Positions 1-64,000 of a DNA stretch of 64,000 bases are shown here, one piece after another (the stretch's first letter is position 1; each line of letters starts with the position of its first letter). The notes below the pieces were generated by a model. The model saw only the letters and a list, made by a program, of their open reading frames with translations. It had not been told where the DNA came from and searched no databases. The stretch comes from Vicinamibacteria bacterium (GTDB taxonomy: Bacteria; Acidobacteriota; Vicinamibacteria; Vicinamibacterales; CAVVIG01). Position numbers and translations under genes: made by a program. The stretch is from assembly GCA_041485905.1 (NCBI GenBank), contig JBGPKK010000003.1, positions 2,042 through 66,041 on the forward strand, written 5' to 3'.

Positions 1-438
1 GTCACGCAGCCGCTGCAGGGCCTGATCGACCGCGCCCTCTTCGATGCTGTTGGACGGCCGCCGAAGCGACAGCGTCGCGTACTCGCCCGGCTCGAACGGC
101 GGCACCGTGTCGAACGACGCGGTGAAGGTGAGCGGCTGGCCCTCCTCGACGGTGACGTCGCGGATATCCGGCACGTCCACCGGCTCGACTCCTCGGGCGC
201 GCAGCGCCTCGTCCACCGCCGGCGGAATGAGATCGTGTGCGACATCGTGCAGGATCTGATCCTTGAAGCGCTGCTTGATGACGCGCGCCGGCGCCTTGCC
301 GGGACGGAAGCCGGGGATGCGCGCTTTGCGCGAATAGTCGCGCGCGTGGCGCTCGATCTCGGCGTCGACCACGTCGCTCGGGATTTCGACCGTGACATTC
401 TTGCGCGTCTCGCTGACGTCGACGAACTCGGTCTTCAT
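1..438 (-). CDS. tig: trigger factor, N-terminal 146 codons (rest lies beyond the left window edge)
   Basis: Absent from the ORF track because it runs off the edge. Reverse translation from ATG 438-436 gives MKTEFVDVSETRKNVTVEIPSDVVDAEIERHARDYSRKARIPGFRPGKAPARVIKQRFKDQILHDV... and stays open to base 1. The GFRPGKxP ribosome-binding signature of trigger factor is present. Confidence 0.9.
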   Translation of the reverse strand, partial: MKTEFVDVSETRKNVTVEIPSDVVDAEIERHARDYSRKARIPGFRPGKAPARVIKQRFKDQILHDVAHDLIPPAVDEALRARGVEPVDVPDIRDVTVEEGQPLTFTASFDTVPPFEPGEYATLSLRRPSNSIEEGAVDQALQRLRD

Positions 439-571
439 AAGGATGAGGGATGACGCCTTCCGCTTCGCGCTTCGGCGGACAGGTCGGCCAACGTGCGGCT
501 TGCCAGCCGAAGCTCGGTGGATCGATGTGCGGCTTGCCAGCCCAAGCTCGGTGGTGCGGGTGAGCGAAGGC

Positions 572-658
572 TGGTGCGAAAGGGGGGAGTTGAACCCCCA
601 AAGCCTTTCGGCTACCGGATCCTAAGTCCGGCGCGTCTGCCAGTTCCGCCACTTTCGC
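572..658 (-). tRNA. tRNA-Leu (anticodon UAG), type II with long variable arm, CCA encoded
   Basis: Reverse complement reads GCGAAAGTGGCGGAACTGGCAGACGCGCCGGACTTAGGATCCGGTAGCCGAAAGGCTTTGGGGGTTCAACTCCCCCCTTTCGCACCA. Acceptor stem GCGAAAG/CTTTCGC, anticodon stem CCGGA/TCCGG with loop CTTAGGA, T-arm GGGGG-TTCAACT-CCCCC, long variable arm. Confidence 0.9.
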
Positions 659-841
659 GTCTGACTGTGGTCCGCAGATTCAGCCTAGCACGCCAGCTCG
701 AGGCGTGCCAGCCGGGGCCCGCGCGTCGATTCTCTCGCGAGCCGAGCGTACAGTGATGGCCCTTTAAGTTCTCAGTTCTAAGTTTTGAGTTTGTCTATTC
801 GTAATCAGATATTCCTCCACCCGGGTGATCAACGACCCGAC

Positions 842-1321
842 TCACAGTGCCGTATCCCGCTCGGCCCACCACCAGATGCCGAGCGCGGTCAGCACGAGGG
901 CTGTGGCCGCGCCGTAGATTGGAAGCGACGGCGCCACGCGGCGCGCGAACTCCGTCGCGCCGCTCTCGGCCAGGCCGACCACGTCCGTGCTGACCGCCGT
1001 CAACCCGCTGCGGTTGAAGACCATCCAGACCGCCACGATGACGCCGACGACGATGAGCGCGATCGCGAGGTTGAAGCCGGCGTCGAGAAACTGATCGCTT
1101 CGCCAGCGCGCGCGCCGGATGCGCGCCATCGTGCGCACGGTGAACTGCTGCGGCGGCCTGGGCACCGGACGCGCCTTCAGCATGCGCTCGATCCGTCGCG
1201 CGGAATCGAGCGCCGCCGCACAATTGCGGCACGAGGCCAGATGCGCCGCGATGCGGCCGTCTGGCGTCAGCTCACCGGCCGCAATCGCTTCGATGGCGTC
1301 CAGCGTTTCGTCGCAAAACAT
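842..1321 (-). CDS. anti-sigma factor (zf-HC2 type, membrane-spanning)
   Basis: 159 aa. N-terminal HLASCRNC zinc-finger-like motif and a central hydrophobic helix (LAIALIVVGVIVAVWMVF). Its start codon directly abuts the stop of the upstream ECF sigma gene (TAGATG). Confidence 0.75.
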   Translation of the reverse strand: MFCDETLDAIEAIAAGELTPDGRIAAHLASCRNCAAALDSARRIERMLKARPVPRPPQQFTVRTMARIRRARWRSDQFLDAGFNLAIALIVVGVIVAVWMVFNRSGLTAVSTDVVGLAESGATEFARRVAPSLPIYGAATALVLTALGIWWWAERDTAL

Positions 1322-1870
1322 CTATTTCAGTTCCGACTCGAGCAGCCGCCGCAGCTGCTGTTTGGCGCGATACAGGTGCGTCTTGACCGTGCCGAGCGGT
1401 ATCTTGAGCGCCTCCGCCAGATCCTCGTACTGCACGCCGTCGAGATAGTGGCCGGCGACGAGCAGACGATAATGCGGCGGGAGGCGCGCGATCGCTTTCT
1501 CCAACCGATCGCGCAGCTCCAGATCCTCCGGGTGCCGATCGAAGGCCGCCGGTGTCGCCGACCGGTCATCGTCGAGGGAGACGGCGAGGGACATGGCGAG
1601 CGCGGCTGCCGGCTGCGCCTGCGCGCAGGCATTGGCCACGATCCGGTAGATCCACGTCGACAGCCGCGCTTCGCCGCGAAAGTAGGGCAGGCCGCGATGG
1701 ATCTTGAGGAACACGTCCTGCGCCAGATCCTCCGCGCGCGACCGATCCTGAACCGTGCGGGCAATCAGTGCGAAGACCAACGTCTTGTACCGGTCGACCA
1801 GCTCCTGAAACGCACTCTCATCGCCTCGACGGCAGCGCTCGACGAGCTCGCGCTCGTTGATGGCGGTCAT
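1322..1870 (-). CDS. RNA polymerase ECF-type sigma-70 factor
   Basis: Region 2 (DLAQDVFLKIHRGLPYFRGEARLSTWIYRIVANA) and region 4 (EDLAEALKIPLGTVKTHLYRAKQQLR) motifs. Start placed at MTAINEREL; the ORF extends to 1894. Confidence 0.9.
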   Translation of the reverse strand: MTAINERELVERCRRGDESAFQELVDRYKTLVFALIARTVQDRSRAEDLAQDVFLKIHRGLPYFRGEARLSTWIYRIVANACAQAQPAAALAMSLAVSLDDDRSATPAAFDRHPEDLELRDRLEKAIARLPPHYRLLVAGHYLDGVQYEDLAEALKIPLGTVKTHLYRAKQQLRRLLESELK

Positions 1871-2057
1871 TTCTGTATCGCGTCGGGGCCCCACCCCCGA
1901 CGCGGTTGCTCGGCGGCTGGGCGCCTCGCAATCGGCTCAGGGCTGCTCGTCAACGTATTAGAGCACGTGGGGTTGCAAATTGTTTCGCAGCCCGACTGAA
2001 ACATTTGCCGGATGGGGCCAGTCTAATCACTTCGAGCCGTATCTTCCGAGGAGACGC

Positions 2058-2534
2058 ATGTTACAGATTTCCCCGTTCCTGATTCCGATTGTCGCGATCC
2101 TCGCAGGGTGCGCCGTAGCAATCATCACGACGATCTCCAGAAACTACACCCGCTCGCTGGAAATTCGTGAGCGCATCGCCATGATCGAGAAAGGCCTGGT
2201 CCCCCCGCCGGAGGTCGATCCCCGCGGATTCGACCGCGCGATGGCTCGACAGGAGCTGTACGGCTATCACGCGCGTTATCGATCGCCTGGACGGCATCGG
2301 CGCGTGGGCATCATTCTCATGGGCGTCGGCTTCGGTCTGATGCTGCTGATCGGCTCCGTCGATCATCCACGCGATGGCTTTGGTGTCGGCGGTTTCCTCG
2401 TCGTCATCGGGCTGGCCTTTTTGATTAATGGGCTGTTCGAATCCCGGCAGGAACCCTGGGTGCCCCCCGCATCGTCGCAGGGTCAGCCAGGGCCGTCGAA
2501 CAGTCCGACCTCCTCTTCCGACCCGCATCCATAA
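2058..2534 (+). CDS. hypothetical membrane protein (two hydrophobic segments, Pro/Ser-rich tail)
   Basis: ATG at 2058 is preceded by GAGGAG. Predicted TM segments are ISPFLIPIVAILAGCAVAIITTI and GIILMGVGFGLMLLIG / GGFLVVIGLAFLINGLF. No family recognised. Confidence 0.55.
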   Translation: MLQISPFLIPIVAILAGCAVAIITTISRNYTRSLEIRERIAMIEKGLVPPPEVDPRGFDRAMARQELYGYHARYRSPGRHRRVGIILMGVGFGLMLLIGSVDHPRDGFGVGGFLVVIGLAFLINGLFESRQEPWVPPASSQGQPGPSNSPTSSSDPHP

Positions 2535-2565
2535 GCACGCGCGCGGCCCTCTGTCCAAACGAGCC

Positions 2566-3399
2566 TTACCACGCCAATGCGTCCGGGGCGTCGTGCTTGG
2601 CACGGACGAGGTCGGCGTTGTTCAACACCGCCGACACCGATCCCGGATGGGCCCCGCGGATCGCCTCGAGCGCCCGTTCCGCGAGCCGCCGCCTGGTCCG
2701 CCCGGCGCCGATCACCCACACGACGCCGGCGGCGACCGACGATGTGAGAATGGCGGCGTCGGGGACCGTCAGCATCGCCGGCGCGTCTATCAGAATCCAG
2801 TCGAACGCGCCGTGTCCGAGGTTGGTGAGCAGCGTCTTCATCCGCTCCGAGGCCAGCAGCTCCGACGGATTGGGCGGAGTCTGGCCCGCCGTAATCGCGA
2901 GCAGGTTAGGATTCACCGTGCGCTGCATCACGTCGCGCACGCGCGCCTGACCCGTCAGCACCTGCGAGAGCCCGCGGTCGTTGGTCAGGCGCAACGGCCG
3001 GTGCAGCCCCGGCTGGCGCATGTCCGCGTCGATCAACAGCACGCGCGCGCCGCCGTACGCGAGTGCCATCCCCAGGTTGGAGGCGGTCATGGTCTTGCCT
3101 TCCAGCGACTGCGCGCTCGTGATCACGAGGCGTTTCGCCCCTGGGTCCGGGTAGGTCGAGATCAGCGCTGTCCGGAGCTCGCGGAACGACTCGCCGAAGT
3201 CGTGCGGGACGTTGAACGACGCCAGCAGGGGGTGCTGATCGCCGCGCACCGGCGGCACCTGACCGAGACAGGTCACCTTGAGACGACGCGTCACGTCGTC
3301 CGGCGTCTTGATCGTGTCGATGACGACATAGCGCCAGACTGCGACGGCGATGGCCGCCGCGAGTCCGACGACACTAGCGATGACCCAGGTATCGATCAC
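2566..3399 (-). CDS. CpsD/CapB-like P-loop ATPase (BY-kinase family, polysaccharide chain-length regulator type)
   Basis: N-terminal TM helix, Walker A SAQSLEGKTMTASNLG, VLLIDADMRQP and WILIDAPAM motifs. No C-terminal tyrosine cluster is visible. Confidence 0.75.
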   Translation of the reverse strand: MIDTWVIASVVGLAAAIAVAVWRYVVIDTIKTPDDVTRRLKVTCLGQVPPVRGDQHPLLASFNVPHDFGESFRELRTALISTYPDPGAKRLVITSAQSLEGKTMTASNLGMALAYGGARVLLIDADMRQPGLHRPLRLTNDRGLSQVLTGQARVRDVMQRTVNPNLLAITAGQTPPNPSELLASERMKTLLTNLGHGAFDWILIDAPAMLTVPDAAILTSSVAAGVVWVIGAGRTRRRLAERALEAIRGAHPGSVSAVLNNADLVRAKHDAPDALAW

Positions 3400-3513
3400 C
3401 GTGCGCCAGCTTGCAAACGCTCACTCACTTGAGGGAGAACTCGAGAGTATTATCGGCCGAACGTCTTTTCTTGTTCGTGTTTTCGTGGCCTACGTTAAGA
3501 AAGGTGTTGCCAG

Positions 3514-4194
3514 ATGGGAGAGCGATTGTCATTCAAAGCGAACGGTCACACGACGCCCGCCTATCTGGCGCGGCCCAGCCAGCCGGGTCCGGGCATCGTC
3601 GTCATCCAGGAGTGGTGGGGGCTCGTGCCGCACATCGAGCACGTCGCCGATCGGTTCGCGCAGGCGGGCTTCGTGGCGCTCGCGCCCGACCTGTATCACG
3701 GCGAAAAAGCGACGTCGCCCGATCAGGCCGGCAAATTGATGATGGCTCTGCGAATCGATGAAGCCGCGAAGGACCTGGCGGGCGCCATCGATCACCTCGC
3801 CGGTCGGCGTCGCGAGGTGACCGGCAAGAACGTCGGCACGATTGGCTTCTGCATGGGCGGCGCGCTGTCGCTGTTTGCGGCGTGCACGAACCCTGAGGTG
3901 GGCGCGTGCGCGGTGTTCTACGGCGGACATCCGAACGTGAAGCCCGATCTGGCGTTGCTCGAGGCGCCGGTGCTCGGCATCTACGCGGGCAAGGATGGAT
4001 TCGTCACGCCGGCGAGCGTCAAGGAGCTCGATCGACAACTGACCGCCCTCGGCAAGCGGCACCAGTTCCACACCTATCCCGAAGCCGACCACGCCTTCTT
4101 CAACGACGAGCGGCCGGAAGTCTACGACGCGAGCGCCGCGGCGGACGCGTGGTCGAAAACGCTCGCCTTCTTCCGGCGCGAGCTGCAGGCCTGA
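3514..4194 (+). CDS. dienelactone hydrolase family protein
   Basis: 226 aa. GIVVIQEWWGL, nucleophile elbow GFCMGG, C-terminal ADHAFFND: typical DLH pattern. Confidence 0.85.
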   Translation: MGERLSFKANGHTTPAYLARPSQPGPGIVVIQEWWGLVPHIEHVADRFAQAGFVALAPDLYHGEKATSPDQAGKLMMALRIDEAAKDLAGAIDHLAGRRREVTGKNVGTIGFCMGGALSLFAACTNPEVGACAVFYGGHPNVKPDLALLEAPVLGIYAGKDGFVTPASVKELDRQLTALGKRHQFHTYPEADHAFFNDERPEVYDASAAADAWSKTLAFFRRELQA

Positions 4195-4197
4195 TCG

Positions 4198-5292
4198 ATG
4201 GGGCGGCCGCCTTGGCGCGGCTTCGGACGAGCGGCGCTGGTCCTGCTTGCGGCAGCCGCCGCGATATCGCCGCTGCCGGCTCCGCTCGTCGAGCGCGCGT
4301 ACTCGGCGAGCCTGTTTCCCAGGCTCCAGCGGATCATCACATCGGCCTCGAACCTCACGCCGTTCGCGCTGCTCGATGCGCTGATCGTCGTGACCCTCGG
4401 GGCGTGGCTGATCGCGGCCGGCATGGACGTCGCGCGGCGTCGCCGCGGCTGGGCGGATGTCGTGGCGCGACTCATGCTGCGCACCATCATCTGGGCGGCC
4501 TGCTTCTATTTGGTGTTCCTGGTCGTGTGGGGCCTCAACTACAGACGCGTGCGGCTTGTCGACAAACTGCAATTTGATGCGCGCGCGGTTTCACAAGAGG
4601 CCGCGCTGGCGGTGGCGGACACGACCGTCGGCGAACTGAACGCGCTCCACGAGCGGGCGCACGAGATAGGATGGCCGGCGCGCGACGCCATCGATCCGTC
4701 GTTAGCGGCAGCCTTCGATCGCGTGCAGCGCGAGCTCGGCGTCCGGACGAGGGCGATCCCAGCTCGTCCAAAGTCGACATGGCTCGACCCGTACTTCCGT
4801 CGGGCGGGCGTCGCCGGCATGACCGATCCCTACTTTCTCGAGACGCTCGCCGAGAGCGATCTGCTGCCGTTCGAGCAATCGTTCGTGATCGCCCACGAGT
4901 GGGCGCATCTGGCGGGATTCGCCGACGAGTCCGAGGCGAATTTCGTCGGCTGGCTGACGTGCCTGCACGGGTCGATTCCCAACCGGTACAGCGGATGGCT
5001 CTTCTTGTACGAAGAGCTGTCGCGCGCAGTCGGAAGGAACGATCGCGCCGTGCTGGCCGAACGACTCGCACCCGGTCCGCGCGCGGATCTGCGCGCGATA
5101 GCGGACCGACTGCAACGGCAGGTGAATCCGGCCGTGTCAGCGGCCGGCTGGCGCGTGTACGACAAGTATCTGAAGGCCAATCGCGTGCAGGCCGGCGCTG
5201 CCAGTTATGCCGACGTCGTCCGTCTGGTGCTGGGCGTTCGCTTCGGGCAGGAGTGGACGCCTATGCTCGCCGCCTCGAACGTAAGACGCTGA
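4198..5292 (+). CDS. DUF3810-like membrane zinc-metalloprotease-like protein
   Basis: N-terminal TM helices followed by VIAHEWAHLAGFADESEANFVGWLTC...RYSGW, the HExxH...E-ANF signature I associate with DUF3810. Confidence 0.7.
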   Translation: MGRPPWRGFGRAALVLLAAAAAISPLPAPLVERAYSASLFPRLQRIITSASNLTPFALLDALIVVTLGAWLIAAGMDVARRRRGWADVVARLMLRTIIWAACFYLVFLVVWGLNYRRVRLVDKLQFDARAVSQEAALAVADTTVGELNALHERAHEIGWPARDAIDPSLAAAFDRVQRELGVRTRAIPARPKSTWLDPYFRRAGVAGMTDPYFLETLAESDLLPFEQSFVIAHEWAHLAGFADESEANFVGWLTCLHGSIPNRYSGWLFLYEELSRAVGRNDRAVLAERLAPGPRADLRAIADRLQRQVNPAVSAAGWRVYDKYLKANRVQAGAASYADVVRLVLGVRFGQEWTPMLAASNVRR

Positions 5293-5325
5293 ACGCTAAA
5301 CGGAAAGCGCCAGACAGCAGGAACT

Positions 5326-6141
5326 CTACGGTTCGCGTTTTGCGTTTTGCGTTGCCCGGGTGAACGGGGTGATCGCGCGCATCTCGATGTTGCGCGGGTC
5401 GCCTTCGTAGAACACACGGTCCAGAAACAGTCCTGACGCCGGGGCGGTGAGACGCGCTGGCGCGTCGGACGACTCGCGCAGGTACGCGGCAGCTGCGGCA
5501 GGCTCCAGGGTCCCTCGTCCAGTTTCCACGAGGACACCCACGATGCGCCGCACCATCTTCCACAGGAAGTGCGACCCTTCAATCCCGACGAGCACGAGGT
5601 CGGCCTCTTCGATGATCTCCAGGCGATCGATCAGCACGAGCGTCGAGCGCTCGGTGTCCTCATCGTCGCTGGCGGAGAACGATTGAAAATCGCGCATCCC
5701 GACGAAGGCGCGCGCGGCCTCGCGCATCCGGCCGAGATCGATCGGATCTTTCACCCACCACACGTACGCCTTCGCGAACGCGGTGCGTCGACGGGCGATT
5801 TGGTACACGTACCGTCGCGCCACCGCATCGTGTCGCGCGTGAAAACGGTGCGGTACTCCTTCGGCGCGAACGAGGTTGATGTCGGCCGGCAGTTCGTCGT
5901 TCAGCCGCCGCCGCAACGACTCCGATGGCAGGGAGGTGACGACGTCGAGGTGCGCGATCTGGCCGGCGGCGTGGACGCCGGCGTCGGTCCGTCCGGCGCC
6001 GTAGAGCTCAAAGTCCTTGCGCCCGGTCACCGTCCGCACAGCGCGATCGATCTCGCCCTGCACGGTCCGCGCATTCTTCTGGATTTGCCAGCCGCTGTAC
6101 CGCGTGCCGGCGTATTCGATGGTCAGCTTGAAGCGAGGCAC
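5326..6141 (-). CDS. truA: tRNA pseudouridine(38-40) synthase
   Basis: MPRFKLTIEYAGTRYSGWQIQ and GAGRTDAGVHAAGQIAHLD (catalytic Asp motif). 271 aa, a typical length. Confidence 0.92.
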   Translation of the reverse strand: MPRFKLTIEYAGTRYSGWQIQKNARTVQGEIDRAVRTVTGRKDFELYGAGRTDAGVHAAGQIAHLDVVTSLPSESLRRRLNDELPADINLVRAEGVPHRFHARHDAVARRYVYQIARRRTAFAKAYVWWVKDPIDLGRMREAARAFVGMRDFQSFSASDDEDTERSTLVLIDRLEIIEEADLVLVGIEGSHFLWKMVRRIVGVLVETGRGTLEPAAAAAYLRESSDAPARLTAPASGLFLDRVFYEGDPRNIEMRAITPFTRATQNAKREP

Positions 6142-6161
6142 GATTCCGTTATTATTGCCGC

Positions 6162-6911
6162 ATGGCTACCACGCAGACGACTGCAGCGTCTCCGACAATC
6201 CGCCTCCGCCGCAGCGCGGATCGCGGCTTCGAGGACTTCGGCTGGACCGACAACTGGATGACGTTCTCGTTTGGCGAGTACCGCGATCCCCAGTGGATGA
6301 GCTTCGGACCGCTGCGCGTCATCGTCGAAAATCACATTCAGCCGCGCAAAGGTTTCCCAACCCATCCGCATCGTGATGTCGAAATCGTCACCTACGTCTC
6401 GGCAGGCACGTTGACGCACGAAGACAGCTTCGGCCACAAAGCGGGCGTCACCGCGGGGGAGATGCAGGCCATCAGCGCCGGCCCGGGCATGGTGCACTCG
6501 GAGCGGAACGTCCACGACGAGGTCGAGCACAACCTGCAGATCTGGCTCGTCCCGAATCGGCGCGGCGCCGATTTCGCGTATCACCAGCTCAAGTTCACCC
6601 CCGAGGAGCGGCAGGGCCGTTTCCGGCTGTACGTCTCTCCAGACGGACGCGACGGCAGCATGCCGATCAACGCCGACGCGCGCATCGCCGCGGGACTGTT
6701 TCGTGACGGCGACCGCGTCGAGCACCACCTCGAAGCCGGTCGCGGCGCATGGGTTCAGGTCGTCCACGGGCAGGTGGCTGTCGCCGGCGTGTCACTCGAA
6801 GAAGGCGACGGCGTCGGCGTCACCAACGCCACGCGGCTGGAGCTCGAGTTCACCGCGGACAGCGAAGTGGTGCTGTTCGACGTGCGGATGGACTCGCCGA
6901 CCATCTGGTAG
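6162..6911 (+). CDS. pirin family protein
   Basis: Cupin metal motif PTHPHRDVEIVTYV and later HSERN. 249 aa. Confidence 0.9.
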   Translation: MATTQTTAASPTIRLRRSADRGFEDFGWTDNWMTFSFGEYRDPQWMSFGPLRVIVENHIQPRKGFPTHPHRDVEIVTYVSAGTLTHEDSFGHKAGVTAGEMQAISAGPGMVHSERNVHDEVEHNLQIWLVPNRRGADFAYHQLKFTPEERQGRFRLYVSPDGRDGSMPINADARIAAGLFRDGDRVEHHLEAGRGAWVQVVHGQVAVAGVSLEEGDGVGVTNATRLELEFTADSEVVLFDVRMDSPTIW

Positions 6912-7490
6912 ATGGCCGTCGGACAGGTTCTTTGTGTCCTTTGTGTTCATTGAACAGGAAGCGATCACTTCAGCGCATCTGAGATGTCGTAAGCGGCGAT
7001 CTTGTTCTCGGACATATGGGGCACGATCGCGATCTTCGCTACTGGGTCAGTTTGAGTTTTGGCGTCGCGTCCGTGACCGCCGCAATGAGACGCTCCGGCC
7101 GCGCTGTCATGCGATCATGCGCGGCACGCCTCCACGTCGGCGATCACCGAGGCCACGGCCGGGCTCGCGAGCACAGCCGGTCGAGGGACCTCTGGCGGCG
7201 ACGCGTCGAACTCGCGCGCTGCAGCGATGCGCGCCGCTGCACGACCTCACCGAACCTTCCCGCCCGATCGTGTATAGTGGATCTCAGTCGTCCAGAACTG
7301 AGCCCGCCAGCGTTCGAGTAGTGCCCCCTCTCTGGAATCACTGAAGGGGTGCGCGCCGACCGGCCCAACTTTGGTCCCGTGTCGCGCGCGTGTCACGCGC
7401 CCCACAATCGAAGTCACGTCTGCCGTGCCGATCGCCGCTGGCGTCGATCGACCAGGCCGATCTCACACGCGTCAGCAACGAAAGAGAGTA

Positions 7491-7721
7491 GTGCCTGTGT
7501 TCAGAGCAATAAATCGCGGGACCCTCGTCGGCGTGTGGTTCGCGGCCCTCGTCGCCGTGGCAGCCGCCGGAGCGCTCTCGGGCGTCGCGATCACGATGGG
7601 CGTCAGCGCGGTGTGGCTCGCCGCGTGTGTGGTGCCGCCAGCAGTGATGCTGATGGTCTGGCGCGGTGCGCCGCCGCCGACCGTGGCTGAGATCCTTCAC
7701 ACCGCCGATCGACGCGATTAA
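7491..7721 (+). CDS. small hypothetical membrane protein (two TM helices)
   Basis: GTG starts at 7491/7497 follow an AAAGAGAG purine tract. Hydrophobic segments are LVGVWFAALVAVAAAGALSGVAI and VSAVWLAACVVPPAVMLMVW. No homology recognised. Confidence 0.35.
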   Translation: MPVFRAINRGTLVGVWFAALVAVAAAGALSGVAITMGVSAVWLAACVVPPAVMLMVWRGAPPPTVAEILHTADRRD

Positions 7722-7747
7722 GAGTCACGAACCCGACGCAAAAGAAA

Positions 7748-7948
7748 ATGAACAGGCAACTTGCCCGTAACGACGCAGATGCGGGTCCGGTAATGCCGGC
7801 CGCCTGCCCGTTTTGTCGGTCGTCAAATGTGGCGACGGCCAGCAAGAAGGTCGATTCGTCCGCCTATTGGCGGTGCGACAGGTGCGGTCAGGTGTGGAAT
7901 GTCGGACGGCTCCGGGCGCCGGATCGCTATGGCTCCGGAGGCCGTTGA
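7748..7948 (+). CDS. small zinc-ribbon-like hypothetical protein
   Basis: 66 aa with paired CxxC motifs (CPFC ... CDRC). Weak RBS; support is only the Cys pattern and the free-standing position. Confidence 0.4.
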   Translation: MNRQLARNDADAGPVMPAACPFCRSSNVATASKKVDSSAYWRCDRCGQVWNVGRLRAPDRYGSGGR

Positions 7949-7966
7949 TGTGAAACGATCGGTCGC

Positions 7967-9703
7967 TCAGGCACCACTCACCACTTTCAGATCGAGCGCC
8001 TGGATGCCGCCCTCCGTCATGGAAAAGGGGGTTGCCCGATCGCGAATCTTTTCGAGAAATTCCGGATCGGTTCCGGCGCCCGGCTCCACGTAGTCCAGCG
8101 CGATCGCGTAGTAGTCGCCGGGCGGCAGATTGCGGACCTTGAATCGCCCGTCCTGATCCGCGCGGCCGGTGCCGAAATAGCGCGAGCCGAACGTCCAGCG
8201 TGCGGAATCCCTGGCGAACACGACGACGGAGTAATCCTTGACGGTCTGGCCGCGCGCGTCCGCGACCATGCCCGACAACTCGGTCACTTGAGTCGTCAGC
8301 TCGATTTCCAGGCCTCTGAGGTCTTCGTTTGGCCTGATCTCGATCCCGGTGTCGGTGACATCCGTGCCGTTCTGTCGCACTGCCTTCAGCGTCGCGCCCT
8401 GGACCTGCGGCGCGAGACGAATGCCCCACTGTCCCGGCTGCACCTTCATTTCGAAAGTGAAGTCGTCTTTCACCGAGGCGCCTCCTGATCCGCCGACGAG
8501 CGGTATGGGAGTGGGCCGCGCCGCTGTCGTGGTCAACTGAATCGACGATGGGCGGATTGTCCCGGGAGCGGCCTGCGGCAGGATCACGCGACCGGTGACG
8601 GTTGATGGCTTCATGCCGATCAGCTGCAAGCCGTTGATGTCTTCGCCGGCGATTGTGAAGGACGCCGAAACGGAATCAGGCGTGACTCCTCCTCCCGGCA
8701 GCGGCACTGACACCCCAATCACGCGGATGCCGTAGTCCCCCGGCGTGAGGTTCGTGATCGTAAAGCTGCCGTCCGGTCGGAACACGCCGCTTCCGACGGA
8801 CGTGTCTGTCAACCCACCTGTTTGAGACGACAGCAGGATTTGCCCGCTCGAGATCGGCTTGCCATCCGAGTCGACCGCCGTTCCCGTGATTCGCGCGAGC
8901 CGCGTCGGCGTCAGCACCGCGTCAATGTTCGTTCTCGTTTGTCCCAACTCGACGGTCAGCCGCTGCGCTTCCGACACCGTGGGAGTTCCCGGATAGTAGG
9001 TGGGCGCGTACCCCGTTCGGTCCGCCGCGGCGCGGTCGAAATTACTTCCGGTGCGCACTGTCGCCGAGAGGTAGTACTGCCCCGGCGGCAGTCCGAAGAT
9101 CCGATACTCGCCGATGTCGTTGGTCGTCGCGATTCGGCCGGTCGGCACCAGCTGCCGTCGGCCTTGAACGTAACCGTACCGGAACACCGACACCTGCACG
9201 TCCATCGTCGGCTCGCCGACTTCGTCGAGCACGCGGCCCGTGAGGATCCCGCCGCGCGGCAGATTGAAATCGACTTTGTCGATCGATTGTCCATCCGCCA
9301 CTTCGAGCGGCTTCCCGGGCTCAAAGGGACGGGCCTGTCCGTACTGCAGTTGCAAGAAGCTGCCCTTGGTCGCCATCAACTGGTAGCGCCCGGCCGGCAG
9401 CTCGTTGATTTCGTACGCACCGTTGTCATCCGTCGTGGCCAGGCGGTTCTCGCGGAGCTCCGCCGAGGTGGCGCGGACCTGCGCCTTCCGCAGCGGCTGA
9501 CCGGTGTCGGCAGCGACGACGCGGCCCCGAATGCGCGCGGTGCCGGTCTTGGGTGCTGTGGCATCGCGCGGCGGCGCTTGCGGAGCGACTCCGGGCACGC
9601 GGGGAGGTGCGCTGGGCGGCGGAGTGGGCGCTTGCGCGGAAGCGGCCGACGATGTCAGCAAGAGGGCCACCAGAAAGGCGTGAAATCTCAGCATGGCAGC
9701 CAC
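7967..9703 (-). CDS. secreted carboxypeptidase-regulatory-like domain repeat protein
   Basis: Signal peptide MAAMLRFHAFLVALLLTSSAASAQA, then repeated beta-sandwich modules of the form G(R/T)V(V/L)D..G.P...A.V (GRVVAADTGQPLRKAQV, GRVLDEVGEPTMDVQV, GTAVDSDGKPISSGQI, GMVADARGQTVKDYSV). Confidence 0.8.
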   Translation of the reverse strand: MAAMLRFHAFLVALLLTSSAASAQAPTPPPSAPPRVPGVAPQAPPRDATAPKTGTARIRGRVVAADTGQPLRKAQVRATSAELRENRLATTDDNGAYEINELPAGRYQLMATKGSFLQLQYGQARPFEPGKPLEVADGQSIDKVDFNLPRGGILTGRVLDEVGEPTMDVQVSVFRYGYVQGRRQLVPTGRIATTNDIGEYRIFGLPPGQYYLSATVRTGSNFDRAAADRTGYAPTYYPGTPTVSEAQRLTVELGQTRTNIDAVLTPTRLARITGTAVDSDGKPISSGQILLSSQTGGLTDTSVGSGVFRPDGSFTITNLTPGDYGIRVIGVSVPLPGGGVTPDSVSASFTIAGEDINGLQLIGMKPSTVTGRVILPQAAPGTIRPSSIQLTTTAARPTPIPLVGGSGGASVKDDFTFEMKVQPGQWGIRLAPQVQGATLKAVRQNGTDVTDTGIEIRPNEDLRGLEIELTTQVTELSGMVADARGQTVKDYSVVVFARDSARWTFGSRYFGTGRADQDGRFKVRNLPPGDYYAIALDYVEPGAGTDPEFLEKIRDRATPFSMTEGGIQALDLKVVSGA

Positions 9704-10521
9704 CTCGCGCGTATCCTACACCCTGCTACACTCCCCGCCATGTCGAGCACCTCTCTCGTTCGATCGTCGGTTGCCGTCTTGAAGGTCCCGACGGCTACCT
9801 GCTCTTCAGCGACAACGCGGCGAACGTGATTTACAAGTGGGCGCGGAACCGTCCGCTCTCCGTCTTCCTGGAAAAGAGCGGTTATACGGGGACGGACACG
9901 TCGAACGTCGGCTCCCAGACGATCGCCGGCCGCGTGGCGATCCTGCTGATCGGATCGAACGGCCTCGCGCTGGACCCGCAGGGCCGGCTCGTGGTCACCG
10001 CCATGACCGACCGGACGGTCTACCGCCTGGAGAAAGACGGTACGCGCACGCTTCTGGCCGATCGCTACGACGGCAAACGCTTCAACGGACCCAACGACAT
10101 CGTCGTCAAGTCGAACGGCGCCTTTCCGAACGGCATCACGCTGTCGCCCGACGAAAAGTTTCTCTACGTGACGGCCGGGGGCCGGCGCACCATGCGGTAC
10201 GAGATTCAGCCGGACGACACCGTCGCCAACGGCCGGCTCTTCGTCGAACACGGCAGCGACGGGATGCGAGTCGATCGAAACGGGAACGTATACACGACCA
10301 GCGGCGGAACGCCCGGGGTCATTCAGATCACGTCGTCGGAGGGGACACCGCTTGGCAGGCTGCACCTTCCCCAGTTGAGCGGTGAACCCAGGCCGCGCGT
10401 CTGCGCCACGAACATGGCATTTGGCGACGCCGACAACCAGGGGCTGTACATCACGGCGTGCACGCATCTGTTCAAGATCAGGGTGAAGACTCCGGGAATC
10501 CGCCCCGGCCAGAAGGACTGA
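9652..10521 (+). CDS. SMP-30/gluconolactonase/LRE family protein, apparently degenerate (short N-terminus, internal gap)
   Basis: Family motifs LEGPDGYLLFSD, GSNGLALDPQGRLV, RFNGPNDIVVKSNGA, PNGITLSPDEKFLYV, DGMRVDRNGNVY, NMAFGDADNQGLYITA. Recognisable similarity begins only near 9763. No in-frame start lies downstream of the divergent gene start at 9703. The first ATG (9652) overlaps the opposite-strand gene. Confidence 0.55.
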   Translation: MSARGPPERREISAWQPPRAYPTPCYTPRHVEHLSRSIVGCRLEGPDGYLLFSDNAANVIYKWARNRPLSVFLEKSGYTGTDTSNVGSQTIAGRVAILLIGSNGLALDPQGRLVVTAMTDRTVYRLEKDGTRTLLADRYDGKRFNGPNDIVVKSNGAFPNGITLSPDEKFLYVTAGGRRTMRYEIQPDDTVANGRLFVEHGSDGMRVDRNGNVYTTSGGTPGVIQITSSEGTPLGRLHLPQLSGEPRPRVCATNMAFGDADNQGLYITACTHLFKIRVKTPGIRPGQKD

Positions 10522-10571
10522 CCCAGGTGAACCGAACCGCACCAGGGAGGACCAGCAAGGGTCGCGGGAGC

Positions 10572-11321
10572 ATGCATCATAATGACAGCGTGGGGAGAAT
10601 CCTCGCGCCGGGAGAAGTTCACGTGTGGTACCAAATGACGGGGACCTTGGGCCAGGCTGAGGTCGAGGCCACCGTCGCAGTCCTGTCGGCAGACGAGCGT
10701 GTGCGTCTCAACCGGTTCATGTTCGCGCGAGACCGCCGCGATTACGCCGCGGCACACGCTCTCCTCCGGCGGTCCCTTTCGCGCTACGCGGATGTCGCGC
10801 CGCACTCGTGGCAGTTCCGAAACGAACCCGGCGGCAAACCGTCCCTCGTCTCCGACGAAGGCGCGCCGCCACTCTCGTTCAACCTTTCGCATACGCACGG
10901 TCTCGTGGCCTGCGCGATCGCGGGCGGATCAGAGGTGGGGGTCGATGTGGAATCGGTCAACCCGGCTCTCGAGGACAGAGTCGCAAAGCGGTTCTTTTCC
11001 AAGAGCGAAAACGCCGAACTGCGGAGCCACGTGTCGCCACTTCGCAGGGCGAGGCGTTTCTGTGACCTGTGGGCGCTCAAGGAAGCGTACATTAAAGCGA
11101 TCGGCGAAGGGCTTTCACATCCCTTGGACACCATTGTGTTCGCCGTCGGAGAGGGTGGTTCGATCGTCTTTAGGCCGCCTGCCGATGTTGACGCCACGGC
11201 GTGGGCGTTCGCGCTGTTCGCCCCGACTGACCGACATCGTCTGGCCGTTGCGGCGCGCTGCGAACACGAAACGGTCCCATCAATCCACCTGATGACAGGC
11301 GATGGCATTCAGCAGCCGTGA
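10572..11321 (+). CDS. 4'-phosphopantetheinyl transferase (Sfp type)
   Basis: EVHVWY opening, FNLSHTHGLVACAI, VGVDVE and WALKEAYIKAIGEG motifs, matching the Sfp/EntD family pattern. Confidence 0.85.
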   Translation: MHHNDSVGRILAPGEVHVWYQMTGTLGQAEVEATVAVLSADERVRLNRFMFARDRRDYAAAHALLRRSLSRYADVAPHSWQFRNEPGGKPSLVSDEGAPPLSFNLSHTHGLVACAIAGGSEVGVDVESVNPALEDRVAKRFFSKSENAELRSHVSPLRRARRFCDLWALKEAYIKAIGEGLSHPLDTIVFAVGEGGSIVFRPPADVDATAWAFALFAPTDRHRLAVAARCEHETVPSIHLMTGDGIQQP

Positions 11322-11460
11322 ACGGGACGCCAGTTGATAAACTGGCATTGAGGCATGGTCCGTGCCCTGCAATCACCATGCAATGTCCATGGGCGCACGA
11401 AAACCGCGCTAAACTACCGTGTCGGGACGACCGGCAAATCCCTCCTCAAGGAACGCCAAT

Positions 11461-13095
11461 ATGCCTCCATTACGCCGAAAAAAAATCCTCCTCATCTATC
11501 CGAAGTTCCCGATGTCCTTCTGGAGCTTCGGCTTTATCCAGGACATCGGCGGTTTCAAGGCCATCATGCCGCCTCTCGGATTGGCCATCCTCGCCGCCCT
11601 CACACCATCGGAACTCGACGTCGAGATCGTCGACGAGAACGTCGAAGACATTGACTTCAGTGCGGACTGCGACCTGGTCGCGCTGTCCGCGATGGCGATC
11701 CAGGAGACGCGGCTGTTCGACATCGCCGATGCATTCAGGCGGCGCGGCACGCTTGTGTGCATGGGCGGCCCGATCTGCAACGTCTCGCCGGAGCGCTGCC
11801 GGTCGCACTGCGATGTCTTGTTCGAGGGCGAGGGCGAGTACACCTGGCCGCGGTTCCTGGCCGAGTGGCAAAACGACGCGCACCAGGATCACTACGTGCA
11901 AACAGACATGATCGACATGAGGGATAGTCCCCCGCCACGGATCGAGTTGCTGAAGGTGGACCGCTACCGCGTGGGATGCGTACAGACCACACGAGGCTGC
12001 CCGTTCACATGCGAGTTTTGCGACATCATCGTCACGTACGGCCGGAAGGTGCGGGCGAAGCCGGTCGAAGCCGTCGTGTTCGAACTGGCACAATGGGCCA
12101 GGCACGGTGTGGATTTCGTGACGGTGGCTGACGACAACCTGGTCGGCGATCGCGCGTATTGCCGGAAGATGCTGCGGGCGGTCGGCGACTGGAACCGGGC
12201 ACGCGCGGTGCCCCTCGCCCTCTACGCGGAGATGTCCGTCGATGCCGTGCGTGATCCGGAGTTGCTCGAGCTGTGCCGGCACGCGAACATTACCGAGATG
12301 TTCCTCGGCGTCGAAACGCCACGAAAAGCTGGCCTGCGGGAAACGCGAAAGATGCAGAACGTCGCGACCGATCTCGTGGCGGCCGTGAAGACGATTCAAA
12401 GCTACGGCATGGTCATCGTCGCCGGCATGATCGTCGGCTTCGACACCGACGACCTGCAGATCTTCGACGATCAGTACGCGTTCCTGCAGGAGGCGGGCAT
12501 CCCGATTGTCATGCTCGGTCTGCTCCAAGCGATTCCCCGCACGCCCCTCTATGAACGACTCGAAAAGGCCGGCCGCCTGCGTGCGCCTTTCGGCGGGAAC
12601 AACACGCTGTCCTTCACGAACATCGAGCCGATCTGCATGCGGTACGAGGATCTCGTCAACGGCTACCGCTCGCTCTTTACCCGGCTATACACGCTGCGGG
12701 CCCTCGGCGATCGCTGGCTCGCCAACGTTGAGCAGTGGCGGACCGTCCCGACTCGGCCGTGGATCCAGAAGCCGCTCGGCCGAGTCCGGCCGTTCATGAT
12801 CGTGCAGGTCCTCCTCATCCTCAGGTGGTATGTCGCCCGGCCGTCCCGGTTCGCCTTCTTCTGCCGGATGATCGCGGGAACGTTGGTGCGGCTGCCACGG
12901 GCTGTTTTCGAAACGTTCAATTACCTCGGGTACTTCATCCATCTCCTCGAGTACGCAGACAAAGTCGTGTCCAAGGAATGGACGTTCAGCTATTGTTTCG
13001 AGCACGTCGACACGTCCCGCAACCAGTTCGGCGAAGCAGCCGTGAACATGATCAAGAAGGAAGCCGACGGTCGCGAACCGGTCGCGGTCCGATGA
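11461..13095 (+). CDS. B12-binding domain radical SAM protein (class B, DUF4070-like C-terminus)
   Basis: N-terminal cobalamin-binding-like Rossmann segment (KILLIYPKF...PPLGLAILAA...DLVALSAM). Radical SAM cluster motif RGCPFTCEFCD (CxxxCxxC). About 545 aa. Confidence 0.88.
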   Translation: MPPLRRKKILLIYPKFPMSFWSFGFIQDIGGFKAIMPPLGLAILAALTPSELDVEIVDENVEDIDFSADCDLVALSAMAIQETRLFDIADAFRRRGTLVCMGGPICNVSPERCRSHCDVLFEGEGEYTWPRFLAEWQNDAHQDHYVQTDMIDMRDSPPPRIELLKVDRYRVGCVQTTRGCPFTCEFCDIIVTYGRKVRAKPVEAVVFELAQWARHGVDFVTVADDNLVGDRAYCRKMLRAVGDWNRARAVPLALYAEMSVDAVRDPELLELCRHANITEMFLGVETPRKAGLRETRKMQNVATDLVAAVKTIQSYGMVIVAGMIVGFDTDDLQIFDDQYAFLQEAGIPIVMLGLLQAIPRTPLYERLEKAGRLRAPFGGNNTLSFTNIEPICMRYEDLVNGYRSLFTRLYTLRALGDRWLANVEQWRTVPTRPWIQKPLGRVRPFMIVQVLLILRWYVARPSRFAFFCRMIAGTLVRLPRAVFETFNYLGYFIHLLEYADKVVSKEWTFSYCFEHVDTSRNQFGEAAVNMIKKEADGREPVAVR

Positions 13096-13156
13096 TGTCC
13101 GCTCCGGGCGGAAACGGCACCCCGCCGGCTTCAGTGCAGAGGATAGGGAGGCCATC

Positions 13157-14281
13157 ATGGAGAACCGCGTAGGAGCCATTCGTGGAACCGACAAGCTCGC
13201 GGCTTTCGACGAGCTCCTGGCAATCACCGGTTTCGACGAGGTACTCATTGCGGCACACGCAGCGTCGGGCCGCAGCCCGAGCGACTTCCGCGTCGTCATC
13301 AAAGCCAACATCATGGTCTACATTGGACCCGAGAGCGGCTACTGCCTGGTGACCGACCCGCTGCCGGTGGAGCGGCTCATCGATCACATACGCGCGCTGG
13401 GTTTCACCAACATCGCGGTCTGCGAATCACAGAACGATCTCGGGCGCATGCTCAAGAACCACAACGTGGCGTTCGTCAGCGAGCAGATCGGGTATCGCCC
13501 GGCGGGCCGCTACCAAATCGTGAACCTCACGTTGGAGCGGGTGCCGCACATTTATCCCTACCTCGACACACACGGCGTGCTGCGCGCCTGGGAAGACGTC
13601 GTGGGGCCCACCTGGAGGGACGCCGATTTCCGCGTGAGCTTCGCCAAGTGCAAGACCCACGACTACGATTGGATGACGCTCACGATCAAGAACACCTACG
13701 GCTGCCTGCCCGCGCCGAACAAGATGAGGCGCTATCACATCAAAGAGGAGGTGGATCAGGTGTGCAGCCGCGCGCTGCGCAGTTTCCCGGTACACTTCGC
13801 GTTCGTCGACGCGTGGTTCGCATCCGACGGATTCCAGGGCTACAAGCTGCCCCACCCGCGCGAGCTCAAGATGTACTTCGGCGGTCCCGATTTAATCGCC
13901 GTCGACATGGAGGGCTTCCGTCGGGCGGGGCTCGATCCGCTGCGCTCGCGCATGCTCAAACAGGCCGTCTATCAGTCCCGTGGCGGCGCGTTCCCCGACT
14001 ACACCGTCGCCGGCGACGCCACACGCTTCGACGAAATCGGTCCCTGGCAGAACGTCGACGATCGCGTGATCGAGGCACTCGACATGGCCGAAGAGGTCTA
14101 TCTCGCGTGGGGACTGATGAACGTGGAGATGGCCGACAACGCCGTGGATCTGCGAATGTTCCCGCCGCGCAACTGGTTCTTGCGCCTCCTGCAGCAGTTG
14201 GCCCATCAGTTCGCAAAAATCTACAAGTTGTCGAAAATCTACGACTGGCTCGCAGCCCACAATTCAAAGAAGCACGCCTGA
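13157..14281 (+). CDS. DUF362 domain-containing protein
   Basis: VVIKANIM..., SFAKCKTHDYDWMTLTIKNTYGCLP and FVDAWFASDG resemble the DUF362 pattern (V-IKPN, KTH, NxxG). 374 aa. Confidence 0.7.
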   Translation: MENRVGAIRGTDKLAAFDELLAITGFDEVLIAAHAASGRSPSDFRVVIKANIMVYIGPESGYCLVTDPLPVERLIDHIRALGFTNIAVCESQNDLGRMLKNHNVAFVSEQIGYRPAGRYQIVNLTLERVPHIYPYLDTHGVLRAWEDVVGPTWRDADFRVSFAKCKTHDYDWMTLTIKNTYGCLPAPNKMRRYHIKEEVDQVCSRALRSFPVHFAFVDAWFASDGFQGYKLPHPRELKMYFGGPDLIAVDMEGFRRAGLDPLRSRMLKQAVYQSRGGAFPDYTVAGDATRFDEIGPWQNVDDRVIEALDMAEEVYLAWGLMNVEMADNAVDLRMFPPRNWFLRLLQQLAHQFAKIYKLSKIYDWLAAHNSKKHA

Positions 14282-14339
14282 GAACCGGACGTGCGGCGCC
14301 CCGAACCGGGGGTGTCCACAGCACGACGACGCGAAACGA

Positions 14340-14355
14340 AGAGTGCGTTTCAAAA
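14340..14355. repeat. left terminal inverted repeat of the IS remnant
   Basis: AGAGTGCGTTTCAAAA; exact reverse complement of 14605-14620. Confidence 0.85.
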
Positions 14356-14604
14356 GTAACGAACGTGCCTCTTGTACTTCGCTCGGTAGATTGGTACGGT
14401 CGCGTGACCGAGGGCGAGGCGGTCACGCATGTCCCAACGTCTCATCGACGATGCGCGGTGGGGTCGGGTCGAGCCGCTCGTGTTGCGCGCCGGCCGGCGC
14501 TCATTCAAGGCGATCGCGGCTACGACTCCCAGTCGCATCGGGACGAGCTGCACCGACGCCGAATCAAGCTGGCCTGCTGGAACTTTCTCAAGCACATCGT
14601 GTAG

Positions 14605-14620
14605 TTTTGAAACGCACTCT
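14605..14620. repeat. right terminal inverted repeat of the IS remnant
   Basis: TTTTGAAACGCACTCT; exact reverse complement of 14340-14355. Confidence 0.85.
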
Positions 14621-14787
14621 AAGAACAAGCCTGGGATCCGTTCAGGTGGAGCGCGCCAGGAAAGATTAGCGTAGAGAAGCTAATCGCCTTCGACTCAACC
14701 AAGACTTCTATCAGACGTTGTTGGTGGAGCCACATGAGGTGTAACTGATCGGACATCGGTAATTACTTCAAAGGAAGAAGGCCTTCT

Positions 14788-15807
14788 ATGTTCCTCACTA
14801 TTCTTCTTGTTGTTCTGGCGGTTCTTTTCTTAATCCACCTTGCCTGGTACTTCCTCAGCTACGTAGCAAGGCATAAGCGTTTGCCTAACGAGACGGTGGT
14901 GTGGAATTTCCTGCAGCAAACCGTTCGAGATCTGAACATTCATGTCGATTTGAATCGTCTTGAGCAGAGCTGGATCGGTTCTTATGACAACACCCCGCTG
15001 CGCCTGGCGGTACTTCCCTACAAGGTTGGGGCGCCCACCTTTGTCTTCATCCCGGGCACAGCGGTCCACGTCGAAATTTACATCGAGTTTCTCTTTGCGC
15101 TTAACGATCGCGGTTTCAATGTGGTGTGCTATGATCCGCGCGGCCATGGGCGAAGCGGGGGGCCGCGCGGGGATTTCACATTTGAAGAACTCGTGAAGGA
15201 CGCTCTCGTTGTGGGTCAGTACGCCAGAGATCGATTCGGCGGAAAGGTTGCCGTCTCCGGCTCGAGCCAGGGAGGCATAACGGCCTTCTATGCGGTGGCT
15301 CAAAGCGACATCTTTGACGTCGCGGCCTGTAACAACATTGCCGACTTGACTGATCCGGAGAGTTTAATGCTCTCTAAATTCCATCCTCCCCGCTGGATGG
15401 TTCCCTTTCTCGTTCGCTTGTTCCTTGGCCCGTACAAGCATTATGTAATCCCGCTTTCGCTCTACCTCAACTTCAAGGCCCTGAAAGTAAAGACCGGGGA
15501 GGACGCTACCCACTTTGTTCGGCGAGATCCCCTGGGCGTCATTTTGTACACTCTTGGCGTGTTGGGCTCGCTGGGTAGCGCGCCTATGGCAAAACCTGTG
15601 GAAGAGATCACCGTTCCCATGCTGGTGTTTCAGGGGAGTAAGGACCTCGTTTTCCCCGTGAAATATACTGAACACATGTGCAGGCGTCTTACCTGCCCCA
15701 AGAAGTTGATTATTTTCGATGGCATGGAGCACCTGGTGCTGACAAACCGCGTGTCCGAAGTGATCGGCCCGATTTCTGACTGGCTGCACGAGAACATGGA
15801 CGCCTGA
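14788..15807 (+). CDS. alpha/beta hydrolase (lysophospholipase/monoacylglycerol-lipase-like), lower-GC gene
   Basis: N-terminal TM helix, oxyanion region FVFIPGTAVH, nucleophile elbow VSGSSQGG, C-terminal MEHLV. RBS AGGAAGAAGG. Codon usage is visibly more A/T-rich than the flanks. Confidence 0.8.
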   Translation: MFLTILLVVLAVLFLIHLAWYFLSYVARHKRLPNETVVWNFLQQTVRDLNIHVDLNRLEQSWIGSYDNTPLRLAVLPYKVGAPTFVFIPGTAVHVEIYIEFLFALNDRGFNVVCYDPRGHGRSGGPRGDFTFEELVKDALVVGQYARDRFGGKVAVSGSSQGGITAFYAVAQSDIFDVAACNNIADLTDPESLMLSKFHPPRWMVPFLVRLFLGPYKHYVIPLSLYLNFKALKVKTGEDATHFVRRDPLGVILYTLGVLGSLGSAPMAKPVEEITVPMLVFQGSKDLVFPVKYTEHMCRRLTCPKKLIIFDGMEHLVLTNRVSEVIGPISDWLHENMDA

Positions 15808-15832
15808 TCGAGGTATTGAGCGCTGATCTTGC

Positions 15833-16240
15833 CGGCCGGGTGTCGGTCGCAACCTGCAGGAGCATGTCGATGTCCCCGTCCTCACCACGAGCCACTTTCA
15901 CGGCGGCATCCAGCTCTCTTTGCGGGGCGTCTTGCAGATGGTCGGCGAAGGCATCGAATATTACGGCGCCCACCTGGGCAAGCTGCGCTCGTCGACCGTG
16001 GAAGTCGGCGGCTTCCTGAAGACAGACCCGTCGCTGGCCCTTCCGGACGTGCAGTTGCACTGTGCGCCCATGCTGCTCGACGATTCGGGTCGCGATCTGC
16101 GCCTGGCGACGCACGACGGCTATACGTGCCATGTCTGCGTGTTGCGGCCGAAGAGCTCGGGCACGATCACTCTAGCCAGTTCGAACCCGGCCCACGCGCC
16201 GATCATCGACGACATGGTTCGCGCCGGTCCAGGCGCCTGA
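15833..16240 (+). pseudogene. internal fragment of a GMC (choline-dehydrogenase-type) oxidoreductase
   Basis: Frame opens after TGA 15824-15826 with no start codon and reads RPGVGRNLQEHVDVPV...FLKTDPSLALPDVQLHCAPML...HGYTCHVCVLRPKSSGTITLASSNPAHAPIID, then stops. The N-terminal FAD-binding half and the C-terminal catalytic tail are missing. Confidence 0.7.
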
Positions 16241-16243
16241 GCC

Positions 16244-16798
16244 TCAAAATGCTACGGGGGTGCGCGGGAGCCGCTGGTCTTTCAGGTCACGCAATTCATG
16301 GCCTCGTCTGAGCAGATTTATCAGCACCAGAACGTGAGACACGAGCAGCAGAGGCACGTAGAACACGGCCACATACCAGGCCGCATGGAAATTATCCGCG
16401 AGGGCAGCACTCTCAAGGATCGCAACCCAGTCTGCAATGAAGTTGTAGACAAAACCTGTAACGGTAAAGACCCATAGGAAGAGAGGCGCACGCACGGAAC
16501 CGTTCCGGAGAGCGCCCATGCACAGCATCACAAGAGACAGCATGACGATTTCACCAACGGCGATGATCCAGGCCCAGTCCTGAGGGAAGCCAATTCCGAC
16601 AACCCCCGGAACGAGCACGGCAAGTCCCGCGTGATGGCAAATGTGCGGCGTCAATAGCAAGAGCATTATCTTGCGAACGGGCTGCGTGGCCAGATAGGGA
16701 GCGATAAACCAACGGACCAGCAGAACAAGCACGGCATACGACAAGCCGGACATGACCACGAACACGATCCTTGGATCGAGATGCACAAAGCCTCGCAT
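16244..16798 (-). CDS. hypothetical polytopic membrane protein, lower-GC gene
   Basis: 184 aa with about 5-6 hydrophobic helices. No family recognised. Composition resembles the 14788-15807 gene rather than the flanks. Confidence 0.55.
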   Translation of the reverse strand: MRGFVHLDPRIVFVVMSGLSYAVLVLLVRWFIAPYLATQPVRKIMLLLLTPHICHHAGLAVLVPGVVGIGFPQDWAWIIAVGEIVMLSLVMLCMGALRNGSVRAPLFLWVFTVTGFVYNFIADWVAILESAALADNFHAAWYVAVFYVPLLLVSHVLVLINLLRRGHELRDLKDQRLPRTPVAF

Positions 16799-16851
16799 TC
16801 ACAAAATTTCAAAAAGATATCGTCGTCAGGAAGAGTGTCCGGCGATCCAGC

Positions 16852-19800
16852 TCAGAGCGCCGGAACGGCCGGGCCGGCGTCCACCGAAGCGGCCGTCCAC
16901 TTCACGATCTTCAGGTCCAGAACGAACATGGCGTACAGGACCGGCACCAGCAACAGCGTCACGAATGTGGCGACCACGAGTCCGCCGATTTGGGCATAGC
17001 AGAGCGGCTGCCACAGTGGCCCGCCGTGGAGGGCCAGCGGCACGAGACCGAACACAGTTGCGCCGACCGTGATGAGAACAGGTCTCAGCCTGACGATCCC
17101 GGCATCGAGCAGGGCCTCCCGGAGCGGTTCCCCCTTCGCGTGCGCCTCCTCGATGAAATCGAAGAGTACGATCACGTGGCTCACGATCACACCGATCAGG
17201 CTCGCGACGCCGAGAAACGCCATGAACCCGAAGGGGGTACCCAGTGCGGCGAGCGTCACCAGGCTGCCGGCGACCCCGTACGGGATCGCGGAGAAAACGA
17301 TGAAGGGCTTCACGGCGTGCCGGAACTGGAACACGAGCGCCATGAAGATCGCGAGGATTGAGATCGCGATGACCACGGAAAGCTCAGAGAAGCCCTTCGT
17401 GGCTTCTTCCTCTTCGCCCCCGATCTCGACGCGATACCCGGGCGGCAGCCGTTGCTCGAACGACGCGATCTGGCGCCGGGTGGCATTCATGATTTGCGAA
17501 GGCAGGATGCCCGGTTCAGGAAAGGACGAGACTGTCACCGTCCGGAACTGGTTGCGGCGACGGAGTTTCTCGCTCTTCATCCCATATTCGATCGTGGACA
17601 CCTGCCCCAGGGGGACCTTCTGTGGTCCGATCGCGGAGTAGACGTACAGGTTGCGAATGTCGGACAGTCGCGCGCGTTCCTCCGGGCGCAGGCGCGCGAC
17701 AACCGGAATTTGTTTGTCTCCCTCTCGCAGGGTGGTCACGGGGAACCCGTTCATGCCGACCGCCGACGACAGCGCCACATCCTGGTTCGACACCCCGGCA
17801 AGGTTCGCGCGGTCGGGATCAACCTGCAACGTGACGACGAAACTCTCGGCGCCCCAATCGTCCCGCACCCGCGCGACATGGGGGACCGTTCGTAGCTCCT
17901 GCTTCAGCGACTCGGCCAGCGTCCGGAGCGTCGCGATCTCGGTTCCGGAAATTCGAAACGCGACGGGAACGCCCACCGGCTTGCCTGTTTCGAGTTGGCG
18001 CACGTCCACCCGGGCGCCAGCGACCGAGCCGCTCAGGGCCTGCTGCAGCGTTGGTGCGAGTGCGGCCGTGTCATGCTTATCGGCGAACTTGATGATGATC
18101 TGGGCATAGTTTGCCTGAAAGAGCTCCGGGAAGACGGAGATCCAGAAGCGGGGACCCCCTCCGCCGACGAACGTGCTGAGGGATTCAAGAACCGGGCGCA
18201 CCTTGCCGTCGGGTCCTGGATGCTCGCGACCGTAGCGTGCCGCCACGTCCTGGATCACTTTCTCGGCCGCTTCTGCCGCCTGGTTCGACGCCGCGAACGT
18301 CGCGTCCTCGGGCAGCCAGACGTCGACGTACGAGAGATACTGGAGGTCGATTGGGAAGAACTGCGTTTGCAACCGGGTCGCGCTCGTGAATCCGATGCCG
18401 AGCAGGACCACCGAGGCACCGAACACCCGCCACCGGTGGTCCAGTGCCCATCCGGCCAGACGGTAATACGATCCGGTGAACCCCTGCGTACGCCGTGCCT
18501 CCGGCGTGGGCTCCTGCCGTCGGCTCGGTCGGAGCAGGTAGTAGCCGAGCATCGGGATGAACGACATCGACACGATCCGGGACATCACGAGTGCGACGGT
18601 CAGGACAATGGGTAAGCTGTAGAGAAACCTGCCCGTATCTCCGCTGACGAGCAGCAGCGGGAGGTACGCCACGATATTGGTGATCGTGGCGAACAGGATC
18701 GCCGTCGCCAGCTTGGTCGGTCCGAGCCAGGCCGCGGTTTCGGGCGGATGGCCTGCGTCCATGTTGCGTTTGATGGCGTCGCCGGCAACCACCGGATCGT
18801 CGACGAGCAGCCCGAGCGCGATGATGAGCGACGCCAGCGACACCTGTTGAATATCCAGCCCCAGCAGGTGCATCGCCCCGAAGGTCAGGGCCAGGGTCAC
18901 TGGGATCGACAATGCAATCAGCGCCGCGGATCGCCATTCCCAGAAACCCACGAGCGCGACGAGAACAACCAGGACGACCGCCTCGAACAGACTCACTGTG
19001 AACAGGTCGACGCTTTCCTCGACCTGGACCGGCTGATCGGAGACGCGCGACAGGATCAGATCGTCGGGCAGTCGCCCCTTGAGCCCATTCAGCGCCTGGT
19101 CGACCGCCGCACCAAATGCCGCGATTTGCTCTCCGGGTCTCATCTGGATGGCCAGCGTGATCGCGCGGCTGCGATGCCACACGCCCTGCGCGTCCTGCCA
19201 GCGGAGAAAATTGAGATACCGGGCGGGGCTTTCGTAGCCGCGGGAAATCTCGACGCTGTCCCGCAGGTACAGCGGTCGGCCGGAGGCGGATGCGCCGACG
19301 ATCACGTTGCCGATCTCTCTTTCGGATTTGAACTCACCCGAAGGATCGATCGCCAGGTTCTTGCCCTCCACTTCGAGGACGCCGCCCGGCAGCGTGATGT
19401 TGCGGGCGCCAAGGATGAGGGACAATTGATTCTGCATTCCGGCAACGAGCTCCTGCGAGTACTCGAGCTGGATCTGCTCCTTGAGCAACCCCGCGACGGA
19501 GATCTTGGACACCTGCGGCACATTCTGCAGCGTCCGCTTGATGAGGTCGCTGACGTCGTCGAGCTCTCGATAGCTGTACTTGTCGCCGGCAACGGCCTGC
19601 AGCTTCGCGGCCGTCTCCGCGGGATCTCTGATGACGACCGGCGGCCAGGTGTCGGGGTGGAACTCAGACGCGTGCAGCCGTTCGGTCAGCGCCTGCTCAA
19701 CCGATCCGAGGAGCGTGCGATCGTCCGCGCCCGTTTCGAGATCGATGCCGACGAATCCCGCGCCGTCGATCCGGCGGAGATCGCGTCCGACCCCCTGGTC

Positions 19801-20457
19801 GCGGATCAAATCGGCGACCAGATCGCGCTGCCGCCTGGGAATGGCGGGGCTGATCGATGCAGCAAAGCTCACGACGAGCGCGGCACGCGACACGGTCGGT
19901 TTCGCCGTCGTCCGCGCCGAGCGAATGGCCTCGGCAATGGCGCGGGCCCGCAGGCCGATGTTGAGTTCACCAACTTTTGGACTCGCGACCGTCAGCGTGA
20001 GCGCCGCGGTATCACCGAAGTCCTTCTCGAAAATGATGGGACCGGCGCCCGGCGGAAGATCGCGAAGGCCGTCGAGCTTCAGTCGAACGTCGTCGAGGTC
20101 CGTGCCGGGGTTGGCGAGGCCTTCGTTGAGGGTGATGTAGACAATGGAGACATTGCTACGCGAGATCGATTCGATTTTGGACACCTTGGCGTTCTCGGCG
20201 GCGCGCTCCTCGATTTGCCGGGTGACCAGCTGTTCGATCCGCTCCGCGCTTGCGCCGGGCCAGGGACACACCGCCACGGCGATATGCGCCGCAATCTCGG
20301 GATCCTTGCGTTTGGGCATCTCGATGTAGCCGTAAATGCCCCAGAGGACGCTCATCGCGAGCAGGACCCAGGCGACCTGACGGTTCTCGACGAAGAACCG
20401 CGCGGTGTTGTGCGTGGTTCTGACGATTTCCTCGTCGCCGCGGGCGTGATGCGTCAT
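16852..20457 (-). CDS. efflux RND transporter permease subunit (AcrB/CzcA superfamily), 1201 aa
   Basis: Typical N-terminus FFVENRQVAWVLLAMSVLWGIYGY, two 6-TM bundles, and the conserved LIIALGLLVDDPVV and GVASLIGVIVSHVIVLFDFIEE segments. Confidence 0.92.
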   Translation of the reverse strand: MTHHARGDEEIVRTTHNTARFFVENRQVAWVLLAMSVLWGIYGYIEMPKRKDPEIAAHIAVAVCPWPGASAERIEQLVTRQIEERAAENAKVSKIESISRSNVSIVYITLNEGLANPGTDLDDVRLKLDGLRDLPPGAGPIIFEKDFGDTAALTLTVASPKVGELNIGLRARAIAEAIRSARTTAKPTVSRAALVVSFAASISPAIPRRQRDLVADLIRDQGVGRDLRRIDGAGFVGIDLETGADDRTLLGSVEQALTERLHASEFHPDTWPPVVIRDPAETAAKLQAVAGDKYSYRELDDVSDLIKRTLQNVPQVSKISVAGLLKEQIQLEYSQELVAGMQNQLSLILGARNITLPGGVLEVEGKNLAIDPSGEFKSEREIGNVIVGASASGRPLYLRDSVEISRGYESPARYLNFLRWQDAQGVWHRSRAITLAIQMRPGEQIAAFGAAVDQALNGLKGRLPDDLILSRVSDQPVQVEESVDLFTVSLFEAVVLVVLVALVGFWEWRSAALIALSIPVTLALTFGAMHLLGLDIQQVSLASLIIALGLLVDDPVVAGDAIKRNMDAGHPPETAAWLGPTKLATAILFATITNIVAYLPLLLVSGDTGRFLYSLPIVLTVALVMSRIVSMSFIPMLGYYLLRPSRRQEPTPEARRTQGFTGSYYRLAGWALDHRWRVFGASVVLLGIGFTSATRLQTQFFPIDLQYLSYVDVWLPEDATFAASNQAAEAAEKVIQDVAARYGREHPGPDGKVRPVLESLSTFVGGGGPRFWISVFPELFQANYAQIIIKFADKHDTAALAPTLQQALSGSVAGARVDVRQLETGKPVGVPVAFRISGTEIATLRTLAESLKQELRTVPHVARVRDDWGAESFVVTLQVDPDRANLAGVSNQDVALSSAVGMNGFPVTTLREGDKQIPVVARLRPEERARLSDIRNLYVYSAIGPQKVPLGQVSTIEYGMKSEKLRRRNQFRTVTVSSFPEPGILPSQIMNATRRQIASFEQRLPPGYRVEIGGEEEEATKGFSELSVVIAISILAIFMALVFQFRHAVKPFIVFSAIPYGVAGSLVTLAALGTPFGFMAFLGVASLIGVIVSHVIVLFDFIEEAHAKGEPLREALLDAGIVRLRPVLITVGATVFGLVPLALHGGPLWQPLCYAQIGGLVVATFVTLLLVPVLYAMFVLDLKIVKWTAASVDAGPAVPAL

Positions 20458-20477
20458 GGCGCGTCCGATCGGTTGCC

Positions 20478-21602
20478 CTACGACTGCGTGACGCTCACCT
20501 GTTCACCGTCGGTGAGCAGCGTCACGCCGGTGACGATGACGCGCTCTCCGGTCCGCAGCCCTGCCGTGACGGCGATGGAATTCCCGAATGCCTGGCCCAG
20601 CTGGACGTTCCGCAGTCGAGCGATCTGCTGGCCCCCGCGCTCTTCGACAATCATCACCGCATATTCGTTGGGCTTGTCATGAGCCCGAATGATGGCCGTC
20701 AGGGGAACGACGACCGGTGCTGACACGGGCGCACCCTGGGCGACCTGCAGGGCGACGACCATTCCCACTTTGAGGCGACCGTCGAAGTTCGGGATCGTCA
20801 CCTCAACGTCGAAGACGCGACTTCGTGGATCCGCGAGAGGCGAAACGCGGGTGATCGTCCCGCGAAGCTCCCCGTCGGGAAGCGCGGCAGTCGTGACCGT
20901 TTGAGGCGTCCCGATCTTGAGTTTGTTGACCACGACGTCCGGTGCGCCGAAGAGCACTTTCACGAGCCGGGTATCGGCGAGCACAAAGCCGGGTGTTCCC
21001 GGTCCCACAAGCGAGCCGACCTCGACCAACCGTTTCATCACGACGCCGTCGATCGGGGCCTTCAAGGCAATGTCCGCCAGAGCATGGTCGGCTTCCTGTA
21101 CGAGCGCCCGTGCGCCGTCGACCTGGGCGCGCGCGACGTCCAGTTTTGTTTTCGCCCCATCACGATCAACCTTCGTCACGCTGGTTGCCGCAAACAAGCG
21201 ATCCGCGCGTTCGGATTCCTCCGTGGCGTAATCCCGCGAGACTTCGGCCTGTCGCAGCTGGGACAGCGCCTGATTGCGCTTGTCCGCGTAGTCGGTGTCG
21301 CGAATGGTCGCGAGCACCGCGCCCCGGGTGACTTGATCCCCTTCTTGCACGCTGCGTGAGGGCCCGCCTGCGCCCACCTGCAGCAAACCCTCCACGTAGC
21401 CGCCCACTTTGAACGCGACATCGACGCGAAGATTCGGTTCGACGGTGCCCGAGTAGCGGATGCCGGCAGCCTCGGCGTATGAGGTCGCAGCCTGCACGTG
21501 TACGGGCGTCAGCGGCTTCTGATACGGCGCCTCCTGCCGGCAGGCGACGACGCTGGCCACCATCAGGGCGAACGCTCCCAGCGAGGTGGGTGTGCGCATC
21601 AT
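20478..21602 (-). CDS. efflux RND periplasmic adaptor (membrane fusion protein)
   Basis: Lipoprotein-like N-terminus, coiled-coil hairpin (QLRQAEVSRDYATEESERADRL...AKTKLDVARAQVDGARA), barrel-sandwich motifs. ATGA overlap with the upstream TolC gene. Confidence 0.88.
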   Translation of the reverse strand: MMRTPTSLGAFALMVASVVACRQEAPYQKPLTPVHVQAATSYAEAAGIRYSGTVEPNLRVDVAFKVGGYVEGLLQVGAGGPSRSVQEGDQVTRGAVLATIRDTDYADKRNQALSQLRQAEVSRDYATEESERADRLFAATSVTKVDRDGAKTKLDVARAQVDGARALVQEADHALADIALKAPIDGVVMKRLVEVGSLVGPGTPGFVLADTRLVKVLFGAPDVVVNKLKIGTPQTVTTAALPDGELRGTITRVSPLADPRSRVFDVEVTIPNFDGRLKVGMVVALQVAQGAPVSAPVVVPLTAIIRAHDKPNEYAVMIVEERGGQQIARLRNVQLGQAFGNSIAVTAGLRTGERVIVTGVTLLTDGEQVSVTQS

Positions 21603-22972
21603 TTGCCTCCGACGGCTTTCTCGAGATCCGCCCGCGCCGTTGCGAGCTGCAGCAAGGCGTCGTCGTGTAGTTGGTCCGCCGACGCCAGGGTCATTTCCGC
21701 CTGGAGCACGTCGCGCAGCAACGTCTTCTGCTCCCGGTAGAGATTCGTCACGACCCGCAGCCGCTCGCGCGCCGCCTGCACGCCGAGCTCGGAGACGCGG
21801 ATGCCTTCGCGTGCCTGCCGAAGCTTGCGGAAGCTGCTCCTGACCTCGGCACGCACGAGCGCGTCGGCGTCGCGTGTGGCGGAGCTTGCCTGCTCGACCA
21901 CTTTCTCGCTCTGGGCAATCTCGCGGCGCTTCCGCCCCCAGTCAAACGGCTCCCAGGTCGCCGTCACACCTGCGAGCGCGACATTGGGCGGCAGCACTTG
22001 ATACCGGTAGAAGCCGATGTAATTGAACGTTGCCGACACATCCGGAATGAGCGCGGCCCGCTTGAGGCGAACACCGTCTCGAGCCTGACCCAGCGCCAGC
22101 GTGGCTTCCTTGATTTCCGGGCGCGCCGAAAGCGCCCGCGACTCGAGCGCCGGCAGATCGTCGTCGCCCGAGGGATCAGGTGGCACCGGAGCGACCGTAA
22201 ACGGCGTGGCGATGTCGCGACCGATCACCGCGTTGAGCTGCTCGCCGAGCGACGCGAGCGAGTCACGCAGAGCCTGAAGCTCCAGCTGTTCCTTGGCGAT
22301 CAACGTCTGGACCTCGAGCTGTTCGACGGCCAGCGCCGCCCCTTCCTTGACGTATCCGCTGACAAGGCGCTCGACTTCCTGATAGAGAGTCTGCGACTGC
22401 GTCCGCGCCTGCATGCCGTCGCCGACCTGTAGCATGCCGAAGTACAACCGTCTGATGTTGTTGGTCACGTTCTGCTGCTCGCCGCGCATCCGTTCGAGCG
22501 CCAAATCGCGCCCGAGCTCGAGTTGATGCTCGCCGAGGGCAATCTGGTGGAGCTGTGAGAGCGGCTGCGTCACTCGCACCCAGGTCGTGGACGTCCACTG
22601 GCTTGGGGTGGTGATCGTCGTATCGGCGGCCGGTACAGGGCCGATGCCGGGAAACACACCGAACGCCCCGCCGGGGAAGTACAGATTGAAGTCCGCCAGC
22701 AGCCGCCCTTCGAGGAACGTGACCTCAAAGGCCGGTCGCCGCCTGGTGCGGAGGACGGCGAGGGAGTCCTCGACTTTCTGGACCTCCAGCTCTCCTCTCC
22801 GGATCGATCGGTTCTGCTGCAGGCCCAGCGAAACTGCCTGGTCGATGGTCAGGACGTCGCCGGGCGGTGCGCCCTGCGCAAGCATTGAAGCGCCGTACGC
22901 GAGTATCGCGATGGCGCCGAGGGACAGAGAACAACGCGCTTTCGCGTCGCGCGCTCTCAGACCAATGGCCAC
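21599..22972 (-). CDS. TolC-family outer membrane efflux protein
   Basis: 457 aa, signal peptide, two TolC repeats (LTIDQAVSLGLQQNRSIRRGELEV; PDVSATFNYIGFY...). Confidence 0.85.
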   Translation of the reverse strand: MAIGLRARDAKARCSLSLGAIAILAYGASMLAQGAPPGDVLTIDQAVSLGLQQNRSIRRGELEVQKVEDSLAVLRTRRRPAFEVTFLEGRLLADFNLYFPGGAFGVFPGIGPVPAADTTITTPSQWTSTTWVRVTQPLSQLHQIALGEHQLELGRDLALERMRGEQQNVTNNIRRLYFGMLQVGDGMQARTQSQTLYQEVERLVSGYVKEGAALAVEQLEVQTLIAKEQLELQALRDSLASLGEQLNAVIGRDIATPFTVAPVPPDPSGDDDLPALESRALSARPEIKEATLALGQARDGVRLKRAALIPDVSATFNYIGFYRYQVLPPNVALAGVTATWEPFDWGRKRREIAQSEKVVEQASSATRDADALVRAEVRSSFRKLRQAREGIRVSELGVQAARERLRVVTNLYREQKTLLRDVLQAEMTLASADQLHDDALLQLATARADLEKAVGGK

Positions 22973-23208
22973 AATAGCGAACGGTCTTTCCGTCTCTCTC
23001 GGACCACAACGACCACCGGCTGCGCCGAAGCCGAGATCGATCCGGCCGTTCGCAGCTCCGCCAGGAGGCCATTGACCTCATCCAGAAGCTTGCCGCGACC
23101 CTCACGCAGCTGTTTGATCTGCTTTCTCGGCTTCTTCCCGATGTCGACGACGACCGGTGCGTGTGAAGAAACGTGCTCCGAGGGCTTACTGGATTCTGGG
23201 ACTGCCAT
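22957..23208 (-). CDS. small hypothetical protein heading the efflux operon
   Basis: Start at MAVPESSKP. Basic K/R stretch VVVDIGKKPRKQIKQLREGRGKLLDEV. Overlaps the TolC start by 16 nt. No function recognised. Confidence 0.4.
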   Translation of the reverse strand: MAVPESSKPSEHVSSHAPVVVDIGKKPRKQIKQLREGRGKLLDEVNGLLAELRTAGSISASAQPVVVVVRERRKDRSLLWPLV

Positions 23209-23297
23209 TGTGACCTCCCGCCGGCGAATGAGTCGATTGATCGGAATTGCCGGCCGATAATAGCAGCGATGCCATGAAGGGGTCAACGCGGCTTTCC

Positions 23298-23340
23298 CCG
23301 CGCAAGCGCTCCGTGGTATAAGAGGTGGCCGCTTGCGCGG
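23298..23340. promoter_or_regulatory. perfect 11-bp inverted repeat with 21-nt spacer in a divergent intergenic region (candidate operator/promoter)
   Basis: CCGCGCAAGCG (23298-23308) and CGCTTGCGCGG (23330-23340). The spacer contains GGTATAAGA, a -10-like element. It sits about 50 nt upstream of the 23391 start. Confidence 0.3.
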
Positions 23341-23390
23341 CGACCCCGTTTCGGTTCGTGCGACAGGGGGTGTTGCAGGAGGTAACGTTT

Positions 23391-23711
23391 ATGGATATTC
23401 CGAGAGTGAGCTCTTCGGTTCGCCGGATCACGGTCCTCCAGAAGGACGACTCAGGCCACCTGAGACCTGTGACGGTGTACCGGCGCGGCGCATCGAAGAA
23501 GAAGGGAACACAGCCGTATCGCTACTTCGAGCGGATCGCTCGACGCGTGGCGGATGCGCAGGCCAAGGGGGCACAGCGTTATCTGTTGCGGCACGACCGA
23601 TCCAACCAGAAAGAGAAAGACGGATGGGTCCGCGACTTCAACGTGAACGTCCTTCGAGCCTCGCAAAAGGGCACAAAGGCGCTGAAGCTCGATCGCCTGT
23701 TCTCATTCTGA
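23391..23711 (+). CDS. hypothetical basic protein (106 aa)
   Basis: ATG preceded by GGAGG. Sequence MDIPRVSSSVRRITVLQKDDSGHLRPVTVYRRGASKKKGTQPYRYFERIARR... No family recognised. Confidence 0.45.
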   Translation: MDIPRVSSSVRRITVLQKDDSGHLRPVTVYRRGASKKKGTQPYRYFERIARRVADAQAKGAQRYLLRHDRSNQKEKDGWVRDFNVNVLRASQKGTKALKLDRLFSF

Positions 23712-23797
23712 ACTGACGGCCCGACCGACGGCGGCGCGACTCTACGAGGCTCGGGCCGCCGACGCGTCGCGGCGAGGTCGGGCTTCTTCGTCGGCGT

Positions 23798-25627
23798 TCA
23801 AAGCGCTGCCGCTCGTTCGTGCGAGCGGACGTCCTTTTGACGCAGCCGCCGTTTCAGCCGCAAGAACGTCGCGAAGACGTACACGTCGGCCACCAACAAT
23901 CCCAGGAATATACGTCCATCGAGTCGCGGCACCGTGTCGATGAGGCCGGTCAGCTGAGCGCCGAAGAGCGCTCGTGTCAGCCCTGGAAATCGCTGTCCGA
24001 GCAAGACACCAAAGAGCAGCACGCCAGGAAACAGGATCGCGACGGCCAGCACACCGACAAACGCCGCCAGCGCGTCGGCCACTTTGTTGGTCGCCGCCTG
24101 AAACACCCGTGCATTGCGGCGGATGATCGACCCTTGGAACATGGTGTACTCGCTGATTCGTTCCTGGATGTCCATCGCGGACCGCACACCCCCGACGATG
24201 CGCGAGTAGAGGTCCCGGCCGACGAGCCCCTCGGCCGAACGTTCGTTGGCCCTCCGGAAGTATCGCAGCGCCCGCTTCGTGTGGTTGAGATTCGGGCTCA
24301 AGACGGCGAGTGAGTCGTCGAGGGTCGACATCGCGCGATGGATCCTCAGCCAGAACCATCCCATCGTGCACTTGTACCCGTACAAGACGCGGACCACTTC
24401 GGCGGTCGCATGATCGATCGAGCGTTCGTGATAAGGCAGTTCCTTGACGAGCGTTCGGGTCGCCCAGGCTCTGAGTGCGCGAATGACCTGGTCCTTCGCC
24501 AGCTCGACGTCAACGTGCGGCAGGATCGCGCAAAGCATGAGGGCCAGGTCCGCCGCCTTGGCGTAGTCTCGCGTCGCCAGAGCGCGGATGAAGAGCCGGT
24601 ACTTCTGCAGATACTCGCGCTCGGTGAAGTTGACCGTCCGGAAGTCGATCACCGCCAGCCGGCTGTTGCGCAGCAGGACGATGTTCCCCGGGCGCATGTC
24701 GCCATGGTACAGATTGTCTTCGAAGATCTGTCGGAACATCGAGTCGAACAGGTTCTGCGCCACCGACTGCGGATCGATCGTGTTTTCCACGAGCCACGAT
24801 TGCAGGCGCCCCGGATCCGTTCGACGGACGTGCAGGTAGTCCGACATCAGCACGGCGTGGATGAATTCCGACACCAGCACCCGAGGGGTGCAGTAATCGG
24901 AGAAGACGTCCGGCACGGCGATCCCCTGGTCAGCCAGTGTCTTCTGCATCCGCCGCATCGATGAGGCCTCGAAGCGGAAGTCGAGGTCTTCGCTCATGAT
25001 CTCCTGGAGCTCAGCGACGCCTTCCTCCCAGCGCAGGTGAAGGCGAACGCGCAACCGCACGAGGGTCCGAGCGAACAACTGGATAAGCTGCAGATCGCGC
25101 GCGAACAGCTCGGCGGAATAGGGCTGCTGCACCTTCACCGCCACCCACACGCCCTCGCGACGCAGTCGCGCCCGATGGACCTGGCCCATCGGCACGGTCG
25201 CGAACGGCGAATCCTCGAACTCGTCGAAGTACTGTTCGACCGGCGCCCCGAGCTCGGCTTCGAGAATGGCGCGTGCAATGTGGGGGGGAAAGCCGACCGT
25301 CCGTTCCTGCATCCGCGCCAGCTCGCGGCACAACTCGGTTGGGAACACGTCGATTCGCAACGACAGCAGCTGGCCGAACTTGATCCACAGGCCGCCAATT
25401 TCCTCGAACGTGCCCCGGACGCGCCGTGCGTATTCCTTGATCGTGAACTGCCGCCGGATCGCCAATCCCGCCACGCCCAGGAACAGCGCGGCGAACTTGC
25501 CCACGACATACAGCGATCGATAGCGCGACGGACCGTTGGGTTCGGCGATCACGACTGCCGGTCGCTCGCGTGGATCGAGAAGTCTGGTGGGAGTATCCGA
25601 AGGCTTTAGCATGGGGCCGCCAGTCAA
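23798..25627 (-). CDS. ABC1/UbiB (AarF) atypical kinase family protein
   Basis: GGLWIKFGQLLSLRIDVFP, ATVPMGQVHRARLR.GVWVAVKVQQP, NLYHGDMRPGNIVL, VIDFRTV. C-terminal TM helices. Confidence 0.88.
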   Translation of the reverse strand: MTGGPMLKPSDTPTRLLDPRERPAVVIAEPNGPSRYRSLYVVGKFAALFLGVAGLAIRRQFTIKEYARRVRGTFEEIGGLWIKFGQLLSLRIDVFPTELCRELARMQERTVGFPPHIARAILEAELGAPVEQYFDEFEDSPFATVPMGQVHRARLRREGVWVAVKVQQPYSAELFARDLQLIQLFARTLVRLRVRLHLRWEEGVAELQEIMSEDLDFRFEASSMRRMQKTLADQGIAVPDVFSDYCTPRVLVSEFIHAVLMSDYLHVRRTDPGRLQSWLVENTIDPQSVAQNLFDSMFRQIFEDNLYHGDMRPGNIVLLRNSRLAVIDFRTVNFTEREYLQKYRLFIRALATRDYAKAADLALMLCAILPHVDVELAKDQVIRALRAWATRTLVKELPYHERSIDHATAEVVRVLYGYKCTMGWFWLRIHRAMSTLDDSLAVLSPNLNHTKRALRYFRRANERSAEGLVGRDLYSRIVGGVRSAMDIQERISEYTMFQGSIIRRNARVFQAATNKVADALAAFVGVLAVAILFPGVLLFGVLLGQRFPGLTRALFGAQLTGLIDTVPRLDGRIFLGLLVADVYVFATFLRLKRRLRQKDVRSHERAAAL

Positions 25628-25658
25628 CGACCGGGCGCGTAGTATACACGCGCGCCGA

Positions 25659-27458
25659 TCAGAATAGAGCCACCTGCTCCTCGGACCGCAGGTCGTGCCG
25701 TCGCATCCGGCTGCGCAGCCGCATCAGCGCGTGGCACCCCAACGCGCTCGCGACCAGCACGATGCTCCACACGTGCCCATCGAGAATTGGTACGACGCGC
25801 AACCATCGCATGATCGCTTCGCCTAGAACAGCCGCCGCCCCCAGAGGATGGCGCTGGGCAAGAAACGCCGCAAACACGAACACCGTGACCGGGCAGCTGA
25901 TGAGGGCGAGTCGGCTGACGCCGGCCGCGAACAGGTCGACGGCCCTGGTCGCGGCCTGGAACCGCTGGACGTGGCGTCTGATGACAGCGGCCCGAAAGAG
26001 CGTGAACTCTTCCAGGCGCTCGGCCATCTCCAGCGCGGCGCCGAGAGCAGAGAGCTCCTTTGCGCGTGACCTGTCGGCTGCGGTGGTGGCCAATGCCCGG
26101 CGATCCGCCGCTCGAAAGTACTGGGCGGCGATCTTCGAGTAATCGACCTCTGGAGCCAGGTACAACAGCGACGCGTCCAGAGTCTCCTGCGCCCGGCGGA
26201 TACGCAGCAGCGCCCATTCCATCGTGCAATCGTGCTCGTAGAGAATCCGGATCACGTCGTTGTAGATGACCGCGACCGACTTCTCATGGTACGGCACCTC
26301 GGGCACGGCGGTCTTGGCCGCCCACTCGTGCATGGCCCGGATGAACCCCTCGCGGATGGCGTCGAGGTCTACGCGCGGCAGCGGTCCACACATGAGCACG
26401 CACACATCCGCGGCCTTGGAGTAGTCGCGCGCCGCGAGCGCCAGAATCGTTTGACGAAAGTACTCGAGATACTCCCGCTCGGTGAAGCTGCATCCGCCGA
26501 AGTCGATGAGCGCCACCTGGCTGTCGCGCAGCAGCATGACGTTTCCCGGGTGCAGATCCCCATGGAAGAGGTTGTCTTCCAGTATCTGTCGCAGCAGCGA
26601 CAGGATGAGCCGCCGCCCGACCACCTTCGGGTCGACGCGGTTCTCCGCGAGCCACGATTCCACGCGGTCGGGATCGGTGTTGAGTACGTGAATGTAGTCC
26701 GCCATGAGCACCCCCTCGATGAACTCCGTGACCAGCACGCGTCTGGTTGCGTAGAACACCTTGGGAGCGACAATGTTGTGCGCCTCGAGCGTGCGCCGCA
26801 TGCGCCGCGTCGTCGAGCCTTCGTATCGGCAGTCCATTTCCTCCTGCATGATTTGATTGAGTTCCCAGATCAACTCGTCCCAGCGCAGGTTGGGCCGGTA
26901 CCCGACGCGCCGCACCATGCGCACAATCCACTGGATGATGCGAAGCTGGTGCTCGAAGGTCAGCGGGAGGTGCGGGCGTTGCACCTTGACGGCGACGCGA
27001 ACCCCCGATTGACCGAGACGCGCCAGATGGACCTGGCCCATTGACGCGGCGGCGATCGGTGTCTCGTCGAACTCACAAAAGAGTGACTGGAGAGGGCTTT
27101 CCAGATCGGCCTCGAGAATCCGGATGGCCTCGGCTGCCGGGAATCCCACGGCCTTGATCTGGAGCTGCGCGAGTTCGCGACAGAACTCGAGGGGAAACAG
27201 GTCGACTCGCAGCGAGAGCAGCTGTCCCAGTTTGATCCAGAGGCCGCCAAGGTCTTCGAGGAGCAACCGAAACCTGCGACCGTACTCGGAGGGGCCCCCA
27301 CGACGCGTGACCCGAAGCCACAGAGTGGCCACGCACCACCAAAGCAGCCGTGCCGCGATCGCGAGGAATGGGAAGCGCGCGGGCCGCGGCGACGCAACAA
27401 TGGTCACGGCGTCGTGATGCGCGACGAGCGGCGTGGGAATCGAGGCGGCTTTCAGCAT
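25659..27458 (-). CDS. ABC1/UbiB (AarF) atypical kinase family protein, tandem paralogue
   Basis: GGLWIKLGQLLSLRVDLFP, AAASMGQVHLARL..GVRVAVKVQRP, NLFHGDLHPGNVML, LIDFGGC. Start set at MLKAASIP; the ORF extends to 27578. Confidence 0.85.
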   Translation of the reverse strand: MLKAASIPTPLVAHHDAVTIVASPRPARFPFLAIAARLLWWCVATLWLRVTRRGGPSEYGRRFRLLLEDLGGLWIKLGQLLSLRVDLFPLEFCRELAQLQIKAVGFPAAEAIRILEADLESPLQSLFCEFDETPIAAASMGQVHLARLGQSGVRVAVKVQRPHLPLTFEHQLRIIQWIVRMVRRVGYRPNLRWDELIWELNQIMQEEMDCRYEGSTTRRMRRTLEAHNIVAPKVFYATRRVLVTEFIEGVLMADYIHVLNTDPDRVESWLAENRVDPKVVGRRLILSLLRQILEDNLFHGDLHPGNVMLLRDSQVALIDFGGCSFTEREYLEYFRQTILALAARDYSKAADVCVLMCGPLPRVDLDAIREGFIRAMHEWAAKTAVPEVPYHEKSVAVIYNDVIRILYEHDCTMEWALLRIRRAQETLDASLLYLAPEVDYSKIAAQYFRAADRRALATTAADRSRAKELSALGAALEMAERLEEFTLFRAAVIRRHVQRFQAATRAVDLFAAGVSRLALISCPVTVFVFAAFLAQRHPLGAAAVLGEAIMRWLRVVPILDGHVWSIVLVASALGCHALMRLRSRMRRHDLRSEEQVALF

Positions 27459-27652
27459 AGGACACGGGCGTGTGCGGCCCTCATGTTTCGATAAGGCGTC
27501 CCTCGTGGCACGCCCGCACACATCAACTCGGCGCCGACCTCGGGGGACAGCTTGGAAAGCGCGCAGAGTATACTGCACCGTGGCTCCGGGCGGTCGGTCA
27601 CCCGTGCTCAGCCGGGGCCCAAGAAATCTGCGACGCTCGGCGGCTCTGGCTT

Positions 27653-28720
27653 ATGCTGCCGGCCGAGGCTGAAGGAAGAGTCACTGTGGCGAGCAACTAC
27701 CAAGAACTCCGAAAACTGTTGGCGCGGGCCGGGTTTTTTGACAAGCAGCCTTTGTACTACGGCCTCGCCATGGCGGGCACCCTCCTAGGTTTCACGTTCT
27801 GTCTGTGGATCTTTACGTGGGCCACCCGGCCGGCGGCGATCTTCCTCAATACGTGCCTGTTCGGATTCATAAGCGTTCAACTGGGATTCCTGATGCACGA
27901 TGCCGGGCACGGAGCGATTTTTCGAGAGACCTGGAAGAATGACGCGGTCGGCCTGATCGCGGCAGACCTGTTAATCGGCCTCGCCTACGGCTGGTATACG
28001 CCTCATCACAGCCGGCACCATGCACATCCGAATCACAACGAACTGGATCCCGACCTGCCAGTGCTGAGGGTTGCCCTCGCGCTATCCGAGGAGGAGGCGC
28101 GGAATGTTCGCGGTTGGAAGCGGTTGGTCGTGAAACATCAGGCCTATCTCCTTCCGCTGCTGTTTCCGATGGAGACGTTGACCCTCAAGTTCCTCGGCTT
28201 CAAATTCCTGCTCCTCGAACGGCCGCGACGCCGGTGGCTCGAGCTGGGGTTGGTGACGCTGCACCATGCCGCGTATATCGGATTCCTTGTCTATTGGCTG
28301 GGTCCGTGGCCCGCACTAGGGGTCGCTCTCATGCACCATATGGTGGCAGGCACCTACCTCTCGACGGTCCTCATGACAAATCACCTGGGCCGTCCTTTCG
28401 CGTCGAAGGACGCGTCGGATCCCTTTGTCGATCAGGTCGAGCCTTCACGGAATGTGAGGACGCATCCGTTGTTCGAGTGTCTCTGGGGGTCGCTGAACCA
28501 CCAGATCGAACACCACCTCTTCCCGGCTATGAGCCGCAATAAGATCCGGCGCGCCTTGCCGATCGTCAGAAAGTTCTGCGTGGAGCGCGGGGTGGCGTAC
28601 GAAGAGGTGTCCCTCTTCGAGTGCTACCGCCAGATTTTGAGAGAGCTGAATCACATCGGCGCGTCGACCCGCGGGTCCGAGGCGCCAACCTCCCACGGGT
28701 CCAGGGCGTCAACTTCCTGA
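27653..28720 (+). CDS. membrane fatty acid desaturase family protein
   Basis: Three His boxes (HDAGH, HSRHHAHPN, HQIEHHLFP) and four TM segments. An alternative GTG start at 27686 follows GAAGGAAGAG. Confidence 0.88.
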   Translation: MLPAEAEGRVTVASNYQELRKLLARAGFFDKQPLYYGLAMAGTLLGFTFCLWIFTWATRPAAIFLNTCLFGFISVQLGFLMHDAGHGAIFRETWKNDAVGLIAADLLIGLAYGWYTPHHSRHHAHPNHNELDPDLPVLRVALALSEEEARNVRGWKRLVVKHQAYLLPLLFPMETLTLKFLGFKFLLLERPRRRWLELGLVTLHHAAYIGFLVYWLGPWPALGVALMHHMVAGTYLSTVLMTNHLGRPFASKDASDPFVDQVEPSRNVRTHPLFECLWGSLNHQIEHHLFPAMSRNKIRRALPIVRKFCVERGVAYEEVSLFECYRQILRELNHIGASTRGSEAPTSHGSRASTS

Positions 28721-28945
28721 GCGTCGCGCCGTTCGAGGAGCACTGCGCCCCTCTCTCGCACACCGCCCGTGTTGTCTCCTCGGATCACCCACACGTGGCC
28801 GGTCGGAGACCGCCCCCCGCATCACACGGCATTGTCGGGACATCGACGGCATGTTAAGTCTAGATGACGTCAGGCACGGACGCGCCACCGGTACACCAAA
28901 GGGCAAGTGCCTGTACCGCGAAGGTGACTTTTCGTAACCGGCACG

Positions 28946-30316
28946 TTGGGGGCGGTCGTGAAGATTGTTGTTACCGGCGGTTCCGGCCAACTGGGCACGC
29001 TGTTGCTGCGGCGCCTGTTTGGAGACCGCGGAGTGGAATCGGTCATCTCAATCGACCTCCGGCCGCCGCTGCTGCGCAGCCGCAAACTGCAGTGGATTCG
29101 AGCCGACGTTCGAGACCCCGACATCGGTCAGTATTTCCAGAGCGGCGACGCGATCGTGCATCTCGCGTACCTGGTGTCTGGCTATTACGCCGGCAACTTG
29201 GCGGAAGAGGTCAACGTCCAAGGCAGCCGCAATGTGTTCACGCAGGCCATGGCCTCGGGCGTGCCGCATCTTGTGTTCTGCTCGTCGGTCGCCGCGTACG
29301 GTGCCGTGCCGGGTCACCCGATGCCGCTCGTCGAAAACAGCCCGCGCCGTTTTCAGCCGGAATTCGGATACGCCGCCACGAAGTTCAAGGTCGAAGAGTG
29401 GCTCGACGCCATCGAACGAGACCGCCCCGATGTGATCGTCAGCCGGATTCGGCCGGCGATCCTTGTCGGACCGCAGATGCCCAATCTCATGGGAACCATG
29501 CTTCGGCACCGGCTCCTTCCCGACATGGGGGCGCCGTTGCCTGTTGTCTGGGACGAAGACGTGGTCGAAGCGCTCGTGCTGATTTTGCGCATGCGCGCGC
29601 CCGGCGCCTTCAACCTTGCCGCCGACTCGCCGATGCCGACGAGGGAACTGGCCGCATCGGTCCGCATGCGGCCGGTCAGGGTTCCGCCCCGATTTCTCGC
29701 CCGCCCTCTGGCCGAGCTCTCGCGGGTGGGGGAATGGCTCCGGCTCGGGTACTCCTTCGATCCCGCGTGGCTCACGTGCGGCGGTGTGCCGATGACCATG
29801 AGCAGCCAGCGGGCGCGCGAGGTCCTCGGCTGGAAACCGCGCTGCCCGACCACGCTGGACGTGCTGACGACCTACGTGACGATAGCCAGGCGGCGGAGCG
29901 GAGCGCGAATCCGCTGGTTTTTTCGAGCCGTGAGAATGGCCTCGTGGCATCAGCCGAAAAGCCTGGAACTGGCAGGAATGCACTTGCTGATTCACCTGAT
30001 GCTCACGGGTCCCGAAGGCGCCGACTACAGCATTCTCGTCGAGGACGGGCGTTTGCGTATGCGGCCGGGTCTCCGCCGCCCGGCCGACGCGGTCATCACG
30101 ATGAAGTCAACGCTGTTTCTCAAGCTCTTGTGCGGCCGGTCGAGCTGGAGCCAGGAGTTGTTGGCCGGACGAATTCTCGCGGAGGGCCAACCCCATGCGT
30201 GGATGGTCGTCGCGGGGATCATTTCGAATTTCCGCGGTCAAGTGCATACCCAGGGGCCGCAGGGATGGGGACCTCGGCTGCTCGGACGCTGGCTCGCGTC
30301 GACAGGTGATGTGTGA
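28946..30316 (+). CDS. NAD-dependent epimerase/dehydratase (extended SDR) fused to a C-terminal SCP2 sterol/lipid-carrier domain
   Basis: VVTGGSGQLGTLLLRRL glycine-rich loop and YAATKFKVE (YxxxK). C-terminal about 110 aa (ADYSILVEDGRLRMRPG...AVITMKSTLFLKLLCGRSSWSQELLAGRILAEGQ) has the SCP2 pattern. TTG 28946 or GTG 28958 start. Confidence 0.8.
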   Translation: MGAVVKIVVTGGSGQLGTLLLRRLFGDRGVESVISIDLRPPLLRSRKLQWIRADVRDPDIGQYFQSGDAIVHLAYLVSGYYAGNLAEEVNVQGSRNVFTQAMASGVPHLVFCSSVAAYGAVPGHPMPLVENSPRRFQPEFGYAATKFKVEEWLDAIERDRPDVIVSRIRPAILVGPQMPNLMGTMLRHRLLPDMGAPLPVVWDEDVVEALVLILRMRAPGAFNLAADSPMPTRELAASVRMRPVRVPPRFLARPLAELSRVGEWLRLGYSFDPAWLTCGGVPMTMSSQRAREVLGWKPRCPTTLDVLTTYVTIARRRSGARIRWFFRAVRMASWHQPKSLELAGMHLLIHLMLTGPEGADYSILVEDGRLRMRPGLRRPADAVITMKSTLFLKLLCGRSSWSQELLAGRILAEGQPHAWMVVAGIISNFRGQVHTQGPQGWGPRLLGRWLASTGDV

Positions 30317-31383
30317 AGTTCTCGCTCTTCTTTGAAATGCAGATCTCGCAACCGAGCCCGCAGAAGGAGGCACGAGCCTTTCACGATGCGCTCGAAGCCG
30401 CGGTCCTGGCCGACGCCCTTGGTTATCATTGTGCGTGGGCCGTGGAGCATCATGGCCTCTTCGAGTACTCGCACAGCTCCGCTCCTGAGGTGTTCCTCTC
30501 GTTTGTCGCCGCGAAGACCCGACGGATCCGTGTCGGTCACGGGGTGACGCTCCTGCCGTCCCGATACAACCATCCGATCCGCGTCGCCGAGCGCATCGCC
30601 ACTCTCGACATTCTCTCGGAGGGCCGCGTCAACTGGGGTTCGGGCAAGTCCGCGTCGCTCGTCGAGCAAGCCGCGTTCGAAATCGACCGCGCCACATTAC
30701 ACGAACAGTGGCTTGAGGCGCTCGAGATCATCCCAAGGATGTGGAAGGAACCGGTGTTCGAGTACAAAGGGCGATTCTTCGACATTCCGCCAACGCAGGT
30801 GATTCCCAAGCCTGTGCAGTCGCCTCACCCGCCGATATTCGCCGCCTGCTCGAAACCCGACAGTGCGGCGCTCGTGGGCCGTCTGGGGATCGGCGCCTTG
30901 AATTTCGCCATTGGCTCCGACGACTATCTGGCCGAGAAGGTCGAGCAGTATCGGCAGGCGGTCTCTGAGGCAAAGCCCGACGGAAGGGCGATCAATAACT
31001 CGTTCGCGTGCACGCCCGTGACCCTGGTCCTCAACGACGATCGCAAGGCCTGCGCCTACGGGTATCGAGGCGCCCGGTTCTTCGCCGACACGCTCGCCCT
31101 CTACTACTGGAGCGGGACACGCCCCGTGGGACCGCTCGAGGTGGAGCGTGGCTTTTTCCCGGACGCGGAGCTCGACGAGGCGATGCGGTTGCGCAACGCC
31201 CCGGGATCCCAGGTGGCAGTGATCGCCGGCGATCCCGTGTCGGCGCGGGAGACAGTCCAGCGATTCGTCGATAGCGGTGTCGACGAGCTCCTCCTGGTGA
31301 TGCACGCGGGGACCATTCCGCATGACCTCATCATGGAATCGATACGGACGTTTGCCGAGCAGGTGATGCCGCATTTCGTGTAA
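30313..31383 (+). CDS. LLM-class (luciferase-like) flavin-dependent oxidoreductase
   Basis: MKFSLFFEMQ..., LGYHCAWAVEHHG, IRVGHGVTLLP motifs. GTG start overlaps the upstream stop (GTGA). Confidence 0.88.
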   Translation: MKFSLFFEMQISQPSPQKEARAFHDALEAAVLADALGYHCAWAVEHHGLFEYSHSSAPEVFLSFVAAKTRRIRVGHGVTLLPSRYNHPIRVAERIATLDILSEGRVNWGSGKSASLVEQAAFEIDRATLHEQWLEALEIIPRMWKEPVFEYKGRFFDIPPTQVIPKPVQSPHPPIFAACSKPDSAALVGRLGIGALNFAIGSDDYLAEKVEQYRQAVSEAKPDGRAINNSFACTPVTLVLNDDRKACAYGYRGARFFADTLALYYWSGTRPVGPLEVERGFFPDAELDEAMRLRNAPGSQVAVIAGDPVSARETVQRFVDSGVDELLLVMHAGTIPHDLIMESIRTFAEQVMPHFV

Positions 31384-31466
31384 CTCGAGCTCGGAGAGCC
31401 CGTGCGGCACCGGTCGATCGCGCCGAGTCGGGCCGGCCGGCGCAGCCGAATCTGAGCGTCGGTGGG

Positions 31467-32387
31467 TCAGTCGCGCCCCGAGGTCCATGCCGAGGGGTTC
31501 TCACACAACGCCGCCACCACGTCTGCCACGTGCGCATCGCGCTGCATCGTGAGGTGCGCGATGCCTGTGAATCTGTAGGAGAACGCCAGATTCCCGTCGG
31601 GATCCGCGAGCAAACACAGCTGCGGCGGCGTGACGATTTGGTCGCATTCGGACCACAGCGTCGCATAGGGAGGCGAGGGAGGCGCCGCCGCCAGGGACAT
31701 CACGAAGCGACTACCGACCTCCATTTCGCGCCGCGGTCCACCGAACGCCAAAAGTGCCATCCAGGTGCCCTGAAGCGGCGTGCTGATCATGATCAGCTGT
31801 CTGACGCGGGCGCCTTGTCCGAGTCTTTCGATGTACCAGCGGGACAGAAAGCCGCCCCAGCTGTGAGCGATGATATCGACCTGGCTCGCGCCCTGCTCGG
31901 CAAGCGCCCGCTCGATCAATCGGGCCAGGTCCTGGCTCGATTCCTCCACCGGTGCCAACCAGTTGTATTCCAGCGCGTACATCGGGCGGCCGACGCCCCG
32001 GCGCGCCAGCATTCGCATGAACCAGTACCAGCTCATGGTCGAGACCCCGTAACCATGCACGAAAATGACCGGTGGCACACCCTGTCCCGGACTCATGTTG
32101 AAGCCCCTGGCCATCGGCCTGCACATGTACAAGCCGACAAAGAGCATGAGGCTCCAGACCTCCCTGACCATCGCGTTGAGCGCGCGTGGCGGGATTCTGC
32201 GGTGCGCATAGCGTTCGGTCTGGGGCTTTCGCGCGAACAGGAACCGCGGAGCGACAAGAAACGAATAGACGAACCCCCCAATGGACGCAAGGATGCTGGC
32301 CACGGCGAGCGCGGCGACCACAGCCGCCGGCGCCGACAGGATCCACAACCAGCCCGGAATGGAACGCCAGGTGAGCACGGAGGTCAC
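31467..32387 (-). CDS. membrane-anchored lipase-family alpha/beta hydrolase
   Basis: VIFVHGYGVS and nucleophile elbow IIAHSWGG. N-terminal TM helices. GTG start at 32387 overlaps the P450 stop (GTGA). The ORF upstream of that overlaps the P450 coding sequence. Confidence 0.75.
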   Translation of the reverse strand: MTSVLTWRSIPGWLWILSAPAAVVAALAVASILASIGGFVYSFLVAPRFLFARKPQTERYAHRRIPPRALNAMVREVWSLMLFVGLYMCRPMARGFNMSPGQGVPPVIFVHGYGVSTMSWYWFMRMLARRGVGRPMYALEYNWLAPVEESSQDLARLIERALAEQGASQVDIIAHSWGGFLSRWYIERLGQGARVRQLIMISTPLQGTWMALLAFGGPRREMEVGSRFVMSLAAAPPSPPYATLWSECDQIVTPPQLCLLADPDGNLAFSYRFTGIAHLTMQRDAHVADVVAALCENPSAWTSGRD

Positions 32388-33817
32388 TGAGGCCGGCCAG
32401 CACCCGGGGGCGTATTTCCAGAGTGGCGCTCGAGAATGTCCTGCCCGTCGGCCTCGGGCGCGAAGTCCCGGTCTGGCCCGACTGCTTGTTCCAGCGCGAG
32501 AACCACACCATCGTGCGGACCGAGCAGCACACCCCTCCGCGTCGGCCGGACGGAGCCCTTGGTCACCAGGCGGAACCGGCAGCATCGAAGGATCGTGGCC
32601 AACACGATTTTCATTTCGTACATGGCCAGCGACGCGCCAAGACATCGATGAGTGCCGCCGCCAAACGGGATGAACTCGAACGCCGAGTACTTGCGGTCGA
32701 GAAACCGTTCGGGCCGGAATTCCAGCGGCCGGGGGTAGATGGCTTCATTCATGTGGACGAGCGCAATCGATGGCGCCACGGTCACGCCGGCAGGCAGCTG
32801 ATACCCGAGCAACGTCATCGGCCGACGCAGAAGGCGCGTGACCTCCGGCACGATCGGTCCGAGGCGGAGGCTTTCGTTGCAGACCGCGTCGAGGTACGCC
32901 AGTGACGCGAGTCGCCCAGTACCCCCTGCGGAGCCGGTTGTCGCCAGTTCCTCCCGGAGTCGGTCGAGCGTCGCCGGGTGACGATGAAGCCAATACAACG
33001 TCCACGCGAGCGACCCCGCAAGCGTTTCGTGGCCGGCATAGACCAACGAGACCAACTGGTCGCGGACTTCGACGTCGCTATATCCGTGCCCCTCCTCGTC
33101 GCGGACGCCGACAAGCACGCTGAGCAGATCGTCCCCCGCCTCACGGCGTCGGGCCTCGTCGATCATCTGCTGGGCGATTCCGTTGAGGTGCCGCATCGCG
33201 CGCTGAAAACGCGCCCATGGACCGACCCCGCCGAATTCCCGGCGAATGAACGGCAGAAACGCAATCGCCGGACTCATCGTCCGCTGGACCGCCAGGAGGG
33301 CGTTCCGAAGTGCCTCCTTCCGTTCGTCCTTTGCCGCAAAGAACACGGTCAGAATGATCTCCAAGGTGATCGCGTGCATGGCGTCCTGGGCGACGATCGG
33401 TGTGCCGACCGGCCACCGACTCGCTTCCTGCCGGGTCAGCTCAGCCATGGCGGCGGCGTGATGGCTCACCGAACGTGTGTGAAACCGAGGCGTCAGCAAA
33501 CGCCGGTTCCGCAGGTGCTCATGTCCGCTGGTCACCATCAACGATGTCGGGCCCAGGAACGGTTCGACAACGGTTCGGGCAAAAATTCCGAAGCTTTCCG
33601 GCGGGGCAGAAAAGATGGTTTCGATCCCTTCGGGCCGGCCCGTCACGACCAGCGGCCCCCACGGCGTCACGAGGCTGAACGGATCGCCGTACCGCTTCAC
33701 GCAGCGCGCGTAGAAGCCGTACGAATCCCTGAGATAGTGCGCCGCGATGAGCGGGAACGAGCGCGGTCCGGGCGGAAGATCTGCTAGACGAGGTGGCGGG
33801 AGCTCTGTGGGAGGCAC
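32384..33817 (-). CDS. cytochrome P450
   Basis: Heme-thiolate loop FIPFGGGTHRCLGASLA, I-helix YAGHETLAGS, ExxR (NESLRL), N-terminal PPGP. Start provisionally at GTG 33817 (VPPTELPPPRLADLPPGP). The ORF extends to 34135, but that extension is Arg-rich and not P450-like. Confidence 0.85.
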   Translation of the reverse strand: MPPTELPPPRLADLPPGPRSFPLIAAHYLRDSYGFYARCVKRYGDPFSLVTPWGPLVVTGRPEGIETIFSAPPESFGIFARTVVEPFLGPTSLMVTSGHEHLRNRRLLTPRFHTRSVSHHAAAMAELTRQEASRWPVGTPIVAQDAMHAITLEIILTVFFAAKDERKEALRNALLAVQRTMSPAIAFLPFIRREFGGVGPWARFQRAMRHLNGIAQQMIDEARRREAGDDLLSVLVGVRDEEGHGYSDVEVRDQLVSLVYAGHETLAGSLAWTLYWLHRHPATLDRLREELATTGSAGGTGRLASLAYLDAVCNESLRLGPIVPEVTRLLRRPMTLLGYQLPAGVTVAPSIALVHMNEAIYPRPLEFRPERFLDRKYSAFEFIPFGGGTHRCLGASLAMYEMKIVLATILRCCRFRLVTKGSVRPTRRGVLLGPHDGVVLALEQAVGPDRDFAPEADGQDILERHSGNTPPGAGRPQ

Positions 33818-34143
33818 ACCGGCTCTCGGAGGCTGTGATCGTATCGGGGTTCGACTGACGAATGTGACACGAGCTGAACTCCGATGAAGCTTACCACCGA
33901 TCAAGTGCCTGAGCGACCGATCGAGCCTCAGCTGCGTTGTGAAACGAAAGACGCGACCCCTTCGTCGCCTCTCGAACCGCCCGATTGCGTCGGACGTCGT
34001 CGGCGCAGAAGGGCGACACGCAGAAAGGCGGGCGTTTGACGCACCAGTGGGAAGGGGATAGGCTTCCTTGCTGTTCTCGGAGCGGTCCTCCGGACCGGCC
34101 ACCAGAACAAGGACAGCCATCCGCGACCAGAACAAAGGAACGT

Positions 34144-35394
34144 GTGGGACATTTCCTCAATTTAGACGGCTTGGCTTTGAACAAGAGCCAAGGGAAGTGG
34201 AAGCGGACTGCCGAAGCAGTGGTTCGCGAGGTGCTTCGGCCGAACGCGGACCGCGTCGATCGGTCGGCGGTTTTTCCGCAGGAGAATATCAAAGCGCTGT
34301 CAGATGCGGGGTTGCTCGGGCTGCTCGTCGACAAAGAATACGGGGGCCCCGGTGAGAGTATTCTCACGGCAGTGGTGGTGACCGAGGCGATCTCGAAGGG
34401 GTGCGCCGCCACCGGCATGGCCTACCACATGCACCAGACGACCATCCCCGTCATGTGCGCCATGGCCACGCCGGAGCAGGCCGAGGCGTACGTTGCCCCG
34501 ATTGCCCGGGATCAATTGTTCGGGGCCTTTGCGATGAGCGAGCCGGGCTCGGGCAACAAGATCTGGCACATGGACAGCTTTGCCGAGCCGAACGGCGACG
34601 GGTTCGTCATCGACTCATTCAAGTCTTTCTGCACCAGTTCTGGCTACGTCGACTACTACCTGGTGCCTGTGCGGTCCGCTCGCGGGGTCGCCGCCCATGA
34701 CATGAGCCTGTTCTTCATCAGGGGCGACGACCCGAACATCAAGTGCATCGGCGACTGGGACGGCATGGGACTGCGGGGCAATTCCAGCCGGCCTGTCCAT
34801 TTCGATCACTGTCAGGTGCCCGGCGCGCAGCGGCTGGGAAACCCGAACGAAGGCTTCGGGTACATGATGGCCTTTGCGCTGCCCATCTATCTCTGCGGGA
34901 TGGCCGCGGTCTACATCGGGGTCGCTCAGGCCGCCTACGAAGCGGCGGTGGAACACGTCAAGACACGCATTCACTCCGATACCAATCGCTCGCTGGCCCA
35001 CCTGGAGACGGTGCAGCGGCTCGTGGCCGAAATGCGCATCGCCATCGATACGGTCCGCTTCACGACCATTCGCATCGCCCAGCACGCCGACAACGCGATG
35101 GTGCTCTTCAGTGAGTTCAAGCAGGCTGGTCTGCTGGACGAGGTCATCCGTGACAATCCAGACGATCCGTTCTTTATCGAGGTGGCCTCGTTGAAGCCGG
35201 CGGCATGCGAGATGGCCATCATGGTGACCAACAAGGCGCTCCAGGTCTGCGGGGGCGCGGGTTATAAACGCGGCCACGTGGTCGAGCGCTGCTATCGCGA
35301 CGGGCGCGCCGGATCGGTCATGGGCCCGTCGGACGATACGGTCAAGCTCGTCATCGGGACGCAAATCCTCGGCCTCGACCAACCCTGGACGTAA
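34144..35394 (+). CDS. acyl-CoA (or acyl-ACP) dehydrogenase family protein
   Basis: FPQENIKALSDAGLLGLLV, FAMSEPGSGN, C-terminal QVCGGAGYKRGHVVERCYRDGRAG. GTG start at 34144 follows AAGGAA. Confidence 0.85.
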   Translation: MGHFLNLDGLALNKSQGKWKRTAEAVVREVLRPNADRVDRSAVFPQENIKALSDAGLLGLLVDKEYGGPGESILTAVVVTEAISKGCAATGMAYHMHQTTIPVMCAMATPEQAEAYVAPIARDQLFGAFAMSEPGSGNKIWHMDSFAEPNGDGFVIDSFKSFCTSSGYVDYYLVPVRSARGVAAHDMSLFFIRGDDPNIKCIGDWDGMGLRGNSSRPVHFDHCQVPGAQRLGNPNEGFGYMMAFALPIYLCGMAAVYIGVAQAAYEAAVEHVKTRIHSDTNRSLAHLETVQRLVAEMRIAIDTVRFTTIRIAQHADNAMVLFSEFKQAGLLDEVIRDNPDDPFFIEVASLKPAACEMAIMVTNKALQVCGGAGYKRGHVVERCYRDGRAGSVMGPSDDTVKLVIGTQILGLDQPWT

Positions 35395-35446
35395 GCGCTG
35401 GCGTTCATCGGTGTGTCTTTCACGTGCTGAGCAGGCAGGATCCAAG

Positions 35447-35824
35447 ATGTGGACTTCAGAAAAGCGAACATACGAGAACGTTCTGCAGGATTTCAAAGAC
35501 CGCTTCAACGGCAATCCCCGGGCCCAGAAGCTGGTCAAGGACTGGAATCGAATCGTTCTCCTGGATTCCACGGATACGGGCTCGAAATTCGGCCTGGTCG
35601 TGAAAGATCAGGTGATGGTCGAAGTTCGGCCGATGTGCGATTTCGACGAAGAGGCCGACGGAGTGGTTCATCTGCAGGCGGAAGAGGATGTCTTGCAGGA
35701 GATCTTCGCCGGAAGGTACAACCCGGCCACTGCGCTCGTGGACGGGGCGCTCGCCGTCTATTCCCCGGACCGGGACAAGGTCAAGCTCGAGGCATTGGCC
35801 ATGGTCATCTGGCGCCTTGGATAA
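35447..35824 (+). CDS. stand-alone SCP2 sterol/lipid-carrier domain protein
   Basis: 125 aa. FGLVVKDQVMVEVRP...VVHLQAEEDVLQEIFAGRYNPATALVDGALAVYS matches the SCP2 pattern. Confidence 0.72.
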   Translation: MWTSEKRTYENVLQDFKDRFNGNPRAQKLVKDWNRIVLLDSTDTGSKFGLVVKDQVMVEVRPMCDFDEEADGVVHLQAEEDVLQEIFAGRYNPATALVDGALAVYSPDRDKVKLEALAMVIWRLG

Positions 35825-35878
35825 CGGCCGAAACGACGGCCGACCGCTGGGTCCAGCTCAGGATTCACGGCGCAACCG

Positions 35879-37228
35879 ATGAAAGGCGCGAAAGAACTCT
35901 TCTTCTACGTCACGGTCAGTTGTGGCATGACGCTGGCGACCAGCGTGTTCACGATGATCTCCGGCTTATTCGAGATCACGACCGGACCCGGGGCGCTGGT
36001 GGGAATCGCTCTCGCGGGTTTCTTCTGCCTGATCATCGCGCTGTCGATCGGTGAGCTGGCCAGCATGTACCCGTCGGCGCCGGCGGTCAGAACGTATCTG
36101 AAGACGGCATTTGGCGATCGGGCCTCGCTGCTTCTTGTGTACCTGTACTTGATCTCCGTCGTGCTCGTCGCGGGCCTCGAGAGCTTCATTTTCTCGCAAG
36201 TCTTCCACGCCGCCTTTCCCGCTGCCACCGCCCTACCCACGATCGTCATCCTGTTGTGCGCCATTACGGCCGTCAATCTGGTGGGTCTGGAGTTGCCGCG
36301 CAGCGTGCAGATGATCGCAACCGTCGGTGTGGTGTTGTTCATCGCGATCTCGGGCTCTCTGGGGTTTCTGTCTCCACGAATCCCTCTCACCGGTCAGATC
36401 GGGCCGGTCACTCCTGAACTGCTGCGATCGCTGCCAGCGGCGGCTGGCCTGGCCGTGTTCCTCTATATGGGCTTCGAGTGGGTGACTCCGGTCGGCCTGC
36501 GGCCGAGCTCTTACCATTGGAAAGTGCCTATATCGATGGCCATTTCGGTGGGTGTGCTCATCATCACGTTCGGGGTCTTCGTCCTGGGCGCCGCCTCCCA
36601 GTTGCCTCGGCACATCATCAGTTCCACTCCGGTGCCGCAGGTGGGCTACTTGACGGCGATCTATGGCCCGACTGGCGTGTATCTCGCGCTGGCTCTGGCC
36701 CTGGCGGCGACCGTGTCGACGTTCAACGCGGGCATCATGGGTGGGTCTCGCCTCATCTACCTGCTGGCGCGGGAAGGCCACTTTCCGGAGTGGTGCGCCT
36801 CGCTGTCACTTCGCACCGGGGCTCCCGTAGCGGCGGTGCTCTTGCTGAGCAGCCTGGCCTTGGTTTCCGCAATCGCGGTGATGGCGTGGGGAGCCGCACT
36901 GCTGGTCGCCGTCATCGGCGCCGCGATCATCTGTGTGCTGTACGCGGCCTTCCTGCTCTCGGCGCTGGTGTTGCGCAAACGTCGACCGGATGCGCCGCGG
37001 CCGTATCGCAACCGCCTCTGGAGCCCTCTGCAGTGGTTCGGGGTCATCGCGCTGCCTCTCCTGGGCCTGCAGACCCTGATTTCAGAGCCCAGCCTTGGCA
37101 CTCGTCCGGTGTACGGCGGCGCGCTCGCGCTGATCCTGGCGGCGTTGTTGACCCGGGTGTACGGCGTCCCACGACCTGCAGGACCGGGCGACAAGGCGCC
37201 GGTGCCGGCCACGCAGAGCTTCTCGTGA
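35879..37228 (+). CDS. APC-superfamily amino acid/polyamine permease
   Basis: 449 aa, 12 hydrophobic helices, GELASMYPSAPAVRTY and FLYMGFEWV motifs. Confidence 0.85.
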   Translation: MKGAKELFFYVTVSCGMTLATSVFTMISGLFEITTGPGALVGIALAGFFCLIIALSIGELASMYPSAPAVRTYLKTAFGDRASLLLVYLYLISVVLVAGLESFIFSQVFHAAFPAATALPTIVILLCAITAVNLVGLELPRSVQMIATVGVVLFIAISGSLGFLSPRIPLTGQIGPVTPELLRSLPAAAGLAVFLYMGFEWVTPVGLRPSSYHWKVPISMAISVGVLIITFGVFVLGAASQLPRHIISSTPVPQVGYLTAIYGPTGVYLALALALAATVSTFNAGIMGGSRLIYLLAREGHFPEWCASLSLRTGAPVAAVLLLSSLALVSAIAVMAWGAALLVAVIGAAIICVLYAAFLLSALVLRKRRPDAPRPYRNRLWSPLQWFGVIALPLLGLQTLISEPSLGTRPVYGGALALILAALLTRVYGVPRPAGPGDKAPVPATQSFS

Positions 37229-37332
37229 GCAACCGTGCCGTTGATCGTTAGAGGGAGCAACCCTGTCGTGCGCTCGGCGAGGACAGCCGACCGTGTCCGG
37301 TCGGCAAACCGGGAAGTCAGGAGTCACTGGCC

Positions 37333-39063
37333 GTGAGGACTCAGTTCGATACCGTGGTCGAGGCCCTTGCGGCGGCGAAGGCCGATTCACGTAACGGCTT
37401 CACGTTTCAGAATCTGCACGGCGATGAAACGAAGTACACGTTCGCCGAGCTAGAAGCGGAAACGGCCCGCCGCGCCGCAGCCATGCAGCAGCTTGGGCTG
37501 CACAAGGGTGACCGGCTCGGGTTGGTCATCGCCGAACCCGAGGATTTCGTGCTCGCGTTCCTTGCGGCGCTGCGGACGGGCGTGGTGCCGGTGCCGCTGT
37601 ATCCCCCGCACTATCTCGGCGGCCTGGAAAACTACTGCAAGCAGACCGGCGCGATCCTCCGGTCCTCGGGAGCCCGGGTCTTGGTCGCGTCTCCGCAAGT
37701 GATCGGTATTGTGCGGGCGCTTCCGGCGTGGGTCGAGGGGCTGAAGACTGTTGTGTCAACGAGGGAGTTGACGGGAAGCTCGCGCGAGACGCACTACCCC
37801 GACATCTTACCGGACGACCTCGCGTTTCTGCAGTACACGTCAGGTTCCACAATGGCCCCGCGCGGTGTGATGGTGACGCATCGCTCGCTGGTCAGCAATA
37901 TCCGGGCGTTCATGGGCACCGGCCTGAAGATGGATCCTGACCGCGATAGCGGTGTCTGCTGGCTGCCGCTCTATCACGACATGGGCCTGGTCGGATTCGT
38001 GCTCGGTCCGCTGTTCTGGGGCGTTTCGGTGGTGTTCATACCGACGTTGCGGTTCATCAAGAACGCGTCGGCCTGGCTGGACGCGGTGGATCTCCACCGC
38101 GCAACGGTGACGTTCGCGCCGAATTTCGCCTTTTCACTGGCGGCGCGTCGTGTGCGGGCGGCCGAGCTCGGTCGCTGGGATCTTTCCTGCCTGAAGGCGA
38201 TAGGATGTGGCGCCGAACCCATCCATCCGCCCACTGTGCGGGAGTTTGTGAGGGTCTTCAGCGAGTCCTGCCGGCTTAACCCGGCTGCGGTGGTGCCGGC
38301 GTACGGGTTGGCTGAGTGCACCTTGGCCGTCGCCATGAAGACGCTCGGGCAGCCATTGCGCACGCGGCTCGTCGATGCTGAGGCGTTCCAACAGGACGGA
38401 ATCGCCCGCCCGGTGGGTGATGGTGACGCGGTCAGTGCCATCGAACACGTCTCGTGCGGCCGGATCCTATCCGGAGCGGAAGTCGCGATCCTCGACGTCA
38501 ATGGAGAACGAGCGCCCGACGATGTTGAGGGCGAGGTGTGCGTCCGCGGTCCGTCCGTTGCGGCCGGCTACTTCGGCGAGCCCGAAGCCTGGGCCCGAGT
38601 GTGGCGGGATGGGTGGCTCTCGACGGGCGACCTGGGCTATCTGTCAACGGGGGAGCTGTTTATCACCGGGCGCTCCAAGGATCTCATCATCCTCAATGGC
38701 CGGAATCACCATCCGCAAACGATCGAGTGGACGGTGGCGGAAGTCGATGGCGTTCGCGAGGGTAGCGTCGTGGCCTTCTCGCGGCCTGGAGCATCCGGCG
38801 AAGAGTTGGTCGTCATCGTTGAAGCCCGGGCCAAGGATTTCAACCGGCTCGTCGCCGATGTCGAAGACGCCGTGCACAACGCCGTGTTCACCAAGCCCGC
38901 CGATGTCGTCTGGTTGCGTCCCGGCAGCCTGCCCAAGACGTCTTCGGGCAAGCTCAAGCGGCATGAGATCAAGCAGCAGTACTTGCGAACGCGTTTCGAA
39001 GCGGAGCGCCTGCGCCCGGAGCAGCACTCAGCAGACCAGACCACGGTCGACGCGTCGACATAA
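37333..39063 (+). CDS. fatty acyl-AMP ligase (FAAL-type adenylating enzyme)
   Basis: GDRLGLVIAEPEDFVLAFLAALRTGVVPVPLYPP, LAFLQYTSGSTMAPRGVMVTHRSL, GYLSTGELFITGRSKDLII, SSGKLKR. No carrier domain is attached. Confidence 0.88.
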   Translation: MRTQFDTVVEALAAAKADSRNGFTFQNLHGDETKYTFAELEAETARRAAAMQQLGLHKGDRLGLVIAEPEDFVLAFLAALRTGVVPVPLYPPHYLGGLENYCKQTGAILRSSGARVLVASPQVIGIVRALPAWVEGLKTVVSTRELTGSSRETHYPDILPDDLAFLQYTSGSTMAPRGVMVTHRSLVSNIRAFMGTGLKMDPDRDSGVCWLPLYHDMGLVGFVLGPLFWGVSVVFIPTLRFIKNASAWLDAVDLHRATVTFAPNFAFSLAARRVRAAELGRWDLSCLKAIGCGAEPIHPPTVREFVRVFSESCRLNPAAVVPAYGLAECTLAVAMKTLGQPLRTRLVDAEAFQQDGIARPVGDGDAVSAIEHVSCGRILSGAEVAILDVNGERAPDDVEGEVCVRGPSVAAGYFGEPEAWARVWRDGWLSTGDLGYLSTGELFITGRSKDLIILNGRNHHPQTIEWTVAEVDGVREGSVVAFSRPGASGEELVVIVEARAKDFNRLVADVEDAVHNAVFTKPADVVWLRPGSLPKTSSGKLKRHEIKQQYLRTRFEAERLRPEQHSADQTTVDAST

Positions 39064-39100
39064 CAGCCGGACCTCTCCAGCACTCCCGGTCACGGCGACC

Positions 39101-41233
39101 TCACGGGCTCGACACCGCGCCGACCCAGACCGGCGTCGCGCTGAGCGTCGCTGTGCCCGTGGGGGCGTCCACGTTCGCCCCGTCGGTCAGATCATTCAGG
39201 CTCGCCCCGGGATGGGCGTTTGCGACCGTTTGTGCGGTTCCCGGCCGTCCATGACCGAATCCGTGCGGCAGGCTGACGACACCGGGCATGATGGCGTCGC
39301 TCAGTTCAAGGGGTGCCGTCACCGCGCCGACCGCCGATCGGATTTCCACGCGCTGCCCGTTCGGTAACCCTCGTGCTGCGGCATCGGCAGGGTGCATCAG
39401 GAGCGTACAGCGATCAGGCCCGGTCATGAGCCGCGGCGCGTTGTGCATCCACGAATTGTTGTTCCGGATCTGCCGTCGCCCGATGAGCGCGAGCGATCCG
39501 GGCGCAGGCCTGCGCGAAAGTCGAGCCGCCAGTCGCTCCAGGTCGGCCAGCAGGATCTCCGGCGCAAGATGAATCTGCTTGTCGCGCGTATACAATCGTC
39601 CCGGCAAGCAGGGAGTGAGCGGTCCCAGGTCGATCGTGTGCGCCTCCTTCCGAAGGCGATTGAGTGAGAGCCGGTGGGGTCCGATTCGCAGAAGCCCGTC
39701 GAGCAGACGCCGCGGACCGAGACGCTGCAATCCCTTCAGGTACAGTCCCGCTATCGAACCCTTCATGCCGCCTCGTCGGGCCTCCAGCCGTTGGGCCAGT
39801 CCGAAGTAGATGTCCCAATCTGTTTTGCTCGTGGGCGGAGGAGTCAACACCGCAGGCGCGTACTTCGCGGTGTTCCGCACCCCGAACGCGCGGAAGGCGA
39901 TGTCGTAATGATCTCGCTCGAGCGCGAATACGGGCGGCAGGATCAACGCGGCATGGCGCGTGGTCTCGTTCAGATAGAAGTCGATGGAGACCATGTACTC
40001 CAGTGACGCGAGGGCGCGGTCCAGTCTCCCGGCATCGGGGGTCGACAGCACGGGATTGCCCGCCGACGTGACGAGCCCGCGGATGCCCCCATGACCCGGC
40101 GTGTCGATTTCCTCGGCGAGCGCGGCCACCGGCAGTTCCCCACCGAACTCCGGCAGCCCGCGGACGCGGCTGTGCCACGTCTTGTGCGAGCCTTTTTGAC
40201 CCAGGAGCGCGCCGATCCGGACGATATCCACGGCGGGTAAGGAAAACATGGCGCCGCCGGAGCGGTCCAGGTTGCCGGTCAGGATGTTGAGTGCCAGAGC
40301 CAGCCAACAGGTGAGCGCGCCGAATTCCTGAGTGCAGGCCCCGATCCGGGGATAACACACGGCCGAGGGCGCAGCGGCAAATTCCCGCGTGAGCTTCCGA
40401 ATCTCATCCGCGGCGATGCCGATGCTGCCGGCGACGCGTTCCGGCGTATAGGGCGCCATCGCGCGCGTGACCTCGTCGATGCCGCGAGTGAAGGATTCCA
40501 GACGCCCGGGCGTGACAAGCCCTTCCGCTGCCAGGGTCTGAAGCATGGCGGCCAGCAGCAGCGCGTCTGTGCCCGGAACAATGGGGTAGTGCGTATCCGC
40601 CAATTCTGCCGTTCGGGTCCGCCGGGGATCGATGACCACGAGACGGCCCCCACGGGCCCGGAGTTCGCGGAACCGACGGGGAATGCCGGGCGCCGCCATC
40701 AAGCTCCCGTTGGACTCCGCGGGATTGGCCCCGATGACCAGCAAAAAATCTGTGCGGTCGAGATCGGGAACGGGCAGCAGCAATTGATGGCCGAACAGGT
40801 GATAGGAAGCAAAGAGATGCGGCAGGTGATCCATCGAGGCTGTGGAGAAAAGGGCCCTCGTGCCCAAGCTCGCCTTGAACCCGAGCTCAGCAAGCTGCGC
40901 GGTGTAGGAGTGGAGATTGGGATTGCCGGTGTAAAAAGCGACGCTGTCTTTGCCGTGCTTCGTCTGGATTTCATGCAGGCGCCCGGCCGCTTCGGCGAGC
41001 GCTGCTTCCCAGCTGACGGTCACCCATCGGCCGTTGTGTCGCTTCAAGGGCTCGCGAATGCGCTCCGGATCCTGGTACACCTCAGTCAGGGCCATCGCCT
41101 TCGCGCACAGGAACCCGCGGCTCAGCGAGTCGTCAGGATCGCCCCGGATCTGTGATATTGCGCCGCGCTCGACCTCGAGCGTGAGGCCACACATCGCTTC
41201 GCAGAAAGGACAGGTGGTGACGTGGATGCCCAT
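39101..41233 (-). CDS. molybdopterin (bis-MGD) oxidoreductase family protein with N-terminal 4Fe-4S motif
   Basis: Start at MGIHVTTCPFCEAMCGL...GFLCAKA (Cys-cluster motif), then MopB domains and a C-terminal molybdopterin dinucleotide-binding beta-barrel (RCTLLMHPADAAARGLPNGQRVEI). The upstream 143 codons of the ORF overlap the preceding gene and are not counted. Confidence 0.85.
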   Translation of the reverse strand: MGIHVTTCPFCEAMCGLTLEVERGAISQIRGDPDDSLSRGFLCAKAMALTEVYQDPERIREPLKRHNGRWVTVSWEAALAEAAGRLHEIQTKHGKDSVAFYTGNPNLHSYTAQLAELGFKASLGTRALFSTASMDHLPHLFASYHLFGHQLLLPVPDLDRTDFLLVIGANPAESNGSLMAAPGIPRRFRELRARGGRLVVIDPRRTRTAELADTHYPIVPGTDALLLAAMLQTLAAEGLVTPGRLESFTRGIDEVTRAMAPYTPERVAGSIGIAADEIRKLTREFAAAPSAVCYPRIGACTQEFGALTCWLALALNILTGNLDRSGGAMFSLPAVDIVRIGALLGQKGSHKTWHSRVRGLPEFGGELPVAALAEEIDTPGHGGIRGLVTSAGNPVLSTPDAGRLDRALASLEYMVSIDFYLNETTRHAALILPPVFALERDHYDIAFRAFGVRNTAKYAPAVLTPPPTSKTDWDIYFGLAQRLEARRGGMKGSIAGLYLKGLQRLGPRRLLDGLLRIGPHRLSLNRLRKEAHTIDLGPLTPCLPGRLYTRDKQIHLAPEILLADLERLAARLSRRPAPGSLALIGRRQIRNNNSWMHNAPRLMTGPDRCTLLMHPADAAARGLPNGQRVEIRSAVGAVTAPLELSDAIMPGVVSLPHGFGHGRPGTAQTVANAHPGASLNDLTDGANVDAPTGTATLSATPVWVGAVSSP

Positions 41234-41256
41234 ACAAGCCGAGGACCGATGGACGC

Positions 41257-44163
41257 TCACCCGACCACGGGATCGCCCGGCGGCGATGGCCACAGGCATT
41301 TTTCTTCGATGGAAAAGCCATGGGCCGCCGCGAGCTCCCGAATGCGGCGTACTCGGAACGGCGAGAGTTTCCCGTACGAACTCGGGCACTCCGAACCCGC
41401 GAAACCCAGCAGGATGGTTTCCGCGAGGCAGCCGTACAGCTCCGAACTGGTCATGCGCATGGCAGGAACGTTGAGCGTCTGTCCCAGAGGCGCCCACACC
41501 CGGCCGCCACGAATAACGACCGCATCCGGCCGTTCGACCGCGACGCGCGGGTGAACATCCTGTGGGACCGCCACGTCGCAGACGACGAGCGGACCGCGGC
41601 CGAGATGTTCCGGAAAAACGATCGGGCGGGGTGAGCTCGTGCACGACGCAATCAGGGTGCACTCGCGCAGCACGTCGAGCGAGGTCGCGATGCGCAACGG
41701 GGCCTTGTCCCCGAGCTCTGCTGACAAACCCTCATACAGGGCTACGCCGAGAGCGCCCGGTTCACGCAGATCGTCGATCGCCAGGCGCTTGACCGTCTTG
41801 GTGTCGGCGATACTTCCGGCGATTCCTGCAAGCCGGCCGCGCCTCATGCGTCTGAACGCTCGCGCGTAGATGGCATGCGCCACCGGCAGAAGAAACCGTT
41901 CGGCCCTGGCTTGGCCAACCAGAACGATGTGGCCGGCCTCATCGGCCGCGATTTCAGCGAACACGGCGCCGACATTTCCTCCGGCGCCGATGACCGCCAT
42001 CCTGCCGGCTTGCAGGTCGATCCCGAGGCGGTTGGCGGCCAACCGACAGCCTTCGATGGCGGCTGCCACGGTCAGACTGTTGCCGCTCGTCACCGTCAGG
42101 TCGAGCTCGACGACTTCACGGCAGTTGTCGGTGACGATCGACGTGTGTCCGCCCAGCCCCACGACGGTACACCCATGGTCGCGAGCCAGCTGGACGCCGT
42201 GTTTGACGAGATCGAGCGCCCAGTCGTCTCCGGCGCGCATGCTCAGCACGGCCTGCTGGGCCGTAAACGGGATACCGACGAACGTGACGTGCACGTGCGC
42301 GTTTCGCAATGATCGCATCTCCGCGTGGTCGAGAACGAACGGCTGAAGCGATCCTCGCGTGCGATCCAGAAAGCGCGCGCAGTCCGAATCGGTGAAGGCG
42401 GACAACCCCGATTCCCAGACTCGGAGATCGCACGGTTCCGAGAAATGGACAAGGAAGCCGACACGAGCGGCGTCGGTGGGTACCGGGCTCGGCCGCGGCT
42501 TTGCGGGTGGTGTCGGGAGATCGGCCTCCGACTCTCGCGGGGCCGGGCGATCGCTCAAATAGGCGACCAGCTGGCCGACTCTATCCCGCTGAAGCAGCGA
42601 GCAGAGGCGTTCCAATGCGACGCCGAGGCGTTCAATCGCCTCGTCGCTCACGAATGCGGAGGGTTCCACGCGCAGGACGGTGCTCTTCGACAACGTGGGA
42701 GCGACACGAATGCGATGCTCCCGCAAGAGATAGCCGCAAGCCACGTAACCGAGCAGGTTCTGCTCCGACAGCACCTGCAGCAAAGGTGAGGAAGAACCGG
42801 TCTGCGGCATGAGCTCCACGCCGATCATCAATCCACGGCCGCGCACCTCACGGACTTGATTGGGGAAACGCTCCCGAACTCGCTCGAGTCGTTCGAGCAG
42901 TTGCTCTCCCTTCTCTCGACACCGGGCGATCAGGCGGCCGTCCTGCCTGTCCAGGATGTCCAGCGTGCGTAGCGCAATCATGCTCGAGAAGTCGTCGTCG
43001 GCGAATGTGGACGTGTGCAGGTACGCGAATTCGGGCACATGTCGCTCGCGATCGACCAAGAGAGCCGAGACTTTCGCAAGGCCGCCGCCCAGCGCTTTTG
43101 AGAACAGGTAGTAATCGCCGGCAATTCCGAGGCGCTTCGAGGCGAGGAAATCACCGGCCCGCCCCAGGCCGCTCTGAATCTCGTCGATCACGAGCGGACA
43201 GCCGGCGCTGTCCGCTGCCTGCCGGAGCGTGTGGGCGAACTCGGGGCTGAGTTCGTGGATTCCGCCTTCGCCCTGAATGGGCTCGACGAAGATGGCGGCG
43301 ACATTGGTGAAGATCTGTTCCTGCAGCTCCGGCGTACCGTCCTTCGAGACGGCCAGCGTGTAATACGGCTCGCGCCTGCGCTGCAGTTCCGCGCGTACCG
43401 CCTGCGCGTCTCCAAACGGTACGAACACGGTCGCGTCGCCCAGGCGACGCCATGGGCTCCGGAATTCGAGTCGATGCGTCAGCTTCAGGGCGCCGGTCGA
43501 TTTCCCATGGAAGCTGCCAGTCACCGCGAAGAAGGTGGGTGGGCGGCCGAGGAGTCGCTCGATGTTTCGACTGAGCGCTGCGAGGAGCTCGTCGAGCGAG
43601 TCGATGCGCTCGGCCAGACGCTGCGACGCGTCCTCAAAGAGATCGGAACCAGTACCGACCCGACCCGAGCGAATCCGCAAGCGAAGGCGCTTGCCAGTGT
43701 CGACGAAACGCGCCAGCAGGGAATCATTGCGCCTGGACGCTTCCAGCTCAGCGTGTTTGATCGCGGCCTCGACCGCTTCGGCTCCGGTGCTGCACAACGT
43801 CACGATGTAGGAGCGGCCGGTGGTGCGCTCCACGAACGAGGAGAGTCGCTCGGCGAGCAGCCCGGCGTGGCCGCGAATGCTGGCCTGTGCATGAAAGGGC
43901 CGCTGCTCGGCGAGCACCTGCCCCGCCAATTCGACCAGCTCGGGATGATTGTGGCCGAGAAGGGAGGCGCCAAAACCACCGACGAAATCGACGACCTCCA
44001 CCTCACCGCCCGGTCCCTCGTAATAGAGACGATCGCCGACGGCACGATGGTAGTGCACATCGAGACCGAAGGCTTCCAGCAGGTGCGCGAGGTGCGGCTT
44101 CAGCGATCCGGCGTACGCACGCCTGAATGGATCGTCATGGCGCTGAACGTCCTGCTCGCTCAT
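41257..44163 (-). CDS. bifunctional fusion: class III PLP aminotransferase (N-terminal) + cyanobacterial-type acyl-ACP reductase (AAR)-like domain (C-terminal)
   Basis: N-terminal half: GGFGASLLGHNHP, VEPIQGEGG, LVIDEIQSGLGRAGDF, LFSKALGGG (PLP-Lys). After a Pro-rich linker (aa about 540-566), the C-terminal half reads VGFLVHFSE, GLGGHTSIV, VTSGNSLTVAAAIEGCRLAANRLGIDLQAGRMAVIGAGGNVGAV and ELYGCLAETILLGF. These parallel FGLIGHLTS, LGGFTSII, TTGNTHTA...VAVVGATGDIGSAV and FACFAEAMLLEF (catalytic Cys) of Synechococcus AAR as I recall it. Confidence 0.85.
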   Translation of the reverse strand: MSEQDVQRHDDPFRRAYAGSLKPHLAHLLEAFGLDVHYHRAVGDRLYYEGPGGEVEVVDFVGGFGASLLGHNHPELVELAGQVLAEQRPFHAQASIRGHAGLLAERLSSFVERTTGRSYIVTLCSTGAEAVEAAIKHAELEASRRNDSLLARFVDTGKRLRLRIRSGRVGTGSDLFEDASQRLAERIDSLDELLAALSRNIERLLGRPPTFFAVTGSFHGKSTGALKLTHRLEFRSPWRRLGDATVFVPFGDAQAVRAELQRRREPYYTLAVSKDGTPELQEQIFTNVAAIFVEPIQGEGGIHELSPEFAHTLRQAADSAGCPLVIDEIQSGLGRAGDFLASKRLGIAGDYYLFSKALGGGLAKVSALLVDRERHVPEFAYLHTSTFADDDFSSMIALRTLDILDRQDGRLIARCREKGEQLLERLERVRERFPNQVREVRGRGLMIGVELMPQTGSSSPLLQVLSEQNLLGYVACGYLLREHRIRVAPTLSKSTVLRVEPSAFVSDEAIERLGVALERLCSLLQRDRVGQLVAYLSDRPAPRESEADLPTPPAKPRPSPVPTDAARVGFLVHFSEPCDLRVWESGLSAFTDSDCARFLDRTRGSLQPFVLDHAEMRSLRNAHVHVTFVGIPFTAQQAVLSMRAGDDWALDLVKHGVQLARDHGCTVVGLGGHTSIVTDNCREVVELDLTVTSGNSLTVAAAIEGCRLAANRLGIDLQAGRMAVIGAGGNVGAVFAEIAADEAGHIVLVGQARAERFLLPVAHAIYARAFRRMRRGRLAGIAGSIADTKTVKRLAIDDLREPGALGVALYEGLSAELGDKAPLRIATSLDVLRECTLIASCTSSPRPIVFPEHLGRGPLVVCDVAVPQDVHPRVAVERPDAVVIRGGRVWAPLGQTLNVPAMRMTSSELYGCLAETILLGFAGSECPSSYGKLSPFRVRRIRELAAAHGFSIEEKCLWPSPPGDPVVG

Positions 44164-44453
44164 CAGTCTCGCGGGGCCCTCTGAGGCGCGTCCTTCTCAT
44201 CACGGGTCTGTCGCCGAAGCCGCTCGACGTACGCGGCCAATTCTCCAACCGTACGCACGCCATCCAGCTCCTCGAGGTTGAATCGGACGGCGAACTGCTC
44301 CTCGATTGTCAGCATCAGGTCCATGATGCGAACCGAATCGATGCCGTAGCCGCGCAGCCGTGCTTGGGGGACGACGAGCTCGGGCAAAACGGCGCAAGAC
44401 TCCGCTATCAGGTGTCGAAGCCGCTCGATCGTTTCAATGCCGTTCTCGCTCAT
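44163..44453 (-). CDS. acyl carrier protein
   Basis: 96 aa from MSENGIETIER. Phosphopantetheine site motif YGIDSVRIMDLM. ATGA overlap with the upstream SDR and TGATG overlap with the downstream fusion gene. Confidence 0.8.
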   Translation of the reverse strand: MSENGIETIERLRHLIAESCAVLPELVVPQARLRGYGIDSVRIMDLMLTIEEQFAVRFNLEELDGVRTVGELAAYVERLRRQTRDEKDAPQRAPRD

Positions 44454-45331
44454 CGGTTCGTACTCGAAGCTCGATCCGATCGCTGGGTATCCTGCGGGGA
44501 GCCGTCCGACGCGGTCGTCGCGCCGTAGAACGACAGGAGAAGGCGCTCGCAGATTGACCATGGTAGCGTGCGTTTGAGCAACGCCGAAACCCGCTGGCTC
44601 GGATGACCCACGGTGTAGCGAAGGCGAGTCCGCCGGGCCCGCACAATCCTGGCGACGAGGGTGGCAACCTCCGTGGGTGGAACGCCTTTGGATTCCTCCT
44701 TCTGGACCACGGCAAACGCACGGCTGAACGTGTTGCTGTACGGCGAGCCGTCGCGTGACGCCAGCGCAAACACGCGGTTGCTGGTGATCGCCGTCCGAAC
44801 GTCACCCGGCTCGATCAAGACGACTCGGATTCCGAACGGCCGCGTCTCGAGGCGCAGGCTCTCGCTGAGCCCTTCGAGCGCAAACTTGCTTGCGCAATAC
44901 AGCCCCTGAAAAGGCAGCCCGAAGAGGCCCGCAAGCGAGCTGATATTGACGATGAGACCCGAGCGCTGCCGGCGCATCGACGGCAGGACCGCCCGGCACA
45001 CCCGCAGGACGCCGAACAGATTCGCTTCGAACTGATGCCGAGCCTCTTCGACTGAGGTGTCTTCGACGGAGCCACCGAGGCCGTAGCCCGCGCTGTTGAT
45101 CACACAATCGATGCGCCCATGCTGTCGCAACAGACCTGCCACCCCGCGACCGACTGAGTTGTCGTCGGTCACGTCCATCACGAGAGGTTCGAAAGAGTGT
45201 GGGCGGAAACTCGCCTGTCGGCTGGTCCCGTACACGCGGAATCCCAAAACGGCAAGTTGTTCGGCGCACGCCTGCCCTATCCCGGATGAAGCGCCCGTGA
45301 CCAGCGCGATGGAGGGTTCAGCCGCCATCAT
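44450..45331 (-). CDS. short-chain dehydrogenase/reductase (classical SDR)
   Basis: ALVTGASSGIGQA (TGxxxGxG), NSAG, SSLAG...YCASKFALEG (YxxxK). Confidence 0.88.
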   Translation of the reverse strand: MMAAEPSIALVTGASSGIGQACAEQLAVLGFRVYGTSRQASFRPHSFEPLVMDVTDDNSVGRGVAGLLRQHGRIDCVINSAGYGLGGSVEDTSVEEARHQFEANLFGVLRVCRAVLPSMRRQRSGLIVNISSLAGLFGLPFQGLYCASKFALEGLSESLRLETRPFGIRVVLIEPGDVRTAITSNRVFALASRDGSPYSNTFSRAFAVVQKEESKGVPPTEVATLVARIVRARRTRLRYTVGHPSQRVSALLKRTLPWSICERLLLSFYGATTASDGSPQDTQRSDRASSTNR

Positions 45332-46592
45332 GCACCAGATCGGAGCCCATCTCGCGAAGGACCTCGATTGCGCGGTCCGCGATGAAATGGATGTCCTGTT
45401 CAGTGAGATCGGCGTATACCGAAAACCGCGCAAGGGTGATGCCCTTGGGGATGGCTGGAAACACGAACACGGAGGTGAGTATCCGATGCTCCCTCATGGC
45501 TTCGTAGAAGCGGCACGCCTGCTCATCCCGAAAGAAGATGGAGATGATCTGGCTCGCGCTGCCGGCAGTTCCGATGCCCTGCTGATGCAAACGAGACCTG
45601 AGCAGTTCAGCCATCGCGAGGCAATGCCGCGCTCGCTCCGGCTCGCGGATGACGATCTCCAGCGCCTTCATGTGCCCCGCCGCGAGCACGGCGGAAGTGG
45701 CTGAGCTGAAGAGGACCGGTCGCATACAGGTGCAGAGACTGCGAATCATCTCTTTGCTGCTTGCGACGAACCCTCCGTGTCCCCCCAAGGCCTTGCTCAG
45801 GCTGACGGTTCGAAAATGCACTCGGTCGGCCAGGCCAAGCTCGACGGCAAGTCCTCCTCCCTTCTCGCCGAACATCCCAAAGGAATGTGCCTCGTCGAGG
45901 ATCAGCGTGCAGTCGTATTGCTCGCAGATTTCCACGTAGCGGAGGAGGTCGGGGAGCACGCCGTCGGTGCTGTACAGCGCGTCGATGCACACCAGGCCTG
46001 GTCCATGGATACCGACGCGTTTTTCGAGATGGTCCGGGTCGTTGTGCTTGACGACCACCCGGCGACCTCGCGAGAGGCGAATCCCGTCACTCATGGACGC
46101 GTGGGCGTCCACGTCGATGTAGATCGGCAGGTCCGGCGGAGCGACAGCTTCGATCAGGCCGACATTGGCGGTCCAGCCGGCCGTCGTCAGCACGACGTCG
46201 CCGGCCTGCGTCGACTCACGAAGAAGCGCAACGAAACGCTGGTGCTCCTCGGAGGCGCCGCCAAAGACCGACGAAGAAAACGACTCGATGCGGGGGCGGC
46301 TGTTCGCCTCGCGACGCGCGCGCACGACGTCGGGGTGATTGGCCAGGCGAAGGTAGTCGTTCTGATGCAGCGACAGGAACGCCGTAATGTCAGAGGGCTG
46401 GTCAAAAGGAAACGGCCGGAGACTGTCGATGAACTGCCGGTGTTCCTCGAGGTGGCCCGAAAGCCACGCCGGATACCGCGGGGACCCGGTCTGAGCCCCC
46501 GGGACCTCATCCGGCTGACAGGTGACGTTCAACGGGCCTTCGGAGGGCGGTGACGAGGGCGGTCGCGAGCTCATGGCCTCGGATCTGGACAA
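45318..46592 (-). CDS. alpha-oxoamine synthase family PLP enzyme (BioF/Spt/CqsA-like acyl-thioester : amino acid C-acyltransferase)
   Basis: HQNDYLRLANHP, TTAGWTANVG, DAHASM, ILDEAHSFG, TVSLSKALG (PLP-Lys). HGPGLVCIDALYSTDG resembles the CqsA/LqsA branch as I remember it, but this is not decisive. Confidence 0.88.
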   Translation of the reverse strand: MSRSEAMSSRPPSSPPSEGPLNVTCQPDEVPGAQTGSPRYPAWLSGHLEEHRQFIDSLRPFPFDQPSDITAFLSLHQNDYLRLANHPDVVRARREANSRPRIESFSSSVFGGASEEHQRFVALLRESTQAGDVVLTTAGWTANVGLIEAVAPPDLPIYIDVDAHASMSDGIRLSRGRRVVVKHNDPDHLEKRVGIHGPGLVCIDALYSTDGVLPDLLRYVEICEQYDCTLILDEAHSFGMFGEKGGGLAVELGLADRVHFRTVSLSKALGGHGGFVASSKEMIRSLCTCMRPVLFSSATSAVLAAGHMKALEIVIREPERARHCLAMAELLRSRLHQQGIGTAGSASQIISIFFRDEQACRFYEAMREHRILTSVFVFPAIPKGITLARFSVYADLTEQDIHFIADRAIEVLREMGSDLVHDGG

Positions 46593-46649
46593 CGGCGGGA
46601 GTCGCCGATCGCCGAGCTGATAATACAGGGCGCCCCCCCTTTTGCGAAA

Positions 46650-46913
46650 TCAGCGCACCGGGCTGCGGTTCGATGTGGTCTGAATGAGGGTGATCACGTG
46701 GCCGACCGTTCTTGCGGTGGCCAGCGCATCTTCTGCGAACGTGCGGCCGAGCCTGTCTTCGATATTTCCGAGCATTTCCATGATGCGGATGGAGTCGACC
46801 CCGAGGTCTTTGATTTCCGTGTCGGGATTGAGCCGCGCGAAGCGAGCGGCCTTGTCCGGAGCCACTTCACAGAGCGCATCCCGAATCAGATTCAGGGCGT
46901 CGTCGTCGTCCAT
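46650..46913 (-). CDS. acyl carrier protein
   Basis: 87 aa. DLGVDSIRIMEMLGNIE with the DS phosphopantetheinylation motif. Confidence 0.85.
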   Translation of the reverse strand: MDDDDALNLIRDALCEVAPDKAARFARLNPDTEIKDLGVDSIRIMEMLGNIEDRLGRTFAEDALATARTVGHVITLIQTTSNRSPVR

Positions 46914-46932
46914 AGGTGCTCCTGGCCTTCAT

Positions 46933-49074
46933 TCAGGCAGCGGCGGCGATGCGTTGTGCTGCGTACCGCGCCAGCGCCATGACGGTCAGGGCAATGTTCA
47001 CCGTGATCGGAGACGGAATGACGCTGGCGTCGCAGATCCACAGGTTCTGGACGCCAAACACCTTCATATTGTGATCGACGACGCCGTCGTGCGGCTTCAG
47101 GGCCATCGCGTTTCCGCCCTGCATGTGCGCCGACATCACGCTGATGAAGTCGCTCTGGTCGATGCCGGCAAAGTAGTCGTCGATATCCTCCACGCGCCTC
47201 ACGACCCCGGCATTGAACCTGCTGATGAAGACTTCCTCGGCACCCATCTTGAACATCGCGTGTGCGGTGATCTTCATGCCTTTTGCGAGGCGTCGCCAGT
47301 CTTCATCAATCAGTTTGAAGTCAATCACGAAGCCGCTGTCACCAAGGACACCGCGCCTGATCTCTCCATAAGCCAGCGACGCGAAGACCGGTGTGGCGGT
47401 GATCATGTTGGAGATCCGGCGCAGCCTGCGTTGGAACTCCGGTCCCCAGGCCGGCAGACCGAGGGCGACGAGCCCGGGAGGCGCAAACGCGGTCTCGATG
47501 ATCATCCGCTCCTCGGGCACTTCCACGGCATAGGCGACCTGCTGGGCAAGGAAGGCATCCTGCCGTTCCGGGAACACCCCGATCACCGGCGAACCCACAT
47601 TGACACTGAACCGCCTGCCGACCGTGCGGACACCGGGCACGGCGCCCAGAAATCCGCTGCGCCAGAGCAACTTGGTGGACGCATACGCTCCCGCCGCGAG
47701 AATAAAGCGGTCGGCCTCGATCCGGACCGAACCGCTGCCCTCACCGACATGAATCGCCCGGACCTCGAGGTCCGAGTTCGCGGGTCCCCCAGGCGCGAAC
47801 TCGATCTTGGTCACCCTCGCGTCAGGAACCAGCAGACCGCCATTCCGCACAAATTCGGGGATAAATGTGACCAGCACCGACTGTTTCGCATCGTACTGGC
47901 AGCCCAGGTTGCAACGGCCGCATCCGATGCAATTCAGGGAGTTGGTTGACACTGTGATCGGCTCGAGCACCCGAGCGTACGCGGTGGCGGGGCCCACTCC
48001 CCCCGCGACCAGCTTCGCAAAGCCGTCCCGTACCGTGCGTGCCCCCTTCGAGATGACCCGTTCCTCCATGGGAGTCACGTGCAGGAGCTCGGTGAGCACG
48101 TCGAACTGCCTGTTGAAATCGGCGTAGTCGAGTCTGATGCCAAGATTCTCCCAGCGGCGTTTCAGATCGTCCCACCAGAAACCCGCCGGCCTCAACGCGA
48201 CCGCGTTGTTGACGACGGTGGAGCCGCCCACGCATCGGCCCTGCTGAAACATGAACTGCTGGTCCTTCGACAACGTGATGCCCGCATTCATGTACAGCTG
48301 CGAGAGGGATTCCAACGCCGAGGTCTTGAACTCGTCGTTCGTCACCAGCGGGCCGACTTCGAGCAGGATCACTCGAGCCTTGGGGTTCTCTTCCTGGATC
48401 GTCCGCGCCGCCACCGCGCCTCCGGCTCCTGAGCCGATGACGCAGTAGGTAAGCGACCCGGAGGGCCTGACGGCAACCTCTTGAGGCGACTTCCGGCGCT
48501 CGTGCAGCAGCTTCGACGATTCGGTGCGAGGCGGGTTGCTTAATTCCGGTCCGGAGGGCGGATTCCACGCGCGCTGCACGACAGGCACATATTCCATCGC
48601 GCGCCACAGCCGATCGTCGTCGAGGTAAGCGCTCACCAGCGTGAACTTGAACACGTCAAGAGTGGCGATGGTCTTGACCGTATCGTCTTCTTGTTCGGGA
48701 GCATCTCGGATGAGCATCTGATACATCTGCTCGATCCATGCCGCACGTTTCTCCCGACTCGACGCGAGAAAATGTCCGTGCCCGAGGAAGCTCTTGAATC
48801 CGTACCAGACTTTCACCGCGGCGTGCGCCACACTCGACTTGGGCCACCTCGGAGGCTCATAAAGGGGGAGCAGGGCCAGGGTGCCGATAAACTGCAGGAA
48901 GACCGGGGTGTTCACGCCAGCCAGAAAGCCATCGAGCTTGTTGACGATGGCGCTGCCATCGACTTTAAAGGGGCCGTCTCCATAGCCGAGTATCGATTCG
49001 GCGAAAGCGGCGACGAACGGCTTGTTCGCTTTCCAATAGGCCCATGCCAACAGCCTCGTCAGTTTCTTCAGCAC
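46933..49074 (-). CDS. GMC-family FAD oxidoreductase with about 210-aa N-terminal extension (long-chain alcohol oxidase-like size)
   Basis: FAD motif YCVIGSGAGGAVAARTI about 215 aa into the protein. GGSTVVNNAV. C-terminal MGGNAM...VFGVQNLWICDASVIPS. 713 aa against about 530-560 for ordinary bacterial GMC enzymes. Confidence 0.85.
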   Translation of the reverse strand: MLKKLTRLLAWAYWKANKPFVAAFAESILGYGDGPFKVDGSAIVNKLDGFLAGVNTPVFLQFIGTLALLPLYEPPRWPKSSVAHAAVKVWYGFKSFLGHGHFLASSREKRAAWIEQMYQMLIRDAPEQEDDTVKTIATLDVFKFTLVSAYLDDDRLWRAMEYVPVVQRAWNPPSGPELSNPPRTESSKLLHERRKSPQEVAVRPSGSLTYCVIGSGAGGAVAARTIQEENPKARVILLEVGPLVTNDEFKTSALESLSQLYMNAGITLSKDQQFMFQQGRCVGGSTVVNNAVALRPAGFWWDDLKRRWENLGIRLDYADFNRQFDVLTELLHVTPMEERVISKGARTVRDGFAKLVAGGVGPATAYARVLEPITVSTNSLNCIGCGRCNLGCQYDAKQSVLVTFIPEFVRNGGLLVPDARVTKIEFAPGGPANSDLEVRAIHVGEGSGSVRIEADRFILAAGAYASTKLLWRSGFLGAVPGVRTVGRRFSVNVGSPVIGVFPERQDAFLAQQVAYAVEVPEERMIIETAFAPPGLVALGLPAWGPEFQRRLRRISNMITATPVFASLAYGEIRRGVLGDSGFVIDFKLIDEDWRRLAKGMKITAHAMFKMGAEEVFISRFNAGVVRRVEDIDDYFAGIDQSDFISVMSAHMQGGNAMALKPHDGVVDHNMKVFGVQNLWICDASVIPSPITVNIALTVMALARYAAQRIAAAA

Positions 49075-49313
49075 GGGACACTCTCCGACAGGTCAGATTG
49101 GTTGGGCACGATGTCACCGGCTCACAGTGGCGGCTGAGTCGATTGCAGAGGCGCCGGCAGGCGCGTCGGGGGACCGCGCGACGTCGGCCAGGATAATAGC
49201 ACACGGTTGGACGGCTTCCGCAGCTCGTGGCGAACGATTCCGTGACGCGTCCGATCCGCGACGTCCTCGTCCACCGAGCCTACCTATGGATTAGCGGCCG
49301 GCGGCCGTTCGTT

Positions 49314-50390
49314 TCAGAACGTTCGACGAAACTCTATTCTGATGATGTTGTTGTACCAGTCCGCGGTCGTGAGCGCGTGTCCGTACCCGACGTACACAGA
49401 GCTGCCACCACCGAATGTCGCGCGGCCACCAACTTTCAGGTTGACGATGTTGATGCCGCTTGCGTTGCTCACGGCTGCCGTCTGAAATCCTCCGAGGACG
49501 TGCCAGCCGACCAGCTCAACGATCGGGCCAAACTGGAGACCATCGCCTTGGTACACCTGGAAGCTCGGGCCGACGCCGTAGTACAGAACATCTCCGGCGA
49601 ACTTGTCCGGGCTTGACGTCGGCACTCCCGCCGACCCATTTGTCGGGTGGACATCGCCGATTTCTGATTCGAGCGCGAGGCGATCTGAAAGCGCTTGGTA
49701 GTAGAGCAGCGAGGGTTCGACGCTCCAGTGGTTCGTCCCCAAACCGTTCAAGGCCTTGCCAGATGGCATCCACGCTTGGAACTGCGCCGTGAGGTGGCTG
49801 TCTTCCGACGCCAGCAGGGCCACCTTCACCCCGGCCCGCGCGTCCCCCAATCCGCTCTGATCGGAAAAGCTCCCGCTCCCCGGCGCAAACGCCTGCGGCT
49901 GAAGCCAGCGCAGCGGAACGTCTACGAATCCGGACACGCGGTTGTGCACCGCGTATTCGCCGCGCAGGCGGAGCTCCTGAAAGTTCAAATCGGTCAGGAC
50001 CGCCGGGCCAGGGCCGGCCGCGTTGGGATCGAACGCGGCGTTGGCCTGGGGCAGGCCGCGGTAGCAGCCGCACTTCGCGTAGAAGAACTCCGCGCGATCT
50101 GGAGTGTCAATGTGGAACCCGGAGTCGAATCGAACCCGCACTTGCGACTCGACCGTGCTGTCGTCGACGTACCCGACCATGCTGGGGCGTCGTCGTCCCG
50201 GGTCGGTCGGGGGCGGTGAGGGCGGCCTCCCCTGAGCGAGCGCATTCGACGCCTGCTGGGACGAAGAGGCGGAGCGGAGGGCATCGAGCCAGACGAGGGC
50301 CCCGGTCGCCGGCGCTCCGTCGGCGCTCGTTTCTTGCGCGACTGCGGTCAGGGGCCATAGAAGCACGATCACTGCGACGAGACGTTGCAT
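49314..50390 (-). CDS. outer-membrane beta-barrel protein (MetA-pathway/phenol-degradation-type hydrophobic compound channel-like)
   Basis: Signal peptide MQRLVAVIVLLWPLTAVAQE, alternating beta-strand pattern, C-terminal IRIEFRRTF ending in Phe. GGAGG RBS. Confidence 0.6.
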   Translation of the reverse strand: MQRLVAVIVLLWPLTAVAQETSADGAPATGALVWLDALRSASSSQQASNALAQGRPPSPPPTDPGRRRPSMVGYVDDSTVESQVRVRFDSGFHIDTPDRAEFFYAKCGCYRGLPQANAAFDPNAAGPGPAVLTDLNFQELRLRGEYAVHNRVSGFVDVPLRWLQPQAFAPGSGSFSDQSGLGDARAGVKVALLASEDSHLTAQFQAWMPSGKALNGLGTNHWSVEPSLLYYQALSDRLALESEIGDVHPTNGSAGVPTSSPDKFAGDVLYYGVGPSFQVYQGDGLQFGPIVELVGWHVLGGFQTAAVSNASGINIVNLKVGGRATFGGGSSVYVGYGHALTTADWYNNIIRIEFRRTF

Positions 50391-50423
50391 CGGTTCCTCC
50401 GATTCCCGGTACGGACCGGGCCG

Positions 50424-53318
50424 CTACTGGCGTTGGCTGGTTCCCGGACGCGCCTTTTGCCGAACTTTATCGGATAGCGCCGTCACCGCAGCGCGATCGC
50501 GGGGCGATAGTTCCGGGACCAGGTGTGACAGGCTATCAAGGGCGTCCTGCGCCTCGGCCGGCGATCCCGGAAGAACCCGGTTGACAAGCGCCAGGTAAAC
50601 GCCGAGGGCCCGGGACAAGAGCTGGCGAGGACCTTCGGCGTCTCCAGTCTCCCTGCTCAGAGCCGCCAAGTTTACCAAAAGATCCCCGAAACGGAGTTGG
50701 AATTGCTGAAGGCGCGGCACCGTCGGATCGTTTGCGAGCTTCTCGAACAACGCGAGCGACTCCCGGTATTCGTCTTCCGCACCGCGCGACCCCGCTGACT
50801 GCAGGATCCGGCCCAGGAGGCCGTGCGCATCCGCCTGCTCGATGCCCAGCGACGGCGCGGGGCGAGCCAGATCCTCGAGCAGGTCGATCGCCTGCGCGCT
50901 CCGCTGTCGTGCGGCATCGAAGGCTTTCCTGGTGCGGAGCAGTTCCGCGAGGTTGTTGCAGTACTGGGCGAGCTCCATCTTCGACTCTCGGTTCGTCGGG
51001 TCTGCGGCGACAATACGTTCATCGATCTCGATCGCGCGCGTGAAGAGCGGCTCGACCTCAGCGGCGCGACGATCGTCCTGCGCGAGCAGGCTCGCGAGAT
51101 TGTTGTAGGCCCGCGCCAGTTCCTGGAAGGGCAGCGAATCGGTGGTCTTGCCGGCCAGCGAATCCAGAAGCCGAATCGATTCGCGGAAGTCCGACTCGGC
51201 GCGCTGGAAGTCCGCATCGCCTGGAGTGGCGCTGGAAGCGCGAAGGATGCCCCGGTTGTACAGGGTGCGCGCCAGCTCTTCCTGGTATTTCGCGTTCCGT
51301 GGGCTGTCTCGAACCAGCTGTTGCTGCCGAAGCAAGGCGCTGTCGTAGGCCCTTCCCGCGTCGGCCGCACGGCCGCTCATCGGCCTGAGCGTCTCGCCCA
51401 GCCAGTTCTGGACGTCCGCCAGGGCTTCGCGGTACTCGGCCGTGCGAGGAGAGAGGGCGACGAGGCTTTCGAACGCGGCGATCGCCTGCCGGTATTCCTC
51501 CGCCGCGTTGTCGACCTTCGCGAGCATGCGGCTGATGTGGCCCAGCCGGAGGTGGGCGAAAGCCAGGTCCCTGCGAATGTCCTCGCCGCTCGGCTTCTGC
51601 TGCATCAACGCGACGTAGAAGCGTTCCGCCCTGTTCAGCAACTCCCGGCGGAACTCCTCCATCTGGGGCACGTCCGCGCCGATGCGCGCCGGATCGCGAT
51701 CCGAGGCCGCCAACGTCTGGTCGACCGCGTTTCGGGCCAGCTGGAAGTTGATTTCAGCTCGCGAACTCTCTCTGGACGCCACGTAAGCGAGAGAGGCCGT
51801 GGCGATGAGCAGCGTTCCGAGAACGCCGGCCGCCCACTGCGCGCGCCGGAGCTTGGTCTTTCGCTCCTTCTCGACAGCTGCCTCGACGCGCTGGCGCTCT
51901 CGCTCGCTTCGGAGCAGGAAGTCCATCGCGCGATCCAACGACTCGCCGTACCGCTTCGCCCACGCGGGCGTCGGGTGATTCTCGTCTCTCCAGCGCAATG
52001 CGAGTTCGAGCTCGGGATCGCGCCACAGCCCTGCCGTGCCTTCCTCGCACCACCGGGCGGCCTCCGACAGGCGCACGTAGAAGGCCGCGGCCGTTTGTTC
52101 CTCCTCCGCCCACGCCATCAGACGCGACCAGCACCGCATCAAGCTTTCGTGCGACAGATCGATGATCGCTCGCGAGCTGAGCGGCTTGCCTGGGGGGGGC
52201 ATCAGGAAGCTGCGGCCCCGGGCCCGGAAGATCTCGACGACGCGGATGACCTCGGTTTGATCGATGTCGCAGATCGCGGCAAGCTCGGCGATCGACGTGG
52301 GCCGCCTGACACCGCGCTGATCCGAGAAGCTGTCGGTCAGCGCCTTGAAGATCTGCTCGGCGATCCCTTGCTTGGCTTCGGCGGCGGACTCGGCGTACGC
52401 CTCTTCGGCGTGCATCGAGAGGCAGTTGCGCAACGTGCCGACTTCTTCGTAGTCGACGACGTCGATCGGCTCGCCGGGCTGTGCCCGCCGTTCCCAGTGC
52501 TCCCAGGTTCGCATCAACGCGTGCTGCAGGACCGGAAGCTGGTCCTGATCGGCACCAAGATCGTTGAGCATGCGGACCACAAGGCGCGGTGCAATCGTGG
52601 CGCCGCCGACCGCCACCGGTCCGGTCATGGCCGATCGCAGCTCGTCGCGCGTCATGCGGGGCACGAGGTACTGGCCGGCGTTGACCGCTTCGGGGAGCCC
52701 GATGAACTCCGTGCAGTCGCCGATGAAATCGGACCGCATGGTCAAGACGGCGTAAATTGGAATCTCGTTCTGTCTGGTGGCCTCGAGCAGCAGCTTGACG
52801 AAGGCCGCCGCCTCGTCTCTCGAATTTTCGAACTGCCGACTCCGGTGGAAGCGAAACAGCTCCTCGAACTGATCGACGACGACCAGGAGGTTGTCGTCGC
52901 GCGGAATTTGTGCCTGCCGGACGAGGTCGACAAGCCCGAGCGTGCTGCGGCGGAGCGTGGCGTCGAACAGCACCGCGTTCGTGCTGGCCAGGTCATCGTC
53001 GACTGCGAGGACACCGGGGGCGTCGAGCGCGGCGGCCAGATGGGAGATCGGATCCTCGCCTGGTCGAAACATCGCCACGCGCCAGCTGGTGCCCGCCCGG
53101 GCCATGAAGCCGCTGTGCAGGGATGGAATCAGCCCCGAGCGGACGAGAGACGACTTGCCGCTGCCCGAGGTGCCGACGACCGAGACGAACCGCGTCATCC
53201 GCAGGCGCCGAACCAGATCGTCGGTTTCCTTCTCGCGTCCGAAGAAGAGATGGTCTTCGTCCGGCTCGAACGGGCGCAGTCCGGGAAAAGGATTGAAGAG
53301 CGCGCCGGTCGGACTCAC
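50424..53318 (-). CDS. nSTAND1-type STAND NTPase with central TM helix and C-terminal TPR array
   Basis: N-terminus NPFPGLRPFEPDEDHLFFGRE, Walker A VVGTSGSGKSSLV, Walker B LLVVVDQFEELF, then the helical/wHTH region. A hydrophobic helix WAAGVLGTLLIATASLAYVA follows KERKTKLRRAQ. The last about 430 aa are TPR-like repeats. GTG start overlaps the upstream stop (GTGA). Confidence 0.85.
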   Translation of the reverse strand: MSPTGALFNPFPGLRPFEPDEDHLFFGREKETDDLVRRLRMTRFVSVVGTSGSGKSSLVRSGLIPSLHSGFMARAGTSWRVAMFRPGEDPISHLAAALDAPGVLAVDDDLASTNAVLFDATLRRSTLGLVDLVRQAQIPRDDNLLVVVDQFEELFRFHRSRQFENSRDEAAAFVKLLLEATRQNEIPIYAVLTMRSDFIGDCTEFIGLPEAVNAGQYLVPRMTRDELRSAMTGPVAVGGATIAPRLVVRMLNDLGADQDQLPVLQHALMRTWEHWERRAQPGEPIDVVDYEEVGTLRNCLSMHAEEAYAESAAEAKQGIAEQIFKALTDSFSDQRGVRRPTSIAELAAICDIDQTEVIRVVEIFRARGRSFLMPPPGKPLSSRAIIDLSHESLMRCWSRLMAWAEEEQTAAAFYVRLSEAARWCEEGTAGLWRDPELELALRWRDENHPTPAWAKRYGESLDRAMDFLLRSERERQRVEAAVEKERKTKLRRAQWAAGVLGTLLIATASLAYVASRESSRAEINFQLARNAVDQTLAASDRDPARIGADVPQMEEFRRELLNRAERFYVALMQQKPSGEDIRRDLAFAHLRLGHISRMLAKVDNAAEEYRQAIAAFESLVALSPRTAEYREALADVQNWLGETLRPMSGRAADAGRAYDSALLRQQQLVRDSPRNAKYQEELARTLYNRGILRASSATPGDADFQRAESDFRESIRLLDSLAGKTTDSLPFQELARAYNNLASLLAQDDRRAAEVEPLFTRAIEIDERIVAADPTNRESKMELAQYCNNLAELLRTRKAFDAARQRSAQAIDLLEDLARPAPSLGIEQADAHGLLGRILQSAGSRGAEDEYRESLALFEKLANDPTVPRLQQFQLRFGDLLVNLAALSRETGDAEGPRQLLSRALGVYLALVNRVLPGSPAEAQDALDSLSHLVPELSPRDRAAVTALSDKVRQKARPGTSQRQ

Positions 53319-54811
53319 CCCTGGCCTCCCAGGAGGGTCCCTTTCAGGCGGGAGACCAGCGGCCGCAGGGGATCGAGCGAAAACCCTTCGAACTGGGGAA
53401 TGACCAGAGCTTCATGAGTGCGAAACCGTTCCTTCTCCGCGGTCCGCGGGGCGATGACGGCGATGCCGACAACCGGTCGCGGCTTGGTCCGGCCGAGGCC
53501 GGCCGCCTTCTGGATCTCGCGCAGCTTGCGCCGCAGCCAGATCTCGCTCGCGGTTCCGTAAAACAGCAGCACGCCGTCGCAGGTCGACAGGTTTTCGTCG
53601 TGGAACTCCCGGATCTCGGCTTCGTCGCCCTCGAAGGCCGGTCGAATGGTCTCCAGATGCTCCTCAAACAGCGCGTCCGCCCACGCGGAGACTTGCTGTT
53701 CGTCGCGCTGGTCGTAGACCAAATACAGCCGAGGCAAATCGCCGGACACCGCAGCAACGCTGGTCTCGACGGTCGGTTCCAGCGGCCGCTTCAGCTGATC
53801 GTGAATGACCGTCGTCAGGTCTTCCAGAAACGTCTCGAGCAGGTCCGCGCCCTGGTGAGCCCGCGGATCGAGGCGGAGTCGATCGATGACCTGTCGCTGC
53901 CGCGGATCGGTCACGTCGAGCCCGGGAGGGATCCACAGGATTCGCGAGAACTTCCCCGCCTCGCCCCGTTCGATGGCGAGTTCGTTCTGAATCTCGATGA
54001 GCGACTCCAGGGCGCCTTCCGGGACCAAGCTGTAGTGTTTGCCGATGAGGTGGACTGACATCCGACAGCGCGCCAGATTTTCACGAACCGTCGCCTTCAG
54101 GTCGGAGTCGACCGGCGGCAGCGCCGCCTCCGGGAAAACCGTGTAGCCGTGCTGCAGCAGGTCGCGCCTGATCGCTTCGCGCTGCTCTCTCAAATCACTC
54201 GTGGTCTCCGCAAGAAATACCCCGCCTTTTCCGACTTCGGTTGGCGCCGTCGTCCCTGGCGGGCTTTCCAGCTTCTCGAGCAGCGCGCAGATGTCATGGG
54301 CCAGGTCGTCGAGCTTGATCCAGAAGTCGCGTTGCGCGGACGGTCCGAACACCTCGTCGAGCTCTCGGATTTTTCCGGTCTCGGGATCGATCTTGTAGAA
54401 CTCGTATCCGAGCAACGGTCGCAGTTGGGCGGGCGTGCTGTCGAGCGGGATCGGCGTCTTCAGGACCTTGAAGATTCGTGCCTTGCCGGCCACGGTGAGG
54501 CCGCCCTGTCGCTCGGCAGCCGTCCAAAACTCTGAGAGCTCGCGCAGCGTCCACTCCGACTTGATGTAACGCGGCGAGACAACCGACACGAGGACGGCCA
54601 CGCGCGCCAGTCGTGCGACCAGGGTCTCGGCAAAGAAATCGTTACCCTGCAGTTTGGGATCGCGCCAGATGTGCGGCGACTTGCCCAGCAGCTGCGCAAC
54701 CCGGACTTCCAGGGCGCGATGCAGGTTTGAAACCCATCCTTTCTGTCCCTCGACCAGCTCGACGTTGTCCAGGTGGGCGTAGCTGATGAAGGCATCACCC
54801 TCAAAGTCCAT
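53315..54811 (-). CDS. TIR domain protein with additional DUF4062-like and third TIR-like/flavodoxin-like modules
   Basis: Start MDFEGDAFISYAHLDN (GAGGGGA RBS). SPRYIKSEWTLRELSEF (SxWxxxEL with Glu). Second module VFLAETTSDLREQREAIRRDLLQHGYTV...IGKHYSLVPEGALESLIEIQNELA. Third module LYLVYDQRDEQQVSAWADALF...DGVLLFYGTASEIWLRRKL. Confidence 0.8.
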   Translation of the reverse strand: MDFEGDAFISYAHLDNVELVEGQKGWVSNLHRALEVRVAQLLGKSPHIWRDPKLQGNDFFAETLVARLARVAVLVSVVSPRYIKSEWTLRELSEFWTAAERQGGLTVAGKARIFKVLKTPIPLDSTPAQLRPLLGYEFYKIDPETGKIRELDEVFGPSAQRDFWIKLDDLAHDICALLEKLESPPGTTAPTEVGKGGVFLAETTSDLREQREAIRRDLLQHGYTVFPEAALPPVDSDLKATVRENLARCRMSVHLIGKHYSLVPEGALESLIEIQNELAIERGEAGKFSRILWIPPGLDVTDPRQRQVIDRLRLDPRAHQGADLLETFLEDLTTVIHDQLKRPLEPTVETSVAAVSGDLPRLYLVYDQRDEQQVSAWADALFEEHLETIRPAFEGDEAEIREFHDENLSTCDGVLLFYGTASEIWLRRKLREIQKAAGLGRTKPRPVVGIAVIAPRTAEKERFRTHEALVIPQFEGFSLDPLRPLVSRLKGTLLGGQG

Positions 54812-54960
54812 GCGCGGTTCCCCTCTGGGGTGCTGATTGGAGCGAGCCTCAAAAACCAAGTTTAGGCTAGGCCAAAAGCAGGGACCTGTCCAGCGCGCGG
54901 CCGTGGGCCGCGGCTCGGGTTGACCGGCGGTCGGCCGACGCGCCAAGATCAGGGCCTCCT

Positions 54961-56877
54961 GTGGACGAGCCCACTCAACTCACCGCAACCGCGTTCCAAC
55001 GGGCCGGCCAGGAGCTGCTCCAGCGAAGCGAGCCGCTCGCGGCCTACGACGCGCTCGCCGACGGTCTCCGACAGTTTCCCGGCGATGTCCGCTTGCGACA
55101 GTTAACGGCGCTCGCGCTGGCGCGATCCGGAGCGAGCCAACTCGCGAGCCCGATCCTGCATGAGCTGCTGCGCGAGGGGCACGAGGACGAAGAAACGCTC
55201 GGTCTTCTCGCGCGGACCCACAAGGATCTCTGGGCGGCCAGTATTGACGCCTCGGAGCGACGCCGGCATCTCGAGCAGGCGTCTCACTTCTACCTGGTGG
55301 CCCACCGCGCGTTCGGCGGGATCTGGAGCGGGATCAATGCGGCGACGATGGCGCTGCTGCTCGGTGATGCGCAGACCGCCACGGCGCTCGCCCTGAGCGT
55401 CCGCGAGCAGTGCCGGTTGAATCTACGCGCCGATCCGAGTGCGGGCGACGACTACTGGACGGTCGCGACGCTGGGTGAGGCGGCCCTCATTCTGCAGGAT
55501 TGGCCCCAGGCGGAAGACTGGTACGCGCGCGCGTCCGCGCTTGGCGCCACCCATCTGGGCGACCTGGCGTCCACCCGCCGCAACGCCCGTCTGATCCTCT
55601 GCCACCTCCAGGCCGGCGGCGCCCGCATCGAAGCCTGTCTGCGAATTCCGAACGTCGTTCTGTGCGCGGGTCACCTCATCGACCGTCCTGATCGGACCGA
55701 GCCCCGGTTCCCGCCCGAGCTCGAGCCGGCCGTGCGCTCGGCGATTGGTGACCGGCTTCGAGAGGTGGGCGTCGGGTTCGGATACGCGTCGGCGGCCTGT
55801 GGCGCCGACATCCTGTTCCTCGAGAGCGTGCTCGAGTTGGGCGGCGAAGCCCACGTCATTCTCCCCTATGATCGCGAACGGTTTGTCGAGGACAGCGTCG
55901 ATCTCGGTCCCGGGACCGACTGGATCGGACGATTCGAGCGTGTCCTTGCCGGGGCGCATGACGTGCACACCGCGTCGCATCATCGCATGGGCACCGGTGG
56001 CGTCTCTTACGAATACGGATTTCTGCTGATGGATGGGGCCGCCGCTCTTCGGGCGGATGAGCTGGACACGGAGCTCGTGTGTCTCGCTGTGTGGGACGGC
56101 AAACCTGGCGACGCGGTGGGCGGAACGGCAACTGCGGTCGCGCGGTGGCGGCGGGCGCGCCGCCGCGTCGAGGTCATCGACCTTGCCGAGATCATGCGGC
56201 GCCAGACGCCGTTGATCATCGCGCCCCAGAGCGCTACCCCCGCGCCGGACGCGGACACCGACGCGGGTGTGGCGCCGGGACCGCGCGCGACTGCTTCAAA
56301 CGACGCTGGGCCCGTTTGCGAGCCCGAGATCGTCGGTCTGCTGTTCGCCGACGCTCGGGGCTTCAGCAAGCTGACCGACGCGGACATCCCGATCTTCGTC
56401 GAGCATTACCTCAGCATCGTGGTACGTAAGCTGGAGGCAGTCGAGCAAGAGCCCCTCTTGAGGAACACGTGGGGCGATGGTCTGTATCTCGCGTTCCGGA
56501 ACGTGCGCGATGCCGGAATCTTCGCGCTCGACTTGTGTGAAGCCGTTCGAGACACTGACTGGCAGGCAAAGGGGCTCTCGACCGATCTGAGCCTGCGGAT
56601 CGGTCTTCACGCCGGGCCTGCGTATTCATGCATCGATCCGGTCACCGGCCGTCCCAATATCTTCGGCGCTCACGTGAGCCAGGCCGCCCGCATTGAACCG
56701 ATCACACCGCCCGGTCACGTGTACGCAAGCGGCGCGTTCGCTGCGCTCGCGCGCGCGGACGAAGTGCGGGAGTTCGTGTGTGCCTACGTCGGTCGGACGC
56801 CGCTCGCCAAGAGCTATGGTGCATTCCCGACCTACGTCCTTCATCGTCGGAGGGAGCCGGCCCGTGAGCGCCCGTGA
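54961..56877 (+). CDS. three-module protein: DUF4071 (TRAF-binding/TPR-like) + SLOG-like Rossmann module + class III nucleotidyl cyclase domain
   Basis: aa 1-225: ETLGLLARTHKDLW and GINAATMALLLG (DUF4071-like). aa 230-410: VVLCAGHLIDRPDRTEPRFPPE...ASAACGADILFLESVLELGGEAHVILP...LAVWDGKPGDAVGGTA. aa 456-628: LLFADARGFSKL, WGDGLYLAF, RIGLHAGP, FGAHVSQAARIE (cyclase homology domain). GTG start, no clear RBS. Confidence 0.78.
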   Translation: MDEPTQLTATAFQRAGQELLQRSEPLAAYDALADGLRQFPGDVRLRQLTALALARSGASQLASPILHELLREGHEDEETLGLLARTHKDLWAASIDASERRRHLEQASHFYLVAHRAFGGIWSGINAATMALLLGDAQTATALALSVREQCRLNLRADPSAGDDYWTVATLGEAALILQDWPQAEDWYARASALGATHLGDLASTRRNARLILCHLQAGGARIEACLRIPNVVLCAGHLIDRPDRTEPRFPPELEPAVRSAIGDRLREVGVGFGYASAACGADILFLESVLELGGEAHVILPYDRERFVEDSVDLGPGTDWIGRFERVLAGAHDVHTASHHRMGTGGVSYEYGFLLMDGAAALRADELDTELVCLAVWDGKPGDAVGGTATAVARWRRARRRVEVIDLAEIMRRQTPLIIAPQSATPAPDADTDAGVAPGPRATASNDAGPVCEPEIVGLLFADARGFSKLTDADIPIFVEHYLSIVVRKLEAVEQEPLLRNTWGDGLYLAFRNVRDAGIFALDLCEAVRDTDWQAKGLSTDLSLRIGLHAGPAYSCIDPVTGRPNIFGAHVSQAARIEPITPPGHVYASGAFAALARADEVREFVCAYVGRTPLAKSYGAFPTYVLHRRREPARERP

Positions 56878-56992
56878 GGCTGCGATCTGAACGTCGCGGG
56901 CCGTGCACTGTTCGCCCGACGTTTGACGCCGGCCGTGGATCGCCGCCGCGGTGCCAGCTCGGTGCCGCAAGGTGCTGGAAGGAAAACAACGT

Positions 56993-57796
56993 ATGCGCGT
57001 CACGTTCTGGGGAGTTCGCGGATCCGTGCCCTGGGCAACCCCGTCGTCGATTGGCCACGGTTGCAATACGCCCTGCATCGAGCTGCAGGCCGATTCAGGG
57101 GATCACCTGGTGCTGGACGCCGGATCAGGCATCATGGGTCTGGGCAAGAGGCTGGAGGAGGTCACCCGGCCGATTCCGGTGTTGCTGACCCATTACCACT
57201 GGGACCACCTGCAGGGTCTGCCGTTTTTCGAACCGCTGCATCAGCCGCGCTCAGCCGTAACGTTGTGGACGCCTTGTCTGGAAGGGTACAGCGCCGCGTG
57301 GATCACGACGATCTTCCAGTCACAGTTTTTTCCCGTCCCGTTCGATCAGTTACCGGCGCGGCCGAAATTTGAGGCGGTTCAGCCAGGCCGGCTGAACGTG
57401 GAGTGCTTCGAGGTGCGCGCGATCTCCCTCAACCATCCAGGCGGCGCGTTCGCGTACCGCATTCGCGGCACGGACGGCGATCTTGTATACGCGACCGACC
57501 ACGAGTTGGGCGTCGACGCCTTCGACGACCCACTGCGCGAGTTCATCGCAGGAGCGCGCGCCGTGATCTTCGATGCGCACTTCAGGCCGGACGAAATAGC
57601 CGCTCACCGAGGTTGGGGCCACAGCACGTGGGAGGATGCCGCCAGGTTCAGCGCCGCTGCGAAGGTCGGACGGCTCTGGCTGTTTCATCACAAACCTGGA
57701 CGCACCGACGCGGAGCTGACCGAGATCGAAAGCGACGCCCGGACAATCTTTGCGGCCACCGATGCGGCGTCCGAGGGCGACAGCTTCGACATCTGA
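56993..57796 (+). CDS. MBL-fold metallo-hydrolase (Lactamase_B_2 type)
   Basis: MRVTFWGVRGS, LVLDAGSG, LLTHYHWDHLQGLPFF (HxHxDH), GHST, LFHHKP. GGAAGGA RBS. Confidence 0.85.
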   Translation: MRVTFWGVRGSVPWATPSSIGHGCNTPCIELQADSGDHLVLDAGSGIMGLGKRLEEVTRPIPVLLTHYHWDHLQGLPFFEPLHQPRSAVTLWTPCLEGYSAAWITTIFQSQFFPVPFDQLPARPKFEAVQPGRLNVECFEVRAISLNHPGGAFAYRIRGTDGDLVYATDHELGVDAFDDPLREFIAGARAVIFDAHFRPDEIAAHRGWGHSTWEDAARFSAAAKVGRLWLFHHKPGRTDAELTEIESDARTIFAATDAASEGDSFDI

Positions 57797-58048
57797 CCTT
57801 CGAGCACCAACGCCTCCAGCTCGGGGGCGGGTACCGAACTCCTGCGTCACCTGATGAGTTCGTCGGCGTGACTCCTCCGAGAGGCGCGATCGGATCATGG
57901 ACGCCTCCGCGAAGCCGATCGTCCTTGACAACCGCTCAGAGGCAAGGATAATCGGCGCTGAGTGTCGTGCACGCTGTTGGTCACGGCGCTATCGTCCGAC
58001 ATCCGCAGACGGCGGATGCGGCCGCTGCCGCAACAGAAGGAGACTGGT

Positions 58049-58453
58049 GTGAGCACGCTCACCGGCTTGATCGATCGACCACCTCTCCTGCTGCGCCGCG
58101 CGCTCCTCGCCGACGCTGTGGCCAGTGGCGGCGTCGGCCTCTTGATGATCGCCGGTGCCGTTCCGCTCGAAGGGCTGCTGGGGATACCGGCGGCGCTGCT
58201 GCGCGGGGCTGGCCTCTTTCTGGTGGTCTACGTGGCCTTCGTCGTCTATGTGGGCACGCGCACCACCATTTCGGCGCCGGGCGTGTGGACGGTCGTCGCC
58301 GCCAACGCACTATGGGCGGCCGGCAGCGTTCTGCTGCTGATCTCTGGATGGATCCAGGCGACTGCGCTCGGCTTCGCTTTCGTTCTCGCCCAGGCACTGG
58401 TCGTCGCGCTGTTGGGCGGGTTGGAGTACAGTGGCCTGAGGGCGACGGCTTAG
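58049..58453 (+). CDS. hypothetical membrane protein (four hydrophobic helices)
   Basis: GTG 58049 lies 5 nt after AAGGAG. Helices include GVGLLMIAGAVPL, GLFLVVYVAFVVYVG, VWTVVAANALWAAGSVLLLI, LGFAFVLAQALVVALLGG. Confidence 0.5.
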   Translation: MSTLTGLIDRPPLLLRRALLADAVASGGVGLLMIAGAVPLEGLLGIPAALLRGAGLFLVVYVAFVVYVGTRTTISAPGVWTVVAANALWAAGSVLLLISGWIQATALGFAFVLAQALVVALLGGLEYSGLRATA

Positions 58454-58583
58454 AATCGGAGAACGCGGGTCAGCTTCATCACGAACCGGCGATTCAGCGC
58501 GTCCCGAAACCTGCGACTCCCAGGTCGCGCCCCTTCGCGTACACGACAGAGATCGCTGCCGGAGCTCACAGCGTACCGCTATC

Positions 58584-61500
58584 ATGCGCGCGTTTCACTC
58601 CCGTCCGATGCGGTCTCGCTTTGCGCCCCCCAGGTCGCGTGCCTTCCTCGTCTCGCTCGCGCTGATGGTGTTCGCGGCGCGGCTCGCCGCCGGTGAGCCG
58701 CAGCAGCCGGCACGCTCGAAACCGATCGCGGCCGGTGCGCAGGGGAAGATCGTGCTCATTCAGGGGCATGTCGACTCGGCGCTGGCGAGCGATCAGGAAA
58801 AGTGGGATACGGCGAAGCTGTTTCAGCCACTCTTCGTCAGCGACCGCGTGCGGACACTGACCGCGAGCCGCAGCGCGATTCTTTTCGTTGACGAAACCCA
58901 GGTGAAGCTCAACGGCGGCGCGGTTCTCACCGTGCAGCAGATCAAAACCGCCGGCGGCACGTCGACGACCCTCGGTCTGCTCGAAGGCGAAGGGTGGTTC
59001 CGCACGAAGAACCCGGCGAGCGGGCTGACGATCAGGACGCCGACGGCCGCTGCCGCCATCCGCGGCACCGAAATTAACCTGGCGATTCGCGGTCAGAACA
59101 CGGTGCTCACCGTCACTGAAGGGGCTGCGGAATTCTCCAACGACGCCGGGTCGCTGCTCGTCACTGCCGGCGAGGAAGCGACGGCGACTCCGGGACAGCC
59201 GCCCACCAAGCGCGTGCTGCTCAATCCGGAAGACGCCGTGCAGTGGGTCCTGTATTATCCGACGCGCGCGGCCTGGCACGATCTGCCCATGGCCGCACAG
59301 GCCGGTCCGGCGCGCGCAGGATTCGATCGCATGAAGGCCGGCGATGCCGCGGGCGCGCTCGCCGCGTTTCAGCCGGTGGTGACCGCCGACATCTGGGCGC
59401 GCATCGGCGCCGCGATGGCGCACGAGCAGCTCGGCGACGCGGCGCTAGCGCGCTCGCTGCTGATGGCCGGGACCGCAACCGGAGAGGCCGAGGTGGAGCG
59501 CCGGACCGAGCTGGCGGCGGCAGCGCTGGCGATGGGCGATGCGGGCGCGGCGCGCACGGAGATCGAGGCGGCCCGCGCGCTCGATTCGACGGCGGCGCGT
59601 CCGCTCGCGCTCCTCTCCGCGCTCGAGCTCACGCAGAACCACAAAGAGGAAGCGGCTGCGGCCGCGCGGTCCGCCGTCGCCGCGGATCAAGACTCTGTGG
59701 CGGCGCACGTCGCGGCAGCCGAAGCCGCGCAGGCGGCTTTTGATCTGGAGGCGGCGCGGCGCGAGCTGGACACGGCGCTGGCGATCGATCCGGCCGACAC
59801 CCGCGCACTGGTCGATCGCGCGCGCATCCGCTTCGGCGTCGCTGATACGGCCGGCGCGCGACAGGATGCCGACCGGGCGGTGGCGATCGCGCCGGCCGAT
59901 GCCCAGGCTCGATCGCTGCTCGGCTTCATCGAGCTCGCGGACGGGGCGGGGGATGCGGCGCGAGTGGATTTCGAAGCCTCTGTCGCGGCCGACGCGGCGC
60001 TTGGCGAGCCGCATCTCGGTCTAGGCCTCCTCGACTTCCGCCACGACCAGATCGACGATGGGCTGCTCGAAATGCTCACCGCGACGCTGCTCGAGCCAAA
60101 GGTGTCGCTCTATCAGAGCTATCTCGGCAAGGCGTACTACCAGCTTCGACGTTTTCCTGAAGGGCTCGCGGCGCTCACGACGGCCAAGCGGCTCGATTCG
60201 CGCGACCCGACGCCGTGGCTGTACACCAGCCTGTTCCTGCGCGATCTGAACCGCCACATCGCAGCACTCGACGAGCTCCGACATGCCATTGCCCTCAACG
60301 ACAACCGCGCGGTGTATCGAAGCCGGCTGCTGCTCGATCGGGATCTGGCCACGAAGAACGTCAGTCTCGCCCAGCTGTACAACCAGCTTGGGTTCGAGGC
60401 GTGGGGCGCGTCCGAAGCGCTCAACTCCCTGAACGCGGACCTCACCAACGCCAGCGCCCATCTGTTCCTCTCGCAAACGTACGGCAACTTGCCCGATCGC
60501 ACGCAGGCGCTCGGCAGCGAGCTGCTGCAGTACTTTCTGTACGCACCAGTGAATCTCAACTCGTTCAATAATTTCAGCGAATACACGGCGCTCCTCGAAC
60601 AGCCGCTCAAGCAGGCGCTCGTCACCTCCGGCGGGGGCAACGACGGATACGCGACCACAGACGTCACCACCCGCTCGGGTAACCAGCGGTTTGCGCACGT
60701 CGCGTTCCTCGACTACAGCCGTCGCGACGGCCCGCGGATCGACGGCTCCGATCACCGCGTGCAGGGGTTCGCGCAGGGGAAGGTGGCGCTTGGCGCGGCG
60801 AGCGACCTGTTCTTCAGTGTCACGGGCGTCAAGAATACTCGCGGGCAGAGCAACGATGTGACGCGCACGATCGGCACGTTCCCGAATGTGGTGCTGGTCA
60901 ACGAAATCCGGGAGAGCCGCGACGCCACCTTCACGCACCGCGACGACACGGCCGAGGCGACGCTGGGATTCAAGCACCTATGGCGGCCAGGCTCGGCGTT
61001 CACCGCGGCGACGGCCTTCAGTTACCTGGGAAGCTCGGACGAAGATCCGGAGGCGATCACGTCGGCATGTCAGGGTTTCGATCTCAGCCAGTTCTTCTCG
61101 CATTCATCCTCGCGGCTCACCTATCCGTATCACTCGTATACCCTTCAGGCGCAGCAAGCCACGCGGATTGGGCGACATCAGATACTCTTCGGGACCGAGT
61201 TCTCTCACCGTAACAAGACGTTCAGCTGCCACGAAGATATCCTGTTCGACCCCACTGGCGAGCTCGTGGCGCACTTGGACAACGAGTCGAGCGCGACCGA
61301 GCACGTGGCCTCAGGCTACGTGCGCGACGACATCGAGCTCGGGCGTCGCGTACATGCGACCGTCGGCGCCCGGTACGAAAATGGCCTGTACGGAGACGTG
61401 CAGCAGACGTTCGACGATTTCACCTTCGGGCGCTGGAATCCGTACGCCGGGCTGTCAGTTCGACTCTCGTCGGCCACTGTGATTCACCTGGCGGGATTCC

Positions 61501-62153
61501 GGAACACAAATTCCGACTTCCTCAGTGCCAAGATCTCGCCGCCGACGGTCGCGGGGTTCGTCTTCGAGCGCAACGAGCTGCCAACCGCGCAGCGTGATGA
61601 AGCCGACCTCGCGGTACAGAACGCGTGGGGGCGATCGTTTGTGGAGGCCCGTGTGTTTCGACACAAAACGGTGGCGCCCGCCTTCCTGCGAGTCCCCCAG
61701 GGCCTGCCGGCGTCTTTCGCCAGCCTGACGCCGGATGCGGACTTCCGCGCCACCGGCTTCAGCTCGTTTTTCAATCAGATTCTCGGGTCGCGAGCCGGTC
61801 TGTTCGCCGATGAGCAATTCATTCGCAGGCGGGCGGTGCTGTTCGATCGGGACGACAATCAGATCGGCGTCGGCGTCAACTACATCCACCCGCGCGGTCT
61901 GTTCGTGCGGATCAGCGCCCGGTCCCTGACGCAGCGCTTCTCGAGAACGACGGTCACGGATCTGCCGGAAAGCTCCTTCGTTCTCGCTGACACCGAGCTC
62001 AAGTACGAGTTCGCGGGCAAACGCGGGCTTCTCACCTGCAGTGTCACGAACCTGTTCAACCGCGGCTTCCACGCGGTGATCGAAAACCTCGCCGTCGAGC
62101 AGCCGCTGCCGCAACGACGGATGTCGATCACGCTGCGCTGGAGAATCGGATGA
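58584..62153 (+). CDS. FecR-domain / TPR / C-terminal beta-barrel outer-membrane-type protein (1189 aa)
   Basis: Signal peptide. FecR-like segment (GKIVLIQGHVDS...VKLNGGAVLTVQQ...TPTAAAAIRGTEINL...VTEGAAEFSN). Ala-rich TPR region. C-terminal half has a beta-strand-rich pattern ending ITLRWRIG. Confidence 0.72.
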   Translation: MRAFHSRPMRSRFAPPRSRAFLVSLALMVFAARLAAGEPQQPARSKPIAAGAQGKIVLIQGHVDSALASDQEKWDTAKLFQPLFVSDRVRTLTASRSAILFVDETQVKLNGGAVLTVQQIKTAGGTSTTLGLLEGEGWFRTKNPASGLTIRTPTAAAAIRGTEINLAIRGQNTVLTVTEGAAEFSNDAGSLLVTAGEEATATPGQPPTKRVLLNPEDAVQWVLYYPTRAAWHDLPMAAQAGPARAGFDRMKAGDAAGALAAFQPVVTADIWARIGAAMAHEQLGDAALARSLLMAGTATGEAEVERRTELAAAALAMGDAGAARTEIEAARALDSTAARPLALLSALELTQNHKEEAAAAARSAVAADQDSVAAHVAAAEAAQAAFDLEAARRELDTALAIDPADTRALVDRARIRFGVADTAGARQDADRAVAIAPADAQARSLLGFIELADGAGDAARVDFEASVAADAALGEPHLGLGLLDFRHDQIDDGLLEMLTATLLEPKVSLYQSYLGKAYYQLRRFPEGLAALTTAKRLDSRDPTPWLYTSLFLRDLNRHIAALDELRHAIALNDNRAVYRSRLLLDRDLATKNVSLAQLYNQLGFEAWGASEALNSLNADLTNASAHLFLSQTYGNLPDRTQALGSELLQYFLYAPVNLNSFNNFSEYTALLEQPLKQALVTSGGGNDGYATTDVTTRSGNQRFAHVAFLDYSRRDGPRIDGSDHRVQGFAQGKVALGAASDLFFSVTGVKNTRGQSNDVTRTIGTFPNVVLVNEIRESRDATFTHRDDTAEATLGFKHLWRPGSAFTAATAFSYLGSSDEDPEAITSACQGFDLSQFFSHSSSRLTYPYHSYTLQAQQATRIGRHQILFGTEFSHRNKTFSCHEDILFDPTGELVAHLDNESSATEHVASGYVRDDIELGRRVHATVGARYENGLYGDVQQTFDDFTFGRWNPYAGLSVRLSSATVIHLAGFRNTNSDFLSAKISPPTVAGFVFERNELPTAQRDEADLAVQNAWGRSFVEARVFRHKTVAPAFLRVPQGLPASFASLTPDADFRATGFSSFFNQILGSRAGLFADEQFIRRRAVLFDRDDNQIGVGVNYIHPRGLFVRISARSLTQRFSRTTVTDLPESSFVLADTELKYEFAGKRGLLTCSVTNLFNRGFHAVIENLAVEQPLPQRRMSITLRWRIG

Positions 62154-62346
62154 CCAGCGAACGTCGGTCGGAACCTGCCAGGTGACCGGCCGGAGCGGCG
62201 TTGAACAGCTGCGACAGTTCTTCTTTCCGGCCAAGGCCGTCGTTCATCCACTGCCTTACGTGCTGATCGCGGCGCTCGGCGTCGCATTCGGTCTCGGGCT
62301 TGGCGCGCTCTCACTTTCGCAGCGCCTCGAGTGGGCTCTCTACGAC

Positions 62347-64000
62347 CGCATGATGCAAACGGCCACGCGCGTTGCGCGTCCGCCCTCCGATATCGTCGTG
62401 GTCGCGATCGACGAGCTGTCATTCAGCGAGATCGGGCTGCAATGGCCGTGGCCGCGCCGCCTGCACGCCCAGTTGATCGATGTGCTCGTGCGCGGTGGTG
62501 CGCGCACGATCGCGTTCGACCTGCTGTTCGACGTGCCGAGTACGACGGCCGATGATGAAGCGCTGGCACGCGCGGTGCGGAGCGCGGGAAACGTCGTGCT
62601 CGCGAGCGATCGCGCGGAGGTGAGCGATCGGGCGTACACCGTGCAGCAGTGGAGAGAGCCGATTCCAGTGCTCGGCGAAGCAGCCGCTGCCGTCGGGGCG
62701 GTCGGCATCGACATCGATCCGGACGGCGTGCTGCGCCGCACGGCCGCTACGATCGACGGGCGACCGGCGCTGGCGCTCGCTGTCGCTCGGCGACAGCCGC
62801 ACGCCGCGGCGCCGTGGGATGGCGATCGTCCTCGCTTGATCCACTTCTGCGGCGCGTCGCGACAGGGCATCGTCACGGTCTCGTACTACCAGGCGATTGA
62901 GCCGGGGCTGTTGCCCGCCGGCCTGTTTCGCGATAAGGCCGTCCTGGTGGGCCGGTCGCTCTCCGCTGCGGCTGCGCTGGACGCGCCGGATCATTTCCGC
63001 ACGCCGGTGGCCCTTCGAATGGCCGGCGCCGAAGTGCAGGCGAACCTGCTCGATACGCTGCTTCGCCGCCGCGCAATTGCCGACCCGTTCGGCGAGTATG
63101 GCGCCTTGGTCCTCTGGTCCATCGCGATCGCGACCGTCGCGGCGTTGACCTTCTATCGCCTCGGGCCGCCGGCCGGCGTGGCGACGCTCATCGCGAGCGC
63201 GCTCGTCTTCACCGCCGCCGTCTACGTCGCGCTCTCTGCCTACAATGTGCGAGTGCCGGTTGTCGGCCCCCTGCTGGCCGTTGCCGGCGTGTACGTCTCC
63301 ACCACCACCTACAGGTTCGCGCTCGGACAGCGTGAGCGGCGACTGATCCGACGCGCGTTTCAACACTATGTCGCGCCGGCCATCGTCCAGCAGATGCTCG
63401 ACGACCCGTCGCGACTCAAGCTTGGCGGCGAGGAATGCGAAGTGTCGGTGTTGTTCACCGACCTCGAGGGGTTCACGAGCGTCGCCGAGCGTCTGAAGCC
63501 GGAGGAGCTCCAACGCCGACTGTCGACATACTTCAAAGCGATGATGGACGTCCTGCTCGCCGAGCGAGCCACGCTCGACAAGTTCATCGGTGATGCGATC
63601 ATGGTGTACTTCGGTTGCCCGATTCGCGACGCTGCGCACCCGGTGCAGGCGTGCCGCGCCGCGCTCGCGATGCAGCGCCGTCTCGCCGAGCTCAACGATG
63701 AATGGCGTGGTACCCAGGCGCCCGAGCTCCGCATGCGCATCGGCGTCAACACGGGCGTGGCCGTCGCCGGCAACATGGGCACCGACACGATCTTCAACTA
63801 CACGATCATCGGCGACTGCGTGAACCTCGCCTCGCGGCTCGAGGGCGTGAACAAAGAGTACGGCACGTGGACCATTGTCGGCGCCGAGACCTGGGCGCGC
63901 GTCAATGCACAGTTCGAGGCGAGGGAGCTCGACTGGATTCGGGTCAAAGGCAAGGCACAGCCGATTGCCATTTACGAGCTCATGGCTGCGGCCGGCGAGT
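62347..64000 (+). CDS. CHASE2 sensor domain adenylate/guanylate cyclase (3' end beyond window; N-terminus probably frameshifted)
   Basis: My own translation (the ORF has no stop in the window, so it is absent from the track). CHASE2 motifs: DIVVVAIDELSFSEIGLQWPWPRRLHAQLIDVL..GGARTIAFDLLF. TM cluster follows. Canonical cyclase motifs: VLFTDLEGFTS, FIGDAIMVYFG, RIGVNTGVAVAGNMG, IIGDCVNLASRLEG. The first in-frame ATG is 62347. The expected N-terminal TM helix lies in another frame from about 62259. Confidence 0.82.

Follow-up and report, generated by a model that had tools for sequence, protein, structure and literature searches.

A TPR-S/SLOG/class III cyclase protein encoded beside TIR genes, a candidate receiver and output of a Thoeris-like conflict system

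The gene cluster and its surroundings

The stretch of DNA analysed here, in the following called the window, comprises 64,000 nucleotides of a Vicinamibacteria bacterium contig (JBGPKK010000003.1), and the ORF list and translation place in it, at 54961..56877 on the forward strand (GTG start, stop codon included), a gene for a 638-aa protein composed of a TPR-S module, a SLOG-fold domain and a class III cyclase domain. Full-length homologues with this architecture number more than 2,600, and the ORF is therefore a real gene and not a chance reading frame. At E<=1e-30 the family comprises some 1,000 clusters (50% identity), and it occurs in Acidobacteriota, Cyanobacteria, Verrucomicrobiota and other taxa, its members being annotated by the sources merely as 'class 3 adenylate cyclase'. 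No published account of the family was found in the literature compared, of which the original TPR-S paper (Burroughs & Aravind 2020) is not a part.

Facing away from this gene is an operon on the reverse strand, whose first gene (53315..54811) encodes a TIR-DUF4062 protein of 498 aa, assigned by Pfam matches to TIR_2 and DUF4062. Its conserved start is the ATG at 54811 (reverse strand, MDFEGDAFISYAH), which GAGGGG precedes by about 8 nt; the TTG at 54946, which begins the longest ORF, was rejected as a start since the extension is not conserved. The catalytic glutamate of the TIR domain is E91, located in the SxWxxxE motif, and the protein is predicted to be an NAD+-cleaving signal generator. 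The gene overlaps by 4 nt with the start of the next one (50424..53318, reverse strand), which encodes a 964-aa nSTAND1 NTPase (PF20703, E 1.2e-94) with C-terminal TPRs, predicted to be the trigger-sensing switch of the TIR module. The fourth gene of the cluster (49314..50390, reverse strand) encodes an outer-membrane beta-barrel-like protein (Phenol_MetA_deg-like; PF13557, E 4.4e-7) with an N-terminal signal-like sequence.

The sequence-only reading had put some 150 bp between the divergent cyclase and TIR starts, and counted from the ATG at 54811 the intergenic region (54812..54960, read directly) indeed measures 149 bp. The further proposal, that the cyclase is wired to the TIR-STAND pair through a shared divergent control region, did not hold up: the 149 bp yielded no sigma-70-like promoter and nothing convincing as an operator, only short G+C-rich palindromes, and the layout varies among relatives, in which the TIR gene may point away from the cyclase gene or towards it, precede or follow it in the same direction, or be parted from it by unrelated genes. 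What is conserved is the TIR linkage, not the promoter layout. No PADLOC model matches in the window, no compositional anomaly was seen at the cluster and no relatives were found on viral contigs, and the cluster is for these reasons not considered part of a recognisable defence island. A second cyclase, carrying the sequence GDCVNLASRLE and earlier labelled 'CHASE2', is encoded by an ORF running from 62080 to the window end on the forward strand, behind a FecR gene; these two genes are an unrelated pair.

Domain structure of the 638-aa protein

All the segments on which a three-module anatomy had been proposed (GLLARTHKDLW, GINAATMALLLG, VVLCAGHLIDRPDR..PRFP, ASAACGADILFLES, GGEAHVILP, WDGKPGDAVGGTA, FADARGF, WGDG and GAHVSQAARIE) are present in the translation, and the anatomy itself is borne out by Pfam matches, by Foldseek and by an AF2 model of the full-length monomer (pLDDT 89.9, pTM 0.88). 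The N-terminal module (residues ~9-216; 54985..55608, forward strand) is all-helical in the model and is a predicted ligand sensor. It matches the Pfam families TPR-S (PF20308, residues 29-130, E 1.7e-18, 67.5 bits against a threshold of 27.6) and MAP3K_TRAF_bd (PF13281, formerly DUF4071, residues 43-184, E 3.2e-7, 30.1 bits against 24.1), the latter name mirroring the fact that animal MAP3K5/ASK kinases, too, have the TPR-S fold in their regulatory region. In an alignment of 202 relatives R85, K88, D89, N126 and N208 are kept in 195-201, and the STRRN segment (residues 204-208) is near-invariant.

The central domain (residues ~222-415; 55624..56205, forward strand) has no Pfam match at E<=10 in any of 48 members, nor any PDB sequence match at E<=10, and its assignment comes from the AF2 model, which is a SLOG-type Rossmannoid (pLDDT 90.3), and from Foldseek. 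Against the PDB the best match is YpsA of Bacillus subtilis (2nx2, E 4.5e-8, TM-score 0.68 on target), followed by DprA, ShosA, a Moco-carrier protein, LOG and TM1055, the highest-ranking matches being SLOG members throughout, and against viral models DprA-like, YspA/cpYpsA SLOG and DUF2493 proteins are retrieved. The guess that the central module is SLOG-like is accordingly confirmed, structure prediction having returned a SLOG/LOG-like fold, and the domain belongs to a SLOG clade without an existing sequence model in the Pfam or PDB libraries. YpsA shows the same succession of elements as the window domain: strand 1 is followed by a Gly-aromatic loop, a helix begins with GxD/E, and a Gly-rich loop precedes the last helices. 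Identity to YpsA is however only 16%, YpsA is a stand-alone protein related to cell division, and of the motifs that mark the clade, GH(L/M)IDxPxRxxPRFP, CGxDxLFxE, LPY/F and WDGxxGDGxGGT, the first is specific to it. H238, D241, R245, R249, E255, D283, E288 and W378 are kept in 199-202 of the 202 relatives. Where the LOG motif, PGGxGTxxE, has its glutamate the window protein has Ala394, and glutamate is not conserved at this position of the alignment.

A disordered linker of variable length (residues 422-449; 56224..56307, forward strand), with pLDDT below 50 and gap-rich in alignment A1, leads to the class III cyclase homology domain (residues ~455-629; 56323..56847, forward strand). This domain scores 31.4 bits for Guanylate_cyc (PF00211, residues 457-628; cut-off 21.9), its profile retrieves 3mr7 (7.7e-10) and 3et6 (3.6e-9) from the PDB sequences, and Foldseek aligns it with CyaC, CyaB, RhGC, Rv1900c and Ma1120 at TMt 0.7-0.83. 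The metal-binding aspartates D464 and D506 align with the canonical pair and are found in 202/202 relatives, as are the phosphate arginine R546 and E579, while the transition-state arginine R577 is kept in 201 and K617 in 199. Alignment with 3mr7 and with soluble guanylyl cyclase 3et6, where the residue is the Asn of FGDTVNTASRME, supports the earlier observation that the ribose-orienting, transition-state Asn has been replaced by Ser (Ser573; codon 56677..56679, forward strand), so that of the N-x-x-x-R pair the Arg is kept but the Asn is not. Ser is however no peculiarity of the window locus but the majority state of a variable family position (S 164 of 202, or 81%; N 17, 8%; A 16, 8%; G 2; V 2; T 1). 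The 17 relatives with the canonical Asn show no other difference in the motif, which means that the residue can be exchanged while the rest is kept, and judged from the alignment Ser573 is a normal, tolerated state of the family and not the mark of a dead enzyme.

As had been suggested, the substrate may be altered, but better ground for this than Ser573 is the base-specifying pair, which consists of Asn502 (198/202) and Asn566 (N 146, S 26, T 19 of 202) and differs from both the Lys/Asp pair of ATP-specific and the Glu/Cys-Ser pair of GTP-specific cyclases; the cyclase product is therefore not predictable from sequence. Rv1900c, a non-canonical mycobacterial cyclase of the same fold (1ybu/1ybt, TMt 0.81-0.83, 23% identity), likewise departs from the Lys/Asp pair, but it carries other regulatory domains and lacks a TIR context.

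Linkage to TIR genes, fusions and stand-alone SLOG genes

Co-occurrence was followed through 82 related loci, where linkage to TIR and STAND homologues does recur. A TIR ORF is present in 48/82 and lies within 3 kb of the cyclase gene in 46/82, across several phyla; of 57 TIR ORFs counted, 40 are no more than 344 bp from the cyclase gene, 52 are within 3 kb and 5 are further away. Pfam confirms TIR_2 in all 58 neighbouring TIR proteins, and the catalytic Glu of SxWxxxE is invariant among them (58/58). The domains joined to TIR vary nonetheless, including DUF4062, TPR, WD40, Sel1, kinase, CHASE2 and a membrane domain, and gene order varies too, so that the TIR domain and its linkage are the sole conserved features of the neighbourhood. 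Orthologues of the TIR-DUF4062 protein adjoin the cyclase gene in 22/82 loci, as well as in L089 and L090, nSTAND1 orthologues are found in 24/82 and an orthologue of the beta-barrel-like protein follows nSTAND1 in 15/82, the complete four-gene set of the window recurring in L001, L003, L005, L034, L041, L044, L089 and others. Together with a protein in which an nSTAND1 NTPase is fused directly to TPR-S/SLOG/cyclase (P0281), these counts uphold the proposed link to the TIR-STAND pair. A further STAND-cyclase fusion is P0278, and other relatives have an N-terminal cNMP-binding domain (P0269) or GAF domain (P0324), fusions in keeping with an enzyme that truly makes cNMP and is subject to feedback.

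In 34/82 loci the TIR gene is absent from the available DNA, several of these loci being only 2-4 kb long, and the neighbours are unrelated housekeeping-type genes, among which no cNMP-binding protein recurs. A conserved cNMP receptor or effector is not seen in cis, and no cNMP_binding or GAF domain was detected in the TIR, nSTAND1 and outer-membrane proteins of the window or in 20 further TIR neighbours, each scanned individually.

The SLOG clade of the window also occurs as stand-alone proteins of about 194 aa (30-43% identity, same motifs), and in Alphaproteobacteria the separate gene is found beside genes for TPR-S effector proteins and TIR genes. In Bradyrhizobium L092 six TIR genes surround it, and the gene that it directly precedes encodes a TPR-S protein; in Nitrobacter L091 its neighbours are a TIR gene and the gene for a DUF7379-CHAT-TPR-S protein; and in Rhizobium L084 it is accompanied by TPR-S, patatin and DUF4231 genes, with a CAP12/Pycsar-type TIR gene in the same cluster. 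Since the TPR-S protein carries the effector in these systems, the cyclase of the fused family occupies the effector position, and the arrangement may suggest that the stand-alone SLOG proteins are enzymes or buffers and not sensors.

Relation to known systems and proposed function

Among the closest parallels is type I Thoeris, since in ThsA/ThsB, too, a TIR gene (catalytic Glu kept) adjoins a gene for a SLOG-fold domain joined to an enzymatic output domain, the SLOG domain of the effector ThsA being a sensor of a cADPR isomer (preprint 10.64898/2025.12.03.692087). The output in ThsA is however a SIR2 NADase and not a class III cyclase, the TPR-S module is an addition of the present family, the window SLOG domain is nearest to YpsA/DprA with no ThsA chain among the best 50 PDB matches, and the TIR partners are large multidomain or STAND-associated proteins. 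ThsI of type VIII Thoeris, which consists of TPRs and a 'CMP hydrolase' domain, is activated by canonical cADPR, and a role of its TPR domain in TIR signalling had been predicted by Aravind and colleagues (both preprint 10.64898/2025.12.03.692087). As far as a comparison by description goes it resembles the window protein in that the partner of the TIR gene encodes an effector having TPRs next to a nucleotide-processing domain, and its TPR region probably belongs to the Pfam TPR-S family, but ThsI has no cyclase domain and type VIII systems are found mainly in Pseudomonadota, the present family mainly in Acidobacteriota, Cyanobacteria and Verrucomicrobiota. Neither the main text of that preprint nor the table rows listed name a class III cyclase as a TIR partner. 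Conflict systems built around TPR-S have furthermore been predicted (Burroughs & Aravind 2020, J Bacteriol 202:e00365-20, as cited in later papers), with TIR, YpsA-type SLOG, patatin and others as partners, and clusters of just this kind, in which the window SLOG clade has a gene of its own (L084, L085, L091 and L092), were recovered here; the difference is that TPR-S, SLOG and output are fused in one polypeptide in the window family and that the output is a cyclase.

These comparisons lead us to favour, with some reservation, the view that the protein is the receiver and output of a TIR-based, Thoeris-like conflict (immune) system. The direction from TIR through TPR-S/SLOG to cyclase, and the product, are what we infer. 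An invader or stress cue would be detected by the nSTAND1-TPR NTPase, or at other loci by the TPR, WD40 or Sel1 repeats fused to TIR, whereupon the activated TIR domain would cleave NAD+ and yield an ADP-ribose-derived messenger of the cADPR type. The TPR-S module would bind this messenger and the SLOG domain might help to bind or might process it, both being candidate sensors, and ligand binding would bring two C-terminal cyclase domains together into a productive dimer, which would make a cyclic nucleotide as a second-tier messenger or else drain the NTP pool. This view has against it the 34/82 loci in which no TIR gene is seen, the want of a conserved cNMP receptor or effector in cis, the missing defence-island signature and the presence of two candidate sensor domains in one protein. 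Such a cascade in two tiers, turning the TIR signal into a second messenger that acts on unlinked targets and is perhaps exported via the barrel as a warning to kin, is put forward tentatively, as a possibility well short of probable; the messenger may be a non-canonical cyclic nucleotide, considering that the specificity pair is Asn/Asn and that Ser occupies the ribose site.

The protein might instead process the TIR signal, the SLOG domain and possibly the cyclase converting, cyclising or destroying the TIR product or a related nucleotide and thereby setting a threshold or making the real ligand, with canonical cAMP or cGMP of no importance. A stand-alone SLOG protein of ~194 aa lacking an effector would be unusual as an allosteric sensor, whereas enzymes and buffers are typically built that way, the polar residues H238, D241, R245, R249, E255, D283 and E288 are almost invariant, and the base-specifying residues are non-canonical and the ribose-contact position variable, to which can be added that LOG-type SLOG proteins are N-glycosidases (PMC9503650). 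The LOG-motif Glu is however replaced by Ala394 and not conserved, the triphosphate-binding R546 and K617 are kept as in NTP-using cyclases, and the cNMP-binding and GAF fusions indicate ordinary cNMP chemistry, which together make such a role unlikely. That the signal runs in the reverse direction, with the cyclase protein as sensor and generator and a cyclic nucleotide activating TIR as an NAD+-depleting effector, is quite unlikely, even though pairs of this kind are established: in Pycsar, and in Pucsar according to a 2026 preprint, cGMP activates a TIR domain fused to a cyclic-nucleotide-binding domain, and there as here the genes for a class III-type cyclase and a TIR protein are neighbours in a presumed immune setting. 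The CAP12/Pycsar-type TIR gene of the L084 SLOG/TPR-S cluster points the same way, and the invariant catalytic Glu of the neighbouring TIRs would suit an NADase effector equally well. Pycsar and Pucsar cyclases are however small and mostly stand-alone, whereas the present one is placed behind two sensor-type domains, and their TIR effectors have the cyclic-nucleotide-binding domain, whereas neither it nor GAF is found in any of the 21 TIR partners scanned individually (the Pfam summary for all 58 lists the 25 commonest families, so that the other 37 may include a rare cNMP-binding domain). In addition, the TIR partners bear repeat and STAND modules typical of trigger recognition, TPR-S is a sensor by its Pfam name and SLOG a known sensor of TIR products, related systems fuse TPR-S to effectors such as CHAT, or have patatin nearby, with no cyclase involved, and the cyclase profile matches no Pycsar cyclase among the PDB sequences, although this last point is weak evidence.

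An ordinary housekeeping cyclase, making cAMP or cGMP and regulated through its TPR domain, with TIR and STAND neighbours by coincidence, would be in keeping with the annotation of relatives, with the 34/82 loci that have housekeeping-like neighbours and no nearby TIR gene, with the missing defence-island signature of the window and with the fact that GAF and cNMP-binding fusions are common among physiological cyclases. Coincidence is nonetheless very unlikely, since TIR lies within 3 kb in 46/82 loci from several phyla (52/57 TIR ORFs fall inside this zone and 5 in the larger outer flanks), the linkage survives rearrangement, an nSTAND1 fusion exists, and TPR-S and SLOG modules elsewhere occur in TIR-rich clusters. 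The idea of a regulatory pseudo-cyclase, in which the Asn-to-Ser exchange has ended catalysis and the C-terminal domain binds nucleotide or is a dimerisation scaffold, may draw on the absence of the canonical Asn, replaced by Ala, Gly or Val in ~10% of relatives, and on the inactive cyclase domains reported from other conflict systems (PMC7159879). It is highly improbable, however, because the metal Asp pair, the phosphate Arg and Glu579 do not vary and the transition-state Arg and the Lys hardly do, and the relatives with canonical Asn and those with cNMP-binding or GAF fusions likewise argue against it.

Should the protein be, as we favour, the receiver and output of a TIR-based system, its cyclase would set it apart, as the effectors of known TIR-based bacterial systems (the Thoeris types) to our knowledge act directly, by killing or arresting the cell. 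With a cyclase as effector the TIR signal would, if this is true, be converted into a second diffusible messenger, which would allow amplification, branching and cross-talk with cAMP/cGMP physiology. The family is found mainly in Acidobacteriota, Cyanobacteria and Verrucomicrobiota, soil and aquatic phyla that are rarely sampled by defence screens in E. coli or Bacillus. The SLOG clade lacking a Pfam model, fused or stand-alone, offers a testable handle on the respective roles of SLOG and TPR-S, and a nucleotide ligand for TPR-S, if demonstrated, would be of wider interest given the likeness of this module to MAP3K5/ASK.

Architecture of the cyclase-gene protein

The reading frame at 54961-56877 (+) is present in the ORF list and encodes a protein of 638 aa, whose translation contains all motifs quoted in the sequence-only reading. 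Its N-terminal part matches the Pfam models TPR-S (PF20308, residues 29-130, E 1.7e-18) and MAP3K_TRAF_bd, formerly DUF4071 (PF13281, residues 43-184, E 3.2e-7), and its C-terminal part matches the class III cyclase domain (PF00211, residues 457-628, 31.4 bits against a cut-off of 21.9). The intervening residues, approximately 222-415, gave no match in Pfam, NCBIfam, PADLOC or the PDB sequences, a 48-sequence profile included, and a sequence-level assignment of this central domain was abandoned, since structure comparison alone succeeded. An AlphaFold2 model of residues 200-425, with 85 homologues as input, has a mean pLDDT of 90.3 and an alpha/beta fold with six strands, and the best PDB matches found by Foldseek every one belong to the SLOG superfamily, the top match being B. 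subtilis YpsA (2nx2, E 4.5e-8, TM 0.68 on the target) and the others DprA (5mll, 4ljk, 3uqz), ShosA, Moco carrier protein, LOG enzymes and TM1055. An independent search of a viral structure library likewise matched the domain to DprA-like, 'YspA cpYpsA-related SLOG' and DUF2493 proteins. The central module is in other words a predicted SLOG domain, and the earlier guess to this effect was right even though no sequence model recognises the domain. Near-invariant motifs particular to its clade are GH(L/M)IDxPxRxxPRFP after strand 1, CGxDxLFxE, LPY/F and WDGxxGDGxGGT. In the model of the whole protein (pLDDT 89.9, pTM 0.88), residues 422-449 form a disordered linker ahead of the cyclase domain; the top 50 matches of a full-length Foldseek search for structural relatives of the TPR-S part were cyclases only, and Pfam is therefore the sole support for the TPR-S assignment.

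The modelled C-terminal domain superposes on CyaC, CyaB, RhGC, Rv1900c and Ma1120 with TM values of 0.7-0.83. HMMER alignments to 3et6 and 3mr7, by which residue equivalences were set, identify D464 and D506 as the metal-binding aspartates, and place N502 in the site occupied by Lys in adenylate and Glu in guanylate cyclases, N566 in the site that is Asp or Cys in these enzymes, S573 at the canonical Asn and R577 at the canonical Arg. In an alignment of 202 members of the family, 120 of them database proteins and 82 from genomic loci, D464, D506, R546 and E579 are each conserved in all 202, R577 in 201, K617 in 199 and N502 in 198, and the residue at 566 is N in 146, S in 26 and T in 19. The 'Asn' site itself is S in 164 members, N in 17, A in 16, G in 2, V in 2 and T in 1. 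The Asn-to-Ser substitution that had been read as a hint of altered chemistry or of a pseudo-cyclase is accordingly real but is a state tolerated throughout the family, and it is not evidence of lost or exotic chemistry; Ser is the majority state of a tolerant position, the remaining catalytic centre being intact and strictly conserved. Since such a pattern is expected from purifying selection on an active enzyme, a pseudo-cyclase is disfavoured, and the unusual Asn/Asn pair formed by N502 and N566 means that the substrate is not readable from sequence.

Spread of the family and stand-alone SLOG genes

A word-indexed search returned more than 2,600 related proteins, the best 120 of which all have the same architecture, and when residues 1-420 were compared exhaustively by HMMER with representatives clustered at 50% identity, 1,001 clusters matched at E<=1e-30 and 2,736 once the threshold was relaxed to E<=1e-10. 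A scan of one genome per species yielded at least 560 loci, from Acidobacteriota, Cyanobacteria, Verrucomicrobiota, Chloroflexota, Gemmatimonadota, Methylomirabilota and others. No relatives were found on viral contigs, and the G+C content of the window cluster shows no horizontal-transfer signature. Database members include a fusion of nSTAND1 with TPR-S/SLOG/cyclase (P0281), a protein with the order cyclase-STAND-TPR-S-SLOG-cyclase (P0278) and members with an N-terminal cNMP-binding (P0269) or GAF domain (P0324). A sub-branch carries an N-terminal RyR domain (PF02026; P0089, P0093, P0094, P0099, P0100, P0104, P0106 and P0115), which is curious because animal cADPR signalling converges on ryanodine receptors; at the one such locus examined (L002, 10001-12289) the gene is flanked by SecA and a kinase-TPR gene and has no TIR neighbour. 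Other relatives depart from the common form: P0288 has about 700 aa of C-terminal sequence with TPRs and no cyclase match in Pfam, short relatives (440-512 aa) in which TPR-S and SLOG occur without a cyclase may be complete proteins or contig-end fragments, and a distant TPR-S and cyclase protein (about 29% identity) is borne by the Caballeronia plasmid pSBC2-4 (L083, 5722-7488), where the SLOG clade motifs are seemingly lost from the middle region and a DUF4231 gene and a TIR gene lie nearby.

A tblastn search of plasmids with residues 1-420 furthermore uncovered the same SLOG clade as a stand-alone protein of 175-194 aa, with 30-43% identity and identical motifs, belonging to a mostly alphaproteobacterial family that counts at least 2,600 database members and is without a Pfam model. 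In Bradyrhizobium (L092, 7001-7585) the stand-alone gene lies 10 bp upstream of that of a 446-aa TPR-S protein, with six TIR genes, a patatin gene and AbiEii all within 14 kb; in Nitrobacter (L091, 7001-7585) it is divergent from the gene of a 1,746-aa DUF7379-CHAT-TPR-S protein and a TIR gene adjoins; on a Rhizobium plasmid (L084, 6025-6552) a TPR-S protein follows, in a cluster that also encodes DUF4231, patatin, a second TPR-S protein and a CAP12/Pycsar-type TIR; and in Sinorhizobium (L085, 5989-6546) it is found between two TIR genes and a serine protease. These contexts point to a triad recurring across phyla, consisting of TIR, the SLOG clade and a TPR-S protein with an effector fused to it or encoded alongside. 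In the cyclase-gene family SLOG and TPR-S are fused, and a cyclase takes the place held by CHAT or patatin in the other systems.

Linkage to TIR and nSTAND1 genes

The minus-strand neighbours of the cyclase gene form a tight operon encoding a TIR_2 protein with DUF4062 (53315-54811), an nSTAND1 NTPase with TPRs (50424-53318; PF20703, E 1.2e-94) and a signal-peptide beta-barrel protein (49314-50390). When the ORFs of the 82 loci were searched with these proteins, 22 loci proved to hold an orthologue of TIR-DUF4062, 24 one of nSTAND1 and 15 one of the barrel protein. The layout is divergent as in the window in L001, L003, L005, L034, L041 and L044, co-directional downstream in L012, L018, L027, L030, L032 and L060, and upstream on the same strand in L033; the same gene set is present on two more metagenomic contigs with called genes, on one of which three unrelated genes separate the TIR/nSTAND1 pair from the cyclase gene. 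A wider search, with a TIR profile built from the orthologue-bearing loci, detected TIR ORFs in 48 of the 82 loci, and in 46 they lie within 3 kb. Linkage to TIR genes and to nSTAND1 is shown by these loci. Forty of the 57 TIR ORFs are no more than 344 bp from the cyclase gene and just 5 are over 3 kb away, despite there being more DNA in the outer flanks. All 58 neighbouring TIR proteins, the window's included, are TIR_2 by Pfam and retain the catalytic Glu of SxWxxxE, whereas their fusion partners vary between DUF4062, TPR, WD40, Sel1, protein kinase, CHASE2 and a membrane domain. Such a pattern, in which nothing but the TIR domain and its linkage stays constant, is the mark of genes that function as partners. 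Where no TIR ORF was seen (34 loci, several just 2-4 kb long), the 116 neighbouring ORFs included no family of more than four members and no cNMP-binding protein.

The divergent spacer between the cyclase and TIR genes is 149 bp. The longest TIR ORF (53315-54946, -) would begin with a TTG at 54946, 14 bp from the cyclase start, but the ATG at 54811 is favoured as the start by the conserved N-terminus (MDFEGDAFISYAH) and by a GAGGGG lying about 8 nt before it, and automatic annotation could easily over-extend the gene. A conserved operator or promoter in this region was considered and rejected, as it contains only short G+C-rich palindromes and the layout is not conserved among relatives; of the proposed wiring to the TIR-STAND pair, the linkage to TIR genes is thus conserved but the divergent promoter is not.

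Several further neighbours deserve mention. The Phenol_MetA_deg-like barrel protein, conserved after nSTAND1 in the 15 loci, is not what one would expect in a TIR/STAND system, which is cytoplasmic. In the cyanobacterium Dapis sp. (L050, 12175-15429, -) the neighbour is a protein of three TIR domains fused to a CHASE2 domain, after which come two further large TIR-containing ORFs. An MBL-fold hydrolase gene (56951-57796, +), weakly RNase Z-similar, begins 74 bp past the cyclase stop. It was rejected as a dedicated, conserved cyclic-nucleotide phosphodiesterase, since an orthologue adjoins the cyclase gene in only one of 82 loci (L008, orientation reversed); it scores 41.7 bits with the NCBIfam 'cyclic nucleotide-degrading phosphodiesterase' model, far under the cut-off of 400, among PDB sequences it comes closest to 6kns and 1zkp (about 2e-5), and it could be a lineage-specific cNMP phosphodiesterase or unrelated. 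A 1,189-aa FecR, TPR and TonB-receptor-like barrel protein (58584-62153, +) overlaps the start of a second cyclase ORF (62080-64000, +, the earlier 'CHASE2 cyclase'), which has the canonical GDCVNLASRLE and continues past the window end; the two form a pair unrelated to the TPR-S/SLOG/cyclase gene. On the far side, a 968-aa protein (41257-44163, -) has a class III aminotransferase domain and, at its C-terminus, one resembling shikimate/quinate dehydrogenases. Beside it are encoded another aminotransferase (45318-46592) and a GMC oxidoreductase whose N-terminal extension is long (46933-49074).

A proposed relay and its alternatives

We propose that the TIR module would sense a trigger through its STAND or repeat part and that the TIR domain would produce a messenger derived from ADP-ribose, which may be bound by TPR-S and co-bound or processed by SLOG, whereupon the cyclase domains would dimerise and yield a cyclic nucleotide acting on unlinked targets. 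The relay as a whole we regard as on balance probable, its main weaknesses being that there is no conserved cNMP receptor in cis and that about 40% of the loci have no visible TIR gene. Among published systems, the SLOG domain of the type I Thoeris effector ThsA senses a cADPR isomer made by TIR, canonical cADPR switches on ThsI, the effector of type VIII (2025 preprint, 10.64898/2025.12.03.692087), and the catalogue of Burroughs & Aravind (2020), as summarised in a 2023 preprint, lists assemblies centred on TPR in which the partners are TIR, YpsA, patatin, LSDAT and calcineurin. No class III cyclase is named as a partner in the examined text of the two preprints or in the examined tables of the Thoeris survey, and the literature searched contains no experimental work on the TPR-S/SLOG/cyclase architecture, which the TPR-S-defining paper may list.

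That SLOG and/or the cyclase instead process the TIR product seems rather unlikely to us, and the reverse, Pycsar-like direction slightly more so. The latter has a counterpart in Pucsar (2026 preprint), where cGMP made by a cyclase activates a TIR fused to a cyclic-nucleotide-binding domain, but this wiring is opposite to the one proposed here, and individual scans of 21 TIR partners turned up no domain of this kind. A housekeeping cyclase with coincidental neighbours, to which the TIR-less loci might seem to lend themselves, is very unlikely in view of the clustering of 40 of 57 TIR ORFs within 344 bp and the mere 5 beyond 3 kb. A pseudo-cyclase, as once suggested by S573, is highly improbable given invariant D464, D506, R546 and E579 and the near-invariant R577 and K617.

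The interpretation in the sequence-only reading is partly supported; it was largely right, with the two corrections that the linkage and not the promoter is conserved and that the Ser is family-wide. The locus is best classed among the Thoeris-like systems of TIR, TPR-S and SLOG, here with a nucleotide cyclase as output, and such TPR-S/SLOG/cyclase systems are widespread in poorly studied phyla and open to direct test.
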